The notes under the pieces: model-generated | The model's input: only the letters and a program-made list of their open reading frames with translations | The model's database searches: none | Told to the model about the DNA's origin: nothing | In this document: positions 1 to 64,000 of the stretch, one piece after another | Layout of the letters: every line of letters begins with the position of its first letter | How positions within the stretch are numbered: position 1 is the stretch's first letter | Made by a program: the position numbers and the translations under genes | Sequence record: OL956808.1 | Origin: Escherichia phage vB_EcoM-S1P5QW | Length of the DNA: 64,000 nt | Reading direction: 5' to 3' (one strand)

Positions 1-6
1 ATACCG

Positions 7-948
7 ATGTTTGGTCAAAATATCGTTCTTTCTATTATCAATCAATGGCTCAATAGTGTTGATGCAAGTATTGTTTCTTCTACTAAATTTATTCATGAAA
101 TTCGTAAAATTTCTAGCCGTGTAGATAAAGATGTTATCAAGAAAACCTTTAAAGAGTCTCGTCTTCTTTCATATTTGGTTAATCGGGATATTCTTGGTAA
201 TTTTGGGAAAGAAATTAAACGAACTAAAGATGTAGTAGGATATAATTGGTTCGGTGATGTTAATTCTTATCATCTTAATAATAAAGAAGACCCTGAGAAT
301 ATTTTTACTCGTCGTTGGATTAGTAATTTCAGACTTTTCAAAGGACAGATTCTAAAATCAGCTTCTAAATTATGTTATGGCGATTATCGTCAAATTCATC
401 CTTTGGCTTCTGATATGATTATCATAAAAGAATATGAGCTTGATAAAAATAAAGTAGCTATTTTTGTGAATTATGGATTTTTTACACCAGAAACTAACCA
501 AAAGAACATTAATAAATTTTTCTCAATTGCTAGCACTATAACTCGTCAATTAGAGACCGCATTACTTTGTATGGAAACAGTAGAAAATATTCATACATAT
601 CCTTTTAAGAATATATGCGGTTGGGAAGGATATAAAATTGTAGTTAGTCTTCGTGAAGTGAAATGTACTTATTCACTTACTAGTAAAGAAATTTACCAAC
701 AAAAATGTGATGAAATTGTGAATACTCCTAAAGAAGAAACTACCCTTGAGGAACTAATGGAATGTCTTGATGATTCGCCTGAACCTGTAGAAATTCGTCC
801 AGAAGTTATTGCACTAGAAAAAGCTTATAAAGAAGTTCTAGAAATTTCTAATAAAGCGCAGAAAGAATATGAGCAGGCTAAAAGGATTTGGGAAGAATCT
901 GTTAATCGTCTTGATCGTTTGGAACAAGCTTTACAGTTAATTAAGTAA
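7..948 (+). CDS. hypothetical protein with C-terminal coiled coil; may be 5-prime truncated at window edge
   Basis: 313-aa ORF; no in-frame stop before window start; paralogous to the next ORF (shared FK-SRLLS and LxC(Y/H)GD motifs). Confidence 0.45.
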   Translation: MFGQNIVLSIINQWLNSVDASIVSSTKFIHEIRKISSRVDKDVIKKTFKESRLLSYLVNRDILGNFGKEIKRTKDVVGYNWFGDVNSYHLNNKEDPENIFTRRWISNFRLFKGQILKSASKLCYGDYRQIHPLASDMIIIKEYELDKNKVAIFVNYGFFTPETNQKNINKFFSIASTITRQLETALLCMETVENIHTYPFKNICGWEGYKIVVSLREVKCTYSLTSKEIYQQKCDEIVNTPKEETTLEELMECLDDSPEPVEIRPEVIALEKAYKEVLEISNKAQKEYEQAKRIWEESVNRLDRLEQALQLIK

Positions 949-1000
949 TTTAAAGCCAAGGATGGCTCGGAGTATAAATCATTAACCAAGTGAGAAGAAC

Positions 1001-1927
1001 ATGAAAACTCGTAAACATTATATTGATTATTTTGACAGTCTTATTACTAAACATCGTAATTATCAGATAGGACACAGAGCAGTAATCAATAATATTCTTC
1101 GTGATTTTTTAGACTATATTGGATGGGAAAACCATATTTGTAAAGATACACAAAATGCGTATTCACATTCTCTTGGTTCTTTGCTCGAGTGGTTCAAACG
1201 TTCCAGATTACTATCTTCTGTGATAGCTGTTAATAATGTTAAAAAATTTATGTATCCAAGCTACATTGAGACTAATGTATCAAATGCTAATGTTGTTACA
1301 TTTAATATTATTAATGACGTGAAAAGAACTTATTTAGAAGAATGGTTTTCTAAAAATAGTAAAGAAAAATTTGCCAGTGAGTTTTCACACGAATTTAATA
1401 ATAATGTGAATATGCTTTTTAAGCATTCTCGTAGACTGTTTTGTCATGGCGATGATCGTACTATTAATGTAAATGTAAAAGATTGGGTTACGGCTAAATT
1501 CATTCCATCATCACAGAATGGACCATTTGAATTGTCAATTATTGTTTGTGCTCCGCATGAAATATATAAAAATCTTCCATATATGAAACCATGTGAAGCT
1601 AATAAACATAATAAAACGATTCGTTCTTTGACTTATAATCTTCGTACGTTATTGTCTAAAATGGACGTAGTTGAATCCTTTGATGATAATACGAATTATG
1701 GTCTTTCACTGTTTGAAACTAAAGTTGTTATTAAGTTAAAGGACCCTAATAAATTTAAACCTACGCCAAAGCCCAATCATGGGAATGATACTATGAAAGA
1801 AGAACGCGAATATCTCAGTGCCCGTTTGGTTGAAGTTGAAAAACAGATTGAAGAGCATACTAAAGTTATTAAGGCTTTAACCGCCAAAGCAAATGGTTTA
1901 CGTGATGCTATTGAGGTACTGAAATGA
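1001..1927 (+). CDS. hypothetical protein, paralog of upstream ORF, C-terminal coiled coil
   Basis: 308-aa ORF, SD-like AAG upstream, ATGA overlap with next ORF. Confidence 0.5.
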   Translation: MKTRKHYIDYFDSLITKHRNYQIGHRAVINNILRDFLDYIGWENHICKDTQNAYSHSLGSLLEWFKRSRLLSSVIAVNNVKKFMYPSYIETNVSNANVVTFNIINDVKRTYLEEWFSKNSKEKFASEFSHEFNNNVNMLFKHSRRLFCHGDDRTINVNVKDWVTAKFIPSSQNGPFELSIIVCAPHEIYKNLPYMKPCEANKHNKTIRSLTYNLRTLLSKMDVVESFDDNTNYGLSLFETKVVIKLKDPNKFKPTPKPNHGNDTMKEEREYLSARLVEVEKQIEEHTKVIKALTAKANGLRDAIEVLK

Positions 1928-2220
1928 AAAAGCGTTTATTAGAAGATATTGCCGAAGCTTCAGATTTTCCTGAATGGACTCCATGCGCTGGGTTTGATAA
2001 AGGACTGCTAGTTACTGACGATTTAGATTTTAAACCTCCAGCATGGGATGCTATTATGGCTATGGTTGAACGACGTGAAAGAGCTTCTAAAAACGTTCCT
2101 AATTGCCCTGAGTGTGGAACTGAACAGGTGCAATTGGTCCATTGGCAGACTAATAATCTTCGTTATAAATGTCGTCATTGTAAACGCCGATTTGACCGAG
2201 AAGAAAATGACAAAGCGTAA
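1924..2220 (+). CDS. small zinc-ribbon protein
   Basis: 98-aa ORF with CPECG...CRHC Cys4 pattern. Confidence 0.45.
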
Positions 2221-2449
2221 AGAATATATGGAGGCTGCTGAAAAGGCAGTCCGTGAATTAGCAATAGCTTATTATAATGAACATGGTAAATTTCCTGATA
2301 GATACAGCGTGCTTAAATCAGCTTTAACTCGTTCATATAAAAATATGCTATCAGAAGTAAGTGATATTATATACAAACATAAAGAACAAACGGGCCAAAG
2401 TCTTGATTACGACGAGACTTTTAAACAAGTACTAGGAATTAAGGAATAA
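2207..2449 (+). CDS. hypothetical protein (80 aa)
   Basis: first ATG (MTKRKEY) of the 2048 ORF frame lying after the preceding gene; track start is likely an N-terminal over-extension. Confidence 0.4.
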
Positions 2450-2450
2450 T

Positions 2451-2714
2451 ATGTTTAAAGTATATGGTTATGATAGCAACATCCATAAATGCGTGTACTG
2501 CGATAATGCAAAACGTCTTTTGACTGTGAAGAAACAGCCGTTTGAATTTATCAACATTATGCCAGAAAAAGGTGTTTTTGATGATGAGAAAATCGCTGAG
2601 CTTCTGACTAAACTAGGTCGTGATACTCAAATCGGCTTGACAATGCCTCAGGTATTTGCTCCTGATGGAAGTCATATTGGTGGATTTGACCAACTGCGAG
2701 AATACTTTAAATGA
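2451..2714 (+). CDS. nrdC: thioredoxin NrdC
   Basis: 87 aa, CVYC redox motif, sequence recognised as T4 NrdC. Confidence 0.9.
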   Translation: MFKVYGYDSNIHKCVYCDNAKRLLTVKKQPFEFINIMPEKGVFDDEKIAELLTKLGRDTQIGLTMPQVFAPDGSHIGGFDQLREYFK

Positions 2715-2926
2715 TGCTCGAAGGAAATGACTATATTCATGATTATCGTGGAAGCGCGGTATATGTAGGTGATGAAGTTGCAGTTTATTATGGGTATGGA
2801 ACTTTGATGACAGCCAAGGTTATTCAAATTAAAAATAATCGTGCTAAACTCGAAGTTTATTATTCTAATGGTGAAAAGTCTATTTCTAAGTGGAAATACG
2901 GCGATTGCATGGTCAAACTGGGGTAA
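2711..2926 (+). CDS. hypothetical protein
   Basis: 71-aa ORF, ATGA overlap with nrdC stop. Confidence 0.4.
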   Translation: MMLEGNDYIHDYRGSAVYVGDEVAVYYGYGTLMTAKVIQIKNNRAKLEVYYSNGEKSISKWKYGDCMVKLG

Positions 2927-2928
2927 AT

Positions 2929-3099
2929 ATGATATACGATATTAGTGCAGCAAGAGCTCCATCAATGGTTACTATTCCTGTTGAAGAATTAGATCGTCTT
3001 CATAAAATTGAAGAACTTCTTTGGGAAATTGAATGTGACCTGCCATCAGGATTAGAATCCTGGATTGATTATGAAGAACTTAATAAGCTTCGGGGTTAA
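2929..3099 (+). CDS. hypothetical small protein
   Basis: ATG directly after the previous stop (TAA-AT-ATG); track ORF begins at an upstream GTG. Confidence 0.3.
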   Translation: MIYDISAARAPSMVTIPVEELDRLHKIEELLWEIECDLPSGLESWIDYEELNKLRG

Positions 3100-3221
3100 A
3101 CCTTGGTGGGCGGCTAGATGGGAAACTGTAGAGCCAGAGCCGGAAGAACCGGTTTACACTGATGAAGAAACAATATATAATGAACCAACGATAAATGACT
3201 TAATTGATATGGAGATGGGAC

Positions 3222-3668
3222 ATGATTACAGTAGATAAGTGGTTTAGAATTAATCGTGCTGATACAGGGCTGTGTAATTACTGGCCGGAACTTAGTGCAG
3301 GTACTGTCTTTAAAGTTCGTGAACTTGCAAAAGAATGTGAAGATGATATAGAACCTGATACTGGAATTATTGAAATTGAACTTTCTGATGGAAAGATTAT
3401 TAACATCTATGATAAGCCAATTACGTATTGGTGCTTGTGGAATACTGAATCAGTCGAAAATGGCGAAATTGAAGAAGTTGTAGAGCGAACTAATCAAGTT
3501 GTTCAGAAGCCTAAAGCCGGTTTTCAAGGTGAACGTATTTCATACGCATTAGCTAAATCGGCGTTGAAAAAAGATATTGATGATTACGAAGGAAATTTGA
3601 TGCAAGCTGCGGCAGAATATATTGAATGGCTTGAAACTCAAATTTCTTTTTCTGACCGAGCATTTTAA
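3222..3668 (+). CDS. hypothetical protein (148 aa)
   Basis: ATG with GGAG 7 nt upstream; track start is a TTG. Confidence 0.4.
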   Translation: MITVDKWFRINRADTGLCNYWPELSAGTVFKVRELAKECEDDIEPDTGIIEIELSDGKIINIYDKPITYWCLWNTESVENGEIEEVVERTNQVVQKPKAGFQGERISYALAKSALKKDIDDYEGNLMQAAAEYIEWLETQISFSDRAF

Positions 3669-3717
3669 TACTTGAAAATAATAAATACCCTTATCTATTT
3701 AAGGTAAGGGTTTTATT

Positions 3718-4191
3718 ATGTTATTGACTGGCAAATTATATAAAGAAGAAAAACAGAAATTTTATGATGCACAAAACGGTAAATGCTTAATTTGCCAACG
3801 AGAACTAAATCCTGATGTTCAAGCTAATCACCTCGACCATGACCATGAATTAAATGGACCAAAAGCAGGAAAGGTACGTGGATTGCTTTGTAATCTCTGC
3901 AATGCCGCAGAAGGTCAAATGAAGCACAAATTTAATCGTTCTGGCTTAAAGGGACAAGGTGTTGATTATCTTGAATGGTTAGAAAATTTACTTACTTATT
4001 TAAAATCCGATTACACCCAAAATAATATTCACCCTAACTTTGTTGGAGATAAAACAAAGGAATTTTCTCGTTTAGGAAAAGAGGAAATGATGGCTGAGAT
4101 GCTTCAAAGAGGATTTGAATATAATGAATCTGACACCAAAACACAGTTAATAGCTTCATTTAAGAAGCAGCTTAGAAAGAGTTTAAAATGA
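3718..4191 (+). CDS. 49: endonuclease VII (Holliday junction resolvase)
   Basis: 157 aa, sequence recognised as T4 gp49; ATGA overlap with nrdD. Confidence 0.9.
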   Translation: MLLTGKLYKEEKQKFYDAQNGKCLICQRELNPDVQANHLDHDHELNGPKAGKVRGLLCNLCNAAEGQMKHKFNRSGLKGQGVDYLEWLENLLTYLKSDYTQNNIHPNFVGDKTKEFSRLGKEEMMAEMLQRGFEYNESDTKTQLIASFKKQLRKSLK

Positions 4192-6005
4192 CAATTGAAA
4201 AAGAAATTGAAGGATTGATTCATAAAACTAATAAAGACCTTTTAAACGAGAATGCTAATAAAGATTCTCGTGTTTTTCCAACTCAACGGGACCTTATGGC
4301 TGGTATTGTGTCTAAACACATTGCCAAAAATATGGTCCCGTCTTTTATTATGAAAGCGCATGAAAGCGGAATTATTCATTTCCATGATATTGATTATTCC
4401 CCTGCTCTTCCATTTACTAATTGTTGTTTAGTAGATTTAAAAGGAATGCTTGAGAACGGATTTAAGCTTGGTAATGCACAGATTGAAACTCCTAAATCAA
4501 TTGGAGTTGCTACTGCAATTATGGCACAAATTACTGCACAGGTTGCTTCCCATCAATACGGCGGAACGACTTTTGCTAATGTAGATAAAGTACTTTCTCC
4601 TTATGTTAAACGCACCTATGCAAAACATATTGAGGATGCAGAAAAATGGCAAATCGCTGATGCGTTGAATTATGCTCAATCTAAAACAGAAAAAGACGTA
4701 TACGATGCATTCCAAGCTTATGAATATGAAGTAAATACTCTCTTTAGTTCAAACGGGCAAACACCTTTTGTAACAATTACATTTGGTACAGGAACTGACT
4801 GGACTGAACGAATGATTCAGAAAGCAATTCTGAAAAATCGTATTAAAGGTCTCGGTCGTGATGGGATAACTCCTATTTTTCCTAAGCTTGTTATGTTCGT
4901 CGAAGAAGGCGTTAATCTTTACAAAGACGATCCGAATTACGACATTAAGCAACTTGCTTTAGAGTGTGCAAGCAAAAGGATGTATCCTGATATTATTTCA
5001 GCTAAGAATAATAAAGCTATCACTGGTTCATCTGTTCCTGTTTCTCCAATGGGTTGCCGTAGTTTCTTGAGCGTATGGAAAGATTCGACTGGTAATGAAA
5101 TTCTTGATGGACGTAATAATCTTGGTGTTGTAACACTGAATCTTCCTCGCATTGCATTAGATTCTTATATTGGAACACAATTTAACGAACAGAAATTTGT
5201 TGAATTATTCAATGAACGAATGGATTTATGTTTTGAAGCTTTGATGTGTAGAATTAGTTCCTTAAAAGGAGTTAAAGCGACTGTTGCTCCTATTCTTTAC
5301 CAAGAAGGTGCATTCGGGGTTCGTCTTAAACCTGATGACGATATAATTGAGTTATTTAAAAACGGCAGAAGTTCAGTGTCTTTAGGATACATAGGTATTC
5401 ATGAATTGAATATTCTTGTTGGTCGTGACATTGGACAAGAAATTTTAACTAAAATGAATGCTCATCTTAAACAGTGGACTGAAAGAACCGGATTTGCTTT
5501 TAGTTTATATTCGACTCCTGCTGAAAACCTTTGTTATCGCTTCTGTAAACTCGATACAGAAAAATATGGAAGCGTAAAAGATGTTACCGATAAAGGTTGG
5601 TACACTAACAGTTTCCATGTTTCAGTAGAAGAAAATATTACTCCGTTTGAAAAGATTTCTCGTGAAGCGCCATATCATTTCATTGCGACAGGTGGTCACA
5701 TTTCTTATGTTGAACTTCCTGATATGAAAAATAACTTAAAAGGTCTTGAGGCCGTGTGGGATTATGCTGCACAGCATTTAGATTATTTTGGTGTTAATAT
5801 GCCGGTAGATAAATGTTTTACATGTGGAAGTACCCATGAAATGACTCCTACTGAAAACGGATTTGTTTGTTCTATTTGTGGAGAAACTGATCCTAAAAAG
5901 ATGAACACAATAAGAAGAACATGTGGTTATTTGGGAAATCCGAACGAACGCGGATTTAATCTCGGTAAAAATAAAGAAATCATGCATAGGGTTAAACACC
6001 AATGA
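4188..6005 (+). CDS. nrdD: anaerobic ribonucleoside-triphosphate reductase (class III), uninterrupted
   Basis: 605 aa continuous ORF; C-terminal glycyl-radical motif RRTCGYLG; zinc CxxC pairs. Confidence 0.95.
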   Translation: MTIEKEIEGLIHKTNKDLLNENANKDSRVFPTQRDLMAGIVSKHIAKNMVPSFIMKAHESGIIHFHDIDYSPALPFTNCCLVDLKGMLENGFKLGNAQIETPKSIGVATAIMAQITAQVASHQYGGTTFANVDKVLSPYVKRTYAKHIEDAEKWQIADALNYAQSKTEKDVYDAFQAYEYEVNTLFSSNGQTPFVTITFGTGTDWTERMIQKAILKNRIKGLGRDGITPIFPKLVMFVEEGVNLYKDDPNYDIKQLALECASKRMYPDIISAKNNKAITGSSVPVSPMGCRSFLSVWKDSTGNEILDGRNNLGVVTLNLPRIALDSYIGTQFNEQKFVELFNERMDLCFEALMCRISSLKGVKATVAPILYQEGAFGVRLKPDDDIIELFKNGRSSVSLGYIGIHELNILVGRDIGQEILTKMNAHLKQWTERTGFAFSLYSTPAENLCYRFCKLDTEKYGSVKDVTDKGWYTNSFHVSVEENITPFEKISREAPYHFIATGGHISYVELPDMKNNLKGLEAVWDYAAQHLDYFGVNMPVDKCFTCGSTHEMTPTENGFVCSICGETDPKKMNTIRRTCGYLGNPNERGFNLGKNKEIMHRVKHQ

Positions 6006-6472
6006 ATTACGATAGATTTTATCCCTGTGATTTTGTGAATGGCCCTGGATGCAGGGTCGTTCTTTTCGTTACAGGTTGTTTGCATAAATGCGAAGGGTGT
6101 TATAATAAATCAACATGGAATGCTAGAAATGGTGCTCCATTCACTGGTGAAACACTAGAACAATTAATTGAATGTTTGAATAATGATTATATAGAAGGAT
6201 TAACTATAACCGGAGGAGACCCTCTTTATCCTGATAACAGAGACGTGATTCACTCTGTGGTTCAAACTATTAAAAATCTTTATCCCAATAAAAGCATTTG
6301 GTTGTGGACAGGATATAAGTTTGAAGATATTAAACAACTAGAAATGCTTAAATATGTTGATGTTATTATTGATGGGAAGTATGAGAAAAATCTTCCGACC
6401 AAAAAGCTGTGGCGAGGATCAGATAATCAGCGGCTTTGGTCAAATACCGATGGGGTGTGGAAACATGATTAA
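6002..6472 (+). CDS. nrdG: anaerobic RNR activating enzyme (radical SAM)
   Basis: 156 aa, Cys-rich N-terminal radical-SAM-like cluster motif (CLHKCEGC); ATGA overlap with nrdD. Confidence 0.9.
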   Translation: MNYDRFYPCDFVNGPGCRVVLFVTGCLHKCEGCYNKSTWNARNGAPFTGETLEQLIECLNNDYIEGLTITGGDPLYPDNRDVIHSVVQTIKNLYPNKSIWLWTGYKFEDIKQLEMLKYVDVIIDGKYEKNLPTKKLWRGSDNQRLWSNTDGVWKHD

Positions 6473-6587
6473 ATTGAATTATATTATGGATACTATAAAT
6501 GATATGATTTTTCATTTTGGTCCAGAATTTTATTCCCAATATAGTTTAGTGCTTATCAATGCTTGGTTAATTAATTAAGGGTAAAAT

Positions 6588-6800
6588 ATGTATAAATTTC
6601 GTAAAGGTTTAGCTGATTTTCTTACAACTGTAACATTCTTTCTGTTTATGGCAGTTGGAGCTATTTTCCTTATTCCTTTTATTGTTATATTTTTCGTAAT
6701 TAGTTTGATTTCTCCAGAAAAGGGCTTATCTTCTAGTGAGTTCAATGAGCGTCTGGATAAAATTACTAATAAGCTGAATGCTGCTCTTAGTAAGGAATAG
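6588..6800 (+). CDS. small membrane protein
   Basis: 70 aa, one long hydrophobic segment, AAGGG SD. Confidence 0.4.
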   Translation: MYKFRKGLADFLTTVTFFLFMAVGAIFLIPFIVIFFVISLISPEKGLSSSEFNERLDKITNKLNAALSKE

Positions 6801-6802
6801 TT

Positions 6803-7111
6803 GTGAAACAAAATAAGATTGAAGTCTATGGAATTCCAGATGAAGTAGGTCGTTGTCCTGGATGTCAATCAGTTACAAAACTCCTAAAGGAGCTCAATGC
6901 TCCTTTTACTTTCTATAAAGTTCTTACAAATAATGGTAAGATTGAGTATGATCGTCCACTGATTGTATCTCTTGCTAAACGCGCTGGATTCACATCTCTT
7001 AACATTCGTTATCCGGTCATTTTCATTAATGATTCTAGACAAAAGAACATTAAACACTTCAAAGAAACTCTCATTTCACTTGGATATGATAGAGATATCA
7101 TAGAAGACTAA
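6803..7111 (+). CDS. nrdH: glutaredoxin-like NrdH
   Basis: 102 aa, CPGC motif, GTG start with AAGGAA SD, position after nrdG. Confidence 0.7.
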   Translation: MKQNKIEVYGIPDEVGRCPGCQSVTKLLKELNAPFTFYKVLTNNGKIEYDRPLIVSLAKRAGFTSLNIRYPVIFINDSRQKNIKHFKETLISLGYDRDIIED

Positions 7112-7113
7112 GA

Positions 7114-7137
7114 CGGGCCCTCTGGGCCTTTCTTTCT
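7114..7137 (+). terminator. hairpin plus T-rich tract after nrdH
   Basis: GGCCC-TCT-GGGCC then TTTCTTTCTC. Confidence 0.4.
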
Positions 7138-7209
7138 CACATTCTGTATATTACCATTCTAAGCTATCGTTCCCTTCTTATCATTCCCTAAAATAATTTT
7201 CACAAAGTT

Positions 7210-7239
7210 GTTTACAACAAGTTCAAACCGTGGTATTAT
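7210..7239 (+). promoter_or_regulatory. T4-type early promoter (GTTTAC-N18-TATTAT)
   Basis: -35 GTTTAC and -10 with upstream TGG; coordinates approximate. Confidence 0.55.
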
Positions 7240-7269
7240 TAACATATGAATTACCTTTGAGGAATTGAT

Positions 7270-7446
7270 ATGGTTGATAAAGAGATTAAAATTGACCAGT
7301 ACTATCGTGTTAACGGACATATCGTTATTGTTACAGCAGTCGATGATTTAGATGTTCATTATACTGTGATTAAATGGAACAAACGTATGATTTGTGATCG
7401 TGCTGTATTTAGTTCAGTTGCTAAGGAAATTAAACTCCATGGGTAA
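7270..7446 (+). CDS. hypothetical small protein (58 aa)
   Basis: not in ORF track (<60 aa); GAGGA SD, directly downstream of an early promoter. Confidence 0.3.
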   Translation: MVDKEIKIDQYYRVNGHIVIVTAVDDLDVHYTVIKWNKRMICDRAVFSSVAKEIKLHG

Positions 7447-7732
7447 AACGTATCGTCGTAAAGACTTAAAAGTGCGTGATTATGACTATTTCGGAAAGCG
7501 TAAAGCTCCTGATGGGGTAAGTCATAAAGATATGGTTGAAAACATTTTTCGCTCAGATAAATGGCGTAGAATGAAAGGTATTGATTCAGAAGTTAAAGAT
7601 GAGTTAAATCGTCAATTACGTGGTGAAGTAAGAAAGTTGAAAAAATCAGTTTACATTGACGATGATTTTGATTATAATACTTCTCAACGAGTTGCTAAAC
7701 GTAAATCAAACGAGTGTTATCGTTACAGCTGA
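7439..7732 (+). CDS. hypothetical basic protein (97 aa)
   Basis: ATG overlapping previous stop; track start is an upstream GTG. Confidence 0.4.
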   Translation: MGKTYRRKDLKVRDYDYFGKRKAPDGVSHKDMVENIFRSDKWRRMKGIDSEVKDELNRQLRGEVRKLKKSVYIDDDFDYNTSQRVAKRKSNECYRYS

Positions 7733-7739
7733 GGAAAAT

Positions 7740-7871
7740 ATGAATATCAAACGAATGCTTTTTAAGCAAGGGCTATATACTTTAAATGTTACTCCAAAAG
7801 GTGATACAACTAAGTGGTCAGTAAATGACTGGATTAAATTTATTGATGAAAACGGTAACTGGAAAATTTAA
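7740..7871 (+). CDS. hypothetical small protein (43 aa)
   Basis: ATG with GAGGAAA SD; track ORF is over-extended. Confidence 0.3.
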   Translation: MNIKRMLFKQGLYTLNVTPKGDTTKWSVNDWIKFIDENGNWKI

Positions 7872-8072
7872 ATGAATCCTGAATCTAAATTATCACAACG
7901 AATTGCCGAATCTCGTCGTCAGTTCTTTGAAAATATGATAGCCCAAGGTATTGATGATGAAGTTTTTCTAAACTGGTTTTGGAATCACAAATATTCGAGT
8001 TGCTCAGGAGCAATATTAATATCAGCCGCAATGATGTACGAAGGCTGGAAGGGTGCCAAAAAGTTTAGCTAA
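7872..8072 (+). CDS. hypothetical protein
   Basis: 66-aa ORF followed by hairpin terminator. Confidence 0.35.
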   Translation: MNPESKLSQRIAESRRQFFENMIAQGIDDEVFLNWFWNHKYSSCSGAILISAAMMYEGWKGAKKFS

Positions 8073-8089
8073 GGGCTTCGGCCCTTTTT
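8073..8089 (+). terminator. UUCG-tetraloop hairpin terminator
   Basis: GGGCTTCGGCCC then TTTTT. Confidence 0.6.
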
Positions 8090-8124
8090 GGATAATAAAA
8101 TTTTAACGTAATTGAGGATAATGT

Positions 8125-8451
8125 ATGACTATTCAAATTAAAAACGTCATTAATTCTTACGCATATGATAAAGTAGTTTCTTTGCTAGAAAAAGGCGATA
8201 TTGTAACTCCTCAAATTTTGGATAAATGGGAAAAAGAGCTTCATCAAATGATGAAACAGAATGATCAGAAGATTGGACGCAATACTGTCCGTGAATTGTT
8301 GGTTCAATATATCTTGTCAGAATTTGATGTTAAAGCTTTTGGTGTAGAATCTAAAGCTTATCAAAAGCATGAAATTTCCGATAAAACTATTCGTCGCATG
8401 AAAAATCAACGCAAGAAAAAATTTGCAGACCTGAAAATTACTAAGGTATAA
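8125..8451 (+). CDS. hypothetical protein
   Basis: 108-aa ORF, GAGGA SD. Confidence 0.45.
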   Translation: MTIQIKNVINSYAYDKVVSLLEKGDIVTPQILDKWEKELHQMMKQNDQKIGRNTVRELLVQYILSEFDVKAFGVESKAYQKHEISDKTIRRMKNQRKKKFADLKITKV

Positions 8452-8453
8452 TT

Positions 8454-8669
8454 ATGAACGAAGCTCTTATTAACGATTTGCGTCTTGCCGGATATGAAGT
8501 AAATACAAATGGCATTGGTTTAACTCAAATTGAAGGAAACGGATTCATCCTTGAGTATGAATTTAGCCAATGGTGGTTATATGCCAATTACGGCGAATTG
8601 ATTGAATATGTTGATCAATTTGATTCATTAGATGCAGCTCTTGAAGCGGCTAAGTTGATGAATGTATGA
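8454..8669 (+). CDS. hypothetical acidic protein
   Basis: 71-aa ORF tightly packed. Confidence 0.4.
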   Translation: MNEALINDLRLAGYEVNTNGIGLTQIEGNGFILEYEFSQWWLYANYGELIEYVDQFDSLDAALEAAKLMNV

Positions 8670-8935
8670 AATTTATTAATATTTCTATTACTATTGAAAA
8701 TTATGGCATTTTCTATGTTGACCAATACATGAAAATTTCATTTTTCCCAAATAAGACTGGTGTTGGATATTGGGAAAGCCATGTTTCTGAATTAAATGAA
8801 AGTGAATATGCTAGCACACATGAAAAGTTTTTAGACTTTTTATATCATGCTGATTTAACTAGTCATTATATAGATATTCATGAATTTAAAAAGATGATGG
8901 AGAAAGTATTCCAAGCATACTGCTTACTTAGATAA
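8666..8935 (+). CDS. hypothetical protein
   Basis: 89-aa ORF, ATGA overlap. Confidence 0.4.
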   Translation: MKFINISITIENYGIFYVDQYMKISFFPNKTGVGYWESHVSELNESEYASTHEKFLDFLYHADLTSHYIDIHEFKKMMEKVFQAYCLLR

Positions 8936-8948
8936 CTGATATCCTCTA

Positions 8949-8976
8949 TGCTTTAAGATAGATCTTCAAATATTAT
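8949..8976 (+). promoter_or_regulatory. candidate middle promoter upstream of gene 55, inside an inverted repeat
   Basis: ATGCTTTA box plus TATTAT; flanked by ATAGATCT/AGATCTAT. Confidence 0.3.
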
Positions 8977-9013
8977 GATATAATAGATCTATGAATTGAG
9001 CTAAGAGGTGAAA

Positions 9014-9571
9014 ATGTCAGAAACTAAGCCTAAATATAATTACGTAAACAATAAAGAGCTTTTACAAGCTATTATTGATTGGAAAACAGAATTAGCAAAT
9101 AATAAAGACCCAAATAAAGTAGTTCGTCAGAATGATACTATCGGATTGGCCATTATGCTTATCGCAGAAGGCTTATCTAAACGTTTCAACTTTTCAGGAT
9201 ACACCCAATCCTGGAAACAAGAAATGATTGCAGATGGTATAGAAGCTTCTATTAAGGGGCTTCATAATTTTGATGAAACGAAATATAAAAACCCACATGC
9301 ATATATAACTCAAGCTTGTTTTAATGCATTCGTCCAACGTATTAAAAAAGAACGTAAGGAAGTTGCAAAGAAATACAGTTACTTCGTTCACAATGTCTAT
9401 GACAGTCGTGACGACGATATGGTTGCGTTAGTAGATGAAACTTTTATTCAAGACATCTACGATAAAATGACGCATTACGAAGAATCAACCTATAGAACAC
9501 CGGGGGCTGAAAAGAAAAGTGTTGTAGACGATTCTCCTAGTTTGGATTTTTTATATGAGGCTAACGATTAA
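9014..9571 (+). CDS. 55: late-transcription sigma factor gp55
   Basis: 185 aa from ATG ([10 protein letters not shown]), recognised as T4 gp55; track start is an upstream GTG. Confidence 0.9.
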
Positions 9572-9773
9572 CCTCTCCGGATTCTTGGAAGAAATACCTG
9601 AAGTTGAAGCTATTCCCTATTTGCTTAAAATGTATCTCAGGGAAGTTTTAGCTCTTGACATTGATATTGATCCAGAAAATCCGTATGATACCGCTTTTAA
9701 ATCTAATGGTGTAGAATTAAATTACAGGTATCATTTAACAGATGATGATTTTTATTTTATATTAGAGAAATAA
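9555..9773 (+). CDS. hypothetical protein
   Basis: 72-aa ORF overlapping the end of gene 55. Confidence 0.35.
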
Positions 9774-9774
9774 T

Positions 9775-10092
9775 ATGACTGATAAACCCGAAATTAATGA
9801 TGAAGTGGAAAAGCTTATTTCTTCTATTGAAGAAAAGAACCGTCTTGAAGCAGAAAGAAAAGCAAATAAGTTATTGTCTAAAAACAAACGTGAACTGAAT
9901 CGTCTTTATAAGCACGCTCAGATCGCAGCTGAAAATAATAATTTTGCTCAATACGAATATGCTATCAAGAAAAGTCGGGATATTCTAAAACAGCCATATA
10001 ACGATGAACTCATCAGTATTCTTTGGAAGACTACTAGATCGCAAATTGAGGATATGATTGATGCTTACACACGTAAAATTCAAGCGTCTTAA
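9775..10092 (+). CDS. hypothetical coiled-coil protein
   Basis: 105-aa ORF. Confidence 0.4.
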   Translation: MTDKPEINDEVEKLISSIEEKNRLEAERKANKLLSKNKRELNRLYKHAQIAAENNNFAQYEYAIKKSRDILKQPYNDELISILWKTTRSQIEDMIDAYTRKIQAS

Positions 10093-10264
10093 AATTAATG
10101 CAGGATTTACTGAATCTTTGAATGGTCATCTTTGTGTGAAAATTTCTGAAAAAGAATACCATGATAGTTCAATTAAAGAAGTTAATCCTCCTATTGTAAG
10201 AGCAGACCCTAATATGAAAGTGTGGGTTGATTCTTATCAAGTCAAAAAATGGTGGCAGTTATGA
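10058..10264 (+). CDS. hypothetical protein
   Basis: 68-aa ORF overlapping previous ORF. Confidence 0.3.
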   Translation: MMLTHVKFKRLKINAGFTESLNGHLCVKISEKEYHDSSIKEVNPPIVRADPNMKVWVDSYQVKKWWQL

Positions 10265-10308
10265 AAGATGAACACCCAGACTTCTGAAATAGATTATAAT
10301 AAAATTCG

Positions 10309-10349
10309 TTCCTCTAAAGAGGAAATGATGAGACTCTTTAAAGAGTCTC
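10309..10349 (+). repeat. two adjacent perfect palindromes upstream of alpha-gt
   Basis: TTCCTCT-AA-AGAGGAA and GAGACTCTTT-AAAGAGTCTC. Confidence 0.6.
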
Positions 10350-10441
10350 ATGATAAAGCTAAAGCAGAAGGAACTATAAAATATAAGCGCATAAAATTTA
10401 AAAGTTCTAACGAGCCTCTGTATGGCGTATTATGTGGATAG
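10325..10441 (+). CDS. possible small ORF (38 aa) with SD buried in a palindrome
   Basis: AAGAGGAA SD lies inside a 7-bp-arm palindrome; very short, speculative. Confidence 0.2.
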   Translation: MMRLFKESHDKAKAEGTIKYKRIKFKSSNEPLYGVLCG

Positions 10442-10454
10442 GAGCTTCGGCTCC
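10441..10454 (+). terminator. UUCG-tetraloop hairpin (terminator or RNA stabiliser)
   Basis: GGAGCTTCGGCTCC, weak T tract. Confidence 0.35.
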
Positions 10455-10458
10455 TATA

Positions 10459-10483
10459 TTGCTTTATAAATTTTTGGTAAAAT
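10459..10483 (+). promoter_or_regulatory. candidate MotA-dependent middle promoter upstream of alpha-gt
   Basis: MotA-box-like TTGCTTTA about 12 bp upstream of -10-like TAAAAT. Confidence 0.4.
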
Positions 10484-10507
10484 AAACCAAAACAAAGAGG
10501 ATATTAA

Positions 10508-11710
10508 ATGAAAGTATGTATTTTTATGGCTCGAGGTCTTGAAGGTTGTGGTGTAACAAAATTCTCACTCGAGCAACGTGATTGGTTTATTAAAAATAGT
10601 CATGAAGTGACTTTGGTTTATGCTAAAGATAAATCATTTACTCGTAATTGCGCGCATGATTATAAATCATTTTCAATTCCGGTTTTATTGGCAAAAGAAT
10701 ATGATAAAACACTTAAGCTGGTAAATGATTGTGATATTCTAATTATCAATTCAGTTCCTGCTACTTCGGTTGAAGAAGACACGATTAATAACTATAAAAA
10801 AATTATTGATAACATTAAACCTTCTGTTCGTGTTGTAGTTTATCAACATGACCATTCTTCTCTTTCTTTGCGTCGAAATTTGGGATTAGAAGAAACTGTT
10901 CGTCGAGCTGATGTTATTTTTAGCCATTCTGATAATGGTGATTTTAATAAAGTTCTGATGAAAGAGTGGTATCCAGAAACTGTTTCTCTGTTTGATGATA
11001 TTGAAGAAGCACCGACCGTATATAACTTTCAGCCTCCTATGGATATTGCGAAGGTTCGATCAACCTACTGGAAAGATGTTTCTGAAATTAACATGAATAT
11101 CAACCGTTGGATTGGTCGTACGACTACATGGAAAGGTTTTTATCAGATGTTTGATTTTCACGAAAAACATCTTAAACCTGCAGGACTAAGTACTATTATG
11201 GAAGGTCTGGAACGTTCTCCAGCGTTCATTCCTATTAAAGAAAAAGGAATTCCATACGAGTATTATCGTCTTCATCAAGTAGACCAAATTAAAATTGCTC
11301 CTAATTTGCCAACGCAAATTCTTGACCGTTATGTAAATAGCGAAATGCTTGAACGTATGAGTAAATCCGGATTTGGTTATCAGTTGAGTAAGTTGGATAA
11401 AAAATATCTACAGCGCTCTTTAGAATATACTCATCTCGAGCTTGGTGCATGTGGAACAATTCCGGTATTTTGGAAATCTACTGGCGAAAATTTAAAATTC
11501 CGTGTTGATAATACTCCTTTGACCTCGCATGATAGCGGTATCATTTGGTTTGATGAAAATGATATGGAATCAACATTTGAACGTATTAAAGAACTGTCAT
11601 CTGACCGAGCTCTTTATGACCGTGAGCGAGAAAAAGCATATGAATTTTTGTATCAGCATCAAGATTCAAGCTTCTGCTTTAAAGAACAGTTTGACATTAT
11701 TACAAAATAA
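10508..11710 (+). CDS. agt: DNA alpha-glucosyltransferase
   Basis: 400 aa, recognised as T4 alpha-gt; AAGAGGA SD. Confidence 0.9.
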   Translation: MKVCIFMARGLEGCGVTKFSLEQRDWFIKNSHEVTLVYAKDKSFTRNCAHDYKSFSIPVLLAKEYDKTLKLVNDCDILIINSVPATSVEEDTINNYKKIIDNIKPSVRVVVYQHDHSSLSLRRNLGLEETVRRADVIFSHSDNGDFNKVLMKEWYPETVSLFDDIEEAPTVYNFQPPMDIAKVRSTYWKDVSEINMNINRWIGRTTTWKGFYQMFDFHEKHLKPAGLSTIMEGLERSPAFIPIKEKGIPYEYYRLHQVDQIKIAPNLPTQILDRYVNSEMLERMSKSGFGYQLSKLDKKYLQRSLEYTHLELGACGTIPVFWKSTGENLKFRVDNTPLTSHDSGIIWFDENDMESTFERIKELSSDRALYDREREKAYEFLYQHQDSSFCFKEQFDIITK

Positions 11711-11711
11711 A

Positions 11712-11727
11712 GGGCTTCGGCCCTTTA
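11712..11727 (+). terminator. UUCG-tetraloop hairpin after alpha-gt
   Basis: GGGCTTCGGCCC then TTT. Confidence 0.5.
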
Positions 11728-11749
11728 GCTTTATACGGAGTTTGATATA

Positions 11750-11890
11750 ATGATATTTCTTGGATATGTGATACTTTTTCTTGCATTTTATCTATTCACT
11801 AGAGCATGCTGGATTGGGTTCTTTAGCACTCCAGATGGATTTATTTCAATAATTTTATTTTGCATTTCAATGACGGTTCTTGATATATGA
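11750..11890 (+). CDS. small hydrophobic protein (46 aa)
   Basis: not in track; GGAG SD; ATGA overlap with gene 47 start. Confidence 0.3.
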   Translation: MIFLGYVILFLAFYLFTRACWIGFFSTPDGFISIILFCISMTVLDI

Positions 11891-12906
11891 AAATTTTAAA
11901 TTTAGGTGATTGGCATTTAGGCGTTAAAGCCGATGATGAGTGGGTTCAATCCATTCAGTTAGATGGAATTAAACAAGCAATAGAATATTCTAAGAAAAAT
12001 GGAATTACTACCTGGATTCAATATGGCGATATTTTTGATGTGCGAAAAGCAATCACGCATAAAACTATGGAGTTCGCTCGTGAAATAGTTCAAATGCTTG
12101 ATGATGCTGGTATTACCCTACATACTGTTGTAGGAAACCATGATATGCACTTTAAAAATACTTTAACTCCAAATGCCTCTACTGAGCTTTTGGCTAAATA
12201 TCCTAATGTTAAAGTATATGATAAGCCTACTACAGTAGATTTTGACGGATGTTTAATTGATTTAATTCCTTGGATGTGTGAAGAAAATACTGGTGAAATT
12301 CTCGAGCACATAAAAACTTCTTCTGCTTCTTTTTGTGTTGGTCACTGGGAACTGAATGGATTTTATTTTTATAAAGGAATGAAATCTCACGGTCTTGAAC
12401 CTGATTTCCTTAAGACTTATAAAGAAGTGTGGTCTGGTCACTTCCATACTATTTCTGAGGCTGCAAACGTCAAATATATTGGGACACCATGGACACTAAC
12501 TGCAGGTGACGAGAATGACCCTCGTGGGTTCTGGATGTTTGATACAGAAACAGAACGAATGGAATTTATTCCAAACAACACTACCTGGCATCGTAGAATT
12601 CATTATCCATTTAAAGGAAAAATTGACTATAAAGATTTTACAAATCTATCAGTACGTGTTATAGTAACTGAGGTAGACAAAAATCTGACGAAGTTCGAAT
12701 CTGAACTAGAAAAAGTTGTGCATTCATTACGAGTTGTGTCAAAGATTGATAACTCTGTCGAGTCAGATGACAGTGAAGAAGTTGAAGTTCAATCTCTTCA
12801 GACGTTAATGGAAGAATACATTAATGCAATTCCAGACATCACTGATTCTGATCGTGAAGCACTTATTCAATATGCAAATCAGTTATATGTAGAGGCAACA
12901 CAATGA
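11887..12906 (+). CDS. 47: recombination endonuclease subunit gp47 (Mre11-like)
   Basis: 339 aa; phosphoesterase motifs DxH and GNHD. Confidence 0.9.
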   Translation: MKILNLGDWHLGVKADDEWVQSIQLDGIKQAIEYSKKNGITTWIQYGDIFDVRKAITHKTMEFAREIVQMLDDAGITLHTVVGNHDMHFKNTLTPNASTELLAKYPNVKVYDKPTTVDFDGCLIDLIPWMCEENTGEILEHIKTSSASFCVGHWELNGFYFYKGMKSHGLEPDFLKTYKEVWSGHFHTISEAANVKYIGTPWTLTAGDENDPRGFWMFDTETERMEFIPNNTTWHRRIHYPFKGKIDYKDFTNLSVRVIVTEVDKNLTKFESELEKVVHSLRVVSKIDNSVESDDSEEVEVQSLQTLMEEYINAIPDITDSDREALIQYANQLYVEATQ

Positions 12907-13166
12907 TTTTTGATGAATTTAAAGATGTCATGATGAGTCAGCATTTTGAATGCGAAGTAAAAGATGATATTGGGCATAAAGAAATTATTGAATATTGGTT
13001 TGAACCGCTAGAAGTTGAAGATAATTGTATTAAAAAGGTTACAGTCTGCACTGACTGGGCTGTATCTTTTAACTTCAACATTTTAGATAATGACACACCT
13101 AAATCATTACGAGATATGGCTGTATCTTGTATTAAGGATGCATACTGTGAAGTTTTCGACATTTGA
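12903..13166 (+). CDS. hypothetical protein
   Basis: 87-aa ORF between 47 and 46. Confidence 0.45.
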   Translation: MIFDEFKDVMMSQHFECEVKDDIGHKEIIEYWFEPLEVEDNCIKKVTVCTDWAVSFNFNILDNDTPKSLRDMAVSCIKDAYCEVFDI

Positions 13167-13353
13167 CATTAATGATGAATTCATAGCAAATATTGATTAT
13201 ACCGAAGAAGATTCTAGATATGTTGGAATAATTTATATTACATCAAAAACAGCACAAGGTGTTGTTTGCATGGCTGAATTTGATGAATACTTTTTAGATT
13301 ATGATGATATGATAGAATGGTCTAAAAGATACATTAAAAGGAATCTTTTGTGA
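13138..13353 (+). CDS. hypothetical protein (start uncertain)
   Basis: ORF between 47 and 46; in-frame GTG at 13147 with AAGGA SD is an alternative start. Confidence 0.3.
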   Translation: MHTVKFSTFDINDEFIANIDYTEEDSRYVGIIYITSKTAQGVVCMAEFDEYFLDYDDMIEWSKRYIKRNLL

Positions 13354-15032
13354 AGAATTTTAAACTAAACCGAGTTAGGTATCAAAATATAATGTCAGTA
13401 GGTGGAAATCCTATTGACATTCAATTAGATAAGGTTCAAAAAACTCTTATTACTGGCCGAAATGGCGGTGGTAAGTCTACTATGTTAGAAGCCATCACAT
13501 TTGGGCTTTTTGGCAAGCCATTTCGTGATGTAAAGAAAGGTCAATTAATAAACAGCACAAATAAGAAAGAACTTTTAGTTGAACTGTGGATGGAATATGA
13601 TGAGAAAAAGTACTATATCAAAAGAGGACAAAAACCGAACGTTTTCGAAATCACCGTTAACGGTACACGTCTTAATGAATCTGCCAGCAGTAAAGATTTC
13701 CAAGCAGAATTTGAACAGCTTATCGGAATGTCATATGCCAGTTTCAAGCAGATTGTTGTTCTTGGTACAGCAGGGTATACCCCTTTCATGGGTTTGTCGA
13801 CCCCTGCGCGAAGAAAGCTTGTGGAAGACCTGCTTGAGGTAGGAACATTAGCTGAAATGGATAAGCTTAATAAAGCACTAATACGTGAATTAAATTCACA
13901 AAACCAAGTGCTTGATGTTAAAAAAGATAGTATTATCCAACAAATTAAAATATATAATGATAACGTTGAACGCCAGAAAAAATTAACGGGTGACAACCTT
14001 ACTCGTCTTCAAAATATGTATGATGATTTGGCAAAAGAAGCTAGAACGCTAAAATCGGAAATAGAAGAAGCTAACGAAAGATTAGTTAATATTGTTTTGG
14101 ATGAAGACCCGACTGATGCATTTAATAAAATCGGTCAAGAAGCATTTTTAATTAAATCAAAAATTGATTCGTATAATAAAGTCATTAATATGTATCACGA
14201 AGGTGGATTATGTCCAACCTGTTTGTCACAATTAAGTTCCGGTGATAAAGTTGTTTCTAAAATTAAAGATAAAGTTTCTGAATGCACGCATTCATTTGAA
14301 CAGCTTTCAACACATCGTGATAATTTAAAAGTTCTTGTTGATGAATACCGAGATAATATTAAAACCCAGCAGACGTTGGCAAATGATATTCGCAATAAAA
14401 AGCAATCTCTAATCACGACGGTAGATAAAGCTAAAAAAGTTAAAGCAGCTATAGAAAAAGCATCATCCGAGTTTATTGACCATGCTGATGAAATAGCACT
14501 GCTTCAAGAAGAACTTGATAAAATTGTTAAGACAAAAACTAATTTAGTAATGGAAAAATACCACAGAGGAATTTTGACTGACATGCTCAAAGATTCTGGT
14601 ATTAAAGGTGCTATTATTAAAAAGTACATTCCATTATTTAATAAGCAGATTAACCATTATCTTAAAATAATGGAAGCGGATTATGTGTTTACATTAGATG
14701 AAGAATTTAATGAGACAATTAAATCCCGTGGTCGTGAAGATTTTAGTTATGCTTCATTTAGTCAAGGTGAAAAAGCACGAATTGATATTGCTCTTTTATT
14801 TACTTGGCGTGATATTGCTGAAAAAGTTTCAGGTGTTAAAATAAACACACTAATTCTTGATGAAGTTTTTGATTCAGCGACCGACGTTGAAGGTGTAAAA
14901 GCTATTTCAACTATTTTAGATAGTTTAAAAAATACTAATGTTTTTGTTATTTCACATAGAGACCATGACCCGCAAGCATACGGTCAGCATCTTCAAATGA
15001 AGAAAGTTGGTCGATTTACTGTAATGGTTTAA
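13350..15032 (+). CDS. 46: recombination endonuclease subunit gp46 (Rad50/SbcC-like ATPase)
   Basis: 560 aa; Walker A GRNGGGKST, Zn-hook CPTC, signature SGGE, Walker B LILDE. Confidence 0.9.
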   Translation: MKNFKLNRVRYQNIMSVGGNPIDIQLDKVQKTLITGRNGGGKSTMLEAITFGLFGKPFRDVKKGQLINSTNKKELLVELWMEYDEKKYYIKRGQKPNVFEITVNGTRLNESASSKDFQAEFEQLIGMSYASFKQIVVLGTAGYTPFMGLSTPARRKLVEDLLEVGTLAEMDKLNKALIRELNSQNQVLDVKKDSIIQQIKIYNDNVERQKKLTGDNLTRLQNMYDDLAKEARTLKSEIEEANERLVNIVLDEDPTDAFNKIGQEAFLIKSKIDSYNKVINMYHEGGLCPTCLSQLSSGDKVVSKIKDKVSECTHSFEQLSTHRDNLKVLVDEYRDNIKTQQTLANDIRNKKQSLITTVDKAKKVKAAIEKASSEFIDHADEIALLQEELDKIVKTKTNLVMEKYHRGILTDMLKDSGIKGAIIKKYIPLFNKQINHYLKIMEADYVFTLDEEFNETIKSRGREDFSYASFSQGEKARIDIALLFTWRDIAEKVSGVKINTLILDEVFDSATDVEGVKAISTILDSLKNTNVFVISHRDHDPQAYGQHLQMKKVGRFTVMV

Positions 15033-15087
15033 TTTATAAGAGATTATGCTTTAATTTATTAGAGTATAATCTCTATGGAGGAAAAAC

Positions 15088-15276
15088 ATGGAATATTCAA
15101 CTGGACAGCATCTATTAACTATTCCTGAAATAAAACGATATATTCTGAGAAATAATTTTTCTAATGAAGAGCATATAGTTACTGAATATATGCTTAGGAA
15201 TGCATTTAAAGCAGAATATACAAAAATAATGTCCAATAGAAATGAAGCTTGGACTGTTACTGATTATTATGACTAA
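15088..15276 (+). CDS. hypothetical protein (T4 45.2-like)
   Basis: 62 aa, GGAGG SD, position between 46 and rpbA. Confidence 0.5.
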   Translation: MEYSTGQHLLTIPEIKRYILRNNFSNEEHIVTEYMLRNAFKAEYTKIMSNRNEAWTVTDYYD

Positions 15277-15285
15277 AGGTGTATT

Positions 15286-15675
15286 ATGACTAAAATTACT
15301 GTGAATTATACTGTTGATGTAAAAGATATTCAGCCAAAACACGTGCGTTCTGAATCAAATCCACAAAACCAAAATAAAATCCGTCGAGCATGGGTTTTGT
15401 CTCTTTCTGATAACGCAATGGAAGTTATTCAGAACAAAATTAAATCTGCACCTGCTCGTCATGCGTATTATGAAGCTATCGATCGTGAAGTAAGTAATAA
15501 ATGGATTGAACTAATGCGCAAACATACTACAGAATCTCTAAACGCCGGTGCTAAATTTATTATGACTTCATGTGGTGAACGCCTTGAAGATGATTATTGC
15601 GGTAATGCAGATGAACGTCTGATTGTTGCTGCACAAATTGTTGCGGAAACAATTGTGGCCGAGTTTAATAAATGA
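15286..15675 (+). CDS. rpbA: RNA polymerase-binding protein RpbA
   Basis: 129 aa, position upstream of gene 45. Confidence 0.7.
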
Positions 15676-16559
15676 ATTTAGTATATCTTATTAGCTTTCC
15701 AGAGCGGGAAGCTAAAAATATTTTTCCGTGTTATTATATAGGTTCAAAAATTAACGCAATTTTCGATGGAACAAATATAATTGATTCAGCTGGAAAGATT
15801 TATACTGGAAGCGTGTCATCGAGTTATAGCGATGAATATTTTGAACTTATTAAAACCACTAAATATACCGTCAAAATTTTAGCTGAAACTATATTAGATC
15901 CAAGAAAATTGGAGAGATTTTTTCAATTAAAAGTTAAAGCAAAGAGTAATATAAAATATTTTAATAAAGCATACGCAGATGAAAATACTTTAATTGGTGC
16001 TAAAGGATATGGAACATATAAAAATGTTTTAACTGGAAAAATTGTAAAGCTTTCGCAATCTGAAATTACGCCTGAGTATGTCGGTATTCGTAAAGGTTAC
16101 AAACATAGTTCTGAAGTAAAATACAAAATATCTAATTCAATGAAGAATCACTGGACCGATGAGAAAAAGCTTAAACTCTCAAATAAGATGAAATTGAAAT
16201 ATCTTGATTGTAGTTATGCTAAAAAGTTTAGTGATATAATGAATTCAGAAAGTGTAAGATCAAAAATTTCTAAATCTCAAAAAGAATTATGGAATAATGC
16301 TGAAAGAAGACAGAGAGCTTCAATTCAAGCAACTGTTAGAAATAATTTACCGGAATTCAAATCAAAATTTAGAAAATCTAAAGCTAGAGGAACTTGGATT
16401 GAACATGAAGATGAATTAAAATCTTTATGGCATGCTTACGGAAAACCAAGTTATAATAAATTTCGTAAAATTGCAGTAGCTAATGGGTTTAACGACGAAT
16501 CTTATCAGGGTGCTGTACGGTCCTGGTCTAACTATTATGTAAATAGGAAATTGAAATGA
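15672..16559 (+). CDS. homing-endonuclease-like protein (degenerate GIY-YIG-like N-terminus, NUMOD3-like repeats)
   Basis: 295 aa; VYL...YYIGS near N-terminus; [11 protein letters not shown] and [12 protein letters not shown] repeats; not present at this position in T4 as I recall. Confidence 0.5.
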
Positions 16560-17242
16560 AATTATCTAAAGACACACTGAATATTTTGAAAAATTTCGCT
16601 ACTATTAACTCTGGCATTATGCTTAAATCAGGTCAATTTATTATGACTCGCGCAGTTAATGGTACAACTTATGCAGAAGCAAATATTTCTGACACTATTG
16701 ATTTTGATGTAGCGATTTACGATTTGAACGGTTTTCTCGGTATTCTGTCTCTAGTTAATGATGATGCAGAAATTTCCCAGTCAGAAGATGGAAATATTAA
16801 AATTGCTGATGCCCGCTCAACAATTTTTTGGCCAGCAGCCGATCCGAGTACAGTAGTTGCTCCTAATAAACCAATTCCATTCCCGGTAGCATCTGTTGTT
16901 ACTGAAATTAAAGCTGAAGACCTTCAACAACTGTTGCGTGTATCTCGTGGTCTGCAAATTGATACAATTGCTATCACGGTAAAAGAAGGTAAAATCGTAA
17001 TTAATGGTTTTAATAAAGTAGAAGATTCTGCTCTTACCCGTGTTAAATATTCTTTGACTCTTGGTGATTATGATGGTGAAAATACATTTAATTTCATTAT
17101 CAATATGGCAAATATGAAAATGCAACCAGGAAATTATAAACTTCTGCTCTGGGCAAAAGGTAAACAAGGCGCTGCTAAATTTGAAGGTGAACACGCGAAT
17201 TATGTAGTAGCTCTTGAAGCTGATTCTACCCACGATTTTTAA
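16556..17242 (+). CDS. 45: sliding clamp gp45
   Basis: 228 aa, recognised as T4 gp45. Confidence 0.95.
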   Translation: MKLSKDTLNILKNFATINSGIMLKSGQFIMTRAVNGTTYAEANISDTIDFDVAIYDLNGFLGILSLVNDDAEISQSEDGNIKIADARSTIFWPAADPSTVVAPNKPIPFPVASVVTEIKAEDLQQLLRVSRGLQIDTIAITVKEGKIVINGFNKVEDSALTRVKYSLTLGDYDGENTFNFIINMANMKMQPGNYKLLLWAKGKQGAAKFEGEHANYVVALEADSTHDF

Positions 17243-17246
17243 TAGA

Positions 17247-17261
17247 GGGCTTCGGCCCTTT
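17247..17261 (+). terminator. UUCG-tetraloop hairpin after gene 45
   Basis: GGGCTTCGGCCC then TTT. Confidence 0.5.
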
Positions 17262-17293
17262 ATAATTTACACTAAAACTTGAATGAGGAAATT

Positions 17294-18253
17294 ATGATTA
17301 CCGTAAATGAAAAAGAACACATTCTTGAACAGAAATATCGTCCATCTACTATCGATGAATGTATTCTTCCCGCCTTTGATAAAGAAACCTTTAAATCTAT
17401 TACAAGTAAAGGTAAGATTCCACATATTATTCTTCATTCTCCTTCTCCAGGAACAGGTAAAACAACTGTAGCAAAAGCATTGTGTCATGATGTAAATGCT
17501 GATATGATGTTTGTGAATGGATCAGACTGTAAAATTGATTTCGTTCGTGGTCCTTTGACTAATTTTGCCAGCGCCGCTTCATTTGATGGTCGTCAAAAAG
17601 TAATAGTTATTGATGAATTTGACCGCTCAGGATTAGCAGAGTCTCAGCGACATCTTCGTTCCTTTATGGAAGCTTATAGTTCAAACTGTAGTATTATTAT
17701 TACTGCTAACAATATTGATGGTATTATTAAACCGCTTCAGTCACGCTGCCGAGTTATTACGTTCGGTCAACCGACCGATGAAGATAAAATTGAAATGATG
17801 AAGCAGATGATTCGTCGATTGACTGAAATCTGCAAGCATGAAGGAATTGCTATAGCTGATATGAAAGTTGTAGCAGCTTTGGTTAAAAAGAATTTTCCTG
17901 ATTTTCGTAAAACTATTGGCGAGCTCGATAGTTATTCATCTAAAGGTGTTTTGGATGCTGGTATTTTATCACTGGTTACTAACGATCGTGGTGCTATTGA
18001 TGATGTTCTTGAGTCTCTCAAAAATAAAGATGTTAAACAACTCAGAGCTTTAGCACCAAAATATGCGGCTGATTATTCGTGGTTCGTTGGTAAACTTGCC
18101 GAAGAAATCTATACACGCGTAACTCCACAAAGTATTATTCGTATGTATGAAATTGTTGGTGAAAATAACCAGTATCACGGAATTGCGGCTAATACGGAAT
18201 TACATTTAGCATATCTTTTCATTCAATTGGCATGCGAAATGCAGTGGAAGTGA
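17294..18253 (+). CDS. 44: clamp loader large subunit gp44
   Basis: 319 aa from ATG (MITVNEK); Walker A GTGKTT; track start over-extended. Confidence 0.9.
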
Positions 18254-18254
18254 T

Positions 18255-18818
18255 ATGAGCTTATTTGAAGATGATATTCAATTAAACGAGCATCAAGTTG
18301 CTTGGTATTCAAAAGATTGGACAGCTGTCCAATCCGCTGCTGATTCTTTTAAAGAAAAAGCTGAAAATGAATTTTTTGAAATAATTGGAGCTATTAATAA
18401 TAAAACTAAATGCTCTATTGCTCAAAAAGATTATTCAAAATTCATGGTCGAAAATGCATTATCACAATTTCCAGAGTGCATGCCAGCTGTATATGCTATG
18501 AATTTAATTGGATCAGGTTTAAGTGATGAAGCCCATTTTAATTATCTGATGGCTGCAGTTCCTCGTGGTAAAAGATATGGTAAATGGGCAAAACTGGTCG
18601 AAGATTCCACCGAAGTATTGATTATTAAGTTACTTGCTAAGCGGTATCAAGTTAATACAAATGATGCAATTAACTATAAATCAATTCTTACTAAAAATGG
18701 AAAACTACCTTTAGTATTAAAAGAACTTAAAGGATTAGTCACGGATGATTTTTTAAAAGAAGTGACTAAGAACGTAAAAGAACAGAAACAACTCAAAAAA
18801 CTAGCATTGGAATGGTAA
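18255..18818 (+). CDS. 62: clamp loader small subunit gp62
   Basis: 187 aa, follows gene 44 with 1-nt spacing. Confidence 0.9.
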
Positions 18819-18819
18819 A

Positions 18820-19188
18820 ATGATTGAAATTACTCTTAAAAAACCTGAAGATTTTCTGAAAGTAAAAGAAACTTTGACTCGTATGGGAATTGCTAATAAT
18901 AAAGATAAAGTTCTGTATCAGTCCTGTCATATTCTTCAGAAAAAAGGACTATACTATATCGTTCATTTTAAAGAAATGCTTCGTATGGATGGCCGGCAAG
19001 TTGAAATGACAGAAGAAGATGAAGTTCGTCGTGATTCGATTGCATGGCTGTTAGAAGATTGGGGACTGATTGAAATCGTTCCTGGACAAAGAACTTTTAT
19101 GAAAGATTTAACTAATAACTTCCGAGTTATTTCTTTTAAACAAAAACATGAATGGAAACTCGTTCCTAAATATACGATTGGTAATTAA
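18820..19188 (+). CDS. regA: translational repressor RegA
   Basis: 122 aa, position after 62. Confidence 0.85.
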   Translation: MIEITLKKPEDFLKVKETLTRMGIANNKDKVLYQSCHILQKKGLYYIVHFKEMLRMDGRQVEMTEEDEVRRDSIAWLLEDWGLIEIVPGQRTFMKDLTNNFRVISFKQKHEWKLVPKYTIGN

Positions 19189-19198
19189 GGTAAATTAT

Positions 19199-19435
19199 AT
19201 GACACAATCAGAGATTCAGTTTACCGAAGCTTTTCTAATATTCGAAAATCTAAAACAAACATATGGTCTGTCTTCTACTCAACTGGTTTTTGACCTCCCG
19301 GAAGATAAACAAATAGAATTCCAAAAAGAATTCCAACGATTAGTTTACCCACGCCAACGCGCATTTCATGCGATTATCAAAACCACAAATAAAGATGGCA
19401 AGTCCGTTATATCGCGTCGTACAATAGAAATTTAA
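19199..19435 (+). CDS. hypothetical protein (78 aa)
   Basis: ATG with AAGG SD after regA; followed by hairpin. Confidence 0.4.
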   Translation: MTQSEIQFTEAFLIFENLKQTYGLSSTQLVFDLPEDKQIEFQKEFQRLVYPRQRAFHAIIKTTNKDGKSVISRRTIEI

Positions 19436-19441
19436 AGCAAA

Positions 19442-19460
19442 GGGGCTTCGGCCCCTTATT
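19442..19460 (+). terminator. UUCG-tetraloop hairpin before gene 43
   Basis: GGGGCTTCGGCCCC then TTATTT. Confidence 0.5.
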
Positions 19461-19515
19461 TGGAGTATAATATATCAAGAGCCTAATAACTCGGGCTATA
19501 AACTAAGGAATATCT

Positions 19516-22212
19516 ATGAAAGAATTTTATATCTCTATCGAAACAGTCGGAAATAATATTGTTGAACGTTATATTGATGAAAACGGAAAGGAACGTACTC
19601 GTGAAGTAGAATATCTTCCGACTATGTTTAGGCATTGTAAGGAAGAGTCAAAATACAAAGACATCTATGGTAAAAACTGCGCTCCTCAAAAATTTCCATC
19701 AATGAAAGATGCTCGAGATTGGATGAAGCGAATGGAAGACATCGGTCTCGAAGCTCTCGGTATGAACGATTTTAAACTCGCTTATATCAGTGATACGTAT
19801 GGTTCAGAAATTGTTTATGACCGAAAATTTGTTCGTGTAGCTAACTGTGACATTGAGGTTACTGGTGATAAATTTCCTGACCCAATGAAAGCTGAATATG
19901 AAATTGATGCTATCACTCATTACGATTCAATTGATGATCGTTTTTATGTTTTCGACCTTTTGAATTCAATGTACGGTTCAGTATCAAAATGGGATGCAAA
20001 GTTAGCTGCTAAGCTTGACTGTGAAGGTGGTGATGAAGTTCCTCAAGAAATTCTTGACCGAGTAATTTATATGCCATTCGATAATGAGCGTGATATGCTC
20101 ATGGAATATATCAATCTCTGGGAACAGAAACGACCTGCTATTTTTACTGGTTGGAATATTGAGGGATTTGACGTTCCGTATATCATGAATCGCGTTAAAA
20201 TGGTTCTCGGTGAACGTAGTATGAAACGCTTCTCTCCAATCGGTCGAGTAAAATCTAAACTAATTCAAAATATGTACGGCAGCAAAGAAATTTATTCTAT
20301 TGATGGCGTATCTATTCTTGATTATTTAGATTTGTATAAGAAATTCGCATTTACTAATTTGCCGTCATTCTCTTTGGAATCAGTTGCTCAGCATGAAACC
20401 AAAAAGGGTAAATTACCATACGACGGTCCTATTAATAAACTTCGTGAGACTAATCATCAACGATACATTAGTTATAACATCATTGACGTAGAATCAGTTC
20501 AAGCAATTGATAAAATTCGCGGGTTTATCGATCTAGTTTTAAGTATGTCTTATTACGCTAAAATGCCTTTTTCCGGTGTAATGAGTCCTATTAAAACTTG
20601 GGATGCTATTATTTTTAACTCATTGAAAAGTGAACATAAGGTTATTCCTCAACAAGGTTCGCACGTTAAACAAAGTTTTCCGGGTGCATTTGTATTTGAA
20701 CCTAAACCGATTGCTCGTCGATACATTATGAGTTTTGACTTGACGTCTCTGTATCCTAGCATTATTCGTCAGGTTAACATTAGTCCTGAGACTATTCGTG
20801 GGCAGTTTAAAGTTCATCCAATTCATGAATATATCGCAGGAACAGCTCCTAAACCGAGTGATGAATATTCTTGTTCTCCGAATGGATGGATGTACGATAA
20901 GCATCAAGAAGGTATCATTCCAAAGGAAATCGCTAAAGTATTTTTCCAGCGTAAAGATTGGAAAAAGAAAATGTTCGCTGAAGAAATGAATGCCGAAGCT
21001 ATTAAAAAGATTATTATGAAAGGCGCAGGGTCTTGTTCAACTAAACCTGAAGTTGAACGATATGTTAAGTTCAGTGATGATTTCTTAAATGAACTATCGA
21101 ATTATACTGAATCTGTTCTCAATAGTTTGATTGAAGAATGTGAAAAAGCAGCTACACTTGCTAATACAAATCAGCTGAACCGTAAAATTCTTATTAACAG
21201 CCTTTACGGTGCTCTTGGTAATATTCATTTCCGTTACTATGATTTGCGAAATGCTACTGCTATCACAATTTTTGGTCAAGTTGGTATTCAGTGGATTGCT
21301 CGTAAAATTAATGAGTATCTGAATAAAGTATGTGGAACTAATGGCGAAGATTTCATCGCAGCAGGTGATACTGATTCGGTATATGTTTGTGTAGATAAAG
21401 TTATTGAAAAAGTAGGTCTTGACCGATTCAAAGAGCAGAACGATTTGGTTGAATTTATGAATCAGTTCGGTAAGAAAAAGATGGAACCTATGATTGATGT
21501 TGCATATCGTGAGTTATGTGATTATATGAATAACCGCGAGCATCTGATGCATATGGACCGTGAAGCTATTTCTTGCCCTCCGCTTGGTTCAAAGGGTGTT
21601 GGTGGATTTTGGAAAGCGAAAAAGCGTTATGCTCTGAACGTTTATGATATGGAAGATAAGCGTTTTGCTGAACCACATCTAAAAATCATGGGTATGGAAA
21701 CTCAGCAGAGTTCAACGCCTAAAGCGGTCCAAGAAGCTCTCGAAGAAAGTATTCGTCGTATTCTTCAGGAAGGTGAAGAGTCTGTCCAAGAATATTACAA
21801 GAACTTCGAGAAAGAATATCGTCAACTTGACTATAAAGTTATTGCTGAAGTAAAAACTGCGAACGATATAGCGAAATATGATGATAAAGGTTGGCCAGGA
21901 TTTAAATGCCCGTTCCATATTCGTGGGGTGCTAACTTATCGTCGAGCTGTTAATGGTCTGGGTGTAGCTCCAATTTTGGATGGAAATAAAGTAATGGTTC
22001 TTCCATTACGTGAAGGAAATCCATTTGGTGACAAGTGTATTGCTTGGCCGTCGGGCACAGAACTTCCAAAAGAAATTCGTTCTGACGTACTGTCTTGGAT
22101 TGACTACTCAACTTTGTTCCAAAAATCGTTTGTTAAACCGCTTGCAGGCATGTGTGAATCGGCTGGTATGGACTATGAAGAAAAAGCTTCGTTAGACTTC
22201 CTGTTTGGCTGA
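19516..22212 (+). CDS. 43: DNA polymerase gp43 (family B)
   Basis: 898 aa; exo motif FDIE, pol motifs SLYPS and DTDS. Confidence 0.95.
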   Translation: MKEFYISIETVGNNIVERYIDENGKERTREVEYLPTMFRHCKEESKYKDIYGKNCAPQKFPSMKDARDWMKRMEDIGLEALGMNDFKLAYISDTYGSEIVYDRKFVRVANCDIEVTGDKFPDPMKAEYEIDAITHYDSIDDRFYVFDLLNSMYGSVSKWDAKLAAKLDCEGGDEVPQEILDRVIYMPFDNERDMLMEYINLWEQKRPAIFTGWNIEGFDVPYIMNRVKMVLGERSMKRFSPIGRVKSKLIQNMYGSKEIYSIDGVSILDYLDLYKKFAFTNLPSFSLESVAQHETKKGKLPYDGPINKLRETNHQRYISYNIIDVESVQAIDKIRGFIDLVLSMSYYAKMPFSGVMSPIKTWDAIIFNSLKSEHKVIPQQGSHVKQSFPGAFVFEPKPIARRYIMSFDLTSLYPSIIRQVNISPETIRGQFKVHPIHEYIAGTAPKPSDEYSCSPNGWMYDKHQEGIIPKEIAKVFFQRKDWKKKMFAEEMNAEAIKKIIMKGAGSCSTKPEVERYVKFSDDFLNELSNYTESVLNSLIEECEKAATLANTNQLNRKILINSLYGALGNIHFRYYDLRNATAITIFGQVGIQWIARKINEYLNKVCGTNGEDFIAAGDTDSVYVCVDKVIEKVGLDRFKEQNDLVEFMNQFGKKKMEPMIDVAYRELCDYMNNREHLMHMDREAISCPPLGSKGVGGFWKAKKRYALNVYDMEDKRFAEPHLKIMGMETQQSSTPKAVQEALEESIRRILQEGEESVQEYYKNFEKEYRQLDYKVIAEVKTANDIAKYDDKGWPGFKCPFHIRGVLTYRRAVNGLGVAPILDGNKVMVLPLREGNPFGDKCIAWPSGTELPKEIRSDVLSWIDYSTLFQKSFVKPLAGMCESAGMDYEEKASLDFLFG

Positions 22213-22225
22213 TAGAATAAATCTA

Positions 22226-22246
22226 GGGACCTCCGGGTCCCTTTTT
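22226..22246 (+). terminator. rho-independent terminator after gene 43
   Basis: GGGACC-TCCG-GGTCCC then TTTTT. Confidence 0.65.
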
Positions 22247-22328
22247 CATACAAGTAATATAAATCTATACTTATGAAAAACAGATGATTCTGGACCTTTA
22301 GAATTCCCTAAAAAAATTTCACAAAACT

Positions 22329-22358
22329 GTTTACAAGACTGTTCTTCCATGGTACTAT
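22329..22358 (+). promoter_or_regulatory. T4-type early promoter (GTTTAC-N18-TACTAT)
   Basis: consensus elements, AT-rich upstream; coordinates approximate. Confidence 0.6.
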
Positions 22359-22386
22359 ACAACTATCAACTACGGAGGAACACAAA

Positions 22387-22638
22387 ATGAAAAATATTCA
22401 AACTAATTTTATTCAAAATTTAAAAGTTGTTAACGCAGAAAAAGCTAATAAACTCTTTAAAGTTAAAGAATTTGAAAATGAAGGTAACACTTACGGTATT
22501 ATAGAACAAAATGGAATGGTTACTGGATTAGAAATTTATAATGGTAAAGGAAAATTTCAGTCACAGCCAATTTCTGTTATGGGTGTAAGAAAAGGAATTA
22601 AAACTGAAGATGCTTTAAAGTTATTTGTTAAGTTTTAA
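22387..22638 (+). CDS. hypothetical protein
   Basis: 83-aa ORF after an early promoter, GGAGGAA SD. Confidence 0.45.
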   Translation: MKNIQTNFIQNLKVVNAEKANKLFKVKEFENEGNTYGIIEQNGMVTGLEIYNGKGKFQSQPISVMGVRKGIKTEDALKLFVKF

Positions 22639-22650
22639 GAGGAAATTATT

Positions 22651-23031
22651 ATGAAAATCGCTATTTTGGTTATTGCATTAGGTCTTACTGGTTGTGTGGC
22701 TCAAGGACCGGTAGTAAATCAGTCTGATGTAGGAAAAATTGTAAACTGTTCAAGCAAGTTTTATAATCCTAATGTCAAGTGTTATAAAGAAGCTCCAAAG
22801 CAAACAGTAGAACAAATGCAGGCGAATTTTGACGAAGCTATTCGTCCAGATGAATCTGCTCAAGCATATCGTAATTCGGATGTAATTACACGCGAAGAAA
22901 AAATTGAAAACTACTGCGCCGAGCTTTGGGCTAATTGGGCTAATAATTACCAATGGCGTACCGGTAAAAATGCTCCGATGGAGTATGTAGTGAATTCTTA
23001 TAATTCATGCGTAAAAAATTTGACTAAGTGA
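22651..23031 (+). CDS. putative lipoprotein
   Basis: 126 aa, signal peptide with LTGC lipobox. Confidence 0.5.
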   Translation: MKIAILVIALGLTGCVAQGPVVNQSDVGKIVNCSSKFYNPNVKCYKEAPKQTVEQMQANFDEAIRPDESAQAYRNSDVITREEKIENYCAELWANWANNYQWRTGKNAPMEYVVNSYNSCVKNLTK

Positions 23032-23038
23032 GGAAAAC

Positions 23039-23290
23039 ATGGAAACTTTAGTAGCAGGTTCAATTTTTATGGTTTTAGTTTCAGGCGTGTTGGCTATTAT
23101 TATATACATGCTTCCATGGTTTATCGCCTTGATGCGTGGGTCAAAATCGACAGTAGGAATCTTTTTCACGTCTTTACTGTTTAACTGGTCAATTATTGGT
23201 TGGTTTATTACATTTATTTGGTCAATTGCGGGTGAAACTAAAAAGTCTGCACAGCCAAATCAGGTAATTATCATCAGAGAGAAGGAATGA
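23039..23290 (+). CDS. imm: superinfection immunity membrane protein Imm
   Basis: 83 aa, two TM helices, position between 43 and 42. Confidence 0.6.
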   Translation: METLVAGSIFMVLVSGVLAIIIYMLPWFIALMRGSKSTVGIFFTSLLFNWSIIGWFITFIWSIAGETKKSAQPNQVIIIREKE

Positions 23291-23436
23291 AAAGCAAAAT
23301 TATAGCAGTGTTGCTTTTAATCTTGATGATTATAATAAGTATATACTATAGTGTAACGGTTCCTCTTATGATTCCAACTATTATTTTAGGTTGGAGCTTA
23401 TTACTGTTACAAGTTAAATATGAATGTATCAATTGA
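23287..23436 (+). CDS. small membrane protein (49 aa)
   Basis: not in track; ATGA overlap with imm stop; strongly hydrophobic. Confidence 0.3.
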   Translation: MKSKIIAVLLLILMIIISIYYSVTVPLMIPTIILGWSLLLLQVKYECIN

Positions 23437-23443
23437 GGTTTAA

Positions 23444-24184
23444 ATGATTAGTGACTCTATGACAGTTGAAGAAATCCGTCTTCATTTGGGGCTTGCATTA
23501 AAGGAAAAAGATTTCGTAGTTGATAAAACTGGTGTTAAAACTGTTGAAATTATTGGCGCATCATTTGTAGCAGATGAACCCTTTATTTTTGGCGCTCTTA
23601 ATGATGAATACATTCAGCGTGAACTTGAATGGTACAAGTCTCAAAGTCTGTTTGTTAAAGATATTCCAGGTGAAACACCAAAGATTTGGCAGCAGGTAGC
23701 ATCTTCTAAAGGCGAAATTAACTCGAATTATGGTTGGGCTATTTGGTCAGAAGATAACTATGCCCAGTATGATATGTGTTTAGCTGAACTTGGTCAAAAT
23801 CCTGATTCTCGACGTGGTATCATGATTTATACTCGTCCATCTATGCAGTTTGACTATAATAAAGATGGTATGTCAGATTTCATGTGCACGAATACAGTAC
23901 AGTACCTGATTCGTGACAAGAAAGTCAATGCAGTAGTAAGCATGCGCTCAAATGACGTGGTCTTCGGATTCCGTAATGATTATGCATGGCAAAAATACGT
24001 ATTAGATAAATTAGTATCTGATTTGAATGCAGGCGATTCAACTCGTCAGTATAAAGCAGGTTCTATTATATGGAATGTTGGAAGTCTTCATGTATATTCT
24101 CGTCATTTTTACTTGGTTGATCATTGGTGGAATACTGGCGAAACTCATATTGTGAAAAAAGACTATAAAGGTGAGTGGAAATGA
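23444..24184 (+). CDS. 42: dCMP hydroxymethylase
   Basis: 246 aa, thymidylate-synthase-like fold, recognised as T4 gp42. Confidence 0.9.
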   Translation: MISDSMTVEEIRLHLGLALKEKDFVVDKTGVKTVEIIGASFVADEPFIFGALNDEYIQRELEWYKSQSLFVKDIPGETPKIWQQVASSKGEINSNYGWAIWSEDNYAQYDMCLAELGQNPDSRRGIMIYTRPSMQFDYNKDGMSDFMCTNTVQYLIRDKKVNAVVSMRSNDVVFGFRNDYAWQKYVLDKLVSDLNAGDSTRQYKAGSIIWNVGSLHVYSRHFYLVDHWWNTGETHIVKKDYKGEWK

Positions 24185-25023
24185 TTCAATTCGTAATTCC
24201 AAGTTATCAACGTGTCGGGGCAGTTTCTGCCCTTGATATGTTTCCGACTGATTATGAACCGCATATTGTAGTGCGTGAACACGAAGAAAAAGCTTATTAT
24301 GATGCTTATGGGTCTAGAGCTAAAATTATAACTATTCCTGATGATGTAAACGGAATTGCCGGTACTCGTAAAGCAATTACTGATATGTATGCAGGTCAAC
24401 GAATTTGGATGATTGACGATGATACTACTATTCGTATGAGTTCAATGCGAAAAAGAGATGACCGTCGTTGTGTGGATAAAGTCAATCAATTGACTCATGA
24501 ACAGTTCTATGAATTGATTCAATATGTTGAGGATGCCATGGATTGTGGGTATTATCATGGCCATGCTCGTCTACCTATTTTTAAAATTACTTCATCTTGG
24601 GGCAATTATCGTGAAAATTCATATGGATTCACGAATACATGGTATGACCTCGGAAAACTTACTACAGAACAAATTGGGTATGGAAAAATTGATTTATGCG
24701 AAGATATGTATGCATTTCTCAATTTAATTAGTCAAGGTTATCCGCATTTGGCCTTGTTCAAATATCTGGTTGTATCTGGAAAAGCACAAGCTCCTGGCGG
24801 GTGTAGTTCAATTCGTAGTAATTCTAAACATAATAGAGCGCTTGAGCAAATCAATAGAGAGTTTCCAGAGCAAGCTCGTTGGAAAACTTCTAATATTGAA
24901 AAACGAAAATCGTTGGGTGAAGAAGACGAGCCATTAAAGGTTCTTCGCATGTGTGTTTCACGTAAAGAAAAATCAGAAGCATTTCATAAGTTTAATGCTA
25001 TTCATCCAATAGCAGTTGATTAA
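24181..25023 (+). CDS. putative DNA glycosyltransferase (GT-A-like, DxD), occupying the T4 beta-gt locus
   Basis: 281 aa from ATG overlapping gene 42 stop; IDDDTT motif; not T4 beta-gt (351 aa). Confidence 0.55.
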   Translation: MIQFVIPSYQRVGAVSALDMFPTDYEPHIVVREHEEKAYYDAYGSRAKIITIPDDVNGIAGTRKAITDMYAGQRIWMIDDDTTIRMSSMRKRDDRRCVDKVNQLTHEQFYELIQYVEDAMDCGYYHGHARLPIFKITSSWGNYRENSYGFTNTWYDLGKLTTEQIGYGKIDLCEDMYAFLNLISQGYPHLALFKYLVVSGKAQAPGGCSSIRSNSKHNRALEQINREFPEQARWKTSNIEKRKSLGEEDEPLKVLRMCVSRKEKSEAFHKFNAIHPIAVD

Positions 25024-25100
25024 TGCCTAAATTTATTGTGTTATAATTACTCTATCTTTAACCAGTGAGGAAAATATAATGATGCCTATGGAAAAAATGA

Positions 25101-26282
25101 ATGTCTATTGCAGATTTAAAATCCCGTTTGATTAAAGCTTCCACTTCTAAAATGACTGCTGAACTGACTACATCTAAATTCTTTAATGAAAAGGATGTAA
25201 TCCGTACAAAAATCCCAATGCTTAATATTGCTATTTCTGGTGCGATTGATGGCGGCATGCAGTCTGGTTTAACTATTTTCGCAGGGCCTTCTAAACACTT
25301 TAAATCAAATATGTCTTTGACTATGGTTGCGGCATATTTGAACAAATATCCTGACGCGGTTTGTCTATTCTATGATAGCGAATTTGGTATTACTCCAGCT
25401 TATTTACGATCCATGGGAGTTGACCCGGAACGAGTAATTCATACGCCAATTCAGTCAGTTGAACAGCTGAAAATTGATATGGTGAACCAGCTTGAAGCTA
25501 TTGAGCGTGGTGAAAAGGTTATTGTATTCATCGACTCAATCGGTAATATGGCTTCTAAGAAAGAAACGGAAGATGCCTTGAATGAAAAATCTGTGGCAGA
25601 TATGACTCGTGCTAAATCACTGAAGTCATTATTCCGTATTGTTACTCCTTATTTTAGCATTAAAAATATTCCATGTGTTGCGGTTAACCATACAATTGAA
25701 ACAATTGAAATGTTTAGTAAAACCGTGATGACAGGTGGTACAGGCGTAATGTATTCGGCTGATACTGTATTCATTATCGGTAAACGCCAGATTAAAGATG
25801 GTTCTGATCTTCAGGGGTATCAATTTGTTCTAAATGTAGAAAAATCTCGTACCGTTAAAGAAAAAAGTAAATTCTTTATTGATGTTAAATTTGACGGTGG
25901 TATCGATCCTTATTCTGGATTGTTAGATATGGCTCTAGAATTAGGATTTGTTGTAAAACCTAAGAATGGTTGGTATGCTCGTGAATTTCTTGACGAAGAA
26001 ACTGGCGAGATGATTCGCGAAGAAAAATCTTGGCGTGCAAAAGATACCAACTGCACTACATTCTGGGGTCCTTTATTTAAGCATCAACCATTCCGAGATG
26101 CTATTAAACGTGCTTATCAGTTAGGTGCTATTGATAGTAATGAAATTGTTGAAGCTGAAGTTGATGAATTGATTAACTCAAAGGTTGAAAAATTTAAATC
26201 TCCAGAAAGTAAAAGTAAATCAGCAGCTGATTTAGAAACTGACCTCGAGCAGTTAAGTGATATGGAAGAATTTAATGAATAA
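25101..26282 (+). CDS. uvsX: recombinase UvsX (RecA-like)
   Basis: 393 aa, Walker A GPSKHFKS, recognised as T4 UvsX. Confidence 0.95.
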   Translation: MSIADLKSRLIKASTSKMTAELTTSKFFNEKDVIRTKIPMLNIAISGAIDGGMQSGLTIFAGPSKHFKSNMSLTMVAAYLNKYPDAVCLFYDSEFGITPAYLRSMGVDPERVIHTPIQSVEQLKIDMVNQLEAIERGEKVIVFIDSIGNMASKKETEDALNEKSVADMTRAKSLKSLFRIVTPYFSIKNIPCVAVNHTIETIEMFSKTVMTGGTGVMYSADTVFIIGKRQIKDGSDLQGYQFVLNVEKSRTVKEKSKFFIDVKFDGGIDPYSGLLDMALELGFVVKPKNGWYAREFLDEETGEMIREEKSWRAKDTNCTTFWGPLFKHQPFRDAIKRAYQLGAIDSNEIVEAEVDELINSKVEKFKSPESKSKSAADLETDLEQLSDMEEFNE

Positions 26283-26616
26283 AGATGATTTAGACTTAGA
26301 TCTAGAAATTATCGATGAATCCCCCTCTTCGGAGGGGGAAGAAAGAAAAGAACGTCTTTTTAACGAGTCTCTTAAGATAATTAAATCTGCCATGGAAAAT
26401 GTTATCCAGGAGATTGTCATTAAACTAGAAGATGGTTCTACACATATAGTGTATGTAACTAAACTGGATTGGGTTGATGGAAAGGTTGTAATGGACTTTG
26501 CTGTTCTTGACCAAGAAAGAAAAGCTGAGTTAGCTCCTCATGTAGAAAAATGTATTACAATGCAACTACAAGATGCATTTAATAAAAGGTCAAAGAAAAA
26601 GTTTAAATTCTTTTAA
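26275..26616 (+). CDS. 40: head vertex assembly protein gp40 (start uncertain)
   Basis: ATG with GGAAG SD overlapping uvsX end; track gives a GTG at 26257. Confidence 0.55.
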   Translation: MNKDDLDLDLEIIDESPSSEGEERKERLFNESLKIIKSAMENVIQEIVIKLEDGSTHIVYVTKLDWVDGKVVMDFAVLDQERKAELAPHVEKCITMQLQDAFNKRSKKKFKFF

Positions 26617-26625
26617 GGAGTAAGT

Positions 26626-28053
26626 GTGGTAGAAATTATTCTTTCTCATCTTATATTTGATCAAGCTTATTTTTCAAAAGTTTGGCCATATATGGATTCA
26701 GAATATTTTGAAAGTGGTCCAGCTAAAAATACATTCAAATTAATTAAATCTCATGTCAATGAGTATCATAGCGTTCCATCTATTAATGCGTTAAATGTTG
26801 CATTAGAAAATAGTTCATTTACTGAAACAGAATATTCTGGTGTAAAAACACTTATTTCAAAACTGGCTGATTCTCCAGAAGACCACAGCTGGTTAGTAAA
26901 AGAAACAGAAAAATATGTTCAGCAAAGGGCGATGTTTAATGCTACGTCTAAAATAATCGAAATTCAAACTAATGCTGAGCTTCCTCCGGAAAAACGAAAT
27001 AAGAAAATGCCGGATGTTGGTGCTATTCCTGACATCATGCGGCAAGCATTATCTATTTCATTTGATAGTTACGTTGGTCATGATTGGATGGATGACTATG
27101 AAGCACGTTGGCTATCTTATATGAATAAAGCTCGTAAAGTTCCATTTAAACTCAGAATTCTAAACAAAATTACTAAAGGCGGAGCTGAGACTGGAACACT
27201 GAACGTTTTAATGGCTGGCGTTAACGTTGGTAAATCATTAGGTCTGTGTTCATTAGCAGCAGATTATTTACAGCTCGGACATAATGTTCTTTACATTTCC
27301 ATGGAAATGGCAGAAGAAGTCTGTGCTAAGCGTATTGACGCTAACATGCTTGATGTTTCTCTTGATGACATTGATGATGGGCATATTTCTTACGCTGAGT
27401 ATAAAGGAAAAATGGAAAAATGGCGTGAGAAATCTACTCTCGGTCGTTTAATCGTTAAACAGTATCCTACTGGTGGAGCAGACGCTAACACATTCAGGTC
27501 TCTCTTGAATGAATTGAAGCTCAAGAAGAATTTTGTTCCAACAATCATTATTGTCGACTATCTAGGTATTTGTAAATCTTGCCGCATCAGAGTTTATTCA
27601 GAAAATAGTTACACAACTGTTAAAGCTATTGCAGAGGAATTGCGTGCTCTGGCTGTTGAAACCGAAACTGTTCTTTGGACTGCAGCACAGGTTGGTAAAC
27701 AAGCTTGGGACTCTTCCGATGTTAACATGAGCGATATTGCAGAATCTGCTGGTCTTCCAGCAACAGCTGATTTTATGCTTGCGGTCATTGAAACCGAGGA
27801 GCTAGCAGCTGCTGAACAACAACTCATTAAGCAAATCAAATCACGATATGGCGATAAGAACAAATGGAATAAGTTTTTGATGGGTGTTCAAAAAGGAAAT
27901 CAGAAATGGGTAGAAATTGAACAAGATTCTACTCCAACCGAAGTGAGTGAAGTAGCAGGTTCACAACAGATTCAGGCTGAACAGAATCGCTATCAAAGAA
28001 ACGAATCAGCTCGAGCTCAGTTAGATGCTTTGGCAAATGAATTAAAATTTTAG
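26626..28053 (+). CDS. 41: replicative DNA helicase gp41 (DnaB-like)
   Basis: 475 aa, GTG start with AAGGAG SD, Walker A GVNVGKS. Confidence 0.95.
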   Translation: MVEIILSHLIFDQAYFSKVWPYMDSEYFESGPAKNTFKLIKSHVNEYHSVPSINALNVALENSSFTETEYSGVKTLISKLADSPEDHSWLVKETEKYVQQRAMFNATSKIIEIQTNAELPPEKRNKKMPDVGAIPDIMRQALSISFDSYVGHDWMDDYEARWLSYMNKARKVPFKLRILNKITKGGAETGTLNVLMAGVNVGKSLGLCSLAADYLQLGHNVLYISMEMAEEVCAKRIDANMLDVSLDDIDDGHISYAEYKGKMEKWREKSTLGRLIVKQYPTGGADANTFRSLLNELKLKKNFVPTIIIVDYLGICKSCRIRVYSENSYTTVKAIAEELRALAVETETVLWTAAQVGKQAWDSSDVNMSDIAESAGLPATADFMLAVIETEELAAAEQQLIKQIKSRYGDKNKWNKFLMGVQKGNQKWVEIEQDSTPTEVSEVAGSQQIQAEQNRYQRNESARAQLDALANELKF

Positions 28054-28082
28054 TTTACAGGCTGACAAGACTATGGTATAGT
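28053..28082 (+). promoter_or_regulatory. T4-type early promoter upstream of dmd
   Basis: GTTTAC-N18-TATAGT. Confidence 0.55.
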
Positions 28083-28111
28083 AGTCTTGTTGGTTAAATG
28101 AGGAGATTGTT

Positions 28112-28294
28112 ATGGAATTGGTAAAGGTAGTTTTTATGGGGTGGTTTAAGAATGAAAGCATGTTTACTAAAGAAACCACAATGATGAAAGATGACGTTCA
28201 ATGGGCTACTACTCAATATGCTGAAGTTAATAAAGCATTAGTTAAAGCTTTCATTGATGACAAGAAAGTATGTGAAGTAGATTGCCGAGGATAA
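28112..28294 (+). CDS. dmd: Dmd antitoxin-like protein
   Basis: 60 aa, recognised as T4 Dmd (from memory); position between 41 and 61. Confidence 0.6.
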   Translation: MELVKVVFMGWFKNESMFTKETTMMKDDVQWATTQYAEVNKALVKAFIDDKKVCEVDCRG

Positions 28295-28295
28295 T

Positions 28296-28553
28296 ATGCA
28301 TATTGTTTTATTTAAACCTACTCCGTATAACGTCAGGAAAAATACTCAATTCAAAGCACTTATTGCAGATACGTGGGAATTGGTGCTAGATATTCCAGCA
28401 GAAGAAAGTCCTCCATTTGGTCGAGTGGAATTTATTAAGTTTGTTGTACGTCCTACGAAGAGGCAGATTCGTCAGTGTAAAAGGCATTTTCGTAAGATCG
28501 TTAAGCTAGAGAAACAGTTTGTAACATGTGATTATGCAGAAGTTTTAAAATAG
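28296..28553 (+). CDS. hypothetical basic protein
   Basis: 85-aa ORF. Confidence 0.45.
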   Translation: MHIVLFKPTPYNVRKNTQFKALIADTWELVLDIPAEESPPFGRVEFIKFVVRPTKRQIRQCKRHFRKIVKLEKQFVTCDYAEVLK

Positions 28554-28554
28554 C

Positions 28555-28584
28555 TGTTTACTTTTGTTGGAAATTGAGATACTA
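28555..28584 (+). promoter_or_regulatory. T4-type early promoter upstream of sp
   Basis: GTTTAC-N18-TACTAT. Confidence 0.55.
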
Positions 28585-28613
28585 TATAAACATAAACTAC
28601 TGAGGAGATTATC

Positions 28614-28907
28614 ATGAAAAAATTTATTTTTGCTACAATTTTTACTTTGGCTTCTTGTGCTGCTCAGCCTGCTATGGCAGGTTATGATAAAGATTTGTGT
28701 GAATGGTCTATGACTGCAGATCAGACTGAAGTTGAAACTCAAATTGAAGCGGATATTATGAATATCGTTGAGCGTGATCGTCCTGAAATGAAAGCTGAAG
28801 TACAAAAACAGCTTAAGTCTGGTGGTGTAATGCAGTATAATTATGTTCTGTATTGCGATAAAAACTTTAATAACAAAAATATCATCGCTGAAGTGGTAGG
28901 TGAATAA
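28614..28907 (+). CDS. sp: Spackle-like periplasmic protein
   Basis: 97 aa, N-terminal signal peptide, position and size as in T4. Confidence 0.55.
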   Translation: MKKFIFATIFTLASCAAQPAMAGYDKDLCEWSMTADQTEVETQIEADIMNIVERDRPEMKAEVQKQLKSGGVMQYNYVLYCDKNFNNKNIIAEVVGE

Positions 28908-29533
28908 TGCTTTATCAAATGCACAAGTGCAAAGATACATACAAATATAAAGGTGCCCAGTGTTATATCATTAATCGTGAAAACGCGGGTCCAGGTCATT
29001 CGCATCAATCACGGTTTGTATTCGTTAAAAACAATGAAATTATAGCAGTTGCTAATTACATGCTTGTGACTAATGATGTTAATCCGGTGCCTTTTACATA
29101 TTATAATCTAATGGATTTGGCGTACGATTATAATTGGTTTAATCATGACACTTTGGCTCATATCGAAGGCGTAGGATTTGACATCTCTTATTCTAGTTAT
29201 TCGTTGTGTCCTATGAGCCGAGCTCATAAAGAGCCTGAATATTTTTCATTTCGTCGGCGTGTAGACTTTAAACGCAGTACAGAGTATGTCGGTGGAATCT
29301 TTGTTAAAGATAATCGAATTACTCGCATTATTTATCCTTTGGGCTGTGGTCAAAAAGATATTGATGTTGATTTAGACTTTACTGAAAACATCATTAATCA
29401 TATTGCTTCTGTATATTTTGATATTGATCACAAAATTGTAATATGTGGATATGAATTGCCATCTGAAAAACAGTCTAAAGTAAATGTTTCTATTGATGAC
29501 CAAATTTTTAATGCTTTTATGAATAGAGGTTAA
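28907..29533 (+). CDS. hypothetical protein (T4 61.2-like)
   Basis: 208-aa ORF. Confidence 0.5.
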   Translation: MLYQMHKCKDTYKYKGAQCYIINRENAGPGHSHQSRFVFVKNNEIIAVANYMLVTNDVNPVPFTYYNLMDLAYDYNWFNHDTLAHIEGVGFDISYSSYSLCPMSRAHKEPEYFSFRRRVDFKRSTEYVGGIFVKDNRITRIIYPLGCGQKDIDVDLDFTENIINHIASVYFDIDHKIVICGYELPSEKQSKVNVSIDDQIFNAFMNRG

Positions 29534-29534
29534 T

Positions 29535-29699
29535 ATGAAAACATATAAAGAATTTATTAAAGAAGATATGGTCGCTGGAGATTCAGGCGGTAATCCTGAA
29601 AATATCTCTACTGGAACAACGTCAGGCGCTGTAGTAAATAAAGGCCCTGAACAGATTCCTAAAAAGAAAAAAGAGGAATCTAAAGAAAAAGAAGAGTAA
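29535..29699 (+). CDS. hypothetical small Lys/Glu-rich protein (54 aa)
   Basis: not in track; fills the gap before gene 61. Confidence 0.35.
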   Translation: MKTYKEFIKEDMVAGDSGGNPENISTGTTSGAVVNKGPEQIPKKKKEESKEKEE

Positions 29700-29701
29700 A
29701 A

Positions 29702-30730
29702 ATGTCATCAATACCTTGGATTGATAATGAGTTTGCATACCGTGCATTAGCTCATTTACCTAAATTCACACAAGTAAATAATAGTTCAACTTTTAAATTA
29801 CGGTTTAGATGTCCTGTTTGTGGAGATTCAAAAACCGACCAGAATAAAGCTCGTGGATGGTATTATGGTGATAATAATGAAGGAAATATTCATTGTTATA
29901 ACTGTAATTATCATGCACCAATCGGAATATATTTAAAGGAGTTTGAACCTGATTTATATCGTGAGTATATCTTTGAAATAAGAAAAGAAAAAGGTAAAAG
30001 TCGTCCAATAGAAAAACCTAAAGAACTTCCTAAGCAACCTGAGAAGAAAATAATTAAATCTCTTCCGTCATGTGTTAGATTAGATAAACTGGCGGAAGAC
30101 CATCCAATTATAAAATATGTAAAAGCTCGTTGTATTCCAAAGGATAAATGGAAATATCTTTGGTTTACAACCGAATGGCCTAAATTAGTTAATAGCATAG
30201 CACCGGGAACATACAAAAAGGAAATTTCTGAGCCTCGTCTTGTTATTCCAATTTATAATGCTAATGGAAAAGCTGAGTCTTTTCAAGGACGTGCATTAAA
30301 GAAAGATGCTCCTCAAAAATATATCACCATTAAAGCTTATCCTGAGGCAACAAAAATTTACGGTGTTGAACGAGTTAAAGATGGTGATGTATATGTTCTA
30401 GAAGGACCTATAGATTCACTTTTTATTGAAAATGGTATAGCTATTACGGGTGGTCAATTAGACCTAGAAGTTGTTCCATTTAAAGATAGACGAGTGTGGG
30501 TTTTAGATAATGAACCTCGTCACCCTGACACTATCAAACGAATGACTAAATTAGTTGATGCAGGAGAAAGGGTTATGTTTTGGGATAAATCTCCCTGGAA
30601 ATCAAAAGATGTCAATGATATGATTAGAAAGGAAGGTGCAACCCCTGAACAAATTATGGAATATATGAAAAATAATATTGCCCAGGGGTTGATGGCTAAA
30701 ATGCGGCTATCTAAATATGCTAAGATTTAA
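29702..30730 (+). CDS. 61: DNA primase gp61
   Basis: 342 aa, zinc ribbon CPVCGD...CYNC, TOPRIM-like core. Confidence 0.9.
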   Translation: MSSIPWIDNEFAYRALAHLPKFTQVNNSSTFKLRFRCPVCGDSKTDQNKARGWYYGDNNEGNIHCYNCNYHAPIGIYLKEFEPDLYREYIFEIRKEKGKSRPIEKPKELPKQPEKKIIKSLPSCVRLDKLAEDHPIIKYVKARCIPKDKWKYLWFTTEWPKLVNSIAPGTYKKEISEPRLVIPIYNANGKAESFQGRALKKDAPQKYITIKAYPEATKIYGVERVKDGDVYVLEGPIDSLFIENGIAITGGQLDLEVVPFKDRRVWVLDNEPRHPDTIKRMTKLVDAGERVMFWDKSPWKSKDVNDMIRKEGATPEQIMEYMKNNIAQGLMAKMRLSKYAKI

Positions 30731-30927
30731 ATCAACCCAACTAAAGCAAATGCTAAATCTACAAATGTATCAAGAGTAACTACTGGAATATTAATACCAT
30801 GTGCAATTGCAATTGGTGATAAAATAAAGTTCCAGAGTAAAATTCCTACCATAGCAGAAATAGTAAAAGCTATACGTTTTTTATTACCTTTTATGGCATT
30901 AACAAGTGCCATTAATTTTTGTACCAT
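30727..30927 (-). CDS. small two-TM membrane protein encoded antisense to the early genes
   Basis: 66 aa; AAGGAGG SD 5 nt before ATG on the - strand; does not overlap any + gene. Confidence 0.5.
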   Translation of the reverse strand: MVQKLMALVNAIKGNKKRIAFTISAMVGILLWNFILSPIAIAHGINIPVVTLDTFVDLAFALVGLI

Positions 30928-30940
30928 ATGTCCTCCTTAT

Positions 30941-30964
30941 TGCTTTATATATTTATTGTATAAT
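30941..30964 (+). promoter_or_regulatory. candidate MotA-dependent middle promoter upstream of gene 56
   Basis: TGCTTTA followed about 12 bp later by TATAAT. Confidence 0.45.
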
Positions 30965-30998
30965 TAATCTACTAACCCATGAATTGAAAGGAAAAATA

Positions 30999-31517
30999 AT
31001 GGCTTACTTTAATGAATGTGCTCATTTGATCGAAGGTGTTGATAAAGCAAATCGTGCATATGCTGAGAATATTATGCACAATATTGACCCACTGCAGGTT
31101 ATGCTTGACATGCAGCGGCATTTACAGATTCGTTTGGCTAATGATAAACCAGAAACAAATCGTCATCCTGATTCACTTGAAACTGCAGGAGAAGTTCTTG
31201 CTTGGTTGCGAAACCAAGACGATTATATCGCAGATGAAACTCGCGAGCTATATACTTCTCTTGGTGGTATGAGTAATGGTGAAAAAGAAGCTTCTGCTGT
31301 ATGGAAACCTTGGAAGAAACGTTATTCTGAAATGCAATCCAAGAAAATTCAAGATTTATCTCCTGAAGATCAGCTTGAAATTAAATTTGAACTGATTGAC
31401 CAATTTCACTTTTTCATGAATAAATTTATTGCTCTTGGAATGTCAGCTGAAGAAATCTTTAAACTTTATTACCTGAAAAATGCTGAAAACTTCGCTCGTC
31501 AAGACCGAGGTTATTAA
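30999..31517 (+). CDS. 56: dCTP pyrophosphatase gp56
   Basis: 172 aa from ATG (MAYFNECAHL), recognised as T4 gp56; track start over-extended. Confidence 0.85.
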   Translation: MAYFNECAHLIEGVDKANRAYAENIMHNIDPLQVMLDMQRHLQIRLANDKPETNRHPDSLETAGEVLAWLRNQDDYIADETRELYTSLGGMSNGEKEASAVWKPWKKRYSEMQSKKIQDLSPEDQLEIKFELIDQFHFFMNKFIALGMSAEEIFKLYYLKNAENFARQDRGY

Positions 31518-31717
31518 TGGCTCGTTTAAATAAGCGTCAGCTCAAGAAAGCCCATAAGAAACGTATTGACCAGCTATTTAAAGATTATAACAAGGAGCTC
31601 GTATGTGAGCTCTTAACTAATCAACTTCGTATGGTTGATTGGGTTATAGAAGAAGGTCCTGACGAAATTTTTGTCAGCGAAGAAGCCTTAAAATTAATTA
31701 TAGAGCATTCAAAATGA
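31517..31717 (+). CDS. hypothetical protein
   Basis: 66-aa ORF, TAATG overlap. Confidence 0.4.
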   Translation: MARLNKRQLKKAHKKRIDQLFKDYNKELVCELLTNQLRMVDWVIEEGPDEIFVSEEALKLIIEHSK

Positions 31718-31923
31718 AATTTGATTTCTACGCGTGGCAAAAAGCCGGGAGACCGGCTACTCGAGCATTTGGTTCTGATGGATATAATATTAGAGCCCAT
31801 TGGAAATTTAATGCTCCAGAAGATTATTCTCCGGTAATTATTAACGGCGATGTTGTTATATTAACTAAAATCGGGTATTTTAACGTTCCGCGAGAATTTA
31901 TTATAAATAATCATGTAATTTAA
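31714..31923 (+). CDS. hypothetical protein
   Basis: 69-aa ORF, ATGA overlap. Confidence 0.4.
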   Translation: MKFDFYAWQKAGRPATRAFGSDGYNIRAHWKFNAPEDYSPVIINGDVVILTKIGYFNVPREFIINNHVI

Positions 31924-31939
31924 ATAAAAGGAGAATTAC

Positions 31940-32197
31940 ATGGCTAGTACTCGCGGTTATGTTAATATTAAAACATTTGACCAAGCAGTTGATGGTGGTA
32001 CAATTCAGGGTAAAGAAATTTCTGTAGCTTTCCCTCTTTATTCTGATGTTCACAAAATTTCTGGGGCTCATTATCAGACATTTCCTTCAGAAAAAGCAGC
32101 ATATTCAACAGTATATGAAGAAAATCAGCGTGCTGATTGGATTACTGCAAATGAAGGTCTTTGGACTGTTACGCCAACTCCAGGTATTGGTGATTAA
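31940..32197 (+). CDS. soc: small outer capsid protein Soc
   Basis: 85 aa, recognised as T4 Soc; followed by hairpin terminator. Confidence 0.8.
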   Translation: MASTRGYVNIKTFDQAVDGGTIQGKEISVAFPLYSDVHKISGAHYQTFPSEKAAYSTVYEENQRADWITANEGLWTVTPTPGIGD

Positions 32198-32204
32198 AAT
32201 TTAA

Positions 32205-32228
32205 GGAATCCTTCGGGGTTCCTTTTTT
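32205..32228 (+). terminator. rho-independent terminator after soc
   Basis: GGAATCC-TTCG-GGGTTCC then TTTTTT. Confidence 0.65.
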
Positions 32229-32294
32229 CGTTTTTGCAGTTTACTTTCCAAAATGAGTATGGTATAATAGAATTATCTTATAGAGGAGAGCACT

Positions 32295-32501
32295 ATGTTA
32301 AATCGCTGGATTAAACCAAATGAAGATTTAGATATTATCATTTCACGGCATGTAATGAAGAAATATGAATTGCAACCATGGTCTACAGAAGTTGTTGTGC
32401 ATTCATTTATGATGTACGCAGATGGTTCTGTCGAATTTAATGCAGAGATTCGATATGATTATGGTGAAAAGCAAGTCGAATTTCAAAGAGGCTTTTTGTA
32501 A
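32295..32501 (+). CDS. hypothetical protein
   Basis: 68-aa ORF. Confidence 0.4.
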   Translation: MLNRWIKPNEDLDIIISRHVMKKYELQPWSTEVVVHSFMMYADGSVEFNAEIRYDYGEKQVEFQRGFL

Positions 32502-32842
32502 TGTTTATCTTTAATTGGTTTAAAAATTTCTTTACAGATTTTTTCTCTACAACTCCGGGAGAAGGTGTAGTTCCTATTTCAAATGACTATCTTCCTTTAA
32601 CTGTAGTTGAATATGTTTATATGGGAGATGGAACAGTAGAAGCAGTTACTATGACTTATGAAGAAGCCCAAGAATATTATAAAAATCCTTGGCGCTGGTC
32701 AGTACCTACTACATCATCTAATGCACAGAATACACAGTCTAGTTCTGATTCATATGACACCAATGTTCCTGTTCATGTATGGGCAGGTGATTCATGTGGA
32801 AGTTCTTGTGATTCTAGTTGTTCATCTACATCTTGTGATTGA
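32501..32842 (+). CDS. hypothetical protein with Cys/Ser-rich C-terminal tail
   Basis: 113 aa; C-terminus [15 protein letters not shown]. Confidence 0.4.
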
Positions 32843-32850
32843 GGAAAATT

Positions 32851-33336
32851 ATGGAAGCGATTTTGTTTGAAATGTATATTAGCAGTAATAGCATGTCGTT
32901 TGCTAAAGATGTTCCAATTACTGTAGCCGTAGTGATTGATAAGGGTTATTGTAACCCTATGTATCTCGTAGAAAATTTCGTTTCAATGCCAGTTCCAGAA
33001 GATGTTGAAATAAAACTTAAAAAGATCGGAATTATTGAAACTGTGCCAAATAGTCCGTTTAGAGCAATTGAAGCATTTACTAAATCCGAATACATTAATG
33101 TTAGCGCAGAACAATATAATGGTAATCCTTTATCTTTTTATTCGTACGATTCAGTATATGACTGGAAAATAAATGAAGGAAATAAATTTATAATTGCGAG
33201 TGAAGATGCTTTATCATACTTTATTTATTATGTATGGAATAATTTAAATCCAAAATTGCTAAAAATTCATGAATTTGACGATGCTCCTACTATTGTTTTA
33301 GGTAAAACAAATGAAAGTTCTGAAGAAGATGCTTGA
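32851..33336 (+). CDS. hypothetical protein (possibly Mrh)
   Basis: 161 aa from ATG with GAGGAAA SD; size and position fit T4 mrh. Confidence 0.4.
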
Positions 33337-33514
33337 ATGGTTCAATAGACCAAACTCAATGTATATTGACGATGGTTGGGTTGAACAGGCAAATAAAGAA
33401 ATGCAGAACGAATCGGAAGAATGGATGAAATCAATGATTAGTGCTGAGAAAGAAAAGAAATTAGAACGCTCAGCACTTAAATTGATGAGAGACATCTATG
33501 GGGATAAATCATGA
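33329..33514 (+). CDS. hypothetical protein (start uncertain)
   Basis: ORF overlapping end of previous gene. Confidence 0.3.
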
Positions 33515-33675
33515 ACAAGAACATGACGTTAGAAGAGGCTAAAGCTAAAGCAAATGAAGCCTTAGATTTGCTTCTTAAAATCGGTAGTAAAATGATGGAA
33601 GAAAATGAGAAATACATTCAGGAAAACAAAATTCCTGACGGTCCATTAGTAGGCAAAAGGAAATCACATGATTGA
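33511..33675 (+). CDS. hypothetical small protein (54 aa)
   Basis: not in track; ATGA overlaps at both ends. Confidence 0.3.
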
Positions 33676-34138
33676 AGTAGCAAAATTATATTCAATAGAA
33701 TTTATGTCTAAAGAAGGTAAATCAGTAAATACACTTGATAAAAAATGCTCGTTAATTATTCCTTTAGCAGAAAATCCGGATATTTTAATTAAAGATATAA
33801 AAGAAAGAAAATATCCAGAAAATGTTATTCTAATTATAAAGCATACTGAAGATATTTTGCAGAATACAGATTCACCATTTTCTTCTTCTGAAGCTTTAAC
33901 TATTAAAGGCTATAAAAGAGCTCATGAATATGGTCTTTTTGACATGTTTGAAGACGATAAAGTTAAATTAGCGAGTCAACCTTCTAAAAGTAAAACATTC
34001 ATTATTGAAGATATTAAAGATATAAACGCATTTGTTAAGATGGTCTGGGCTCATTTTGATGTTGGACTACGCTGGAGAATGTCTGAAGAAGAAAGAAAGA
34101 TTGTTGAAGCTAATCGTCACTTTGGTTTTTATCGCTAG
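33668..34138 (+). CDS. hypothetical protein
   Basis: 156-aa ORF. Confidence 0.45.
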
Positions 34139-34146
34139 GAATTAAT

Positions 34147-34329
34147 ATGGATTTATTTGAGATGTTAGAAGATAATCATTCTACGAATATCCAGAATGAT
34201 TCTAGTGATTATAAGAAAGAGTACCGTATAGTATTACAGAATTATGGAATTGAAGCCCCAGATGCTCTTCTAGAAGAACTAGCTTCATACCATCTTGACC
34301 CTCCGCCCTGGGCTCCCTGGGCAAAATAA
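34147..34329 (+). CDS. hypothetical acidic protein
   Basis: 60-aa ORF. Confidence 0.35.
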   Translation: MDLFEMLEDNHSTNIQNDSSDYKKEYRIVLQNYGIEAPDALLEELASYHLDPPPWAPWAK

Positions 34330-34340
34330 TTCAAAAAGTT

Positions 34341-34370
34341 GTTTACTTTCCTTTCTAACGATGATATGAT
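34341..34370 (+). promoter_or_regulatory. T4-type early promoter upstream of modB
   Basis: GTTTAC-N18-TATGAT. Confidence 0.55.
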
Positions 34371-34396
34371 AGCTTCTGAAGTATACGGAGGCTATC

Positions 34397-35020
34397 ATGA
34401 TTATTAATCTTGCAGATGTTGAACAGTTATCTATAAAAGCTGAAAGCGTTGATTTTCAATATGATATGTATAAAAAGGTCTGTGAAAAATTTACTGATTT
34501 TGAGCAGTCTGTTCTTTGGCAATGTATGGAAGCTAAAAAGAATGAAGCTCTTCATCGGCAATTGAATAAAATCATTAAAAAGCATTTAACTAAATCGCCT
34601 TATCAGTTATATCGTGGTATATCAAAATCGACAAAAGAACTTATTAAAGATTTACAAGTTGGAGAAGTGTTTTCAACGAACAGAGTAGATTCATTTACTA
34701 CTAGTTTGCATACAGCGTGTTCTTTTTCTTATGCTGAATATTTCACTGAAACAATACTTCGTTTAAAAACTGATAAAGCTTTTAATTATTCTGACCATAT
34801 CAGCGATATTATACTTTCTTCTCCTAACACTGAGTTTAAGTACACGTATGAAGATACTGATGGGTTAGATTCAGAAAGAACTGATAACTTAATGATGATT
34901 GTACATGAACAAGAATGGATGATTCCAATTGGAAAGTATAAAATAACTTCTATTTCAAAAGAAAAATTACACGATTCATTTGGAACATTTAAAGTTTATG
35001 ATATTGAGGTAGTTGAATGA
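34397..35020 (+). CDS. modB: ADP-ribosyltransferase ModB
   Basis: 207 aa; ART-like R / S-T-S / ExE elements (YRG, TTS, EQEWMIP); early promoter upstream. Confidence 0.6.
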   Translation: MIINLADVEQLSIKAESVDFQYDMYKKVCEKFTDFEQSVLWQCMEAKKNEALHRQLNKIIKKHLTKSPYQLYRGISKSTKELIKDLQVGEVFSTNRVDSFTTSLHTACSFSYAEYFTETILRLKTDKAFNYSDHISDIILSSPNTEFKYTYEDTDGLDSERTDNLMMIVHEQEWMIPIGKYKITSISKEKLHDSFGTFKVYDIEVVE

Positions 35021-35619
35021 AATACTCAGTAATGCAACTAAAAGATTTTAAAATAAAATCAATGGATGCATCGGTGCGTGCTTCTATTCGTGAAGAATTA
35101 CTTTCTGAAGGGTTTAATTTATCTGAAATTGAACTTTTAATTCATTGTATTACTAATAAGCCAGATGACCATACTTGGTTAAATGAAATAATCAAATCTC
35201 GTTTGGTTCCAAACGATAAACCTCTTTGGAGAGGTGTTCCAGTTGAGACTAAACAAATATTAAATCAAGGAATTGATATTATTACATTTGATAAAGTAGT
35301 ATCAGCTTCATATGATAAAAATATAGCTCTACATTTTGCTTCCGGTTTAGAGTATAACACACAAGTTATTTTTGAATTCAAAGCTCCTATGGTATTCAAT
35401 TTCCAGGAGTATGCCATAAAAGCTCTACGCTGTAAAGAATACAATCCAAACTTTAAGTTTCCGGATAGCCATCGTTATCGTAATATGGAATTAGTTTCAG
35501 ATGAACAAGAAGTAATGATACCAGCTGGAAGTGTATTTAGAATTGCAGATAGATATGAGTACAAAAAGTATTCAACATACACTATCTATACTCTTGATTT
35601 TGAAGGATTTAATCTATAA
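35017..35619 (+). CDS. modA: ADP-ribosyltransferase ModA
   Basis: 200 aa paralog of upstream ORF (LWRG, SAS, EQEVMIP). Confidence 0.6.
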   Translation: MKYSVMQLKDFKIKSMDASVRASIREELLSEGFNLSEIELLIHCITNKPDDHTWLNEIIKSRLVPNDKPLWRGVPVETKQILNQGIDIITFDKVVSASYDKNIALHFASGLEYNTQVIFEFKAPMVFNFQEYAIKALRCKEYNPNFKFPDSHRYRNMELVSDEQEVMIPAGSVFRIADRYEYKKYSTYTIYTLDFEGFNL

Positions 35620-35676
35620 TGGAAGGACTTAGATTCATTATACCATGAAATTTTTAAAGCATTTTTACATAAAGTT

Positions 35677-35706
35677 GTTTACAAGTTAAAGTAAAAATGT
35701 TATAGT
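35677..35706 (+). promoter_or_regulatory. T4-type early promoter upstream of srd
   Basis: GTTTAC-N18-TATAGT. Confidence 0.55.
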
Positions 35707-35742
35707 ATAAGTAGTTAACCGTCCGTAAGATGTGAGAAAAAT

Positions 35743-36489
35743 ATGAAGCTGTCTAATAACCAAATTCGTAAAATTAAACGTCGTTTAGAGCATACTCAGG
35801 CATCTGCAAAAAGACGTTCTAAAGATTTTAACTTAGACTTCAATTACATTAAGAACATTTTAGATCAAAAAGTTTGTGCCTATTCAGGAGAACCTTTTGA
35901 TAATCGTATTGAAGGAGAGAAATTATCATTAGAACGTTTTGATAATAACGTTGGATACATTAAAGGGAATGTTATTGCAGTAAAGAAAAAGTATAATACA
36001 TTTCGTTCTGATTATACTTTAGAAGAGTTGATTGAAAAACGGGATTTATTTGCTTTGCGAATTGGTCGTTCATCTGCGAAAAAAGTTCATAAACTAAATT
36101 TAGATGAAAAGAAATGGGCTAAAATCAAAAAGACTTATAATCAAATTAAAGCTATACAGAAAAAGCGTGAAAATCGAATTGAACACATTTCTCAGCTTTC
36201 TAAATCAAAACAGACCTCTGACATTAAGCTAAGGATTATAGCACTTAAAGCTCGTATTGATGGTTCTCGCATAGCAGAAGGCGCTGAAGTTGTTAAACTG
36301 AACGTTCTTCTTAAAGGCTCGGATTGGAAAATTGTGAAAAAGTTGTCAGAAGCAGAAATGCAATATGATATGTGTGATAAAATTATTCAAGGTGTAGAGC
36401 GGTATCAAAACTTGTCTTTTATTGATAAACTTAAACTGAAAAGAGGATACCCGCTAAATTGTTCAATTTTTAAACTTATCCGAGGATAA
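35743..36489 (+). CDS. srd: Srd-like protein
   Basis: 248 aa, position between modA and dda. Confidence 0.5.
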   Translation: MKLSNNQIRKIKRRLEHTQASAKRRSKDFNLDFNYIKNILDQKVCAYSGEPFDNRIEGEKLSLERFDNNVGYIKGNVIAVKKKYNTFRSDYTLEELIEKRDLFALRIGRSSAKKVHKLNLDEKKWAKIKKTYNQIKAIQKKRENRIEHISQLSKSKQTSDIKLRIIALKARIDGSRIAEGAEVVKLNVLLKGSDWKIVKKLSEAEMQYDMCDKIIQGVERYQNLSFIDKLKLKRGYPLNCSIFKLIRG

Positions 36490-36490
36490 T

Positions 36491-36802
36491 ATGGTTTATG
36501 TATATGCGATAGTTTACCGAGACAAAGACGGATTTACGGCGCCAGTTCCGCTTGATGAACATCGTCCTGCTGTATTTTTTGAATGGAATATTGCTGACAA
36601 AGTATTTACCACTCTTAAAGAGCAGTATCAACTAGCTTTAGGTAAGGGAATTCCAAGATTAGTTGAGACTCCACGTAAATTTTGGTTTAATAAAATAGAA
36701 GTTAAACATGTTAAGCCTGATGTAGATACACAAAGATTATATCAACGAATTCTAGATACTGGGCGTATTGTTAGTATTCCAATTGCAGGGACTTTCCGAT
36801 GA
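36491..36802 (+). CDS. hypothetical protein
   Basis: 103-aa ORF, ATGA overlap with dda. Confidence 0.4.
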   Translation: MVYVYAIVYRDKDGFTAPVPLDEHRPAVFFEWNIADKVFTTLKEQYQLALGKGIPRLVETPRKFWFNKIEVKHVKPDVDTQRLYQRILDTGRIVSIPIAGTFR

Positions 36803-38118
36803 CATTTGATGATTTGACCGAAGGCCAGAAAAATGCCTTTAACATTGTTATGAGGGCTATTAAAGAAAAGAAACATCATGTAACTATTAATGGACCTGCT
36901 GGTACTGGTAAGACTACTCTTACTAAGTTCATCATTGAAGCTTTAATATCTACGGGTGAAACTGGTATTATTTTAGCAGCTCCTACTCATGCAGCTAAAA
37001 AGATTCTTTCAAAACTGTCGGGGAAAGAAGCGAGTACTATTCACAGTATTCTTAAAATTAACCCGGTAACATATGAAGAAAACGTTCTTTTTGAACAAAA
37101 AGAAGTACCAGATTTAGCTAAATGCAGGGTATTAATCTGCGATGAAGTGTCAATGTATGATAGAAAGCTATTTAAAATTCTGCTTTCAACTATCCCGCCG
37201 TGGTGTACTATAATTGGAATAGGGGATAATAAGCAAATTAGACCTGTTGACCCAGGAGAAAATACTGCTTATATCAGTCCATTCTTTACACATAAAGATT
37301 TTTATCAGTGTGAACTCACTGAAGTTAAACGCAGTAATGCTCCTATTATTGATGTAGCTACTGACGTTCGTAACGGTAAGTGGATTTATGATAAAGTTGT
37401 TGACGGGCATGGAGTACGTGGATTTACTGGTGATACCGCTTTACGCGATTTTATGGTAAATTATTTTTCAATTGTTAAATCATTAGATGATTTGTTTGAA
37501 AATCGTGTGATGGCATTTACGAATAAATCTGTTGATAAGTTAAATAGCATTATTCGTAAAAAGATTTTTGAAACTGATAAAGATTTTATTGTCGGTGAAA
37601 TTATTGTAATGCAGGAACCATTAATTAAAACATATAAAATTGATGGAAAGCCTGTATCAGAAATTATTTTTAATAATGGGCAATTAGTTCGTATTATAGA
37701 AGCAGAGTATACATCGACGTTTGTTAAAGCTCGTGGTGTTCCTGGAGAATACTTAATTCGTCATTGGGATTTAACAGTAGAAACTTACGGCGATGATGAA
37801 TATTATCGTGAAAAGATTAAAATAATTTCATCTGATGAAGAGCTATATAAGTTTAACCTGTTTTTAGGTAAAACGGCAGAAACTTATAAAAATTGGAACA
37901 AAGGCGGAAAAGCTCCATGGAGTGATTTTTGGGATGCTAAATCACAGTTCAGTAAAGTGAAAGCACTTCCTGCATCAACATTCCATAAAGCTCAGGGTAT
38001 GTCTGTAGACCGTGCTTTCATTTATACGCCTTGTATTCATTATGCAGATGCTGAACTAGCTCAACAACTTCTTTATGTTGGTGTCACCCGCGGTCGTTAT
38101 GATGTGTTTTATGTGTGA
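36799..38118 (+). CDS. dda: DNA helicase Dda (SF1B)
   Basis: 439 aa, Walker A GPAGTGKT, recognised as T4 Dda. Confidence 0.95.
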   Translation: MTFDDLTEGQKNAFNIVMRAIKEKKHHVTINGPAGTGKTTLTKFIIEALISTGETGIILAAPTHAAKKILSKLSGKEASTIHSILKINPVTYEENVLFEQKEVPDLAKCRVLICDEVSMYDRKLFKILLSTIPPWCTIIGIGDNKQIRPVDPGENTAYISPFFTHKDFYQCELTEVKRSNAPIIDVATDVRNGKWIYDKVVDGHGVRGFTGDTALRDFMVNYFSIVKSLDDLFENRVMAFTNKSVDKLNSIIRKKIFETDKDFIVGEIIVMQEPLIKTYKIDGKPVSEIIFNNGQLVRIIEAEYTSTFVKARGVPGEYLIRHWDLTVETYGDDEYYREKIKIISSDEELYKFNLFLGKTAETYKNWNKGGKAPWSDFWDAKSQFSKVKALPASTFHKAQGMSVDRAFIYTPCIHYADAELAQQLLYVGVTRGRYDVFYV

Positions 38119-38124
38119 GGCTAT

Positions 38125-38385
38125 ATGATTAACATCAATTCAAAATATTTAAATCGTCTAATAGATGGTATAAGGAAGCATACTAATAAGCAAGATAATC
38201 TCGATGTTATGGTAACAGGAGCTGAGCTCCTTCATAAGCTTTATCTTATAAGTGATACTATATTAGCAATTAAACGAATTGAAAAACAATCATATCACAG
38301 TAATACAGATACGGTAATTACACTAGATGAAAGTGTCTGTAAATTACTAATTAAATTTGAGGAAGCTATTCGTGGAAATAACTAA
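38125..38385 (+). CDS. hypothetical protein, member 1 of tandem paralog trio
   Basis: 86-aa ORF. Confidence 0.4.
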   Translation: MININSKYLNRLIDGIRKHTNKQDNLDVMVTGAELLHKLYLISDTILAIKRIEKQSYHSNTDTVITLDESVCKLLIKFEEAIRGNN

Positions 38386-38617
38386 AGATCAGTTTTATCT
38401 TCTTCAGGATAAAGTTAGCGAAATTTATGAAATTGCTCATGGTAAAAATCGTGAAACTGTAAAAATTGAATCTAGTAAGTTGATGCTTCAATTAGAAGAA
38501 ATTGAACGAGATTTAATTGCGTTAGAATTCTTTTGTGGTGAAGTGAAAACTGTTACAATCAATGATTACGTTTTAGGCGAAATTAGCTATCTTTATGAGG
38601 CGATTATTAATGATTGA
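38372..38617 (+). CDS. hypothetical protein, member 2 of tandem paralog trio (start uncertain)
   Basis: GTG with GAGGAAG SD; track uses a TTG at 38357. Confidence 0.4.
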   Translation: MEITKDQFYLLQDKVSEIYEIAHGKNRETVKIESSKLMLQLEEIERDLIALEFFCGEVKTVTINDYVLGEISYLYEAIIND

Positions 38618-38852
38618 ATTAAGTTGGTACCAGTTTAAATCTCTTATGGCAAATGTTAAAGCTGTCATTCAAGAAAATTCAGGACCTGATAATGTTACTA
38701 TTCGCGAAAAAGCTTTAAAGATAGTATACAGTCTTGAAGAGATACAAAAAGATATTGAATCTATGGCAAAATTTATTGATGAGCCTATTAATAAAGTTTA
38801 TATTCAAGACTATACTGTAGGCCAAATTCGTGATTTAGCGAGGAAAATTTAA
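38610..38852 (+). CDS. hypothetical protein, member 3 of tandem paralog trio (start uncertain)
   Basis: ATG with GAGG SD; alternative ATG at 38595. Confidence 0.4.
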   Translation: MIELSWYQFKSLMANVKAVIQENSGPDNVTIREKALKIVYSLEEIQKDIESMAKFIDEPINKVYIQDYTVGQIRDLARKI

Positions 38853-39535
38853 TGTTTGATTTTATTATAGATTTTGAAACAATGGGAAGCGGTGAAAAAG
38901 CAGCTGTTATTGATTTGGCTGTAATTGCTTTTGACCCTAACCCAGAAGTAGTTGAATCATTCGATGAACTAGTTTCACGTGGCATTAAAATCAAATTTGA
39001 TTTAAAAAGCCAAAAAGGACATCGTCTTTTTACTAAAAGCACTATCGAATGGTGGAAAAATCAGTCTCCTGAAGCTCGAAAAAATATTGCACCATCCGAT
39101 GAAGATGTAAGCACCATTGATGGTATTGCAAAATTCAACGATTACATCAATGCACATAATATCGATCCTTGGAAATCTCAAGGCTGGTGCCGTGGAATGT
39201 CGTTTGATTTTCCAATTTTAGTCGATCTCATTCGCGATATTCAACGTCTTAATGGCGTTTCCGAGAATGAGCTTGATACATTTAAGTTAGAACCATGTAA
39301 ATTCTGGAATCAGCGTGATATTCGTACCAGAATTGAAGCACTTCTGCTTGTTCGTGATATGACCACGTGTCCTCTTCCAAAGGGAACTTTAGATGGATTC
39401 GTTGCACATGATTCTATTCATGACTGTGCGAAAGACATCCTGATGATGAAGTATGCTTTGCGATACGCTATGGGTCTTGAAGATGCTCCGTCAGAGGAAG
39501 ATTGCGATCCTCTGTCTCTTCCAACAAAACGATAA
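38852..39535 (+). CDS. dexA: exonuclease A (DEDDh 3-prime to 5-prime exonuclease)
   Basis: 227 aa, N-terminal DFET motif, recognised as T4 DexA. Confidence 0.85.
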   Translation: MFDFIIDFETMGSGEKAAVIDLAVIAFDPNPEVVESFDELVSRGIKIKFDLKSQKGHRLFTKSTIEWWKNQSPEARKNIAPSDEDVSTIDGIAKFNDYINAHNIDPWKSQGWCRGMSFDFPILVDLIRDIQRLNGVSENELDTFKLEPCKFWNQRDIRTRIEALLLVRDMTTCPLPKGTLDGFVAHDSIHDCAKDILMMKYALRYAMGLEDAPSEEDCDPLSLPTKR

Positions 39536-39541
39536 AAAGTT

Positions 39542-39571
39542 GTTTACTTCCTCGGTTAGTTGTGGTATTAT
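39542..39571 (+). promoter_or_regulatory. T4-type early promoter
   Basis: GTTTAC-N18-TATTAT. Confidence 0.55.
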
Positions 39572-39598
39572 AACACCATAGCTACTGAGGATAATAAA

Positions 39599-40111
39599 AT
39601 GAAAATTTATCGTGTTGAATCATCGTTTAGCGCATTAAATGATGATAGTGGTATAGTCAAAATTAGGCAAGAGTTATGCGTTCAATCAACTCCTTATCGT
39701 GGATTTGATTCTATGAAAACTCGAACTTGGCTAAAATTTTGCGGTATTAATTCATCGTCATTTCATCATCATAGCGATAATTATGAAAGCCATGAAAGTA
39801 TTCCTATTCCACACGATGATAAGTTATTAGTTGAAAATGCTAATGATGTTATTAAAACTAAATGGAATAAAGATTATTCACGAATTGAAAATTATATTCC
39901 ATTGTGGTTTATTGCATTATATCATTTTGCTTTCGCTAGTGAATATGATATGATGAGATGGTTCACTCGAGAAGAGCGTGAAGACTTAAAAGAACGTGGA
40001 ATGTACATTGCGATTTATGAAGTGCCAGATGACCAAGTTATCATTGGCGGACATCAAGTAATGTTCCGCAAATCGCATGCCGAATTAAAAGGCTTTATTA
40101 CTTTAGATTAA
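39599..40111 (+). CDS. hypothetical protein
   Basis: 170 aa from ATG with GAGGA SD after an early promoter. Confidence 0.45.
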   Translation: MKIYRVESSFSALNDDSGIVKIRQELCVQSTPYRGFDSMKTRTWLKFCGINSSSFHHHSDNYESHESIPIPHDDKLLVENANDVIKTKWNKDYSRIENYIPLWFIALYHFAFASEYDMMRWFTREEREDLKERGMYIAIYEVPDDQVIIGGHQVMFRKSHAELKGFITLD

Positions 40112-40121
40112 AGAGAAAATC

Positions 40122-40559
40122 ATGATTAAAAATAATGCTGTTTATCAATTGAAAAAATTTGATGAAATTAAGAATTTTTCGGTACTGTCTAATACAGCTC
40201 ATAATAAGTTTTGTGAACTTCTTGGTTTAACTGGCGGATATCCTTTTACTGTTATTAGTGTTAATAGCGGAATTCTTATCGGTATGATGTATATTGAAAT
40301 TAGAAACTATTATGGAATGGTATCATCGCTTATTATTTATGAAAAAGATTTTAGTCTATTGACAGAAATTGAAAAACCTGAAGATCCAACTGATCTGCTG
40401 CGTAAGGCAGTTTATATTCGTCGTCCATTCGCGAATCCTGTTGGTGGATGGGTGACTGATCAGTGGATTGAAGATGGTGTTGAACTTCTGAACGTAGTTC
40501 ATGCTGGAGAGTACTCTGTAGTTCCTCGCAGCGCAGTGATTAATGTTCGTGTAAGCTAG
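40122..40559 (+). CDS. hypothetical protein with conserved C-terminal DQW(I/V)EDG module
   Basis: 145 aa; shares C-terminal ~30 aa with the next two ORFs. Confidence 0.45.
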   Translation: MIKNNAVYQLKKFDEIKNFSVLSNTAHNKFCELLGLTGGYPFTVISVNSGILIGMMYIEIRNYYGMVSSLIIYEKDFSLLTEIEKPEDPTDLLRKAVYIRRPFANPVGGWVTDQWIEDGVELLNVVHAGEYSVVPRSAVINVRVS

Positions 40560-40588
40560 TTTACAAACTCTTGGGACCAGAGTATAAT
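40559..40588 (+). promoter_or_regulatory. T4-type early promoter
   Basis: GTTTAC-N18-TATAAT. Confidence 0.55.
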
Positions 40589-40631
40589 GGTCCTGCGGAG
40601 TATAAATCTTAACAACAAAGAGAGAAAAATT

Positions 40632-41105
40632 ATGATTACTATCGGTGAAATTAAGCGTGTATCGTCTGCATCTCGTTCTAAAGCTGCAGGTCGTTTAGTT
40701 GAAGTGGTAGGACTTCGTACTAATGGTACTGGTCGTGTTAAAGAAGTTAAAGTTCGAATCATTCCTAGTTCTGGAAAAACTGAAACTCAGTACGCTTACG
40801 TAAGTCCTAAATTTCTGGAAACTCGTGTTAGCTCTCATTTTGCTTCTGTTGAAGAAGTTGAATCTACTGAGTCTAATACACAATTTAAATGGGCGTTGTG
40901 TAAAGGCGTTGAATTTGTAACTGATGAAGAATTCGATTATATTGATGATTTCGCTGGTCCAAGTAAAACTGATAGGATGTGTGGCTTCATCACAGACCAA
41001 TGGGTTGAAGATGGTGAAAAGCTCTACAATATCGTATTCTTAGGTGACTTCCGGGTTGTTGAAGAATCTGAAATCACTCGTTATGCTTCTCCTCGTAAAG
41101 CTTAA
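40632..41105 (+). CDS. hypothetical protein, paralog with DQWVEDG module
   Basis: 157 aa from ATG; full-length paralog of the next ORF. Confidence 0.45.
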   Translation: MITIGEIKRVSSASRSKAAGRLVEVVGLRTNGTGRVKEVKVRIIPSSGKTETQYAYVSPKFLETRVSSHFASVEEVESTESNTQFKWALCKGVEFVTDEEFDYIDDFAGPSKTDRMCGFITDQWVEDGEKLYNIVFLGDFRVVEESEITRYASPRKA

Positions 41106-41114
41106 GGAATTATT

Positions 41115-41534
41115 ATGAATATTGTAAATCTCTCTACTGGTGATTACGTATATGTATCCGTTGCTTCTCGTTCTAAAGTTGCAGGAAAGCTGGTTGAAGT
41201 TCTTTCTGTAAGTGATCCAGTTTTTGGTCGTAACGAGGTTAAAGTTCGTGACGCTGATGGTAACATTGGTTATGTCTCAAGTCAGTTCATTGAGCCAGAA
41301 GAACGCGCATTTAAATGGAAACTTTGTTCTTCAGTTTTAGTTGTAAAAGACCATAAATTCACAATTGCGGCGGCAACAGATGGAACTCCATGGACAACGA
41401 ATCAAGTCGCTGGTTTTATTTCGGACCGTTGGGTAGAAGATGGTGTCAAGCTCTACAATATTGTTTTTGCAGGCCAGTTCATGGTAGTTCCTGAATTCCA
41501 AATTAAAAAATGGTGCGAAGCAGCTTTAGCATAA
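41115..41534 (+). CDS. hypothetical protein, paralog with DRWVEDG module
   Basis: 139 aa. Confidence 0.45.
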   Translation: MNIVNLSTGDYVYVSVASRSKVAGKLVEVLSVSDPVFGRNEVKVRDADGNIGYVSSQFIEPEERAFKWKLCSSVLVVKDHKFTIAAATDGTPWTTNQVAGFISDRWVEDGVKLYNIVFAGQFMVVPEFQIKKWCEAALA

Positions 41535-41643
41535 ATTTGCATAAAGTTTAAATTTTTTTTTCATAAAACTATATACATCAGTAGTTGATTATGGTACTAT
41601 ATCAATATCAACTACTGATACAGAAAACAACTTGGAGAATAAA

Positions 41644-41913
41644 ATGGAAAATTTAATTATCATCGAGCAATCTTTCAATGATTATGGTATGGCTTACGGT
41701 TATCGTGCGATAATGGAAGATTCTCGTGGATGTGTTATCGATATTGCTGAATGTAAAGATTTACTGCAGCTTTTGAAGATTGTTCGCAAAAATTGGGATT
41801 GCGAAAATATTAAAGTTCGAGTTGTTACAGAAGAAGAAACTGTTTTTCATGATGTAAAATTCGCTAAAGGTGCTGCTACTCTTCTGAAACGCATCGCTCC
41901 ACTGTTCAATTAA
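41644..41913 (+). CDS. hypothetical protein
   Basis: 89 aa from ATG with GGAGA SD; downstream of a promoter embedded in a stem-loop. Confidence 0.4.
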   Translation: MENLIIIEQSFNDYGMAYGYRAIMEDSRGCVIDIAECKDLLQLLKIVRKNWDCENIKVRVVTEEETVFHDVKFAKGAATLLKRIAPLFN

Positions 41914-41926
41914 TGAGGAAATTGTA

Positions 41927-42142
41927 ATGAAACGTAAAATTGTTCAGAATTGCACTAATGACGAATTTGAAGATGTACTATTCGATCCAGATTTGGTAGT
42001 AGTTCAAAAAGAACATACCGTTAAGTTTACTCACTTGACTTCGGTTTATGTGTATGAAAAGGTTGGTGATAAACAACCAATTTACGGTGTATTTCGTGAA
42101 ATTACTGAAGATGGCACAACTTACTGGAAGGAAACTTATTAA
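41927..42142 (+). CDS. hypothetical protein
   Basis: 71-aa ORF, GAGGAAA SD. Confidence 0.4.
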
Positions 42143-42567
42143 TGGCTATTAAATTTGAAGTTAATAAATGGTATCAATTTAAAAATAAACAAGCTCAAGA
42201 AGATTTTATCAAGGACCATACTGAAAACGGAATTTATGCACGTCGTCTTGGTATGGAACCTTTTAGAGTTACAGATATTGACTATCTTGGTCGTCCTACT
42301 AAACTTGTGACATCTAGTGGAAAATTGGCGTTATCTTCTGGTAAAGATATTTTGGATGAAGATTTTATCTGGCTTTCAACGAGCGAAGCTGTGTTCTTTG
42401 ATGAAGTGGAAAATCCATACCAGGCAGCCGAAGAGCAAGAGCAGGAAGAGAAAGAGCAAGAACAAATAGAAGATTTCACAGAATTCCCGGTCATGAAAGT
42501 TACTATTGAAAATAATGAACATGCATGGTCCTTGTATCAGATGTTGAAAGCACATTTTAAGGAATAA
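42142..42567 (+). CDS. hypothetical acidic protein (possibly GoF-like)
   Basis: 141 aa, Glu/Gln-rich acidic stretch; size matches T4 goF. Confidence 0.35.
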
Positions 42568-42569
42568 TT

Positions 42570-42746
42570 ATGCCAATGTATGATTATAAATGCCAATCCG
42601 AAGATTGCGGGCATGAATATGAAAAAATTAAAAAGATTTCTGAACGAGAAAATGATGTTTGCCCTAAATGCCATCGTTTGTCTACTCGTCGGCCTTCTGC
42701 TCCTAAGCATGTGAATGGTGGTTTTTACGATTTACTTAAAGGGTGA
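42570..42746 (+). CDS. FmdB-family-like zinc-ribbon protein (58 aa)
   Basis: not in track; MPMYDYKCxxxxCGHEYE...CPKCH pattern. Confidence 0.4.
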   Translation: MPMYDYKCQSEDCGHEYEKIKKISERENDVCPKCHRLSTRRPSAPKHVNGGFYDLLKG

Positions 42747-42748
42747 TT

Positions 42749-43120
42749 ATGTTTAAAATCGGTAAGAAATATCGTATTCGCGAAGGCGAAGAAAAGAAAT
42801 ATCTAATGTCTGCTATTTATAGGAATGGTTCTATTAATGCTGTAATATCTACAAGCGAATTTATCGTTGAAGATATGAAAGGTCATAATGTTACAATGAT
42901 TAGTACAGCATCTGGAAATGATGGAAAAATTCTTCATAGTTGTCAGAGTAATGTTCTAATTTATGATGAAGAATTTGACTTCTTCAAAGAAGTTTCCGAA
43001 GATTTTGATTTTGAATGTACTATTACTATGAAATCTGGTGACCCTCTTTCTTTTACAGTTAAAGATGAAAGAAGCCGTTTAAGAATTATTAGTCTCCTTC
43101 AAGCTATTAAATTTAAGTGA
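42749..43120 (+). CDS. hypothetical protein
   Basis: 123 aa from ATG; track start is GTG. Confidence 0.4.
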   Translation: MFKIGKKYRIREGEEKKYLMSAIYRNGSINAVISTSEFIVEDMKGHNVTMISTASGNDGKILHSCQSNVLIYDEEFDFFKEVSEDFDFECTITMKSGDPLSFTVKDERSRLRIISLLQAIKFK

Positions 43121-43125
43121 AAATT

Positions 43126-43386
43126 ATGAAATATATTAATCGTTCTATTGCAGCATTAGTATTAGCAGTATCTTTAGTAGGATGCACTGATGCTGATAAT
43201 GCAACTAAAATTTTATCATCAAGTGGTTTTACGAATATTGAAATCACTGGATATAATTGGTTTGGTTGTTCTGAAAATGATTTCCAACATACTGGATTTC
43301 GTGCTATTGGACCTACTGGGCAGAAAGTAGAAGGAACAGTATGTTCTGGGCTGTTCTTTAAGGATTCAACTATTCGTTTTAAATAA
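43126..43386 (+). CDS. putative lipoprotein
   Basis: signal peptide with LVGC lipobox; followed by terminator hairpin. Confidence 0.45.
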   Translation: MKYINRSIAALVLAVSLVGCTDADNATKILSSSGFTNIEITGYNWFGCSENDFQHTGFRAIGPTGQKVEGTVCSGLFFKDSTIRFK

Positions 43387-43388
43387 AA

Positions 43389-43403
43389 GGCCTTCGGGCC
43401 TTT
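43389..43403 (+). terminator. UUCG-tetraloop hairpin before gene 39
   Basis: GGCCTTCGGGCC then TTT. Confidence 0.45.
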
Positions 43404-43455
43404 AGCTTTATGATTGCCGGAGTATAATATTCCCGAAACCAAACGAGGATAAGTG

Positions 43456-45273
43456 ATGATTAAGAATGAAATTAAAATTCTGAGCGATATTGAACATATC
43501 AAAAAGCGTAGCGGCATGTACATTGGCTCTTCAGCTAATGAAATGCATGAGCGCTTTCTGTTTGGTAAATGGGAAAGTGTTCAGTATGTACCTGGTCTTG
43601 TTAAGCTTATTGATGAAATTATCGATAACTCAGTAGATGAAGGTATTCGTACTAAGTTTAAATTCGCAAATAAAATTAATGTTACTATTAAAAATAATCA
43701 AGTAACAGTTGAAGATAACGGTCGTGGTATTCCACAGGCGATGGTTAAAACACCTACCGGTGAAGAAATTCCTGGTCCTGTTGCTGCGTGGACTATTCCA
43801 AAAGCAGGTGGTAACTTCGGTGATGATAAAGAACGCGTCACCGGCGGTATGAATGGTGTTGGTTCTAGTTTGACAAACATTTTTTCTGTGATGTTTGTTG
43901 GTGAAACTGGCGATGGTCAAAATAATATTGTAGTTCGTTGTTCAAACGGCATGGAAAATAAATCATGGGAAGATATTCCTGGAAAATGGAAAGGAACCCG
44001 TGTTACTTTCATTCCTGATTTTATGTCATTTGAAACTAATGAGCTGTCCCAAGTTTATCTTGACATTACATTAGATCGTCTCCAGACACTTGCTGTTGTT
44101 TATCCTGATATTCAATTTACCTTTAATGGTAAAAAGGTTCAGGGTAATTTTAAGAAATATGCACGCCAATATGATGAGCATGCTATTGTTCAAGAACAAG
44201 AAAATTGTTCTATTGCGGTTGGTCGTTCACCGGATGGTTTTCGTCAATTAACATACGTCAATAACATTCATACTAAGAATGGTGGCCATCACATTGACTG
44301 TGTTATGGATGATATTTGTGAAGACCTTATTCCACAAATCAAACGTAAGTTCAAAATTGATGTAACTAAAGCACGTGTCAAAGAATGTTTGACTATCGTT
44401 ATGTTTGTTCGTGATATGAAAAACATGCGATTTGATTCTCAAACTAAAGAGCGTTTGACTTCTCCATTTGGCGAAATTCGTAGTCATATTCAGCTTGATG
44501 CTAAAAAGATTTCACGCGCTATTCTAAATAATGAAGCAATTCTAATGCCAATTATTGAAGCAGCATTAGCTCGTAAATTGGCAGCAGAAAAAGCAGCAGA
44601 AACTAAAGCAGCTAAAAAGGCTTCTAAAGCTAAGGTTCATAAACATATCAAAGCGAATCTTTGCGGTAAAGATGCTGACACTACATTGTTCTTGACTGAG
44701 GGTGATTCAGCTATCGGATATCTTATTGATGTTCGCGATAAAGAACTTCATGGTGGTTATCCATTGCGCGGTAAAGTTCTTAATAGCTGGGGTATGTCAT
44801 ATGCCGATATGCTTAAAAACAAAGAACTATTTGATATTTGCGCAATCACTGGTCTAGTTCTTGGTGAAAAAGCTGAAAACTTGAATTATCGCAATATTGC
44901 TATTATGACTGATGCTGACCATGATGGTCTAGGAAGCATTTATCCTTCTCTGCTCGGATTTTTTAGTAATTGGCCAGAATTGTTTGAGCAAGGACGAATT
45001 CGCTTTGTCAAAACTCCTGTAATCATCGCTCAGGTCGGTAAAAAACAAGAATGGTTTTATACAGTCGCTGAATATGAGAGTGCCAAAGATGCTCTACCTA
45101 AACATAGCATCCGTTATATTAAGGGACTTGGCTCTTTGGAAAAATCTGAATATCGTGAGATGATTCAAAATCCAGTATATGATGTTGTTAAACTTCCTGA
45201 GAATTGGAAAGAGCTTTTTGAAATGCTCATGGGAGATAATGCTGACCTTCGTAAAGAATGGATGAGCCAGTAG
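43456..45273 (+). CDS. 39: DNA topoisomerase II large subunit (GyrB-like ATPase + TOPRIM), fused form
   Basis: 605 aa continuous ORF from ATG with GAGGA SD; contains both the ATPase part and the TOPRIM part (MTDADHDG). Confidence 0.9.
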   Translation: MIKNEIKILSDIEHIKKRSGMYIGSSANEMHERFLFGKWESVQYVPGLVKLIDEIIDNSVDEGIRTKFKFANKINVTIKNNQVTVEDNGRGIPQAMVKTPTGEEIPGPVAAWTIPKAGGNFGDDKERVTGGMNGVGSSLTNIFSVMFVGETGDGQNNIVVRCSNGMENKSWEDIPGKWKGTRVTFIPDFMSFETNELSQVYLDITLDRLQTLAVVYPDIQFTFNGKKVQGNFKKYARQYDEHAIVQEQENCSIAVGRSPDGFRQLTYVNNIHTKNGGHHIDCVMDDICEDLIPQIKRKFKIDVTKARVKECLTIVMFVRDMKNMRFDSQTKERLTSPFGEIRSHIQLDAKKISRAILNNEAILMPIIEAALARKLAAEKAAETKAAKKASKAKVHKHIKANLCGKDADTTLFLTEGDSAIGYLIDVRDKELHGGYPLRGKVLNSWGMSYADMLKNKELFDICAITGLVLGEKAENLNYRNIAIMTDADHDGLGSIYPSLLGFFSNWPELFEQGRIRFVKTPVIIAQVGKKQEWFYTVAEYESAKDALPKHSIRYIKGLGSLEKSEYREMIQNPVYDVVKLPENWKELFEMLMGDNADLRKEWMSQ

Positions 45274-45302
45274 TTTACTTTACCACAAGGATGTGGTATA
45301 AT
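45273..45302 (+). promoter_or_regulatory. T4-type early promoter upstream of rIIA region
   Basis: GTTTAC-N18-TATAAT with TGG extension. Confidence 0.6.
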
Positions 45303-45327
45303 TAATTGGGCAAATGAGGATATTGAA

Positions 45328-45531
45328 ATGAAATCATATAGAGTAAATTTAGAACTTTTTGATAAAGCAGTTCATCGAGAATATAGAATCATTCAACGCT
45401 TTTTCGATATGGGAGAAGCCGAAGAATTTAAAAACCGCTTTAAAGATATTAGAGATAAAATTCAATCCGACACCGCAACTAAAGACGAACTACTAGAAGT
45501 TGCTGAAGTTATTAAGCGTAATATGAATTAA
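45328..45531 (+). CDS. hypothetical protein (T4 rIIA.1-like)
   Basis: 67-aa ORF between 39 and rIIA, after an early promoter. Confidence 0.4.
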
Positions 45532-45541
45532 TGAGGAAATT

Positions 45542-47719
45542 ATGATTATCACCACTGAAAAAGAAACAATTCTTGGTAATGGTTCTAAATCAAAAGCATT
45601 TAGCATCACAGCATCTCCTAAAGTATTTAAAATTCTGTCGTCTGATTTGTATACAAACAAGATTCGTGCAGTAGTCCGTGAATTGATTACCAACATGATT
45701 GATGCCCATGCTCTCAATGGAAATCCTGAAAAATTTATTATTCAAGTTCCTGGACGTTTAGATCCACGATTTGTTTGCCGAGATTTTGGTCCGGGTATGA
45801 GTGATTTTGATATTCAGGGTGATGATAATTCTCCTGGGTTGTATAATTCATATTTCAGTTCATCTAAGGCTGAATCTAACGATTTCATTGGCGGATTTGG
45901 TTTAGGTTCTAAATCTCCGTTTAGTTATACTGATACATTTAGTATTACTTCATATCATAAAGGCGAAATTCGTGGTTATGTAGCTTACATGGATGGTGAC
46001 GGTCCGCAGATTAAACCTACATTCGTAAAAGAAATGGGTCCAGATGATAAAACTGGTATTGAAATCGTAGTTCCAGTTGAAGAAAAAGACTTTAGAAACT
46101 TTGCTTATGAAGTTTCTTATATCATGCGACCGTTCAAAGATTTGGCTATCATTAATGGTCTTGACCGCGAAATTGATTATTTTCCTGATTTTGATGATTA
46201 TTATGGTGTAAATCCAGAAAGATACTGGCCTGATCGTGGTGAATTATATGCTATCTATGGCGGTATTGTTTATCCTATCGATGGTGTTATTAGAGACCGT
46301 AACTGGCTAAGCATTCGCAATGAAGTGAATTACATTAAGTTTCCAATGGGTTCACTTGATATTGCTCCATCTCGCGAGGCTCTTTCACTAGATGATCGCA
46401 CTCGTAAAAATATCATTGAACGAGTTAAAGAACTCAGTGAGAAAGCATTTAATGAAGATGTAAAACGATTTAAAGAATCTACATCTCCTCGTCACACATA
46501 TCGCGAATTAATGAAGATGGGGTATTCTGCTCGAGATTATATGATTAGTAATTCAGTCAAATTCACGACTAAAAATCTGTCATATAAAAAGATGCAGAGC
46601 ATGTTTGAACCTGACAGTAAGTTATGCAATGCAGGAGTTGTGTATGAAGTAAATCTTGACCCTCGACTGAAACGCATTAAGCAAAGTCATGAAACTTCAG
46701 CCGTTGCATCAAGTTATCGTCTGTTTGGTATTAATACAACAAAAATTAATATCGTTATTGATAATATTAAAAATCGTGTTAATATTGTTCGTGGATTAGC
46801 ACGTGCGTTAGATGATAGTGAATTTAATAACACTTTGAATATTCATCATAACGAACGCCTTTTGTTTATTAACCCAGAAATAGAATCGCAGATTGATTTA
46901 CTTCCTGATATTATGGCGATGTTTGAAAGTGATGAAGTTAACATTCATTATTTGTCAGAAATTGAAGCTTTAGTAAAAAGTTATATTCCAAAGGTAGTTA
47001 AAAGTAAAGCTCCTCGTCCTAAAGCTGCTACAGCATTTAAGTTTGAAATTAAAGATGGGCGTTGGGAAAAAGAGGAATTATTTACACTTACGTCAGAAGC
47101 AGATGAAATTACTGGTTATGTAGCGTATATGCATCGTTCTGATATTTTCTCTATGGATGGTACTACATCACTTTGTCATCCATCTATGAATATTTTGATT
47201 CGTATGGCTAATCTTATTGGCATTAATGAATTTTATGTTATTCGTCCGCTTTTACAGAAAAAGGTAAAAGAACTCGGTCAGTGCCAATGTATTTTTGAAG
47301 CTTTGCGTGATTTATATGTAGATGCTTTTGATGATGTAGATTATGATAAGTATGTAGGTTATTCAAGTTCAGCTCAACGATATATTGATAAAATTATCAA
47401 GTATCCTGAACTAGATTTTATGATGAAGTACTTCAGTACAGATGAAGTTTCTGAAGAATATACACGACTTGGTAATATGGTTAGTTCATTACGCGGTGTA
47501 TATTTCAACGGTGGAAAAGATACCATCGGTCATGATATCTGGACAGTAACTAATCTCTTTGATGAATTATCACGTAATGCTTCAAAAAATAGTGATAAAA
47601 TGGTTGCTGAGTTTACCAAGAAATTCCGTATTGTTTCCGACTTCATCGGTTATCGCAACTCTTTAAGTGATGATGAAGTTTCCCAAATCGCTAAAACTAT
47701 GAAGGCCCTTGCGGCCTAA
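45542..47719 (+). CDS. rIIA: rIIA protein
   Basis: 725 aa, recognised as T4 rIIA. Confidence 0.95.
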
Positions 47720-47730
47720 TAAGGAAAATT

Positions 47731-48669
47731 ATGTACAATATTAAATGCCTGACCAAAAACGAACAAGCTGAAATTGTTAAATTGTATTCAAGCGGTAATT
47801 ACACCCAACAGGAATTGGCTGATTGGCAAGGTGTATCGGTTGACACAATTCGTCGTGTTTTGAAAAATGCTGAAGAAGCTAAACGCTCTAAAGTTACTAT
47901 TAGCGGTGATATTACAATTAAAGTTAATAGCGATGCAGTTATTGCTCCAGTTGCTAAATCTGACATTATTTGGAATGCATCTAAAAAATTCATTTCAATT
48001 ACTGTTGACGGTGTAACTTATAACGCAACTCCTAATACTCATTCAAACTTCCAGGAAATTCTTAATCTGCTTGTAGCAGATAAGTTGGAAGAAGCGGCAC
48101 AAAAAATTAATGTTCGTCGCGCTGTTGAAAAATATATTTCCGGCGATGTTCGAATTGAAGGCGGAAGCTTGTTCTATCAAAATATCGAATTACGGTCTGG
48201 TTTAGTTGATCGTATTCTCGATTCGATGGAAAAAGGTGAAAACTTTGAATTTTATTTTCCGTTCTTGGAAAATCTGCTGGAAAACCCAAGCCAGAAAGCG
48301 GTATCTCGACTCTTTGATTTCTTGGTAGCAAACGATATTGAAATTACAGAAGATGGTTACTTCTATGCTTGGAAAGTAGTTCGTGACAACTACTTTGACT
48401 GTCACTCAAACACCTTTGATAACAGTCCTGGTAAAGTAGTTAAAATGCCGCGTACTCGTGTGAATGACGATGATACACAAACTTGTTCTCGTGGTCTGCA
48501 TGTATGTTCTAAATCTTATATTCGTCACTTTGGCAGTTCAACCAGCCGAGTTGTAAAAGTTAAAGTACATCCACGTGATGTAGTATCAATTCCGATTGAT
48601 TACAACGATGCTAAAATGCGTACCTGCCAATACGAAGTAGTTGAAGACGTTACTGAACAATTTAAATAA
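47731..48669 (+). CDS. rIIB: rIIB protein
   Basis: 312 aa, position after rIIA, followed by hairpin. Confidence 0.9.
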   Translation: MYNIKCLTKNEQAEIVKLYSSGNYTQQELADWQGVSVDTIRRVLKNAEEAKRSKVTISGDITIKVNSDAVIAPVAKSDIIWNASKKFISITVDGVTYNATPNTHSNFQEILNLLVADKLEEAAQKINVRRAVEKYISGDVRIEGGSLFYQNIELRSGLVDRILDSMEKGENFEFYFPFLENLLENPSQKAVSRLFDFLVANDIEITEDGYFYAWKVVRDNYFDCHSNTFDNSPGKVVKMPRTRVNDDDTQTCSRGLHVCSKSYIRHFGSSTSRVVKVKVHPRDVVSIPIDYNDAKMRTCQYEVVEDVTEQFK

Positions 48670-48684
48670 GGGCTTCGGCCCTTA
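48670..48684 (+). terminator. UUCG-tetraloop hairpin after rIIB
   Basis: GGGCTTCGGCCC. Confidence 0.45.
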
Positions 48685-48701
48685 TCATATTAAGGAAAAT
48701 T

Positions 48702-48896
48702 ATGTTAGGTTATCAAGCACGAGTAAAAGAAGAATACGATCAATTAATGCTCAAAATTAATGCACTGAGCAAATTTTTAGAAAGCGCAAAGTTTCTAACA
48801 GTTAACGCAGTTGAGCAAGAACTGCTACTTTCGCAGTTCATCTCAATGAAATCTTATGCTGAGTGTCTAGAGAAAAGAATCGCACAATTCAAATAA
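48702..48896 (+). CDS. hypothetical protein
   Basis: 64-aa ORF flanked by two GGGCUUCGGCCC hairpins. Confidence 0.4.
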   Translation: MLGYQARVKEEYDQLMLKINALSKFLESAKFLTVNAVEQELLLSQFISMKSYAECLEKRIAQFK

Positions 48897-48901
48897 AATA
48901 A

Positions 48902-48917
48902 GGGCTTCGGCCCTTTT
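48902..48917 (+). terminator. UUCG-tetraloop hairpin terminator
   Basis: GGGCTTCGGCCC then TTTT. Confidence 0.55.
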
Positions 48918-48959
48918 GTTTTAAGAGAAATTATGATTCCGACATAAAGGAAAGTTTAA

Positions 48960-49517
48960 ATGCAGAAAACGAATCCGGGTTTACAGAGACTATTTCAGAT
49001 TCCGACATTTACCCTATCGAACAGTGACTTGACTAGTGAAATGAAGGTCAAAATTGCTGATACAGCAAGATACTCTTTAAAACAAAACCCGAACCAGGAT
49101 AAAGCAGAAGTTATCGAAAGATGCCGTATCGCTGTGTACGCAGAGTTTTTTGTGGCAGATTGGCTAAGCGGATATGTCAATAAAGGCCAAGAAAATGTCG
49201 ATGATCCGTACACGTATGCATGGGATGTTTTAGCGCATCCAAAATATTGCGGGCTTCGTGTAGAAGTCAAAACACATCAAACTGACTCGCGTTGGATTTC
49301 GGTAACAACGGGATGCAGCGGAGAGTATCCATATGGTTCTGGAATAAATTTAGGGCCCATTCTAAATCATCAAGTCGCTGACTGTATAATTATATTCAAC
49401 ACTAAAGAAATTCATCCAGGTGTCATCCAGTACACTCCGAAGTTCATCGGTGACAGAGAAGACCTTCGTAAGGTTGTAAGAAAAAGCAACTACAACGGAT
49501 GGTATCTTTCCATTTAA
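48960..49517 (+). CDS. denB: endonuclease IV DenB-like
   Basis: 185 aa, size and position after rIIB as in T4. Confidence 0.55.
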   Translation: MQKTNPGLQRLFQIPTFTLSNSDLTSEMKVKIADTARYSLKQNPNQDKAEVIERCRIAVYAEFFVADWLSGYVNKGQENVDDPYTYAWDVLAHPKYCGLRVEVKTHQTDSRWISVTTGCSGEYPYGSGINLGPILNHQVADCIIIFNTKEIHPGVIQYTPKFIGDREDLRKVVRKSNYNGWYLSI

Positions 49518-49533
49518 AAATTTTCACAAAACG

Positions 49534-49563
49534 GTTTACATACCACAAGGACCGTGGTACTAT
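49534..49563 (+). promoter_or_regulatory. T4-type early promoter
   Basis: GTTTAC-N18-TACTAT. Confidence 0.6.
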
Positions 49564-49597
49564 ACAACTATCAACTGATACTGATTTGGAGAGTAAA

Positions 49598-49861
49598 ATG
49601 AAATTTAAATTTTATTATGCTAAGCATAAAATAACTGATGAGTTTGTGTCAGTTGAATATTCTAGCGATGATGAAGGCATGATTTATACTCGCTTAGGAT
49701 TATCGCATTGGGAGTCTGATCAGCCTTATTTTTCAACTCCTGAAGAAATTACACGCTTAGTTAATGGTCATATGAATGACCACTGGAATGTAATTCTTTC
49801 AGATAGTCTTAAAGAGGCTATTAATAGTAATGAAATGAAAATCGCTGAGATTGAGCTATGA
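49598..49861 (+). CDS. hypothetical protein
   Basis: 87 aa from ATG with GGAGAG SD after an early promoter. Confidence 0.4.
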   Translation: MKFKFYYAKHKITDEFVSVEYSSDDEGMIYTRLGLSHWESDQPYFSTPEEITRLVNGHMNDHWNVILSDSLKEAINSNEMKIAEIEL

Positions 49862-50046
49862 GTTCATTATGGTGGTGTTTTGTTTGGTTAATTAGTATTC
49901 CAGTAATTTGTTTAACATTTACTTTTGTGATGAGGTTATTATGAAAATTTTGAATTCTGTACTTATTGCTTGTGCGTGGTGGGTTGCACAGGTTTCAGCG
50001 GTAGTAGTTGGTATTCACATTTATTACGAATATTTTTAAAAAAGTT

Positions 50047-50076
50047 GTTTACAAGACTGTTCTTCCGTGGTACTAT
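50047..50076 (+). promoter_or_regulatory. T4-type early promoter (near-identical copy of the 22329 cassette)
   Basis: GTTTAC-N18-TACTAT. Confidence 0.6.
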
Positions 50077-50104
50077 TACCCTATCAACTACGGAGGAACA
50101 GAAA

Positions 50105-50218
50105 ATGAAAAAGATTATTAAAGCTATATGGAATGTAGTTATAATACTAATAGTTTTGAGTATATTCCCAATCGTTTTAATGATTGATGTATTAAACGCT
50201 TATTTTGGATTTATGTGA
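50105..50218 (+). CDS. small membrane protein (37 aa)
   Basis: ATG with GGAGGAA SD after an early promoter; hydrophobic. Confidence 0.3.
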   Translation: MKKIIKAIWNVVIILIVLSIFPIVLMIDVLNAYFGFM

Positions 50219-50225
50219 GGAAAAT

Positions 50226-50423
50226 ATGAAGCGTAAACGTAGTGCTTTTACATTTATTGAATGGTTTTTCGATAATATTTTTCCGGCTTTATTCATTTTC
50301 ATGCTGATTTTTGCCTTAGGTTCAGTTGTAGTTGGAATCTATTTGATGGCGGTAGTCGGAATGGATATTCATCAAAATGGTTTAAAATCTGTGGTTGAAA
50401 CAATTTGGAATGGTGTAAAATGA
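50226..50423 (+). CDS. small membrane protein
   Basis: 65 aa from ATG with GAGGAAA SD; two hydrophobic segments. Confidence 0.35.
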   Translation: MKRKRSAFTFIEWFFDNIFPALFIFMLIFALGSVVVGIYLMAVVGMDIHQNGLKSVVETIWNGVK

Positions 50424-50538
50424 TGAATTTGCTGAGTGGTTGGTTTTATATTCTCATGTTTTACATTGGTGCAAATTTCCCATATTGGATGGGATGGTCA
50501 ACAACTGCATTTGGATTTTATACTCCTTGAGGTGAATT

Positions 50539-50754
50539 ATGAAAATCTTTAAAGATGTAAAAGTTGGTGAAATTTTTTGCTTAGATAATGGTGATCAGTT
50601 AATTCGTATTTCGCCTCTTAAAAGCACTAGCGAGAAAATGACAGTTAACGCTACTTTAGCAAATAACAGCAATGAACGTTTCTGTATTGAAAATGATACT
50701 GAAACTTATACTGTAGAAGAGTTCTGGGAATTAAGCGTCGACTGCGATGATTAA
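50539..50754 (+). CDS. hypothetical acidic protein
   Basis: 71-aa ORF, GAGG SD. Confidence 0.4.
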   Translation: MKIFKDVKVGEIFCLDNGDQLIRISPLKSTSEKMTVNATLANNSNERFCIENDTETYTVEEFWELSVDCDD

Positions 50755-50814
50755 TTTAATGGCCGTGTGTATTCATGCGGCCTTGGAGTAGAAAATAATT
50801 TAGAGGAAATTAAT

Positions 50815-51273
50815 ATGAAATATATGACTGTTACTGATCTGAACAATGCAGGCGCTACCGTTATTGGTACAATCAAGAACGGTGAATGGTTTTTGGGAGT
50901 TCCACATAAAGATATTTTATCTAAACCTGGATTTTACTTTTTAGTAAGTAAATTAGATGGTCGTCTATTTAGTAATCCATGTGTGTCTGCACGATTTTAT
51001 GTAGGTAATCAACGTTCTAAGCAAGGATTCAGTGCAGTTCTAAGTCATATTCGTCAGCGTCGGTCTCAGCTTGCACGTACTATTGCAAATAACAATGTTC
51101 CATACACGGTATTTTATCTACCTGCTTCTAAGATGAAACCTCTGACGACGGGGTTTGGAAAAGGTCAGTTAGCTTTGGCGTTTACCCGTAATCATCATTC
51201 TGAGTATCAAACACTTGAAGAAATGAATCGTATGTTGGCTGATAACTTTAAATTTGTTTTGCAGGCGTATTAA
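50815..51273 (+). CDS. ndd: nucleoid disruption protein Ndd
   Basis: 152 aa from ATG ([11 protein letters not shown]) with GAGGAAA SD, recognised as T4 Ndd. Confidence 0.75.
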
Positions 51274-51360
51274 TGAGTAATTTCCATAACGAACACGTGA
51301 TGCAGTTCTATCGTAACAATCTTAAAACTAAAGGCGTCTTCGGACGCCAGTGAGGAAAAT

Positions 51361-51519
51361 ATGAATATTGCAAAATTATTAGGAGTTATTTCATTTATTT
51401 GTTGGATAGTAGCATGTGTTTTAACTATCTGTATTGATGCCAGCAGCGTGTTTTCACAAGCTTTAGCTCAGGGTATGTGTGCATATTTAACATTTGTGTT
51501 GTTATCTACTAATGATTAA
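51361..51519 (+). CDS. small membrane protein (52 aa), possibly Ac-like
   Basis: not in track; GAGGAAAAT SD preceded by a hairpin; hydrophobic. Confidence 0.3.
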   Translation: MNIAKLLGVISFICWIVACVLTICIDASSVFSQALAQGMCAYLTFVLLSTND

Positions 51520-51656
51520 GAAAATCTTGGGCTACTCAGTAGCCCTTGCTACTTTATTGGTAGCACTATATTATGGAGTAATGTTCGGATTAATTCAAGT
51601 CGTGCTTTTCATTTCTGATGTTATTATGGCACTACATTCACTAGTATGGTAAATTT

Positions 51657-52985
51657 ATGCAACTGAATAATCGCGATTTAAAAAGTATCATTGATAATGA
51701 AGCATTGGCTTATGCTATGTACACGGTTGAAAATCGTGCTATTCCAAATATGATTGATGGATTTAAGCCAGTTCAACGATTTGTTATTGCTCGAGCTCTT
51801 GATTTGGCACGAGGAAATAAAGATAAGTTTCACAAACTCGCTTCTATTGCAGGTGGTGTAGCGGACCTTGGATATCACCATGGTGAAAACTCTGCACAAG
51901 ATGCAGGTGCTTTGATGGCTAATACTTGGAATAATAACTTTCCTCTGTTAGATGGTCAAGGAAACTTTGGTTCTCGTACTGTCCAAAAGGCAGCGGCAAG
52001 TCGTTATATTTTTGCTCGTGTAAGTAAAAATTTCTATAACGTATATAAAGATACTGAATATGCTCCGGTACATCAAGATAAAGAACACATTCCGCCTGCT
52101 TTCTATTTGCCTATTATTCCTACTGTTCTTCTTAATGGTGTTTCCGGTATTGCAACTGGTTATGCAACTTACATTCTTCCTCATAGTGTTTCTTCTGTTA
52201 AGAAAGCTGTACTGCAAGCTCTTCAAGGAAAGAAAGTAACTAAACCGAAGGTAGAATTCCCAGAATTTCGTGGTGAAGTCGTTGAAATTGACGGTCAATA
52301 TGAAATTCGTGGAACATATAAGTTTACTTCACGAACTCAAATGCATATCACTGAGATTCCGTATAAGTATGATCGTGAAACTTATGTGAGTAAAATCTTA
52401 GACCCGCTTGAAGATAAAGGCTTCATTACATGGGATGATGCTTGTGGTGAGCATGGTTTTGGCTTTAAAATTAAATTCCGCAAAGAATACTCTTTGAGCG
52501 ATAACGAAGAAGAACGCCATGCAAAAATCATGAAAGACTTCGGGTTGATTGAGCGTCGTTCCCAGAATATTACCGTTATTAATGAGAAAGGAAAACTACA
52601 AGTTTACGATAACGTAGTTGATTTAATTAAAGACTTCGTTGAAGTTCGTAAAACTTATGTCCAAAAGCGAATTGATAACAAAATCAAAGAAACTGAATCA
52701 GCATTTCGTTTAGCCTTTGCCAAGGCACATTTCATTAAGAAAGTGATTTCAGGTGAAATTGTTGTACAAGGTAAAACTCGCAAAGAACTGACTGAAGAAC
52801 TTTCTAAAATTGATATGTATTCTTCTTATGTTGATAAACTAGTTGGAATGAACATTTTTCATATGACTTCCGACGAAGCAAAGAAACTTGCTGAAGAAGC
52901 TAAAGCTAAAAAAGAAGAAAACGAATATTGGAAAACTACTGATGTAGTTACAGAATACACTAAAGATTTAGAGGAAATCAAATGA
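51657..52985 (+). CDS. 52: DNA topoisomerase II medium subunit (GyrA-like)
   Basis: 442 aa, recognised as T4 gp52. Confidence 0.9.
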   Translation: MQLNNRDLKSIIDNEALAYAMYTVENRAIPNMIDGFKPVQRFVIARALDLARGNKDKFHKLASIAGGVADLGYHHGENSAQDAGALMANTWNNNFPLLDGQGNFGSRTVQKAAASRYIFARVSKNFYNVYKDTEYAPVHQDKEHIPPAFYLPIIPTVLLNGVSGIATGYATYILPHSVSSVKKAVLQALQGKKVTKPKVEFPEFRGEVVEIDGQYEIRGTYKFTSRTQMHITEIPYKYDRETYVSKILDPLEDKGFITWDDACGEHGFGFKIKFRKEYSLSDNEEERHAKIMKDFGLIERRSQNITVINEKGKLQVYDNVVDLIKDFVEVRKTYVQKRIDNKIKETESAFRLAFAKAHFIKKVISGEIVVQGKTRKELTEELSKIDMYSSYVDKLVGMNIFHMTSDEAKKLAEEAKAKKEENEYWKTTDVVTEYTKDLEEIK

Positions 52986-53131
52986 GTCCATTCATAGGTA
53001 TTACAAGCGCGGCATTAGTATCTGGTAGCATTTTACTAGCGGGTTTAGGTGTTGTTCCAGCTGTAGCAGGAGGTCTTCTTGCGTTCGGCATTCAACGTGT
53101 TATCATGACAGTTATCACAGTCATGCAGTAA
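52982..53131 (+). CDS. small membrane protein (49 aa)
   Basis: not in track; ATGA overlap with gene 52 stop; followed by strong terminator. Confidence 0.3.
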   Translation: MSPFIGITSAALVSGSILLAGLGVVPAVAGGLLAFGIQRVIMTVITVMQ

Positions 53132-53136
53132 TTTTA

Positions 53137-53165
53137 GGGAGAGCCAAGGCTCTCCCTTTTTATTT
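53137..53165 (+). terminator. rho-independent terminator after gene 52 region
   Basis: GGGAGAGCC-AA-GGCTCTCCC then TTTTTATTTT. Confidence 0.7.
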
Positions 53166-53186
53166 TAAAATTTTTTTCACAAAACG

Positions 53187-53216
53187 GTTTACAACCAAAG
53201 CATACTGTGGTACTAT
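53187..53216 (+). promoter_or_regulatory. T4-type early promoter upstream of motA
   Basis: GTTTAC-N18-TACTAT. Confidence 0.6.
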
Positions 53217-53257
53217 ACAACTATCAACTGCTGATACAGAATTACGGAGATTAGAAA

Positions 53258-53893
53258 ATGTCTAAAGTAACTTACATCATCAAAGCTTCTAACGATGTTC
53301 TGAATGAAAAAACTGCTGTGATTTTAATTACCATTGCTAAGAAAGATTTCATTACAGCTGCAGAAGTTCGTGAGGTGCATCCAGATTTAGGTAATGCAGT
53401 AGTTAATAGTAATATTGGGGTATTGATTAAAAAAGGCCTGGTGGAGAAATCTGGTGATGGATTAATCATTACTGGTGAAGCTCAGGATATTATTTCAAAC
53501 GCGGCAACTTTATACGCACAGGAAAATGCTCCGGAACTACTGAAAAAACGAGCAACTCGTAAAGCTCGCGAGATTACTTCTGATATGGAAGAAGATAAAG
53601 ATTTCATGTTAAAACTTTTAGATGAAAATGGATTTGTTCTTAAAAAAGTTGAAACTTATCGTAGTAACTATCTCGCTATTTTAGAAAAACGCACTCACGG
53701 AATTCGTAATTTTGAAATTAACAACAATGGAAACATGCGAATTTTTGGATACAAAATGATGGAACATCATATTCAGAAATTTACTGACATCGGTATGTCA
53801 TGCAAAATCGCTAAAAATGGTAATGTGTATCTTGACATTAAACGCTCGGCAGAAAACATTGAAGCTGTAATCACTGTAGCATCTGAACTGTGA
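53258..53893 (+). CDS. motA: middle-transcription activator MotA
   Basis: 211 aa, recognised as T4 MotA. Confidence 0.85.
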   Translation: MSKVTYIIKASNDVLNEKTAVILITIAKKDFITAAEVREVHPDLGNAVVNSNIGVLIKKGLVEKSGDGLIITGEAQDIISNAATLYAQENAPELLKKRATRKAREITSDMEEDKDFMLKLLDENGFVLKKVETYRSNYLAILEKRTHGIRNFEINNNGNMRIFGYKMMEHHIQKFTDIGMSCKIAKNGNVYLDIKRSAENIEAVITVASEL

Positions 53894-53903
53894 GGAATAA
53901 ATA

Positions 53904-54233
53904 ATGAACAAGTTAGAAATTGTTAATGAACTTCGTCGTTGCGCAGAACCTACTCAAGAGGGGTGGGACATCTGGTATCATGGAGCTTATCTTGGAACTA
54001 TCGTAAAGATTAAGACTGGTAAATACATGATTATTCGTGAAAGTAAAGATGCTCCAGTAGGTATTCGCAATAATTTTATGGCAGCGATAAGTTCATTTAC
54101 GGATGCAGCTTACGAAATTTACCTTGCTGATTATAAAGAATTCCAGGAATCTCAACCAGTTATTCGCTCAATTGGTGTTAACAAAGCTCAACAGAAAACT
54201 TTGTGGCAACGTATTAAAGGATGGTTTAAATGA
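53904..54233 (+). CDS. hypothetical protein
   Basis: 109-aa ORF, GAGGAA SD. Confidence 0.45.
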
Positions 54234-54691
54234 ATCCATTTATTAATCGTTTAAAAATGCTGAATGTTCCTTTATATCGTGAGACTCCAGAAAGTCTTGT
54301 TGAAAAATTTAAAGCACACGGTTATAAATGCACAGAAGAAGATATTCTTGCAGAAGTTCCGGAAATCTGTTGGCAGTCTGCATACTGGGATGAAAACCAA
54401 AAGTACCAACGACGAATTGTCTGTGCAGCCAACCGTTTTAAATTAAAAGATGGACGAATTCTTGTTATTCCGGGTGCTCGTCATTATTCTAAAGATATGG
54501 CAGCAGTTTTAGATGTAGTTAAACCTCAATTAGTTACTCAACAAGTTTGTGATGATGACCAAGGGTTTATTGACCAATATAGTAATTATTGGACACGTGA
54601 AGAAGCAATGATTATTGCAACTTACGCTGGACAAGTACGTATTGAACGCGGTGGTAGTGAAAAAGAACTTTACTCTGAGGACCTTTACTAA
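54230..54691 (+). CDS. hypothetical protein
   Basis: 153-aa ORF, ATGA overlap. Confidence 0.45.
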
Positions 54692-54987
54692 TGAATATTA
54701 AAAAGTTTCAAATTGATGGAATTATGAATCAAATCCAGGCATTGGAATATGCCAATAAAATGATGTCAACCAAATGGGGAATTTATGCCAATGAACCGGC
54801 ATTTCAGTTCTGTAATATGGAATTCACTAAAAAGCTCGTAGGAAAAGATTATGTATGTCCATTTAGTTCCCCAATAAATGGAATGCTAAAGCCTGCTTTA
54901 CGCGATCTTTATATTGCGATGAACGAAGAGATGATAAAAGAACTAAAACGTCAACTGAAGGTGATTCAATTTGGCCAGGGAAATTAA
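54691..54987 (+). CDS. hypothetical protein
   Basis: 98-aa ORF, GAGGA SD. Confidence 0.4.
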   Translation: MNIKKFQIDGIMNQIQALEYANKMMSTKWGIYANEPAFQFCNMEFTKKLVGKDYVCPFSSPINGMLKPALRDLYIAMNEEMIKELKRQLKVIQFGQGN

Positions 54988-55189
54988 TTCAAAATCTGAT
55001 TATTTTAATTCTCTCAATGATAAAGATAAAAATCTAATACGGCATTTTATTGTTGAGATGGGATATACCGATACACGTGATTTAAGAGAACATATATTTG
55101 AATGTGGTGTAGCTAAAAAGTTTTCATTCACATGCAAATGTTTGAGAGAGGTAATTCAGCACTATGAACAATTTAGTCGCAAAACATAA
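54971..55189 (+). CDS. hypothetical protein (doubtful start)
   Basis: track ORF starts at TTG; first in-frame ATG is far inside. Confidence 0.25.
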   Translation: MAREINSKSDYFNSLNDKDKNLIRHFIVEMGYTDTRDLREHIFECGVAKKFSFTCKCLREVIQHYEQFSRKT

Positions 55190-55272
55190 TTTTAATAAAG
55201 CTTCTGTTCATAAGGATAAGAAGAAAGCGTTTAAAGAATCTAATCGCAAACAGAAACATAAGGGGAAGGTCT

Positions 55273-55551
55273 ATGATTATTGATTCTCAATCCGTGGTTC
55301 AATACACAATCAAAATTGATATTCTAGAAAAGCTATATAAGTTTCTACCAAATTTATACCATTCAATTGTCAATGAATTAGTTGAAGAACTACATCTCGA
55401 GAATAATGATTTCTTGGTTGGAACTTATAAAGACCTCTCAAAAGTAGGATATTTTTACGTAATTCCAGCTCCAGGAAAAAGTATTGATGATGTATTAAAA
55501 ACTATAATGATTTACGTCCATGATTACGAAATTGAAGATTATTTCGAATGA
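55273..55551 (+). CDS. hypothetical acidic protein (possibly Arn-like)
   Basis: 92 aa, net acidic, AAGGGGAAGG SD, located just upstream of asiA. Confidence 0.35.
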   Translation: MIIDSQSVVQYTIKIDILEKLYKFLPNLYHSIVNELVEELHLENNDFLVGTYKDLSKVGYFYVIPAPGKSIDDVLKTIMIYVHDYEIEDYFE

Positions 55552-55712
55552 GTCATAATCTTGAAAAGGTAATCGAGCACAATGTAGCTCAGGAACGTAA
55601 GTCGTTCAAGGAATTCGTAGAAAAAATTTTTGAAGAAAATAACACAGACCAGTTTACAAATCAAGCGTCTGATGATATTATAATAAAGTCAACTAATTGA
55701 GTGGTATAGTTA

Positions 55713-55985
55713 ATGAATAAAAACATTGATACAGTTCGTGAAATTATTACTGTTGCGTCTATTTTGATTAAATTTTCCAGAGAAGATATTGTTGAGAATC
55801 GTGCTAATTTTATTGCATTTCTGAATGAGATTGGAGTAACGCATGAAGGTAGAAAATTAAATCAGAATTCATTCCGTAAAATTGTTTCTGAATTAACTCA
55901 AGAAGATAAGAAAACCCTCATCGACGAATTCAACGAGGGTTTTGAGGGTGTATATCGATATCTAGAGATGTATACGAACAAATAA
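55713..55985 (+). CDS. asiA: anti-sigma70 factor AsiA
   Basis: 90 aa, recognised as T4 AsiA. Confidence 0.8.
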   Translation: MNKNIDTVREIITVASILIKFSREDIVENRANFIAFLNEIGVTHEGRKLNQNSFRKIVSELTQEDKKTLIDEFNEGFEGVYRYLEMYTNK

Positions 55986-56642
55986 TTATTTAGCCCTTCC
56001 TAATATTCTGGCCGCCTGAGCACATATTGATTCAAGGCGGTCATTACTTATATGATCATTTCTATACCAGTACATGGTTATCGTTCCAGCATAGATATTA
56101 TCCAAATTAAAATATGGACAACTGTACATGTAGTTTATTTCGGGAGTAGGCTTTTTAGTTGGTAAAAAAGCAAATTTTGAGTCAGAATAATAATGACGTC
56201 CATTTAAATGAACTGTATATTCATCCATAGTTTTATCAACAGGATATCCTCCAAGTGATTTTTCAGTTATTGTTGAAGGTAATCTTCCTTCGTATGCTAT
56301 AATATCAACAAAATAGTTTAAGTTTTTAGGGCGGAAAGAATACACCGCACTAAAGTCTGCCTCAGATGATATATGAACTATCTGGAGTTGTTCCAGGGCG
56401 ACAGATTCAAAGCGTGCATTTCTTTCCTTTTCAATAATTTCACTGTATGTTTCATACTTTGATTGCTTATAGTACTCAAAGAAACTATCTCCCCTATACC
56501 AAACAATCGCCATCATAAATAAAAGAATTACGACAGCTACCCGGGAAGCAAGAACTTTCCCGGTAGCGTTATCTTTGAACAAGCGATCTAGAACACCAAA
56601 TAGAATATCAGAGGGCGAAAATGATATTCTAGGTGCTGCCAT
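55986..56642 (-). CDS. t: holin T
   Basis: 218 aa, N-terminal TM segment, recognised as T4 holin; late promoter and AAGGAGG SD upstream. Confidence 0.9.
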   Translation of the reverse strand: MAAPRISFSPSDILFGVLDRLFKDNATGKVLASRVAVVILLFMMAIVWYRGDSFFEYYKQSKYETYSEIIEKERNARFESVALEQLQIVHISSEADFSAVYSFRPKNLNYFVDIIAYEGRLPSTITEKSLGGYPVDKTMDEYTVHLNGRHYYSDSKFAFLPTKKPTPEINYMYSCPYFNLDNIYAGTITMYWYRNDHISNDRLESICAQAARILGRAK

Positions 56643-56659
56643 AGACCCTCCTTTTAAGA

Positions 56660-56667
56660 TATTTATA
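56660..56667 (-). promoter_or_regulatory. late promoter TATAAATA upstream of holin t
   Basis: exact TATAAATA on - strand, followed by AAGGAGG SD and ATG. Confidence 0.6.
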
Positions 56668-57214
56668 CGTAATGCTTGAATAAACGCTTATACCAAGGCT
56701 TCTGTTCTTTTTCAGGCCATTTAGGAAATTCACCACCTAAATGCTCATGCTTTTCTAAAAGAGCAAAGAACCGCTTAAGGTTTTTATAATAGAATTTTTC
56801 CTTTTTATTCGCGACAGAAGCTTCAATCATATTATTTAAAACTTGGAATTCTTTGTATAATTCTTCAATTTTTCTATTGCGAATTAAAACGCGTTTATAT
56901 GTTTCGTCTTCTTTCCAACCATCATCAGTCCATATATCAAATTCGCCGGGTTCATCAAAAGTTATACCAACCGGGCTTCCTATGTCAGTTATTAAGATTT
57001 CTTCTTTATTAAAAGTCCAAGCCCGTTTACCGCGATGGTCTTCTTCATAAATCCAATCCTGAATACGTTCATCAAATACAACTGCGTATCCTTCTTTAGG
57101 TTCTAAAGGTTTTTTAATTGTTGAATGAGCAGGAAGACCGAGACCTTTAACAGGTTTGTAATTTTCTTCTTTGTAAAATTCTTTAGTGTCAAAATAATAA
57201 TGATAGATTTTCAT
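56663..57214 (-). CDS. 38: long tail fiber assembly protein gp38 (T4-type)
   Basis: 183 aa, recognised as T4 gp38. Confidence 0.85.
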   Translation of the reverse strand: MKIYHYYFDTKEFYKEENYKPVKGLGLPAHSTIKKPLEPKEGYAVVFDERIQDWIYEEDHRGKRAWTFNKEEILITDIGSPVGITFDEPGEFDIWTDDGWKEDETYKRVLIRNRKIEELYKEFQVLNNMIEASVANKKEKFYYKNLKRFFALLEKHEHLGGEFPKWPEKEQKPWYKRLFKHYV

Positions 57215-57241
57215 ATTTAGAAGGGGCCGAAGCCCCTCTCC
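57215..57241 (-). promoter_or_regulatory. gene 38 translation-initiation hairpin (SD, UUCG hairpin, AUG)
   Basis: - strand reads GGAGA-GGGGCUUCGGCCCC-UUCUAAAU-AUG; hairpin would shorten the effective SD-AUG spacing. Confidence 0.55.
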
Positions 57242-60200
57242 TTATGCTAAACGAACAATATAGTTAAAAGCAATGTTTTTAACCGTGTTTTCTGTATTAC
57301 CTGTACTATTTACAGTGATAGTATGACCATGCGAGCCAATTGCTACCGTGTGGGTATGAGCACCGATACCTACAGTATGGGTATGAGCACCAATACCAAC
57401 AGTATGCGCGTGAGCGCCTGCGCTTGCAGCAGTACCAGATATAGAGTGCGAATGTGCCCCAGAAGAAGAAGTTCCAAGCGTATTACCACCACCGGCGGAT
57501 CCTCTTATAGAACCAGTACCAGGAGAGTTGTTACTTCCCGCATAAAGAGCGCTTGTGTGGCTGTGCGCACCGGCGGTGTTTGTGGAACCGCTCAAACTAT
57601 GCGTATGAGCACCAGTATTATTACTGGTCTTAGTACCATAATCAAAGCTTGAAGTCGTTTTGCTACCGTAATCAAAACTAGAAGTGGTCTTAGTACCCAA
57701 ATCTGTGCTTGATGCACTTGCACTATGGCTATGTGACTTAACACCGTCTGCTTCTGTACTTAATACAGCGCGCCCAGATGGTTTACCCTTGATAGTTTGA
57801 CCACGCATATCAGGCAGAGCGCCAGAAGGATACACCGCAGCTAACTTAGGATACAAGCCAGTATCAAATGTTTGGCCTTCCATTATGGCATAACCTTCAG
57901 GAGGTGTATCAGTAGGCCAAGGAATCGGAGCACCAATTGGATAACTCGATACAATATCGGTTTTAAGTGATTCAATTGTACTATTTAAGTTGGCAAAATT
58001 ACCAGAACCACCAGTAATGTTACCGTCTGTACCTAAATAAACTGAACCCCCAGCAGAAATGCGCTTAGGAGATATAAAATCACCAGAACGTGTAAATTCC
58101 CAGCCTAAATCTTTTATAACTGCGCCTGTTGAACTTCCGTCTCCACCTTCATGATAATGAACTCTAAAGTTACCACCATTAATTAAAGTGCCTAACGAAT
58201 AACAGCTGTTACCTTGAACATAACGTTGTTTTAAAATAGGAACGTAAGTACTTGTATCTGTGCGATTAATATTCATATAGAACGGAGCACGAACGTTTTC
58301 ATTATTTTGTGAAGCAAAAGACCCTGCACCAGCCGGACGTACTGTATCAGTGCATTCAGCATCAATATAAGCTGCTTGTCCTAATTGCATACGGTAATTA
58401 GGAGAAATGCGGCTATGACTAGTAACAACAACAAGTTTACTGTCATTGTCCACAGTAATCATATTACCGCCAGCGCCATCATCGCCTAACGTAACAGAAT
58501 GGCGCATTTTTACCATACCATTATTAAGACTAATACTTAGCGGGCGGAGATTACTTATTCCACCACTTTCACCGGCATCTTTAGGAGTCGGGATAATATG
58601 TAATGCTGTTTCTGAGCGACGGAAAATAGCACCGTATTCGGCATTCCAAATTCTTAATGCATCTGCCGTTCCACCGAATTTAGCCTGACCATTTACAGAT
58701 AATCCATTATTTGCAACTAAACTTGATTCAGTAACAATAGAACCAGATGATGTAATACCACCAGAAGTTAATAAACCACCATTAACTCGAAATTGAATAG
58801 GTCCGACGGTAGAACCTGATCCGGGAGCAACTCGTTGAGAATAAAAATGGTAACCTTGTCCATCTGATACTTCAAAAACTGTTTCACGAGCACGATCGCC
58901 AGATGCATTAAAGGCATTACCCCATGCTTTGATAGATAGATAACTTTTATTCTGACCTGGGCGAGTACCGCCGGCCCACAATATAGTTTTAGTGCCATCT
59001 GTTGCTGTAGGAGCGTCAAGTTGAATACCGTCGGGTCTAGCACCAGTAAGAACTAATCCGTTATCAAATTTAATTCTTTGTATTGAAGATACTGTTCCGT
59101 CGGCATAAAACTGTACGTTATTAGAGCCAGTTACCAATTTCAAAATACCCGGATTAACTTCCATACCTTCCTGAGTATTAATATTAGTTTTGCCTTTACC
59201 ACGGAAATAGTGGTTCATTTTTCCGCCTGAGTTATAGCCAATATGCGTCTGGCCGTCTCCAGCAGTGTTTTCATCAGCCTGTGTTTGAACTGATAAAAAG
59301 GCAGCGTTCGTTCCAGGCATTGTCCAGGTTCCGCCTTGGTCTTCTGAACGTCCAAATAACGCTTTACGAGTACTACGGAAACTATCAGGAGTAATAGAAG
59401 CAACAGAATTCCAATTACCTACTAAATCATAAACACCCTGCTTAATGTATTTTAAACCAGTGGCAGCATCGCCCAAAGCAATATATCTTTCTCCCATTGG
59501 AGTAGGAGAACCATAGTTGTTAGTATTTTCGTCAGTGGTAATTGTGCCAATAGCAAGTGAACGACGTAATACCATTGCGCCATCATTACGAAGACCCATT
59601 AATTTAGTAGTAAGTGTATTTCCGGTCCACCAAGAAATTTCATCATTTTTACCGGTTTGAGCTGAAGCGATTTCATGGTAAATGGTTCCGCCTGATTTAG
59701 CTCGAACTTTACGAAGATAGTTTATACCATTTTCTTCACCTGTTCCAGGATAAACATATTGAACTAATGATTGCGAATCGTATTGTCCAAATGCTTTTGT
59801 ATCTAAAATAATATTTTTAGTATTAATCTGAGGCGAAGTAATATTTCCGAGAGCTGCAATATTTCCAGATGTAGTTATACTACCTCCTGATACTGCTAAA
59901 CCTCCACCGTCAACAACAAATCCGCCGTCACGTCGAAACGTCCAATATTTCGAATCGCCAGATTCATTGATATAATGAATCTTCAACGAACCTTCAGAAA
60001 CTAAAGTACCTAATGAAAAAGTTCCATCTTTAAAGCGCTGTTTAATTATAGGATTATATTCAGATGTGGAAGTAGCTGAGCTTAAATCTACAAAAATTGG
60101 AGCTTTTGCAGTGTGTTGACCAGACCAAGCCCCACTTCCAGTAGTACGATAATTAAACTCAATATATCCACCGCTTGCTACAATTTGCGGACCAATTAAA

Positions 60201-60424
60201 TTAAATTTTCCAGTCTGTGTATAATCGCCAGTTTGAGTGATATTTCCACTAATATTACCGCCAGCGGTAATGCTTAAATCAATAATATTTCCCGAGTCAT
60301 CTTTAGTAAAAAGAGTACGGTCTTTTAAGTTTATAGCCAATTCACCTTCGGCTAATACTGAAGCAGCAGGACGTTGACCTGCGGTTTTGCTTCTTTTAAA
60401 TTGTATTTGTTTTAAAGTAGCCAT
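57242..60424 (-). CDS. 37: long tail fiber distal subunit gp37 (receptor-binding)
   Basis: 1060 aa; conserved N- and C-termini ([13 protein letters not shown] ... [11 protein letters not shown]); His-box repeats near C-terminus. Confidence 0.95.
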
Positions 60425-60432
60425 AAGTCCTC

Positions 60433-61095
60433 TTAATAATAGCCGAAATCTTGAACAGAATCCTTAATTACGATTTGGTCAAATCGTGGAACATGTGAAG
60501 GTTGAGATGCAGGATTCTGCGAGAAAAAGTTTGGCGCTGTTAAATTACCTGTCATGGTGTCACCAGATCGTAGCACCCTAGAGTTCGCATTTGCTGTAAC
60601 AGTATTTATTGCTCCATCAACATAGTCCTTTCTAGTAAGGTCATTCGCTGCTATAGGAGCAACTGCATTACTTCTTATTTGACCTACTGCTGTCATAACG
60701 CCTTTTGTACTAATATCACCATTACGTGCATTAATTACAACAGTTCGGTCTGCTGAACCTTGTGATGATTTAAAACCAATACCATTCCACGAAACGATGT
60801 CAATATTTGCCATAGCAAAAGTAGCTGCATCACCGTTACCTGGATAAACACCGCACTGTTGACTACTACCTATAGTAGGAACATGTACTCCTCCATTAAA
60901 TCGAACAGTCGCGGCGTAAGTACCACCATTAGCTTTAGAAACGAAATCGTTATCAGCAGCTTGTGGTTTATTATATTCTGAATATATTTTAAATGATTTA
61001 TAGAGTACATCGTCACCGGCTGGATTCAATGGAAAATTTCCTTGATGCCAAATGACAGAGCCTCCGGTTGTTGAACCTACTTTTAAATCAGCCAT
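60433..61095 (-). CDS. 36: long tail fiber hinge protein gp36
   Basis: 220 aa, AAGGGG SD, late promoter upstream. Confidence 0.9.
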
Positions 61096-61118
61096 TGTAT
61101 GCCCCTTTATTTTAATAG

Positions 61119-61126
61119 TATTTATA
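61119..61126 (-). promoter_or_regulatory. late promoter TATAAATA upstream of gene 36
   Basis: exact TATAAATA on - strand about 24 nt before the gene 36 ATG. Confidence 0.6.
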
Positions 61127-61152
61127 AAGAAAAAGGGAACCCGAAGGCTCCC
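61126..61152 (-). terminator. rho-independent terminator after gene 35 (- strand)
   Basis: - strand GGGAGCCTTCGGGTTCCC followed by U-rich tract, immediately before the gene 36 late promoter. Confidence 0.6.
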
Positions 61153-61157
61153 TCAAT

Positions 61158-62273
61158 TTAAACTTCTCTAAATTCTTGCCCAAACACTTTACCAGTTTTA
61201 GACGATGCTTGTGTAGGAAGTACCATTATATCCGGAGGTGAAGCAGATTCACAGATATAATTAACACGAATGCCATTTACGCCAAATTCAGCAGGTTTTG
61301 AAATACCGCCGTTTCTTGATACTTCAGAAAAGCTTAAATTTCGCATACCGCCTTGTCCCGCTTGAGCAGTTCTCTGTGCATATATCGTAAATCCTACTGC
61401 ATTTTCTGGAACAACTACATAATCTTCCTTTAATTCCCATGACCCAGCTTGCCCAGTAAATTCAGCTTGCGTCGAGGAAATATATCCATTAGATGCATTA
61501 TAAAAACGGATAGATATATTTGTAGTTCCAAGCGCAAGTAAATCAGCATCGGCATATAACTGGGCTTTAAGATAAAGAACGTCACCAGGAATTAAATTAT
61601 AATCAGAGAGTTTACTTATAGCAGCTGAAGTTGGTAATCTTGCAATTTCGTTATTAGTTCCACCAACCGCTGACATAAATTGCTCAACGCTTTCATACGT
61701 TCTTCTTGGAAACCCGGTAGCTCCGACGTCTTCTAAACTGTCAAATACAACATCTAAAATAGTTTGATAATCATCTGTGCTTTTTCTATTACTCAGTTTA
61801 ACATGCTCTAATGCAATAGCTCTTTTAGAAGAAGTATAAAAGGCAGCATATGATACGTCGAATCTTGACAATACAGAATCAGATGGAAAAGCAGACGTTC
61901 CGGCGGTTCTTAACCAAGATACTACTTCAGGAGGAAAATTAACCTTTCCGTTAGTTAATATAGCAACAAGTCTGTTATTCGTCAAAGAATTCATGAAACT
62001 AACAAAAGCAGCTGATGTAGTATCATTTGAAGTAGAAAAAGCATATGACTTACTATCAACTAATGCTCCGGTGGAAGGGTCAAAAACTCTTAGATGAAGT
62101 CCTGCGCTAAATGTTTGATTTCCGACAGGATTATCTTGAAATTTAACATATGGTCCTGCAGTAGAAAGCGGGCAAGAACCCGCTATACTTATTTTGTATC
62201 TTACTGAATTACTTTCCGATAAAAATGGCGTTTGGACATATCCTTGTCCAAACTCTGCCATAAATTTTTCCAT
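61158..62273 (-). CDS. 35: long tail fiber hinge connector gp35
   Basis: 371 aa, position between 34 and 36. Confidence 0.9.
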   Translation of the reverse strand: MEKFMAEFGQGYVQTPFLSESNSVRYKISIAGSCPLSTAGPYVKFQDNPVGNQTFSAGLHLRVFDPSTGALVDSKSYAFSTSNDTTSAAFVSFMNSLTNNRLVAILTNGKVNFPPEVVSWLRTAGTSAFPSDSVLSRFDVSYAAFYTSSKRAIALEHVKLSNRKSTDDYQTILDVVFDSLEDVGATGFPRRTYESVEQFMSAVGGTNNEIARLPTSAAISKLSDYNLIPGDVLYLKAQLYADADLLALGTTNISIRFYNASNGYISSTQAEFTGQAGSWELKEDYVVVPENAVGFTIYAQRTAQAGQGGMRNLSFSEVSRNGGISKPAEFGVNGIRVNYICESASPPDIMVLPTQASSKTGKVFGQEFREV

Positions 62274-62281
62274 AATACCTC

Positions 62282-64000
62282 TTATTCAATCCATTCAAAT
62301 TTAACAGATTTATTTACTGGGTCAGGAATAATGCGAACATTACCAATTCGTAAGAAATCGCGAATAGTAAGATTCCCCATTGTAGCATTATCAGATGGTA
62401 AAGCACCGATATCAGACGGCTGAGGAGGGTTACCTCCATCAAATACCTGAACAAAACTCGACCAAGAGTTTTTGGTTTTCTGCCATGTACGGGTCCAGCG
62501 AGTGGTACGTGCTTCTGGAGTCGTTGGATAAGTAATCCAATCTTGGTAAAGCGAATCAAGTGTGTTACCAAACTGAGTCAATGTACCAGGAGATTTAACT
62601 TCTTCACCGCGTTCTAAGTATGGAAGTCCAGTCACTTCATTAGTTTTTTCAACCATTTTAAAATAACCTGGGAACTGGTTATAAGTGGCTGAATCGTTAA
62701 TATCGATTGACCAGAATCCGACTGTATCAGCAGTAGGAGCACGAGTGTATAAATCGGCAGTTTTAGAACCCTGAGAACGAATTCTCGAGTTAACAGTTAA
62801 ACCGCCTGAATTTATAGTAGCACCTTTGGCAATGATTAAGCTTTCACCAATCGTTACTTGGCCAGATGCATTATTAATAGCCAAAGGACGTAATCCATTA
62901 AATCCACCGGTCTGATCACCGGATGCAGTAAGCATAAAATAGGTATTAGCAGCATCATTACGAATAAAGAATCCATAATCACCGCTAATTGCTCTGAAAG
63001 CATTTGCAGACTTGCTAATGAATTCACCATTGGCTGTAACTGAACGACCAAATGTTGCAACGCCATTAACATTCATCAAACCGGAAGCATTAATGTTTAT
63101 TGGCATTACAGTACCATTAATGCTAAACGCTATATTCCCAGCTTTATTGCGTTGAGAATAAAAATGATTAGACGTTTCATCACCAACTTCAAATACAGTA
63201 GAACGTGTTGTATCTGATCCGCCACCAAACTGATTTCCCCATACTCTGATAGTCATCGTCTGTGCTGGGTTAGTTCCAGTTTGAGGTCCTTTTTCAAAAA
63301 TCAGACGAGTTGCTGTTCCAGTATTAGAAATAGTTAATGTACTATTTGCCGAAACTGAACCACCAAACGTAGCAGTACTAGATGATACAAGAGGGGCACT
63401 CAGATTCGTTTGTTGGGTTAAGGTTAGTGAACCATTAACTGTCTGTGCAATATCCCTACGAATGAACTGAGATGAATCTAGACCATCTAATAAATTTGCG
63501 TCAGCAGCTTTTGCTTTTAATGGCAAATAGTTAGCAAGTACACGGTTTAATTCATATGGTGATACCGCATAGCTATTTTTCTCGTATAATTCTAACGACT
63601 GTGTAGAACCGACTGTATCATTACCAACGAATGTAATAGAACCGGATGAAGTTTTAACAAAACCTCTTATTGCAGTAGTAGCAGCCCATGTCGGTTCATT
63701 CTGGACAATCCATTTTAAATTCTTAGGAGATACAGCAGTATTAGCAGAAGTTCCTGTTACAGTTTCAGATTGAGTAGCAACCTTAATTACACCTTCAGAC
63801 GTTTCAGTGGACTTAGTCCCTAAAAGCTTTTTAGGAGTTATTAAAACATTATCCAATTTTCCAGCAGCGGCTTCAACTTGTGTAGCCACACGAAGTGTAC
63901 CACGCTGTGTCTCATTTGCTTCAAGAATATTAAGGGTATAATGGTCCCAGAGAGTTCCTGATTCAACTAATCCAGATAGAGCAACAACAGAAGTACGATC
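62282..64000 (-). CDS. 34: long tail fiber proximal subunit gp34, C-terminal part (gene continues beyond window end)
   Basis: matches the C-terminal region of T4 gp34; ORF open to window edge. Confidence 0.9.
   Translation of the reverse strand, partial: DRTSVVALSGLVESGTLWDHYTLNILEANETQRGTLRVATQVEAAAGKLDNVLITPKKLLGTKSTETSEGVIKVATQSETVTGTSANTAVSPKNLKWIVQNEPTWAATTAIRGFVKTSSGSITFVGNDTVGSTQSLELYEKNSYAVSPYELNRVLANYLPLKAKAADANLLDGLDSSQFIRRDIAQTVNGSLTLTQQTNLSAPLVSSSTATFGGSVSANSTLTISNTGTATRLIFEKGPQTGTNPAQTMTIRVWGNQFGGGSDTTRSTVFEVGDETSNHFYSQRNKAGNIAFSINGTVMPININASGLMNVNGVATFGRSVTANGEFISKSANAFRAISGDYGFFIRNDAANTYFMLTASGDQTGGFNGLRPLAINNASGQVTIGESLIIAKGATINSGGLTVNSRIRSQGSKTADLYTRAPTADTVGFWSIDINDSATYNQFPGYFKMVEKTNEVTGLPYLERGEEVKSPGTLTQFGNTLDSLYQDWITYPTTPEARTTRWTRTWQKTKNSWSSFVQVFDGGNPPQPSDIGALPSDNATMGNLTIRDFLRIGNVRIIPDPVNKSVKFEWIE

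Follow-up and report, generated by a model that had tools for sequence, protein, structure and literature searches.

A probable Seg-family homing endonuclease gene inserted between rpbA and the sliding-clamp gene 45 of Escherichia phage vB_EcoM-S1P5QW

We examined a 64,000-nt stretch of the genome of Escherichia phage vB_EcoM-S1P5QW (OL956808.1; hereafter the window), in which a 295-aa ORF with an ATG start lies on the plus strand between rpbA and gene 45, which encodes the sliding clamp. The three genes at the locus are as follows:

15286..15675, plus strand: rpbA, the upstream flank and a possible target or co-converted marker (Pfam Phage_RpbA, E 6e-42).
15672..16559, plus strand: probable free-standing Seg-family GIY-YIG homing endonuclease gene, 295 aa (ORF, phrog_655 match, RefSeq label and dN/dS).
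16556..17242, plus strand: gene 45, the sliding clamp and downstream flank (Pfam gp45-slide_C, E 1e-51; DNA_PPF, E 8e-32).

The ORF overlaps both of its neighbors in the same manner. On the left, AAATGA at 15670-15675 places the ATG of the ORF (15672-15674) over the TGA stop of rpbA (15673-15675), while on the right, AAATGA at 16554-16559 places the ATG of gene 45 (16556-16558) over the TGA stop of the ORF (16557-16559). Thus, the sequence confirms the claim of the initial annotation that a 295-aa ORF occupies this position with ATGA at both ends. The same annotation had described rpbA and gene 45 as adjacent in T4, and this is borne out in NC_000866.4, where rpbA (32659-33048) and gene 45 (31917-32603) are separated by a 55-bp spacer that contains no ORF. 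The gene order around the ORF (46, 45.2, rpbA, ORF, 45, 44, 62, regA) is the same in Tequatrovirus records.

An identical protein is labelled 'homing endonuclease' in RefSeq record NC_031085, as it is in some other database records. Among seven intact Tequatrovirus copies of the gene, dN/dS was 0.06-0.17 in most pairs (full range 0-0.30), and because these values are low, we consider that the protein is under purifying selection. The existence of homologues in three phage genera, together with the low dN/dS, rules out a chance ORF. We did not rely upon a frameshift in the copy from ESh24 as a sign of decay, since the change lies in a homopolymer (T6 to T7) and the record is marked UNVERIFIED.

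To define the distribution of the gene, we compared the rpbA-ORF-45 segment by megablast to 50,697 phage records; this collection contains duplicate GenBank and RefSeq entries, and the numbers given here are therefore counts of records rather than of independent isolates. The ORF is present, with 97-99.5% identity, in 24 of the 632 records that have both flanks. All of the other flank-bearing records (~96% of the 632, including T2 and T4) yielded a two-piece alignment spanning 1,132 bp, corresponding to an empty site with a spacer of ~55 bp. Similarly, the ORF is absent from 16 of 16 T4-like loci in IMG/VR (gp45 identity 53-100%), in which rpbA adjoins gene 45, and use of the endonuclease as a query in IMG/VR yielded no confirmed relative. 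A comparison of this junction across T4-like genomes had been proposed in the initial annotation; its outcome is that the ORF is not universal and is missing in T4. Relative to T4, 875 bp of the window (15670-16544) stand in place of 51 bp (T4 32614-32664), and homology to T4, and to the empty site, restarts at window position 16545. The ORF is an insertion, free-standing between conserved genes of the same orientation and sporadic among close relatives.

In proteins of the GIY-YIG superfamily, the two eponymous motifs are 10-11 residues apart and are followed by an Arg after YIG (R27 in I-TevI) and by a Glu and an Asn (E75 and N90 in I-TevI). The N-terminal part of the protein encoded by the insert resembles a particular branch of this superfamily:

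15672..15986, plus strand: SegG-type GIY-YIG nuclease domain, aa 1-105, with Y5, Y22-I23-G24, K26, Y44, S47, E81 and N98 conserved.

We found that aa 1-102 are 40% identical to T4 SegG (103 aa aligned; E 3e-9 by tblastn against the phage database; E 1e-16 by pairwise blastp). The alignment to the T4 Seg proteins that had been suggested initially therefore shows 40% identity to SegG over the N-terminal ~100 aa and a SegA-like C-terminus. In PHROG, the 'homing endonuclease' family phrog_655 matches aa 1-294 (E 4e-33), and phrog_7504, to which SegG belongs, matches aa 1-103 (E 5e-18). In an AlphaFold2 model of the protein based on 46 relatives, pLDDT exceeds 90 across aa 1-100. Foldseek comparison of the model to viral predicted structures (BFVD) yielded 34 matches at E<=1e-3, and those that are named are SegG, gp32.1, NUMOD, GIY-YIG and group I intron endonucleases, while comparison of the whole model to the PDB yielded no match. 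A GIY-YIG alpha/beta catalytic fold is predicted for the N-terminal domain. Against PDB sequences, both phmmer with the endonuclease and hmmsearch with the 46-sequence profile gave matches at chance level and did not reach I-TevI. An exhaustive search of 1.84 billion proteins with the N-terminal domain found 55 representative clusters at E<=1e-3, which is a small family.

Inspection of the motifs showed that Y22, I23, G24, S25, Y44, S47, E81 and N98 are invariant among the 46 relatives, and that Y5, P19, K26 and A102 are almost invariant. The GIY-YIG-like N-terminus described in the initial annotation is indeed present: VYL spans aa 4-6 and YYIGS spans aa 21-25, and the residues between these motifs number 14 rather than the 13 given there. 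The spacer from GIY to YIG is 15 residues, as it is in SegG, compared to the canonical 10-11. The stretch between aa 25 and 77 contains no Arg, such that an equivalent of the canonical I-TevI R27 is absent, and this is likewise the case in SegG; the almost invariant K26 and the invariant Y44 and S47 sit in this Arg-less stretch after YIG. The initial annotation was therefore correct that no Arg follows shortly after YIG, but this feature, which it took as a possible mark of a diverged or inactive nuclease, is also a trait of SegG, which cleaves DNA. Because SegG has both the lengthened hairpin and the missing Arg, we consider these to be traits of the clade rather than signs of decay. By hhalign, E81 and N98 would correspond to I-TevI E75 and N90, the catalytic Glu and Asn, although the alignment is weak and leaves an ambiguity of 2 residues in the register near the Glu. 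This alignment, between the family N-terminal domain and a three-sequence alignment of I-TevI, SegA and SegF (E 0.028; probability 1.7%), puts aa 64-105 onto I-TevI 55-97 and serves as a rough residue guide only.

Standard profile searches recognize little of this domain. The Pfam GIY-YIG model (PF01541) found nothing at E<=1 in the endonuclease and nothing at E<=0.01 in any of the 46 relatives; T4 SegG and SegF have no Pfam match either. The Pfam check proposed in the initial annotation thus nominally goes against a nuclease assignment, with no GIY-YIG match and a NUMOD3 score below threshold, but this test is uninformative for the SegG-type clade, because the verified SegG and SegF also score nothing. 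Moreover, since Pfam screening misses the whole SegG-type GIY-YIG clade, counts of homing endonucleases in T4-like genomes are underestimates.

The remainder of the protein contains three putative DNA-binding elements:

16098..16145, plus strand: degenerate NUMOD3-like helix 1, aa 143-158 (sub-threshold Pfam match, identity to I-TevI, and alignment to SegA and relatives).
16239..16292, plus strand: degenerate NUMOD3-like helix 2, aa 190-207 (aligned with the second KHSEE..K motif of relatives with significant NUMOD3 matches).
16407..16541, plus strand: C-terminal helical, SegA-like putative helix-turn-helix DNA-binding module, aa 246-290.

The Pfam NUMOD3 model (PF07460) scores 12.9 bits at aa 142-158, which is below the cutoff of 20.4 (E 0.11), and helix 2 has no Pfam match of its own. 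Helix 1 is nonetheless identical to I-TevI 180-195 at 9 of 16 residues, and both repeats align with the Pfam-significant NUMOD3 repeats of SegA and of relatives. Significant NUMOD3 matches occur at aa ~145-200 in 10 of the 46 family members (best E 7e-14), and at the equivalent position in 9 of 10 further relatives from the exhaustive N-terminal domain search. Thus, of the two NUMOD3-like repeats reported initially, the motifs themselves (aa 144-154 and 191-202) are present and aligned with genuine NUMOD3 of relatives, but they miss the Pfam gathering score. Residues 247-278 match SegA 176-207 (34% identity; E 2e-4). Since the N-terminal domain is SegG-like and the rear half is NUMOD3- and SegA-like, the protein combines a SegG-type nuclease with a SegA/NUMOD-type binding half.

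Judged from its sequence, then, the protein is an as yet uncharacterized member of the well-known T4 Seg class, and its closest characterized relative is T4 SegG (gp32.1). Both SegG and SegF are listed as active GIY-YIG homing endonucleases, SegG cleaves DNA and drives marker exclusion, and Seg enzymes mediate marker exclusion (PMC2988022). SegG is a free-standing GIY-YIG homing endonuclease located between genes 59 and 32 rather than between rpbA and 45. The two proteins have in common the motif set MN.VY...P.YYIGSK...GK.Y..S...ER..QL.V.A..N..YFN, and neither one has the canonical Arg or a Pfam GIY-YIG match; moreover, both genes are promoter-less cassettes directly upstream of, and in the same orientation as, an essential replication gene. 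They differ in length (295 aa compared to 210 aa for SegG) and in best PHROG (655 compared to 7504), and the C-terminal half of the endonuclease is unrelated to that of SegG and closer to SegA/NUMOD3-type modules. In addition, the activity of SegG is established, while the endonuclease is known here from sequence. With SegA and SegF, the endonuclease shares the general plan of a GIY-YIG domain, NUMOD3 helices and a C-terminal helical module, as well as phrog_314, and its match to SegF is weak. In contrast, their nuclease domains have no BLAST-detectable similarity to that of the endonuclease, and SegA scores in Pfam GIY-YIG (3e-9) and NUMOD3 (1e-6), whereas the endonuclease does not. Compared to I-TevI, the td intron endonuclease and structural archetype of GIY-YIG enzymes, the endonuclease has no Arg27 equivalent, a longer GIY-YIG hairpin, no zinc finger and no significant sequence similarity, and it is encoded by a free-standing gene rather than within an intron. 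What the endonuclease has in common with both SegA and I-TevI is the type of binding module and the fold. Its insertion site and domain combination differ from those of all seven T4 seg genes in the review of this family (PMC2988022), and our literature search found no paper on an endonuclease at rpbA/45.

We compared the flanks of the insert in eight occupied and eight empty genomes, covering ~1.5 kb on each side, and counted exact matches to the start of gene 45. Fixed differences between the occupied and empty genomes occur only at the two junctions:

15670..15675, plus strand: left junction, last rpbA codon and stop, AAA TGA here and CGT TAA in empty sites (the sole left-flank positions without a shared base).
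16545..16573, plus strand: right junction, gene 45 Shine-Dalgarno sequence and insert-specific changes in gene 45 (restart of T4 homology, fixed differences and a 40-nt haplotype).

Within gene 45, nt 7, 9 and 18 (16562, 16564 and 16573) are fixed, changing CTG to TTA and GAT to GAC, both of which are synonymous. Over the 100 bp nearest the insert, occupied and empty genomes diverge from each other by 9.5% on the left and 12.5% on the right, and past ~100-200 bp this divergence falls to within-group levels where the flanks align cleanly; windows in the far-left flank are inflated by other insertions in two of the 16 genomes. In exact 40-nt searches of the whole phage collection, the insert-type gene 45 start was found in 19 records, all of which carry the insert, and in 0 of 459 empty ones. 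The empty-site starts are of two types, which we name by the residues encoded in codons 7-11 of gene 45 (window 16574-16588): TLNIL in 49 records and TTALL, the T4/T2 type, in 410.

We also note that these two haplotypes differ at 10 of 13 nt in this patch, and that TLNIL is present in all insert-carrying genomes in addition to the 49 empty records, while TTALL is found in the 410 empty records, among them T4 and T2. The split between TLNIL and TTALL could be a footprint of co-conversion or of loss, or could represent a target or immunity polymorphism. As speculation, the codon 7-11 patch and the substitutions at the junctions might jointly determine whether a target is sensitive or immune. 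On the other side, the insert was found in at least three rpbA 3' haplotypes, each of which also occurs in empty genomes. Thus, recombination over very short tracts has brought the insert into different backgrounds, or has moved it along with them.

Orthologues in Mosigvirus and Gaprivervirus, with 54-61% aa identity, occupy the same rpbA/45 site and have the same ATGA overlap onto gene 45, and the NRK codons that encode the gene 45 Shine-Dalgarno sequence are conserved in all three genera. Between genera, the endonuclease orthologues have 54-62% aa identity, compared to 40-61% for rpbA and 60-79% for gp45. This divergence resembles what is seen in the flanking genes, and the history of the gene may therefore include a long residence in which it was lost repeatedly. 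Among the Mosigvirus copies, that of AV114 is intact and those of JM17 and AV115 are split, as a cycle of gain and decay would predict. The Gaprivervirus VR26 orthologue (L020, 2501-3388) is intact at 295 aa, with a GTG start that overlaps the rpbA stop; the deposited annotation starts at an internal ATG (2756), and the nuclease domain is therefore truncated in that record. Taken together, the patchiness, the junction-limited differences and the split copies are the traces expected of a homing gene in a cycle of gain, fixation and decay, although they do not by themselves prove current activity.

We examined the expression signals around the insert, in particular those for gene 45. The Shine-Dalgarno sequence of gene 45, AGGAAA (16545-16550), is encoded by the last endonuclease codons (N-R-K). 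The T4 spacer that the insert replaced reads TAATTGCTTTATTAAATTAGTTATAAAATT... and fits the MotA-box/-10 pattern of T4 middle promoters. T4 is reported to have both Pm45 and Pm45.2 (PMC6024815), and we infer that the replaced spacer sequence is Pm45. A pattern scan identified one further site upstream:

15047..15072, plus strand: MotA-box middle-promoter-like site upstream of 45.2, TGCTTTA-N12-TATAAT.

This site, the nearest exact MotA box with a -10, is the closest candidate promoter that could drive 45.2-rpbA-endonuclease-45. In the 3' part of the endonuclease ORF, there is no exact MotA box and no exact TATAAATA; a single late-like sequence with one mismatch, TGTAAATA, lies at 16538, and generic sigma-70 matches are no commoner than in shuffled sequences. 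Since the spacer is replaced, homology restarts at the Shine-Dalgarno sequence and no promoter is nearby, the endonuclease gene appears to be a promoter-less cassette that displaced a host promoter region. Many seg and mob genes are promoter-less cassettes that displace host promoters (PMC2988022).

Near its 5' end, 20 nt into the ORF, the endonuclease gene also contains a perfect 10-bp stem with a 5-nt loop (TTAGCTTTCC-AGAGC-GGGAAGCTAA), followed by AAATATTTTT (window 15691-15715). Eight Tequatrovirus copies have this hairpin unchanged, whereas the orthologues in Mosigvirus and Gaprivervirus do not have it, and the z-score of a 101-nt fold around it is only -1.87. It could act in transcription attenuation, or in control of translation or processing of the endonuclease message.

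We consider it highly probable that the gene inserted at rpbA-45 belongs to the free-standing homing endonuclease genes of the T4 Seg (GIY-YIG) family, and that it would home by cleavage. The gene has replaced ~51 bp of the rpbA-45 spacer. In its product, a SegG-type GIY-YIG domain (aa 1-105) is followed by a beta-hairpin linker, by the two degenerate NUMOD3 helices and by a C-terminal helical module like that of SegA. The promoter-less cassette would be transcribed with 45.2-rpbA by read-through, its translation would probably be low and coupled to that of rpbA via the ATGA overlap, and gene 45 takes its ribosome-binding site from the last codons of the cassette. When a phage that does not have the gene, such as T4 or T2, is present in the same infection, the endonuclease would cleave the empty rpbA/45 allele in the junction or close to it, and repair from the endonuclease-carrying genome would copy in the gene and adjacent rpbA and gene 45 sequence, resulting in localized marker exclusion. 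The phage's own genome would be shielded by the insertion and by the junction-specific substitutions. We infer the expression, cleavage, repair and homing steps from SegB, SegE, SegF and SegG (PMC2988022; PMC2330249).

We considered that the gene might instead encode a catalytically dead or domesticated Seg derivative, which neither cuts nor homes and is kept as a DNA- or RNA-binding regulator or for the gene 45 translation signals. The absence of the canonical Arg after YIG, the lack of a Pfam GIY-YIG match and the degenerate NUMOD3 repeats would all fit such a protein, but SegG, which is active (PMC2988022), shares the motif without Arg and likewise has no Pfam match. Furthermore, the candidate catalytic residues Glu81 and Asn98, as well as both motif tyrosines, are invariant or almost so in the 46 relatives. 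Retention for reasons other than homing is plausible in that the gene carries the Shine-Dalgarno sequence of gene 45 and replaced a spacer with a MotA-box promoter-like sequence, such that its deletion could be costly; purifying selection shows that there is a function, and not which one, and a Seg member that does not home its own gene is known in SegD, whose activity is given as 'ND' (PMC2988022). Nevertheless, patchiness over several flank backgrounds and junction-limited fixed differences fit an active or recently active homing element, and we regard the loss of catalysis as improbable.

Even less probable, in our view, is that the gene belonged to the ancestral 46-45 cluster, is not mobile at present and has been lost on many occasions, such that its patchiness reflects deletion rather than homing. 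All 16 IMG/VR loci and ~96% of close relatives, including T2 and T4, are empty, and a 55-bp spacer with promoter-like signals is conserved among the empty sites, which show no deletion scar. An ancestral resident would account for orthologues at exactly the same site in three genera with divergence comparable to that of the flanks, and the 49 empty records with the TLNIL haplotype of insert-carrying genomes could be its loss footprint; yet several of the flank haplotypes that contain the insert in Tequatrovirus also occur in empty genomes, and the characterized family members are mobile. Starting from the preferred reading, that of a homing endonuclease gene, we put forward tentatively, and as somewhat doubtful, a joint reading in which the SegG-type domain is a distinct GIY-YIG catalytic variant, as the missing Arg, the lengthened GIY-YIG hairpin and the conserved K26, Y44 and S47 might indicate, and in which the element is also hard to lose. 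In the latter respect, the gene would have replaced the middle-promoter spacer of gene 45 and would supply the clamp ribosome-binding site, such that clamp expression would run through the endonuclease gene, while the enzyme would exclude the rpbA, 45, 44 and 62 alleles of competitors.

If the endonuclease is active, it would be a further Seg-type endonuclease beside the core replication operon 45-44-62-regA-43. In mixed infections, its activity would skew which clamp and clamp-loader alleles are inherited, and this would help to explain the mosaicism of an otherwise conserved region. The element is well suited to experiment: both gene 45 haplotypes are represented among the many natural empty alleles, three genera have intact orthologues, and some copies appear to be decaying.

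Other parts of the window also differ from T4. A comparison to T4 identified the following absent or replaced blocks:

24166-25113, 30938-30979 and 31477-31902: blocks that are absent from, or replaced relative to, T4.

The phage has a different 947-bp segment in place of the beta-gt and segA block, and both dam and segF are absent. Since the segA block is replaced and segF is missing, its set of homing endonucleases differs from that of T4. There are ~245 bp extra relative to T4 between regA and gene 43 (19189-19435), with a 95-aa ORF (19148-19435) that is called 'hypothetical' or 'ORF43.1' in some records, as well as ~280 bp extra near imm.1 (22373-22651).

Additional genes are found close to the insert in other phages. 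Two other insert-carrying phages, N2 (L029, 1-335 and 2032-2748) and GRNsp7 (L025, 195-1049), have further nuclease genes within 3 kb upstream, namely a 'homing endonuclease' ahead of 46, an opposite-strand HNH endonuclease between 46 and 45.2, and an extra 284-aa ORF ahead of 46. Such genes seem to cluster in the 47-45 region, as in a hotspot. Finally, in a more distant T4-like contig (L010, 5998-6357), we noted a weak tblastn match (30% over aa 154-282, in the DNA-binding half of the endonuclease) downstream of the clamp-loader genes. This match may represent a second endonuclease, located elsewhere, whose binding module is related.

Follow-up and report, generated by a model that had tools for sequence, protein, structure and literature searches.

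Why does a unit of early promoter, leader and start codon recur almost unchanged about 28 kb away, in front of a different gene, in the genome of a T4-type phage? The question is raised by a 64,000-nt stretch of Escherichia phage vB_EcoM-S1P5QW (record OL956808.1), which was analysed at its full length and is referred to here as the window. Self-BLASTN of these 64 kb gave the best repeat at 22328-22394 and 50046-50112 (67 nt, 61/67 identical, 91.0%, E 6.4e-17), followed by runner-up repeats of 20-24 nt only. The distance between the two copies, hereafter A and B, is 27.7 kb. The initial annotation had set the start of GTTTAC at 22329 and 50047 and the identity at about 90 percent, both in agreement with the alignment of 22329-22389 with 50047-50107 (55/61, 90.2%). 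Its span of copy A started correctly and ended too early, at 22386, the true end lying 3 nt further on with the ATG at 22387-22389; the start codon of copy B is at 50105-50107. The left edge of the identity is sharp at the -35 element, with only 12/30 matches in the 30 nt upstream, and on the right side the identity drops directly after ATGAAAAA. Between these edges the similarity is not confined to the promoter hexamers, because the spacers agree at 17/18 positions and the 30 nt past the -10 at 25/30, while the remaining pairs among the ten early-type promoters of the window agree at 2-12/18 and 6-21/30, respectively. By pattern scan, GTTTAC-N15-19-TACTAT was found five times in the window, always on the + strand, against 0.05 occurrences expected. 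A related element had also been noticed downstream of the promoters at 49534 and 53187; this is GTGGTACTATACAACTATCAACTG, identical at 24/24 positions between 49554-49577 and 53207-53230 in the self-BLASTN, and 22 nt of it are also present at 22350-22371 in copy A. The small ORFs behind copies A and B are unrelated, as claimed, giving no BLASTP alignment with each other and belonging to different PHROG families.

Some other repeats of the window were observed in the same search. Hairpins resembling terminators, (A)AGGGCTTCGGCCCTT(T), nearly identical to one another and with a tetraloop of the CUUCGG type, recur in intergenic spaces as extra 16-20 nt repeats of the self-BLASTN, and such hairpins are a classic T4 feature. 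Their motif GGGC...GCCC has been linked to T4 deletion end-points (PMC2839356). Three tandem ORFs of 145, 172 and 139 aa (40122-40559, 40587-41105 and 41115-41534) share the C-terminal motif ..TDQWVEDG.KLYNIVF.G.F.VV.., from which the 32-nt repeat 41001-41032 / 41430-41461 arises, and look like a small paralogue family. Two perfect palindromes were also detected, ATGAGACTCTTTAAAGAGTCTCAT (24 nt) at 10328-10351 and GATTGGACAGCTGTCCAATC (20 nt) at 18315-18334.

Table 1. Positions in the window of copies A and B, of the related cassettes and of the genes and hairpins beside them
Feature	Position	Strand	Description
Terminator-like AGGGCTTCGGCCCTT hairpins	8073, 11712, 17247, 19443, 48670, 48902 (+); 57224 (-); variant 43386		
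Terminator hairpin after gene 43	22225..22246	+	AGGGACC-TCCG-GGTCCCT and T5; terminator scan, fold
Copy A, UP-like A/T-rich region	22299..22328	+	...AAAAAAATTTCACAAAACT; 23/30 A+T
Copy A, promoter core	22329..22358	+	-35 GTTTAC 22329-22334; 18-nt spacer AAGACTGTTCTTCCATGG; TGn 22350-22352; -10 TACTAT 22353-22358
Copy A, start-site region and leader	22359..22386	+	ACAACTATCAACT box, then version-II leader ACGGAGGAACACAAA
Copy A, SD	22374-22378	+	GGAGG; sequence
ORF83	22387..22638	+	83 aa, RB51ncORF048c family, phrog_18567; variable passenger gene of copy A
imm.1	22651-23031		3' of ORF83
Weaker cassette	41571..41646	+	degenerate -35 ATATAC; TGG-TACTAT (-10 41595-41600); ATCAATATCAACT box; leader ACTGATACAGAAAACAACTTGGAGAATAAA; ATG 41644
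Related cassette 3' of denB	49534..49597	+	GTTTAC, unrelated spacer, GTGGTACTAT, ACAACTATCAACT box, version-I leader (GATACTGATTTGGAGAGTAAA)
ORF87	49598-49861		87 aa, homologue of PST ORF268; driven by the 49534 cassette; followed by ndd.6, ndd.5
Copy B, A/T-rich upstream region	50017..50046	+	26/30 A+T
Copy B, promoter core	50047..50076	+	-35 GTTTAC; spacer AAGACTGTTCTTCCGTGG; -10 TACTAT 50071-50076
Copy B, start-site region and leader	50077..50104	+	TACCCTATCAACT, then version-II leader ACGGAGGAACAGAAA
Copy B, SD	50092-50096	+	GGAGG; sequence
ndd.4	50105..50218	+	37 aa, annotated predicted inner-membrane protein; passenger gene of copy B
motA cassette	53136..53257	+	complete PeSL-type unit: hairpin 53136-53157 and T run; -35 at 53187; -10 53211-53216; ACAACTATCAACT box; GGAG leader; motA ATG 53258

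In both copies, an A/T-rich UP tract precedes GTTTAC, and the -10, TACTAT, is extended by TGn; both are oriented with the early genes, the + strand being the early-gene direction of the window. The consensus of T4 early promoters includes GTTTAC at -36 to -31, an A-rich UP region and a GT-rich or TGn extended -10, the -10 itself having its A at position -11 and its T at position -7 (review by Hinton 2010, PMC2988021; Nolan et al. 2006, PMC1524935). The reading as early promoter, SD and start codon is supported by the orthologous sites in other records: X75802 (T4) annotates the copy-B promoter with its -35 and -10 signals as well as the neighbouring promoter of 49534 type, and the record of phage fPS-65 annotates a terminator and a 'predicted early promoter' at the copy-A site. 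We infer that copies A and B are putative sigma-70 early promoters of the T4 type.

The surroundings of the two copies are different. The stem-loop partner of copy A is the gene 43 hairpin, located 83 nt 5' of the -35 and kept in T4, GiZh, ESh16, KNP5 and ZZ23. The UP region of copy A resembles those of the 49534 and 53187 promoters (19/30 with that of 49534), unlike that of copy B (12/30). Copy B is located between ndd.5 and ndd.4, and the 3' end of ndd.5 (stop 50037-50039) overlaps its upstream region. No hairpin was detected upstream of copy B, where the terminator scan gave no terminator-like site and the fold z-score was -0.72; the terminator scan and fold likewise gave no stem-loop upstream of the 49534 promoter. 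The hairpin of the motA cassette has a fold z-score of -6.3. The leader of copy B is identical in GiZh, RB32, ESH35 and the IMG/VR contigs, and in T4 it carries one substitution, ACGGAGG to ATGGAGG. In the record of Shigella phage ESH35 (L011, UNVERIFIED), ac follows directly after ndd.4 at 2221-2500, ndd.2a, ndd.2, ndd.1 and ndd being apparently deleted.

Overall, the window is Tequatrovirus DNA of T2/RB51/GiZh-like character, its identity to genomes of this genus being 97-100%. Region 20000-26000 is 97-98% identical to RB51, RB68, T2 and TadeuszReichstein, the closest genomes for 47000-55000 are FelixPlatter (97.2%) and GiZh and the PYPS2T-group phages (97.0%), and 49380-50560 is 99.5% identical to GiZh. 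The genome is thus a mosaic, since the best-matching genomes differ between its two parts; no single record is best for both the gene 43-42 region and the rII-motA region, which is ordinary Tequatrovirus mosaicism.

Promoter-early stem-loop (PeSL) cassettes have been described for T4-type phages (PMC2839356; PMC4122927), and we consider it very probable that copies A and B are members of a T-even family of early-promoter/leader cassettes with modular shuffling of the PeSL type. A BLASTN census with 84 nt of copy A gave 3789 places in 621 records, typically about 7 per Tequatrovirus genome. The exact-pattern scan of IMG/VR with the 30-nt promoter core returned 3 contigs only, all with arrangements already known. 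Besides the cassettes described above, the window includes a weaker member at 41571, possibly a decaying or 'half' cassette, the leader of which hardly differs from that of a related cassette located after the tRNA genes of phage F2 (L013 1513-1590). In phage A6-6, a core of the copy-A type and leader II precede a 175-aa gene of another family.

Locus A, between gene 43 and imm.1, was compared in the 516 records that contain it, and three alleles were found behind one promoter core. ORF83 with leader II is present in 30 records, ORF78 (phrog_4189, unrelated to ORF83) with leader I in 326, and about 160 have no ORF, leader I being joined to imm.1 at the repeat ATGAAAAT; T4, T6, RB6 and ESh16 belong to the last group. 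The left boundary of the replacement between ORF83 and ORF78 is CTATCAACTAC, inside the cassette, and the right junction, GAGGAAATTATTATGAAAATCGCT, is common to all alleles and is the initiation region of imm.1. The promoter core with the same spacer is present at loci A and B in all the Tequatrovirus genomes examined, T4 included, and the core of copy A itself was found at the same locus in T4, GiZh and ZZ23. Leader II at locus A is confined to the ORF83 allele of T2/RB51 type (about 6% of the records). Judging from these alignments, the 67-nt identity of A and B is composed of two layers, a shared promoter core and the leader II that accompanies ORF83 at A. The initial annotation had called the segment duplicated; a 67-nt repeat does exist, but the term is too simple, as the core is old at both loci and the identity of the leaders is tied to the ORF83 allele.

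Members of the ORF83 family were found at the copy-A locus in 30 Tequatrovirus records, while the 7 Dhakavirus records that have one carry it elsewhere. The homologue of IME08, a Dhakavirus, has 54% aa identity and is located in the tk-rI-mobD-nrdC.11 region, with a terminator hairpin, GTTTAC...TACTAT and the leader CTATCAACTAATGAGGAGAACAAAATGAAAA in front of it, this leader being similar to leader II. Dhakavirus PSD2002 has a hairpin, promoter and leader identical to those of IME08, and the ORF is missing, its ATG being fused to the next gene at the junction ATG|AAA. The presence of a leader-II-like sequence at the Dhakavirus homologue indicates that ORF83 and its leader probably came from outside together, and we infer a recombination with another T-even genome as the likely route.

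Among the relatives, at least four states were found for the slot flanked by the denB-proximal promoter and copy B: both ORF68 and ORF87 before ndd.6 in slur02 and PST, ORF87 alone in the window and GiZh, ORF68 and a remnant in RB32, and in T4 no more than eight residual codons from the 3' end of ORF87. The MKIAEIEL mini-ORF that follows the denB promoter in T4 was also considered as a transplanted imm.1 start, but the alignment identified it as the ORF87 3' remnant. The junctions of the slot are located in AATRAAATG / ATGAAAT repeats at start codons. Cassette-bounded indels between relatives, for which the initial annotation had proposed to look, are found at both loci A and B. PST ORF269 and ORF268 correspond to ORF68 and ORF87, and by this mapping of ORF numbers the denB-ndd slot just upstream of copy B is the example of Fig. 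6A in PMC4122927. The deletions seen use microhomologies of 8-12 nt that exist at most T4 gene starts, so that the promoter itself may not be the substrate.

These same slots could be the traces of active mobile PeSL minicircles, excised between flanking cassettes and reintegrated elsewhere, possibly by a dedicated protein. In RB49 and phi1, inverse PCR has demonstrated minicircles (Arbiol et al. 2010, PMC2839356), the mapped crossovers of those in RB49 fall in the interval from the -10 to the SD or ATG (PMC2839356), and a minicircle-type mechanism was proposed for the ndd slot in Fig. 6A (PMC4122927). The occurrence of ORF83 with hairpin, promoter and leader at different loci in two genera, and of the same core and leader before an unrelated gene in A6-6, is also in agreement with mobility. 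Simple cassette-to-cassette excision, however, would predict an allele without the inter-promoter segment, and among 60 rows sampled out of 500 records, not one had lost the entire stretch from the 49534-type promoter to the 50047-type promoter. The 8-codon remnant in T4 points to an internal microhomology deletion and not to cassette-to-cassette excision. Furthermore, copy B is without a hairpin, and no recombinase is associated. On balance, active minicircles appear rather unlikely as the explanation of the present alleles. Reciprocal recombination between A and B was also rejected as a source of deletions, because the crossover would delete or duplicate 27.7 kb with essential replication genes (genes 42, uvsX, 41, 61 and 39) and would not be viable. 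The view of the repeats as potential recombination substrates is supported by the shuffling of alleles at both cassettes, a productive reciprocal exchange of A with B being unlikely.

The behaviour of the leaders bears on another possibility, a recent intragenomic duplication or gene conversion, by which the copy B cassette would have been transferred onto the 43-imm.1 promoter (copy A). The restriction of leader II at locus A to the ORF83 allele could be read in this way, and the leader of the neighbouring promoter has indeed turned to version II in ESH35 and KMB26. The same promoter and ORF87 are combined with leader I in the window, with ACAAC and leader II in KMB26, and with TACCC and leader II in ESH35; from these combinations, the leader versions are seen to reassort, apparently independently of both promoter and ORF. 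Conversion of A by B is improbable, however, for four reasons. The identity of the promoter cores must be old, being present in T4, GiZh and ZZ23, the locus A of which is without leader II; locus B lacks ORF83, the gene that leader II adjoins at A; the Dhakavirus homologue of ORF83 already has the leader-II-like sequence; and copy A keeps ACAAC where copy B has TACCC. These diagnostic differences, together with an A/G difference in the spacer, are stable across genomes, indicating that the two copies are not actively homogenised.

Convergence under a common constraint on strong early promoters (-35, -10 and SD), without shared history or exchange, is very improbable. It would account for the finding that all early promoters of the window combine GTTTAC with TGn, a -10 of the form TA...T and A/T-rich DNA upstream, and reviews have noted extra consensus positions in T4 early promoters (PMC2988021). 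The excess of identity between A and B in both the spacer and the region past the -10 is, however, not reached by pairs of equally good promoters, and the leader versions are discrete and reassorting. The start-site box, TACTAT-A.A/C.C-(C/T)TATCAAC(T), recurs with little or no change in at least five of the window's promoters. In its paralogous promoters the box is conserved at 13/13 positions while the spacers are randomised (7-9/18). The box also follows TACTAT in promoters of Dhakavirus and Mosigvirus with unrelated spacers and is thus conserved beyond Tequatrovirus. For instance, TACTAT is followed by AGACCTATCAAC or AGCCTTATCAAC in Dhakavirus VR5 (L022 417-480 and 705-770) and Mosigvirus JS09 (L021 419-490). 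That the box is functional and marks a distinct subclass of T-even early promoters is a tentative proposal, to which we attach little confidence; as a cis-element it might act in promoter escape, in Alt-dependent stimulation or in the shut-off of early promoters. The shut-off of early promoters is still unexplained (PMC2988021).

The leaders fold like shuffled sequences (-1.8 kcal/mol, z +1.4, and z -0.5), and the GGAG, a predicted RegB motif, is present and unpaired in both copies A and B. RegB cuts GGAG in the initiation regions of T4 early mRNAs, with the strong-site consensus GG*AGRAYARAA (Uzan & Miller 2010, PMC3014915). Leader version I (GGAGAATAAAA), which occurs in relatives and resembles the 49534 and motA leaders of the window, agrees with this consensus at 7/7 positions, the motA leader of the window at 6/7, and version II of copies A and B (GGAGGAACAC/GA) at only 4/7 of the 3' positions. 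The proposal that the transcribed part is a structured regulatory RNA (riboswitch, translational operator or small RNA) might appeal to the conservation of leader and start-site box across loci and partly across genera, but it is scarcely credible and was dropped, since no Rfam family was above threshold anywhere in the window and the leaders, only 28-45 nt long and purine/A-rich, have no structure.

A family of shuffling early-promoter/leader cassettes, as preferred here, would work as follows. From the biology of T4, host sigma-70 RNA polymerase would recognise the UP region, GTTTAC, TGn and TACTAT, and start transcription in the conserved CTATCAAC box. The transcript would begin with an unstructured leader of 25-45 nt, the GGAG SD of which is a predicted RegB target. 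The leader ends in ATGAAA, so that the small accessory ORF would be expressed right after infection and then shut off. As the comparison of relatives shows, the cassette consists of reassorting modules (the UP region, the spacer, the box at the start site, a leader of version I or II, and the passenger ORF), with exchanges in conserved blocks of short length, namely CTATCAACTAC and (G)GAG...ATGAAA. These blocks would provide short homologies for the very active recombination system of T4, and leaders and ORFs could thereby be replaced, lost or gained with their neighbours undisturbed.

The observations illustrate a way in which T4-type phages, although strictly lytic, can exchange their small accessory genes while essential operons are left undisturbed: new ORFs plug in behind ready-made promoter/leader units, the conserved blocks of which serve as patches of short homology. 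The finding as such is already known, because T4 early promoters, the PeSLs of T4/PST and the ndd-region example have all been published, and the practical value is limited for the same reason, both concept and locus being in the literature. Incremental additions are the two-layer origin of the repeat, the free reassortment of leaders, the movement of ORF83 with its cassette between genera and the microhomology junctions at start codons. The second and the last of these refine the PeSL concept, in that leader versions reassort without regard to promoter and ORF and several 'PeSL-associated' deletions are microhomology deletions at start codons. For annotation, the sites deserve labels such as early promoter or PeSL-type cassette.

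Comparison with known systems places the cassettes closest to the PeSLs, which were extended to the T4/PST pair with the consensus TTTACW-N17-TAYWAT (Comeau, Arbiol & Krisch 2014, PMC4122927). TTTACA-N17-TACTAT is present at 22330-22358 and 50048-50076, and the consensus is also found at 49535 and 53188. As in PeSLs, an A/T-rich region and an early promoter are followed by SD and start codon at the 3' end in both copies, and both sit by small variable ORFs in hyperplastic regions, adjoining indels or replacements between relatives. The crossover interval of RB49, from the -10 to the SD or ATG, is also the interval of the chimeric junctions observed here. The likeness to PeSLs, proposed in the initial annotation, is thus supported by the T4/PST consensus and by the variable slots. 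For the stem-loop the agreement is incomplete: it is absent at copy B and at 49534 and lies 83 nt 5' in copy A, the motA cassette being complete. Lacking the stem-loop, copy B is a 'degraded' or 'half' PeSL in the terms of the authors (PMC4122927). PeSLs differ further in that two whole cassettes recombine, whereas the deletions observed here use microhomologies of the leader or start codon.

With T4 early promoters, copies A and B share GTTTAC, UP region, TGn, -10 and orientation, and the sites are annotated in T4 itself. They form a subclass with -10 TACTAT and the conserved start-site box, which is not described in the consensus statements of PMC2988021 and PMC1524935. As in the GGAG regions of T4 that are targeted by RegB, the leaders are unstructured and the GGAG SD is followed by an A-rich tract; by sequence match alone, leader I fits the strong-site consensus fully and leader II partly.

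A parallel also exists outside the T-even phages. Morons of lambdoid phages, reportedly described by Hendrix and colleagues, are promoter-gene-terminator units inserted between conserved genes. Their expression is usually from the prophage, and no conserved promoter or leader sequence is known to be common to them. As in morons, a terminator, an own promoter and a small accessory ORF are present or absent between conserved neighbours at differing loci. In the T-even cassettes, in contrast, the shared cassette sequence itself gives the homology for exchange, and the phage is strictly lytic.

Follow-up and report, generated by a model that had tools for sequence, protein, structure and literature searches.

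The range of host defences that a T-even phage can escape is set by the type of glycosylation carried on its hmC. The TAGT enzyme of T2 and T6 glucosylates hmC that has already been alpha-glucosylated, giving gentiobiosyl-hmC (PMC13216743). Its gene has been stated explicitly to lie at the position syntenic with b-gt of T4 (PMC13390438), and the replacement of b-gt by a GT-A enzyme at this position is also stated in PMC13216743. Among sequenced RB phages, 12 out of 15 were found to carry both alpha-gt and ba-gt (Thomas et al., PMC6024577), and the vast majority of phages encoding glucosyltransferases combine either alpha-gt or beta-gt with TAGT (Ramirez-Chamorro et al., PMC13216743), while the T4-type pair of alpha-gt and beta-gt is found in six phages only in GenBank (PMC13216743). 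The alpha-gt plus ba-gt combination is the common arrangement in Tequatrovirus, and the T4 pair is a rarity.

The window analysed here (the whole stretch of 64 kb, from a phage genome of approximately 167 kb) contains the following genes of this system:

10508 to 11710, + strand: alpha-gt, DNA alpha-glucosyltransferase (GT-B), 400 aa, full-length match to Pfam PF11440 AGT (E 1.4e-236)
23444 to 24184, + strand: gene 42, dCMP hydroxymethylase, hmC precursor synthesis, Pfam PF00303 thymidylate-synthase family, annotated in Kha5h, T2 and T6
24181 to 25023, + strand: ba-gt (ggt, TAGT), very probable beta-glucosyl-HMC-alpha-glucosyltransferase, 280 aa, GT-A fold
25101 to 26282, + strand: uvsX, downstream limit of the variable glucosyltransferase slot, Pfam T4_UVSX_C and RecA

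The gene at 24181-25023 is very probably a beta-glucosyl-HMC-alpha-glucosyltransferase of the T2/T6 type making alpha-gentiobiosyl-hmC, an enzyme which we take to be EC 2.4.1.28, glucosyl-DNA beta-glucosyltransferase. A second-glucose enzyme in the style of T2 and T6 had been proposed in an initial annotation made from the sequence alone, and this proposal agreed with near-identity to the T2 and T6 proteins, with a match to PHROG 842 ('beta-glucosyl-HMC-alpha-glucosyltransferase', 1.3e-88, residues 1-275) and with the presence of alpha-gt. Pfam PF20691 TAGT (TET-associated glycosyltransferase) matched over profile positions 2-205 of 205 at 39.4 bits (gathering threshold 27.5), and no NCBIfam model covers the protein. 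Over 280 residues, the protein differed from its counterparts in Kha5h, EH2, Solly, T2 and EL at 1, 2, 2, 4 and 9 positions, respectively, and from that of T6 by three substitutions, to which one T6 deposit adds a stop codon. The T2 and T6 enzymes (UniProt Q06717 and Q06718 according to Table 1 of PMC6024577) are likewise of 280 aa (98.6-99% identity), are encoded between gene 42 and uvsX with the same ATGA coupling, and have alpha-gt as partner. The window protein carries R11 (His in T2), H106, S184 and P251 where it departs from T2, and has neither of the changes seen in T6 deposits (the amber at codon 10 in MH550421 and the loss of one Asp from DDD in AP018814).

The slot between gene 42 and uvsX holds ba-gt in T2, T6, Kha5h, EH2, EL and Solly too. 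The 2.9-kb stretch spanning gene 42 to uvsX was 99.1% identical to Kha5h and was present at 95% identity or more in over 460 records of Tequatrovirus-like phages, whose annotation commonly names the gene as this enzyme; the ba-gt gene itself reached at least 95% identity in about 470 phage records, at the same position where checked. By tblastn, a homologue was encoded in 688 phage records, including copies of about 65% identity in T4-like phages of Klebsiella, Enterobacter and Salmonella, and the reading frame is therefore no chance ORF. The wider TAGT family numbered 2167 representatives at E <=1e-3 and 748 at <=1e-10. It shares with ba-gt the family-invariant residues R11, D80, D175, G186 and G207. 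In the TET/JBP systems of this family a dioxygenase acts on DNA, whereas here hmC would be made at the nucleotide level by a dCMP hydroxymethylase resembling thymidylate synthase, and the acceptor of ba-gt is a sugar rather than the base.

The reading frame was uninterrupted through 24181-25023 on the + strand. The initial annotation had described a 281-aa protein; the locus and the ORF stood, but the product has 280 aa, 281 being the number of codons including the stop. A program-made ORF list opened the frame at GTG 24175, a start that was dropped because all annotated homologues begin at the ATG overlapping the gene 42 stop, and in Kha5h, T2, EH2, EL and Solly the annotated start is ATG 24181. 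This ATG shares bases with the TGA stop of gene 42 in the tetranucleotide ATGA (24181-24184), through which the two genes are predicted to be translationally coupled. The stretch imm.1-imm-gene 42 was 96% identical to T4 at the nucleotide level. The placement between gene 42 and uvsX, which the initial annotation had also given, was secured on both flanks by Pfam matches. A terminator-like hairpin inside ba-gt (24217-24233) was set aside as being at chance level (1 seen against 0.9 expected), and sigma-70-like promoter matches around the gene scarcely exceeded those in shuffled sequences and were left uninterpreted. Directly after the ba-gt stop (25024-25047), TGCCTA is followed after 12 nt by TATAAT, which by eye resembles a MotA-dependent middle promoter; in T4 promoters of this kind, the -10 element is preceded, at about 12 bp, by a MotA box TGCTTA. 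The pair could be a candidate promoter for uvsX.

In T4, the interval between gene 42 and uvsX is filled by b-gt (351 aa) together with segA, a homing endonuclease gene. Nucleotide collinearity of the window with T4 ended at 24166 and picked up again at 25113, so the interval represents a clean cassette difference. The replaced segment is approximately 0.95 kb in the window (24166-25113, ba-gt) against approximately 1.94 kb in T4 (3556-5498 of the T4 sequence compared; b-gt and the GIY-YIG gene segA), the flanks being 96% (towards gene 42) and 88% (towards uvsX) identical to T4; segA is missing from the window's slot. The similarity to T4 b-gt that would have spoken for the T4 enzyme was found neither by BLASTP, Pfam nor tblastn: BLASTP of T4 b-gt against the ba-gt protein gave a best E of 0.28 over 10 residues, PF09198 (9.4e-98 for T4 b-gt) did not match the ba-gt protein even at E up to 1, and tblastn with T4 b-gt detected no beta-gt homologue in the 64-kb window (best E 1.4). 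The absence of beta-gt thus covers 64 kb of the ~167-kb genome, and beyond this we infer it from relatives. The two enzymes have much in common, both being encoded in the slot downstream of gene 42, both using UDP-glucose as donor with an inverting outcome (beta linkage), and each being the second of its phage's two DNA glucosyltransferases. They differ in acceptor, which is hmC itself for T4 b-gt and the glucose of alpha-glucosyl-hmC for ba-gt, in fold (GT-B, PF09198, versus GT-A) and in sequence, where no similarity exists; the T4 slot also holds segA, which the window slot does not.

Searches for a structural relative by sequence gave little. A phmmer search of ba-gt against PDB sequences returned nothing meaningful (best E 1.1), and the family profile had its best match in the GT2 beta-1,3-glucosyltransferase 9jma (E 0.12, not significant); polycystin matches of the same profile were discarded as spurious. 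No solved structure for the ba-gt/TAGT family was detectable by sequence in these PDB searches, and as the profile match was non-significant, the family could not be placed by sequence alone and a comparison of folds was needed. AlphaFold2 run on an alignment of 132 sequences, taken from the 2167 representatives of an exhaustive profile search (E <=1e-3), gave a model with pLDDT 94.9 and pTM 0.92; the single-sequence run gave an unusable model (pLDDT 39.5). The model contains a single nucleotide-sugar-binding domain of Rossmann-like fold, in which a core strand ends in a DxD, as defines GT-A. For the T6 protein, a published AlphaFold3 model likewise has the GT-A fold and groups as the sister of GT2 (PMC13216743). 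The GT-A-like glycosyltransferase with a DxD that had been suspected from the letters was accordingly recovered in the AlphaFold2 model, the alignment and the published model alike. The residues on which the comparison turns are:

24211 to 24213, + strand: R11, family-invariant Arg just after strand beta-1, Arg in 132/132 and His in T2
24412 to 24429, + strand: IDDDTT with the DxD (D79-D80-D81), predicted metal/UDP-sugar site, D80 in 132/132, D79 and D81 each in 130/132
24703 to 24705, + strand: D175 of the 'CEDMY' (ED) motif, predicted catalytic base, D175 in 132/132, E174 in 103/132

Five residues (R11, D80, D175, G186 and G207) were invariant in all 132 aligned sequences, and all are present in the window protein. 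The IDDDTT motif, which the initial annotation had read correctly, occupies residues 78-83, its counterpart in the GT2 glucosyltransferase 9jma being LDDDD in a weak alignment (E 0.12). From the model and this analogy, D79-D81 are predicted to form the metal/UDP-sugar site. In inverting GT2 enzymes, the Asp of the ED motif serves as catalytic base, and D175 is predicted, by analogy, to play this part in ba-gt as an inverting GT-A enzyme. Inverting GT-A enzymes of GT2 (AvpGT/PglI-like 9jma, SpsA 1h7l and TarP 6h1j) share 7-15% identity with ba-gt, from which they differ in that ba-gt has DNA-linked glucose as acceptor and no membrane or carrier-lipid association.

The window contains the partners that would supply ba-gt, namely gene 42 (23444-24184) and alpha-gt (10508-11710). 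The latter, placed there already by the initial annotation, is intact with its full-length PF11440 match, and was 99.8% identical to that of Solly, 91.3% to T4 record KJ477686, and 91-92% to T4 and EL. In the proposed pathway, gene 42 would produce hm-dCMP, which would then be incorporated into DNA; alpha-gt would glucosylate hmC in alpha linkage with UDP-glucose as donor, the resulting alpha-glucosyl-hmC being the substrate of ba-gt; and ba-gt, again with UDP-glucose as donor, would attach a second glucose to O6 of the first one in an inverting reaction, creating a beta-1,6 linkage. The product would be alpha-gentiobiosyl-hmC. Inversion is needed because a beta-1,6 linkage is made from UDP-alpha-glucose, and it fits a GT2-like GT-A enzyme. 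We infer this chemistry of ba-gt from the literature on T2, T6 and near-identical phages. T6 without ba-gt is presumed to carry alpha-glucosyl-hmC only (PMC11078745; bioRxiv 10.64898/2026.02.25.707755), and its DNA, unlike that of wild-type T6, is degraded by Brig1 (PMC11078745). By LC-MS, Solly, EH2 and related Tequatrovirus contained hmC, alpha-glucosyl-hmC and alpha-gentiobiosyl-hmC, with beta-glucosyl-hmC absent; gentiobiosyl-hmC made up about two thirds in DNA of Solly and EH2 and hmC about one third, alpha-glucosyl-hmC being scarce, while EL-group phages had a 1:2:2 mixture and T2 only about 5% gentiobiosyl-hmC (all PMC13390438), despite a ba-gt 98.6% identical to that of the window. Presence of the ba-gt gene does not, as T2 and the EL group illustrate, set the extent of modification. 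Compared with the Solly/EH2 allele, the window's ba-gt differed at positions 106 and 184 only, both of which are highly variable in the family. Since ba-gt (two variable positions) and alpha-gt (99.8%) nearly match those of Solly and EH2, the DNA of the present phage is predicted to have a profile like theirs, in which gentiobiosyl-hmC accounts for about two thirds and hmC for about one third, alpha-glucosyl-hmC is scarce and beta-glucosyl-hmC absent.

Two other functions were considered for the gene. As a non-homologous stand-in for T4 beta-gt, ba-gt might act on bare hmC, much as TAGT enzymes in TET/JBP-type systems presumably act on a hydroxymethylated base, and yield beta-glucosyl-hmC, a reading suggested by its occupying the exact slot of T4 b-gt, by the naming of Pfam family PF20691 for enzymes associated with base hydroxylases, and by the occurrence of distant TAGTs in some phages that have neither alpha-gt nor beta-gt (PMC13216743). 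However, LC-MS found no beta-glucosyl-hmC in phages whose ba-gt differs from the present one by two residues (PMC13390438), T2, T6 and the Durham phages leave between about one quarter and one third of their hmC bare, a share not to be expected if bare hmC were the substrate, and T6 without ba-gt behaves as a phage with alpha-glucosyl-hmC only (PMC11078745). A direct hmC beta-glucosyltransferase role is extremely improbable and was rejected on the published LC-MS of near-identical phages.

The gene might also be of the right type but weak or inactive here, leaving DNA that is essentially alpha-monoglucosylated as in T2, whose nearly identical gene goes with about 5% gentiobiosyl-hmC; two T6 deposits with apparent lesions suggest in addition that defective alleles circulate in stocks. 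Against this, the window allele retains Q10, R11, the full DDD and all invariant family residues, matches the Solly/EH2 allele, found with about two thirds gentiobiosyl-hmC, everywhere except at the variable positions 106 and 184, and has its start in predicted translational coupling to the early gene 42, so that a T2-like state of the DNA appears very unlikely. A functional T2/T6-type enzyme that extends alpha-glucosyl-hmC to gentiobiosyl-hmC is the reading retained.

The classical T2 and T6 reference alleles deviate at conserved positions where the window allele does not. In T2 (MH751506), ba-gt has H11, identically in eight records (seven T2 deposits and SV76), where Arg is found in 132/132 family members and in the window. 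Relative to the Solly/EH2 allele, the T2 allele carries only R11H and P251S, position 251 being variable. The share of gentiobiosyl-hmC is about 5% in T2 and about 72% in T6, a long-standing puzzle in view of the near identity of their ba-gt proteins. The alpha-gt of T2, as also in the RB phages, is approximately 91% identical to that of T4 (PMC6024577 Table 1), which suggests that it is of the same type as the Solly-like alpha-gt of the window, the comparison being made via T4 only, from the equal identity of ~91% to the T4 gene. R11H is thereby a candidate cause of the difference between about 5% gentiobiosyl-hmC in T2 and about 70% in T6-like phages; such a role is not stated in the literature cited here. 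It is conceivable, though we hold it only tentatively and with somewhat more doubt than belief, that T2 is a hypomorphic outlier owing to R11H and that wild Tequatrovirus, including the present phage, are T6-like and heavily gentiobiosylated. For T6, deposit MH550421 has an amber at codon 10 of ba-gt (CAG to TAG, region 4951-4953), with the CDS annotated from Met20, and AP018814/NC_054907 (182-1021) has a 3-nt deletion in which one GAT of DDD is lost, changing IDDDTT to IDDTT. Such lesions are odd for the textbook phage with 72% gentiobiosyl-hmC, and could reflect stock drift, selection or sequencing error.

The initial annotation had further expected that the modification scheme changes which host systems the DNA can evade, and such consequences are documented in the literature for Brig1, BapA and GmrSD. 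Gentiobiosyl-hmC protects DNA from the Brig1 glycosylase in vitro, and loss of ba-gt makes T6 more sensitive, while T6 is still Brig1-sensitive in vivo, during a transient alpha-glucosyl stage (PMC11078745). BapA is unable to deglucosylate gentiobiosyl-hmC (bioRxiv 10.64898/2026.02.25.707755), and GmrSD still targets gentiobiosyl-hmC DNA (PMC13216743). Recognising ba-gt in a genome predicts a defence-evasion profile and is useful for typing in phage therapy, the link between genotype and modification having already been published. The overall reading of the initial annotation was right; synteny, GT-A fold, gentiobiosyl-hmC and effects on defence were all known already, and the ba-gt of the window is an ordinary finding that adds no new biology.

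Further genes were noted elsewhere in the window. An ORF of 295 aa (15672-16559, + strand) is flanked by rpbA (15286-15675) and gene 45 (16556-17242) and shares 4 nt with each; it matched PHROG 655 'homing endonuclease' (4.3e-33) and had weak similarity to T4 SegA (tblastn E 0.001), and is probably a mobile seg-like endonuclease insertion. An 83-aa ORF (22387-22638, + strand) between the DNA polymerase gene (gene 43) and imm.1 matched PHROG 18567 (function unknown), and has an annotated counterpart in T2 (RB51ORF048) and in Kha5h, with no CDS annotated there in T4. The gp61.2 homologue (28907-29533, + strand) matched Pfam PF23813 Anti-DarT factor A (AdfA) over its full length (E 1.5e-136), which makes it a predicted counter-defence gene near the modification genes.

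Follow-up and report, generated by a model that had tools for sequence, protein, structure and literature searches.

The antisense open reading frame (ORF) between the primase gene 61 and the dCTPase gene 56 of Escherichia phage vB_EcoM-S1P5QW (OL956808.1) is the already annotated T-even gene dam.1, found here in its commonest genomic arrangement; the locus is an ordinary one. A sequence-only reading of the window (the whole stretch of 64,000 nucleotides analysed here) had presented this ORF as standing in the place of dam at an unusual junction. T4 itself, however, carried the same ORF beside dam (3739..3939 of the T4 locus sequence), with 63 of 66 residues identical, on the same strand and with the same overlap of stop codons, and this was the very observation named beforehand as making the locus ordinary. 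Taken as a whole, the data are probably best explained by a real T-even gene with a variant late promoter, a small inner-membrane protein as its product, and an interleaving with the gene 56 promoter that arose as a by-product.

The 61-56 junction and its antisense ORF

The window belonged to a Tequatrovirus, i.e. a coliphage of the T4 type. A 701-base segment around the ORF matched 505 phage records, 293 of which spanned the whole junction (at least 80 % coverage), the best match being UFV-AREG1 (99.4 %). A 24-kb stretch of the window displayed 95-97 % identity to GiZh, JLBYU24 and others. The junction was composed of the following features.

29702..30730, + strand: gene 61, DNA primase, 342 aa (ORF list; phrog_47 DNA primase, E 2e-106; annotated as gene 61 in UFV-AREG1 and T4)
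30727..30927, - strand: dam.1, conserved hypothetical small membrane protein, 66 aa (ATG ORF; phrog_2024; annotation of relatives; dN/dS; orthologues; hydropathy; AlphaFold)
30893..30922, + strand (that of genes 61 and 56): weak hairpin resembling a terminator, ATGGCATT-AACA-AGTGCCAT, with a T run behind it, inside dam.1 codons 2-12, of doubtful significance
30932..30938, - strand: Shine-Dalgarno (SD) sequence AAGGAGG of dam.1, 4 nt before the ATG
30938..30964, + strand: MotA-dependent middle promoter of gene 56, predicted from T4 homology, with Mot box TATTGCTTTA (30938-30947), 11-nt spacer and -10 TATAAT (30959-30964)
30957..30950, - strand: candidate T4-type late promoter AATAAATA with A at -13, a conserved motif 22 nt upstream of the dam.1 ATG
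30999..31517, + strand: gene 56, dCTPase/dUTPase, 172 aa (phrog_173 nucleoside triphosphate pyrophosphohydrolase, E 2.4e-44; gene 56 in relatives)

Much of the layout proposed by the sequence-only reading was recovered. A 66-aa ORF with an ATG start was present on the - strand between the two genes, and the gap of about 270 bp announced there measured 268 bp from the gene 61 stop to the gene 56 ATG (30999). The SD AAGGAGG was also encountered, although at 4 nt from the ATG instead of five; all dam.1 orthologues retained such a sequence in the form of AGGAGG, AAGGAG or AGGGGG. Gene 61 and dam.1 were convergent and their stop codons overlapped by 4 bp, sharing TTAA (the dam.1 stop being TAA). 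The early-block gaps were screened for - strand ORFs that spanned 35 aa or more and were mostly clear of + strand ORFs, and this ORF was the only one preceded by an SD, as expected from the proposal that it was the sole convincing - strand gene of the early region. Likewise, Dam.1 was the only opposite-strand CDS from asiA to gene 4 in the annotation of GiZh.

The gene is annotated as dam.1 in T4T (HM137666; T4Tp032, ADJ39749.1) and in RB3 (RB3_032), and gp103 of GiZh bears the note 'Dam.1', being equated there with RB32ORF030w and RB69ORF029w. The T4 reference records NC_000866 and AF158101 displayed no dam.1 annotation; in NC_000866, 309 bp separate gene 61 from dam and hold the antisense ORF. 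Residues 2-66 of the product aligned with positions 1-65 of the 65-position profile phrog_2024 (function unknown) with an E-value of 1.4e-31. Copies from other Tequatrovirus members were 95-100 % identical and of equal length, with the same strand, neighbours and 4-bp stop overlap with gene 61. The window copy differed from that of T4 in no substantial way except that it directly adjoined the gene 56 promoter, because dam was missing. No paper naming dam.1 was found, literature searches on ribosome profiling, unannotated ORFs, start sites and RNA-seq of T4 brought up nothing relevant to it, and the HIDEN-SEQ and CRISPRi-ART papers did not mention an antisense ORF at the 61-56 junction.

The absence of dam from the locus, which had been proposed by comparison with the T4 map, was confirmed. 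The best tblastn match of T4 Dam in the 64-kb window had an E-value of 0.022 over 47 aa, against 3e-176 in the control with the T4 locus. GiZh, which shares 96.8 % identity with 62.4 kb of the window and has an identical junction arrangement, served as complete-genome proxy, and no Dam homologue was detected in it by tblastn with T4 Dam (best E 1.0). T4-type Dam (at least 90 % identity) was encountered in 182 phage records and the antisense ORF (at least 80 % identity) in 502, while the dam-less junction was found in 293; the dam-less state is therefore the commoner one among Tequatroviruses. The locus is commonly polymorphic for dam, whose absence is no peculiarity of this genome.

Between dam.1 and gene 56 there was nothing in the window and in most Tequatroviruses, dam in T4 and T2, and dam plus a 186-aa ORF in FJ1. 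It is hardly credible that a novel antisense membrane gene replaced dam and turned the locus into an unusual departure from T4. Dam is indeed missing from the window, and the ORF does fill the 61-56 gap. Nevertheless, T4, T4T, T2, PD112 and FJ1 all carried the ORF together with dam, T4 alone being a sufficient refutation; because these dam+ phages carry both, the ORF does not replace dam. The prevalence of the dam-less junction over T4-type Dam records argues in the same direction, as does the dam-less layout shared by Mosig-, Gapriver-, Dhaka- and Jiaodaviruses.

The space flanking dam.1 appeared as an indel hot spot: it was empty in some genomes and occupied in others by dam alone, dam plus an ORF, an additional paralogue or, in RZ, a homing endonuclease. 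Visual comparison led to the rejection of a simple direct-repeat deletion of dam, because dam-less and dam+ alleles differed through the promoter spacer too.

Conservation and predicted product of dam.1

According to tblastn, dam.1 was encoded in 692 phage records, of which 502 displayed at least 80 % identity and the other 190 displayed 42-57 %. Orthologues and paralogues at 18-57 % identity occupied the corresponding site in Mosig-, Gapriver-, Dhaka- and Jiaodavirus. A 65-aa orthologue separated genes 61 and 56 in Mosigvirus G2469. Gaprivervirus VR26 and P479 each possessed a tandem pair of paralogues (65 and 66 aa) at this site, and Dhakavirus IME341 a 66-aa ORF of the second-paralogue type. 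A 63-aa relative was found at the locus of Klebsiella phage Roth34, which was taken as a Jiaodavirus (its record is devoid of taxonomy). The gene adjoined the primase gene in every inspected locus except that of RZ, where a homing endonuclease intervened; apart from RZ, it was always convergent with gene 61 and divergent from gene 56 or dam. A search of all ORFs of the complete GiZh genome with the family profile (hmmsearch) yielded no second copy.

The gene was absent from the 61-56 junction of Krischvirus JSE, Slopekvirus phiKp_26 and Karamvirus CW742, which indicates that dam.1 is dispensable for T4-like phages in general. Karamvirus CW742 displayed a + strand ORF at this locus.

Fourteen Tequatrovirus alleles displayed nine, two and 15 variable sites at the first, second and third codon positions, respectively, with pairwise dN/dS of 0.10-0.17 and conservative replacements (I/V, A/T, N/S). 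Between genera, dS was saturated while dN amounted to 0.2-0.5. Five residues were invariant across all types of dam.1 (W32, N33, P38, G44 and G64) and P48 was nearly so, the resulting W-N-x4-P-x5-G motif being specific to this family.

A profile search of 5.8 billion proteins retrieved 115 clusters, the named ones originating from Enterobacterales T4-like phages or bacterial records. Nearly all cluster names were hypothetical, 'Holin' and 'DNA packaging ATPase' occurring as single labels. Among 1.84 billion representatives, phmmer retrieved family members and three long proteins with many matched stretches; these long matches were rejected as spurious, since both inspected ones were internally repetitive. 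A scan of IMG/VR added only five further loci, all near-identical. Judged from these patterns of conservation, dam.1 is a genuine, vertically inherited protein gene of the T-even coliphage group.

Hydropathy and charge divided the product into three parts. Residues 1-18 were amphipathic and ended in the basic cluster KGNKKR, residues ~16-42 formed a strongly hydrophobic helix (Kyte-Doolittle average ~1.9), and residues 45-66 were hydrophobic with conserved acidic residues D52 and D56, this last part not being hydrophobic in type-B paralogues. AlphaFold (16 sequences, mean pLDDT 81) predicted helices at 2-12, 16-42 and 52-63, residues 45-66 being modelled as a loop followed by a 12-residue helix. 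The sequence-only reading had proposed two transmembrane (TM) spans: the one at ~16-42 was robust, whereas the second (45-66) remained uncertain, owing to its acidic residues and its structure of loop and short helix. A single TM helix with the N-terminus inside is thus well supported by these predictions; the basic amphipathic N-terminus would probably be cytoplasmic and the short hydrophobic tail that follows the TM helix periplasmic or re-entrant. Polar residues in TM helices can be a sign of helix-helix association, and such an association is suggested here by the invariant Trp-Asn pair in the middle of the membrane, followed by Pro and Gly after one to three turns of the helix.

Relatives outside the family were found neither in Pfam, NCBIfam and PADLOC nor by a PDB profile search, and Foldseek against BFVD returned family members only. 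Class II holins, pinholins and Imm and RI of T4 are small inner-membrane proteins of phages, each with one or two TM helices. The predicted dam.1 product resembles them in size, membrane location and the possible helix-helix association motif, but it displays no sequence or profile similarity to them and no charged C-terminal tail.

Probable promoters of dam.1 and gene 56

The motif NATAAATA was found 12-22 nt upstream of the ATG in every version of dam.1 (six contexts, five genera), between flanks that were non-alignable from one sequence class to another. Three forms were encountered upstream of dam.1.

AATAAATA: the window and other dam-less Tequatroviruses, Mosigvirus, Dhakavirus
GATAAATA: T4 and other dam+ Tequatroviruses
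CATAAATA: Gaprivervirus and Roth34

The T4 late promoter is TATAAATA; 32 of the 50 T4 sites listed are perfect and nine display A at -13, which makes it the commonest variant (PMC2988020), while the remaining ones mostly carry another single deviation (PMC2988020, Geiduschek and Kassavetis). These promoters possess an AT-rich segment just downstream and do not need a -35 element, and T4 late transcripts may be of either polarity (PMC2988020). The motif at 30957..30950 fitted TATAAATA with a single deviation, at -13, and the sequence downstream of it, TATAAAGCAATA, was AT-rich by the criterion of PMC2988020. No sigma-70-like promoter was found upstream of dam.1 on the - strand.

The core ATAAATA occurred 12 times in the window, about three-fold below the 37.9 +/- 6.5 sites expected from shuffles, and this depletion makes a chance occurrence upstream of dam.1 unlikely. 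In the complete GiZh genome, 52 NATAAATA sites were counted (33 T, 13 A, 3 C and 3 G), 25 of which were followed by an SD and an ATG; the total is close to the 50 published T4 sites, nine of which are A(-13) variants (PMC2988020). The layout displayed by dam.1, with the motif, a short AT-rich leader, an SD and an ATG, recurred at three other genes of the window.

31903, + strand: late-promoter motif of soc
56660, - strand: late-promoter motif of t
61119, - strand: late-promoter motif of gene 36

The closest parallel is soc, in T4 also a small gene of the early block with a late-promoter motif, a short AT-rich leader, a strong SD and an ATG. In the window, TATAAATA stood at 31902-31909 and soc at 31940, and a putative late promoter, P(L) 15.32, is marked before soc in X01416. 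The two genes differ in that soc lies on the early-gene strand behind a perfect TATAAATA and encodes a capsid protein, whereas dam.1 lies on the opposite strand behind an A(-13) variant and encodes a predicted membrane protein. As a late-promoter variant precedes every version of dam.1, it is most likely a late gene, with a predicted transcript start near 30944 (- strand). RNA polymerase carrying gp55 would transcribe it late from the NATAAATA variant (here AATAAATA, 30957..30950), producing a leader of ~17 nt with a strong SD.

Middle promoters have a Mot box, (a/t)(a/t)TGCTT(t/c)A, followed some 12 bp further on by a sigma-70 -10 element, and lack a -35 element. The gene 56 element, TATTGCTTTA-11 nt-TATAAT, conformed to this description. 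It had been put forward by the sequence-only reading as TGCTTTA-N12-TATAAT; both boxes were recovered on the + strand (30941-30947 and 30959-30964), but the spacer was of 11 nt. The assignment to the MotA type was sustained by alignment with the mot-box and -10 of T4 P(M)16.53 annotated in X01416, and the element also aligned with the conserved gene 56 leader in four genera. This homology points to MotA/AsiA-dependent transcription of gene 56. According to the T4 records, genes 56, segF and 59 are transcribed on the RNA that also serves as the oriA primer.

The proposal of a divergent, overlapping arrangement proved correct, since the late motif (30950-30957) was located within the 11-nt spacer of the gene 56 middle promoter, with predicted divergent start points ~27 bp apart in the window. 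In Mosig-, Gapriver- and Dhakavirus it abutted or overlapped the Mot box. T4 P(M)16.53, on the other hand, follows the dam stop codon, whereas the window promoter lies 2 nt past the dam.1 SD; unlike the window spacer, the T4 spacer, CATACTCAAATGA, does not carry a late motif on its other strand. The dam-less allele displayed the motif exactly there, which suggests that it was kept for dam.1.

That the two promoters are possibly mutually interfering, as the sequence-only reading put it, appears reasonable for dam-less phages, given that two polymerase complexes could not occupy interleaved late and middle promoters together. The interleaving would nevertheless be a by-product of compactness and no conserved requirement, because the corresponding T4 promoters are ~900 bp apart with dam between them. 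No - strand terminator was predicted for 3 kb downstream of dam.1, so that a late dam.1 transcript would run antisense into gene 61. It is conceivable, if improbable, that the locus acts as a temporal switch, in which late gp55-polymerase would occlude the gene 56 promoter and the oriA primer while the transcript, antisense to gene 61, would encode a new family of membrane regulators with the W-N-x4-P-x5-G motif.

Alternative readings and possible role

The ORF might be untranslated and conserved for a DNA or RNA function, e.g. as a late antisense RNA against read-through from gene 61 to gene 56, or as an element of the gene 61 mRNA, either a terminator or part of its 3'-UTR. The + strand terminator-like hairpin inside the ORF would fit such a function, as would the missing - strand terminator, any late RNA being antisense to gene 61. 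Substitutions were nonetheless protein-like (third-position excess, conservative replacements, low dN/dS), and the frame, the SD and the W-N...P...G motif outlasted both synonymous saturation and gene duplication. The hairpin was encountered in Tequatrovirus only and was missing from Mosigvirus and Gaprivervirus, for which reason it was rejected as a conserved terminator, and Rfam gave no credible match. An untranslated ORF is accordingly considered very unlikely. Somewhat less remote, though still rather unlikely, is a real protein gene that is not driven by NATAAATA and depends on a distant late promoter reading through antisense to gene 56 and soc, or on a promoter of unrecognised type or timing. 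In all lineages the dam.1 motif began with A, G or C instead of the consensus T, so that the site may be weak, as variant promoters can be (PMC2988020), or some other constraint may have preserved the motif. Against this, a motif that is depleted genome-wide recurred at a set distance from the ATG although the surrounding sequences were non-alignable, and it did so even at its new position in dam-less Tequatroviruses.

With dam.1 retained as a protein gene most likely transcribed from this motif, its product might be thought a lysis protein of the holin or pinholin kind. Its small size, its predicted place in the membrane and its probably late expression would agree with this, and an orthologue from OE5505 is named 'Holin' in UniProt. 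That name, however, is a lone submitter or automatic one against more than 100 'hypothetical' entries, and neither a Pfam holin family (at E up to 10) nor an NCBIfam match was found. A hydrophilic, charged C-terminal tail follows the last TM helix of holins, whereas the dam.1 product ends in the hydrophobic ...DLAFALVGLI and displays no basic residue after residue 18. Moreover, the window already possesses t (218 aa, 55986..56642) with a perfect TATAAATA, the GiZh equivalent of which is labelled holin. A holin is therefore an unlikely identity for dam.1. As a tentative best guess, dam.1 may be a non-essential late modulator of the cell envelope, acting for instance on superinfection, lysis inhibition or the timing of lysis; no homologue bearing on such a role was returned by Pfam, NCBIfam, PADLOC, PDB or fold searches.

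The preferred reading of dam.1 as a late membrane-protein gene can be summarised as follows. The gene would have been inherited in Tequatro-, Mosig-, Gapriver-, Dhaka- and Jiaodavirus, always placed tail-to-tail with gene 61 on one side and head-to-head with the promoter of gene 56 on the other, and its late transcript would be translated into a 66-aa inner-membrane protein with one long TM helix bearing W-N...P...G. In dam-less phages, a mutation of the dam.1 promoter would also alter the spacer of the gene 56 promoter, and genetic tests must allow for that; the change of AATAAATA to AATCAATA would affect only this spacer on the gene 56 side.

The T4 references NC_000866 and AF158101 thus omit a conserved gene under purifying selection, which annotation-based studies would miss; CRISPRi-ART libraries, for instance, were designed against annotated CDSs. 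The practical value of the finding is small. What is new here is that a variant late-promoter motif is conserved upstream of dam.1 and lies interleaved with the gene 56 promoter, a modest but testable addition. Among the hundreds of T4 genes of unknown function, dam.1 is distinctive in being the only opposite-strand gene of the early block, probably late and predicted to encode a membrane protein.

Annotation of dam.1 and its distant relatives

The small antisense gene dam.1 was annotated in T4T, RB3, GiZh and most newer genomes. Both reference records for T4 (NC_000866 and AF158101) leave it unannotated; its position in the former is:

L002 3739-3939 (NC_000866 17738-17938), + strand: dam.1 in T4

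Enterobacter phage CIP9 encodes a 63-aa relative displaying 31% identity. The metagenomic protein P0035 (61 aa) is a dam.1 variant with V, I or F in place of many residues, and seems to stem from a hypermutated (C-to-T) or damaged read, not from an allele that occurs naturally. The gap between genes 61 and 56 of Karamvirus CW742 contains a different ORF, and no dam.1-like ORF was found on the strand opposite to it:

L022 2523-2807, + strand: 94-aa ORF labelled 'nucleoside triphosphate pyrophosphohydrolase'

Surroundings of gene 56

Two features of the window flank gene 56:

30893-30922, + strand (that of genes 61 and 56): terminator-like hairpin with T run, within the first dam.1 codons
31517-31923, + strand: pair of small ORFs (66 aa and 69 aa) separating gene 56 from soc

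The hairpin, restricted to Tequatroviruses, is located directly upstream of the gene 56 promoter, and a terminator was annotated at its site in one GenBank record (SA21RB). The two ORFs lie where segF, encoding a homing endonuclease, is found in T4; PHROG labels them 'virion structural protein' and 'head protein', which looks like annotation carry-over.

GATC and late-promoter motifs

Avoidance of GATC has been described previously for enterobacterial phages. In the window (1-64000) and in the complete GiZh genome, both dam-less, GATC was about three-fold below second-order Markov expectation, with 70 sites versus 202 expected and 206 versus 562, respectively. ATAAATA, the core of the T4-type late-promoter motif NATAAATA, was also strongly depleted on both strands of the window (12 sites against 37.9 +/- 6.5 in shuffles); three of the sites lie ahead of soc, t and gene 36. 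The complete motif occurred 52 times in the GiZh genome, which is near the published count of 50 late promoters in T4 (PMC2988020).

The space adjoining dam.1

The loci described here are:

L011 1495-1901: Gaprivervirus VR26
L012 1495-1901: Gaprivervirus P479
L023 2526-2726: Dhakavirus
L014 1495-2621: phage RZ
L018 850-1410: FJ1, additional hypothetical ORF of 186 aa, flanked by dam and dam.1

Gapriverviruses harbor a tandem pair of dam.1 paralogues sharing ~20% identity with each other. Dhakavirus retained the second type alone, and the second copy of TH40 looks disrupted. Phage RZ displays, between dam.1 and gene 61, a homing endonuclease gene at the site occupied by the second paralogue in VR26 and P479. 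The 186-aa ORF, seen directly in FJ1, is found in some dam-carrying Tequatroviruses, and the FJ1 upstream sequence is common to IMG/VR contig 2974787500 (L008, upstream of 2501). The space adjoining dam.1 is a recurrent insertion site.

Follow-up and report, generated by a model that had tools for sequence, protein, structure and literature searches.

The catalogued T4 genes mrh.2 and mrh.1 in an Escherichia phage and the conserved cysteine/serine tail of Mrh.1

The two small open reading frames that lie between soc and mrh in Escherichia phage vB_EcoM-S1P5QW are the catalogued, uncharacterised T4 genes mrh.2 and mrh.1. Taken together, the evidence is very probably best explained by two T4-type coding genes that are coupled to each other and transcribed as a unit from an early promoter. 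Within Mrh.1, comparison of family sequences indicates that the C-terminal tail is the most constrained segment of the protein among T4-like phages of Enterobacterales, and this cysteine/serine-rich tail is neither hypervariable nor a chance run. Positions are those of the window, by which we mean the whole 64,000-nucleotide stretch of DNA that was analysed (Table 1).

Identity, distribution and expression of the gene pair

The stretch was assigned to Tequatrovirus. A megablast search with positions 31900-33400 matched 504 phage records, all Tequatrovirus-type, with a query coverage of at least 80% in 492 and ECML-134 as the closest record (98%); both small ORFs were found in approximately 500 phage records. 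The first-pass annotation listed no T4 genes at this position, which is wrong: in the T4 record (NC_000866) the interval from soc to mrh holds precisely these two genes, mrh.2 (207 nt) and mrh.1 (342 nt). The synteny comparison that the same annotation had proposed bore this out, the order soc, mrh.2, mrh.1, mrh being common to the annotations of T4, T2, ECML-134 and Aplg8, and srh comes next after mrh on the + strand. A known T4 ortholog, which that annotation had itself named as a refutation, was found for each protein (97% identity in both cases), and the claim of novelty fails.

The Mrh.1 encoded here is equal in length to T4 Mrh.1 (NP_049642, UniProt P20706) and identical to it at 110 of 113 residues, from which it differs only by three substitutions (N9S, V68T and A75T relative to T4); the C-terminal 20 residues are the same in both. 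Mrh.2 has 68 residues in either phage, 66 of them identical to those of T4 Mrh.2 (NP_049643, UniProt P20704, 'Y01J'), with two substitutions, and its gene overlaps mrh.1 by 1 nt just as in T4. The exact Mrh.1 sequence is already public in phages PaulHMueller and SHBML-50-1, and public databases already contain exact copies of both proteins. DUF7206 (PF23836) matched Mrh.1 with 104.1 bits against a cut-off of 25.6, aligning residues 3-113 to model positions 1-107 of 107, and PHROG 2031 matched with an E value of 1.8e-33. Mrh.2 matched PHROG 1873 over its full length (E 1.2e-36), and PF26878 is precomputed on all Mrh.2 homologues; the Pfam scan run on the window protein did not itself return this family. 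Both genes are already known: they have been annotated since T4 was sequenced and have Pfam and PHROG families. Pfam, NCBIfam and PDB sequence searches returned nothing beyond the DUF match for either protein, sequence profiles retrieved no relatives of solved structure for Mrh.1 or Mrh.2, and the literature searched for mrh.1, mrh.2 and DUF7206 yielded no functional study. A T4 structural-genomics paper covers Mrh, not Mrh.1 or Mrh.2 (PMC8076793).

Table 1. Features of the soc-mrh interval and its flanks, with their positions in the window
Feature	Position	Strand	Basis
soc (small outer capsid protein), upstream neighbour	31940..32197	+	Pfam Soc 149 bits; PHROG 1715; annotation in relatives
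Intrinsic terminator after soc: 9-bp stem, UUCG loop, T run	32203..32234 (hairpin 32203-32224)	+	Terminator scan
Early-type (sigma-70/T4) promoter: GTTTAC, 17-nt spacer, TATAAT, TG upstream of -10	32239..32268	+	Promoter scan
mrh.2, 68 aa, ATG start	32295..32501	+	97% identity to T4 Mrh.2; PHROG 1873; PF26878
mrh.1, 113 aa, ATG start	32501..32842	+	97% identity to T4 Mrh.1; Pfam DUF7206; PHROG 2031
Mrh.1 residues 1-15, N-terminal amphipathic aromatic helix (predicted)	32501..32545	+	AF2 helix 4-15, pLDDT 52-58
Mrh.1 residues 34-66, conserved core: beta-hairpin E-Y-V-Y-M-G-D-G-x-x-E-x-V, then helix (predicted)	32600..32698	+	pLDDT 74-83
Mrh.1 residues 67-93, Ser/Thr/Asn-rich disordered spacer (predicted)	32699..32779	+	pLDDT below 50
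Mrh.1 residues 94-113, conserved C-terminal motif	32780..32839	+	Family alignment, substitution pattern
Overlapping 70-aa ORF, not a gene	32658..32870	+ (+1 frame)	pN/pS
mrh (modulator of rpoH), downstream neighbour	32851..33336	+	Pfam T4_MRH 143.6 bits; PHROG 1234; annotation in relatives

Searched as a single sequence with HMMER against 1.84 billion representatives, Mrh.1 retrieved almost nothing beyond its close relatives. A profile search gathered 125 clusters, and all the named ones came from T4-like phages, with Escherichia, Salmonella, Enterobacter, Serratia, Cronobacter and Edwardsiella as named hosts; tblastn added phages of Klebsiella, Citrobacter, Kosakonia and Erwinia. The long contigs in the profile-search set measured 160-178 kb. 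Family statistics were calculated from 122 cluster representatives, of which 115 were intact and the other 7 were fragments or frameshifts. Gene order was retained in the Karamvirus locus and in a T4-like contig of approximately 173 kb (L020), where soc, the small gene(s), the DUF7206 gene, an MRH-family gene, Y01E and a Mod ADP-ribosyltransferase follow one another and the order runs on to a Dda-like helicase. The Winklervirus locus has no MRH-family gene, Y01E or recognisable soc, and the Mod ADP-ribosyltransferase stands directly after the DUF7206 gene. In all loci examined a small upstream gene overlaps the start of mrh.1, by 1-11 nt. In Tequatro-, Mosig-, Dhaka- and VR5-like phages this coupled gene can be recognised as a homologue of Mrh.2, and in PEi20 and L020 it matches Mrh.2 weakly (E ~2e-4); the Karamvirus locus has an Srh-like gene in its place, and the Winklervirus locus an unrelated one.

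The soc terminator folds as RNA with an energy of -12.1 kcal/mol (z = -3.25), compensatory changes in relatives preserve its stem, and the record of phage Aplg8 annotates a terminator at the same position. A search of the region for RNA elements gave only a sub-threshold match to TarB, which fell on this terminator. The promoter downstream of it scored a 10/12 match plus the TG, its hexamers are kept in the T4, T2, JS98-like and VR5-like loci, and a GAGGAG Shine-Dalgarno sequence lies 6 nt ahead of the mrh.2 ATG. The promoter serves the mrh.2-mrh.1-mrh-srh unit, restarting transcription past the soc terminator, and the two small genes are part of an early gene block consisting of mrh.2, mrh.1, mrh, srh, modA.x and modB. 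In a time-resolved omics study of T4, the RNAs of mrh.2 and mrh.1 were both classed as early, Mrh.2 (Y01J_BPT4/P20704) was quantified by mass spectrometry in infected cells, and the protein class of Mrh.1 was given as NA (PMC9697503 supplement). The absence of Mrh.1 from a trypsin-based proteome is expected, because its predicted tryptic peptides are 8, 53, 4 and 48 residues long.

Coding status and the overlapping frame

Neither the mrh.2 nor the mrh.1 ORF is a chance frame. We computed pN/pS on five equal-length Tequatrovirus mrh.1 alleles, with differences summed over pairs, and obtained values in the mrh.1 frame of 0.06 for codons 1-66, 0.22 for codons 67-95 and 0.00 for codons 96-113, as against 1.41 and 0.98 in the two alternative frames over the matching span. 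The first-pass description of two coupled ORFs between the soc terminator and mrh is confirmed, the mrh.2 stop and the mrh.1 start sharing one base (in TAATG).

The notion that the ORFs are spurious, or that the real gene is the 70-aa ORF overlapping mrh.1 in the +1 frame, can draw on that ORF being open in all Tequatrovirus loci examined and on the rare frameshifted or truncated mrh.1 variants, and it retains a negligible probability: over the span of the overlapping ORF, pN/pS reached 1.41 when read in the +1 frame and 0.12 when read as mrh.1, distant relatives have no such ORF yet conserve the Mrh.1 protein, and Mrh.2 has been seen by mass spectrometry. The overlapping ORF was dismissed as a gene because of this high out-of-frame ratio, and its absence in distant relatives likewise rules it out. 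Loss or frameshifting of mrh.1 in close relatives, which would have pointed to a spurious frame, is confined to rare broken copies (P0005, P0006, P0008, P0009 and L009), and intact mrh.1 is far commoner, with 515 members in one 90% cluster versus 1-7 members for the broken forms. Such copies fit the location of the gene in the 39-56 region, within which viable deletions exist; the small, non-essential immediate-early proteins described for this region go by the name of 'monkey wrenches' (PMC6071114).

Domain layout of the two proteins and the tail of Mrh.1

Mrh.1 was modelled with AlphaFold2 on a 59-sequence alignment, which gave a weak model (overall pLDDT 58) containing a helix at residues 4-15, a hairpin with strands at 34-40 and 46-52, a helix at 53-66 and disorder from 67 to 113. 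The aromatic, hydrophobic N-terminus noticed at first pass is evident in the translation. The corresponding family motif is M-x-x-[WF]-[LIF]-K-x-[LF]-F, with the pattern [WF]-[LIF]-K-x-x-[LF] present in 101/115 intact members, and within the window W-[LIF]-K occurs in the first dozen residues of mrh.2 and mrh.1 only, among 192 ORFs. The hydrophobic moment of this segment (0.49-0.69) is comparable to or higher than that of the membrane-targeting helices of MinD (0.45) and MreB (0.58) from E. coli K-12. When a profile HMM of the motif was run on MinD, FtsA and MreB, it aligned best at the membrane-targeting helices themselves, at only -1.5 to 3.4 bits. The predicted helix may instead pack on the core of Mrh.1 or bind a protein.

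The same N-terminus, used as an HMM, ranked Srh N-termini first among non-family ORFs, at E values above 1 with the lone exception of one Karamvirus Srh-like protein (E 0.054), which is no more than suggestive of an N-terminal module common to Mrh.1 and Srh. Srh itself matches residues 244-279 (region 4) of sigma-32 (RpoH) with an E value of 2e-5 in pairwise comparison, whereas the best E values for Mrh.1 and Mrh.2 against RpoH were 0.5 and 3.1. Mimicry of sigma-32, as proposed for Srh, was also considered for the 'RpoH box' and the N-terminus of Mrh.1, and rejected, BLASTP against E. coli RpoH being negative for both Mrh.1 and Mrh.2.

The core is the best-modelled part of Mrh.1. Residues Y40, G42, D43 and G44, all located on the hairpin, are invariant across the 59 sequences, and the motif [YWF]xY[MIV]GDG, which reads EYVYMGDG here, is present in 110/115 intact members. 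The spacer that follows is the variable, indel-prone part of the protein, with the highest pN/pS of the three segments (0.22) and a sequence and length that diverge widely between relatives. No tandem repeats were found that would indicate DNA-level slippage as the source of the serine run or of the spacer indels. In one 164-aa variant (P0003), the spacer has acquired a mosaic, Mosigvirus-type insertion of 51 aa, yet an identical tail is still read in frame.

Mrh.2 is predicted with confidence (AF2 pLDDT 92.8) to be a compact, small alpha+beta domain comprising a helix at residues 10-23 and strands at 31-40, 46-54 and 61-67, and its N-terminal nonapeptide MLNRWIKPN is invariant in the family alignment. 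A Foldseek search with this model retrieved nothing significant. Cystatin-fold matches had 5-14% identity, and membership of the cystatin superfamily was rejected: that fold is a five-stranded antiparallel sheet around a helix, whereas the Mrh.2 model has three long strands only and lacks both QxVxG (loop 1) and PW (loop 2). By eye, W-[LI]-K is seen at the N-terminus of both Mrh.1 and Mrh.2, and each has a DG(S/T)VE hairpin; paralogy of the two was rejected on an hhalign comparison of their profiles, which produced a 5-column match at a probability of 0.5%. Mrh.2 would most likely bind or inhibit a host protein stoichiometrically, with the invariant nonapeptide and the first hairpin as its putative contact surface.

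All cysteines of Mrh.1 fall at residues 99-112, inside the last 15 residues. Two S-C-D triplets are present here, S102-C103-D104 and S111-C112-D113, the second of which forms the C-terminus. Tequatrovirus proteins carry four cysteines in 14 residues with the spacing C-x3-C-x3-C-x4-C, of which C99 and C107 are extra, Tequatrovirus-specific cysteines; MAFFT placed the first conserved cysteine at 103 or at 107, depending on the sequence set. Across the family, the protein ends in C-D in 113 and in C-N in 2 of the 122 representatives (115/122 in total), exactly two cysteines occur among the last 30 residues in 109/115 intact members, S-C-D stands at the penultimate cysteine in 100/115, and at least two S-C-D triplets are present in 96/115. 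The two tail cysteines are separated by 4-10 small residues, and the last 20 residues are composed of 45% Ser, 17% Asp, 15% Gly, 10% Cys and 8% Tyr. The Cys/Ser-rich end reported at first pass is thus genuine and strongly conserved, and the suggestion to ask whether it is conserved or hypervariable can be answered in favour of conservation, the hypervariable part being the spacer upstream.

It is conceivable, with a low probability in our estimation, that the tail has no specific chemistry; it would then be an acidic, Ser-rich disordered stretch that acts as a spacer, aids solubility or serves as a DNA- or phospho-mimic, with cysteines kept by descent. The tail is indeed modelled as disordered (pLDDT below 50), BLAST masks it as low-complexity, and long, unrelated Ser-rich proteins (P0010 and P0013) match it. 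The conservation of the tail argues the other way. Two cysteines and a terminal Asp/Asn are retained in 115/115 intact representatives, down to approximately 30% identity, whereas the adjacent spacer changes freely. Codons 96-113 showed 18 synonymous and 0 non-synonymous differences among the five Tequatrovirus alleles (pairs summed). Extra tail cysteines have been gained independently in several lineages (Tequatrovirus, P0076 and P0145). At aligned positions beside the tail cysteines, serine is encoded by AGY in some lineages and by TCN in others, as predicted by selection on the amino acid.

Candidate functions and comparison with known systems

The strong conservation of the Cys/Ser C-terminus makes a specific role of the tail, such as metal binding, plausible. 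We tentatively propose that Mrh.1 is a non-essential early host-takeover protein that combines an N-terminal docking helix with a twin S-C-D tail acting by thiol or metal chemistry, a proposal that we put forward as a possibility short of an even chance. Mrh.1 would be one of the dispensable 'monkey-wrench' proteins made early in infection; its N-terminal helix would dock onto the inner membrane or a partner, and the flexible spacer would present the thiol/carboxylate tail. We favour thiol chemistry because two invariant Cys-Asp pairs, variable spacing and repeated, lineage-specific extra cysteines occur together, and the most likely form of it would be ligation of a metal (Zn or Fe). With two cysteines family-wide, a single chain could not supply a mononuclear Cys4 site by itself; the metal might be bound between two Mrh.1 chains, or the tail might engage a metal site on a host protein. 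In Tequatroviruses the number of tail thiols would have doubled to four.

A narrower version of the overall explanation, drawn by analogy and in our view improbable, is that Mrh.1, tethered to the membrane, would inhibit or modulate a zinc metalloprotease of the host, for example FtsH, with the Cys-Asp C-terminus plugging the catalytic zinc in the manner of a cysteine switch and so altering the turnover of sigma-32. Lambda CIII and B. subtilis SpoVM are small FtsH inhibitors with amphipathic helices, and the predicted Mrh.1 helix resembles membrane-targeting helices; the terminal thiol and carboxylate are invariant, and mrh.1 adjoins mrh and srh, the latter encoding the protein that resembles sigma-32 region 4. 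This adjacency carries little weight, because synteny is globally conserved in T4-like phages, and Mrh.1 and Mrh.2 themselves show no sigma-32 similarity. The case for FtsH is purely inferential.

More doubtful still is a tail that serves as a substrate for covalent modification, either as a RiPP-like precursor with a Ser/Thr/Cys-rich core, as in lanthipeptides, thiopeptides, azoline peptides and Cys-Asp thioether ranthipeptides, or as a decoy acceptor for a transferase of host or phage origin. The Ser/Asp/Gly/Cys/Tyr-rich last 20 residues do stand behind a 'leader-like' conserved N-terminal part, and in some ranthipeptides Cys-Asp pairs are the cross-linked residues. Among the neighbours of mrh.1 in four genera, however, Pfam identified Soc, MRH, Y01E, the Mod ADP-ribosyltransferase and a Dda-type helicase, with no YcaO, LanB/C/M or radical-SAM/SPASM maturase. 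NCBIfam, whose models include many for RiPP precursors, gave no match even at E values up to 10 for the T4-, RB69- and Karamvirus-type proteins and only low-complexity noise for the PEi20-type protein. Mod ADP-ribosyltransferases are Arg-specific, and the Mrh.1 tail has no Arg.

Lipidation of the cysteine run, raised in the first-pass annotation, is very unlikely: apart from the presence of cysteines nothing speaks for it, acylation of bacterial lipoproteins requires an N-terminal signal peptide with a lipobox cysteine, and the N-terminus of Mrh.1, which looks like a cytoplasmic protein, consists of a short amphipathic segment followed by PGEG, with no signal peptide, h-region, cysteine or lipobox ([LVI][ASTVI][GAS]C), all cysteines lying in the last 15 residues.

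To return to the proposal of an early host-takeover protein with a thiol-bearing tail, its boldest form, to which we assign little probability, is that Mrh.1 represents a new kind of small phage effector, in which a membrane-docking helix is joined by a flexible spacer to a twin Cys-Asp warhead that captures metal or blocks a metal site in a host enzyme (e.g. FtsH, the protease that controls sigma-32), and for which Mrh.2 may be a co-translated partner. If true, the orphan gene pair beside mrh and srh would have a function after 35 years. What is added here to the existing annotation is descriptive and modest: the twin S-C-D C-terminus, the predicted amphipathic N-terminal helix, the variable spacer and the predicted fold of Mrh.2, together with an account of why Mrh.1 escapes trypsin-based proteomics. 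Mrh.1 is among roughly 130 T4 proteins that are still uncharacterised, and these features make cheap, concrete experiments possible.

Both ends of Mrh.1 can be set beside known systems. At the N-terminus, E. coli MinD (KGFLKRLFGG), FtsA (GSWIKRLNSWLRKEF) and MreB (MLKKFRGMF) each have a short terminal helix with a similar pattern of the [WF]-[LI]-K-x-x-[LF] type, and these terminal amphipathic helices bind membrane; the likeness to the Mrh.1 helix is one of pattern, with weak scores and without homology. At the C-terminus, SlyD and SecA have metal-binding tails, and such tails, like metallothionein-like segments, are likewise flexible, Cys-containing and Ser-rich; no metallothionein or metal-tail profile in Pfam or NCBIfam matched Mrh.1. 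The Mrh.1 family differs from these metal-binding tails in having two family-wide cysteines, each followed by Asp and spaced by x4-x10.

Variation and shared segments in Mrh.1

The Mrh.1 variant P0003, from Escherichia phage 235Ecol030PP, was a 164-aa protein of the T4 type carrying a 51-aa insertion that matched the middle segment of Mosigvirus/RB69-like Mrh.1, EEIIRQPEKAGNVG...LNSKKLKEHLD (compared with loci L010-L013). The conserved C-terminal tail was still in frame despite this insertion, and at the sequence level P0003 looks like the product of mosaic recombination within the spacer. At the other end of the protein, the N-terminus of another family member, P0120 (MKMNPLPWIKSWFETKP), was nearly identical to that of the Srh-like proteins encoded by Karamvirus and PEi20, which begin MKLNPLPWIKNWLSQP, and the RB69-type Srh N-terminus, MRITSWLKDWL, was also similar to that of Mrh.1. 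The N-terminal helix may therefore be a module common to, or swapped between, the Srh and Mrh.1 families, although the statistics behind this were weak, with E exceeding 1 in most cases.

Locations of features in the window and in related loci L016 and L021
Feature	Location	Strand	Remark
Small ORF, 66 aa	31517-31717	+	between gene 56 (dCTPase) and soc
Small ORF, 69 aa	31714-31923	+	between gene 56 (dCTPase) and soc
Rfam TarB match	32161-32233	+	covers soc 3' end and terminator
soc terminator stem	32203-32224		
+1-frame ORF, 70 aa	32658-32870	+	overlaps mrh.1 3' half and mrh start
mrh	32851-33336		3' end overlapped by srh
srh	33311-33514		starts 26 nt upstream of mrh end, in a different frame
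Soc/GDSL protein, 504 aa	L021 2224-3738		Enterobacter-phage-like contig
Srh-like protein	L021 3789-4004		compared with P0120
Srh-like protein	L016 1044-1259		compared with P0120

Overlapping frames and srh

The +1-frame ORF was uninterrupted in every Tequatrovirus locus examined. It was ruled out as a coding gene by its substitution pattern (pN/pS 1.41), and its openness probably results from the serine-codon composition of the mrh.1 frame. Pairwise comparison matched Srh to residues 244-279 of E. coli RpoH (region 4; E 2e-5), consistent with its description in the literature as a "sigma-32 decoy".

The soc gene and its flanks

Across the window and the homologous sites in its relatives L003, L010, L012 and L014, a base change in one arm of the soc terminator stem was matched by a compensatory change in the other, as in GGAATCC/GGGTTCC, GGACTCC/GGAGTCC and GGGAACC/GGTTCCC, and the UUCG loop and T run were retained. 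At 27 bits, the match to the Vibrio sRNA TarB fell below the Rfam gathering score of 80; it almost certainly reflects a coincidental similarity to a terminator hairpin. In L021, an ordinary 82-aa soc adjoined the gene for a protein with Pfam matches to both Soc and GDSL lipase/esterase, a possible fusion of a capsid-decoration protein with an enzyme.

Upstream of soc, T4 carries the homing endonuclease gene segF, whereas the window has two small ORFs at this site and the phage therefore lacks segF here; T2 and ECML-134 likewise have two small ORFs between gene 56 and soc.
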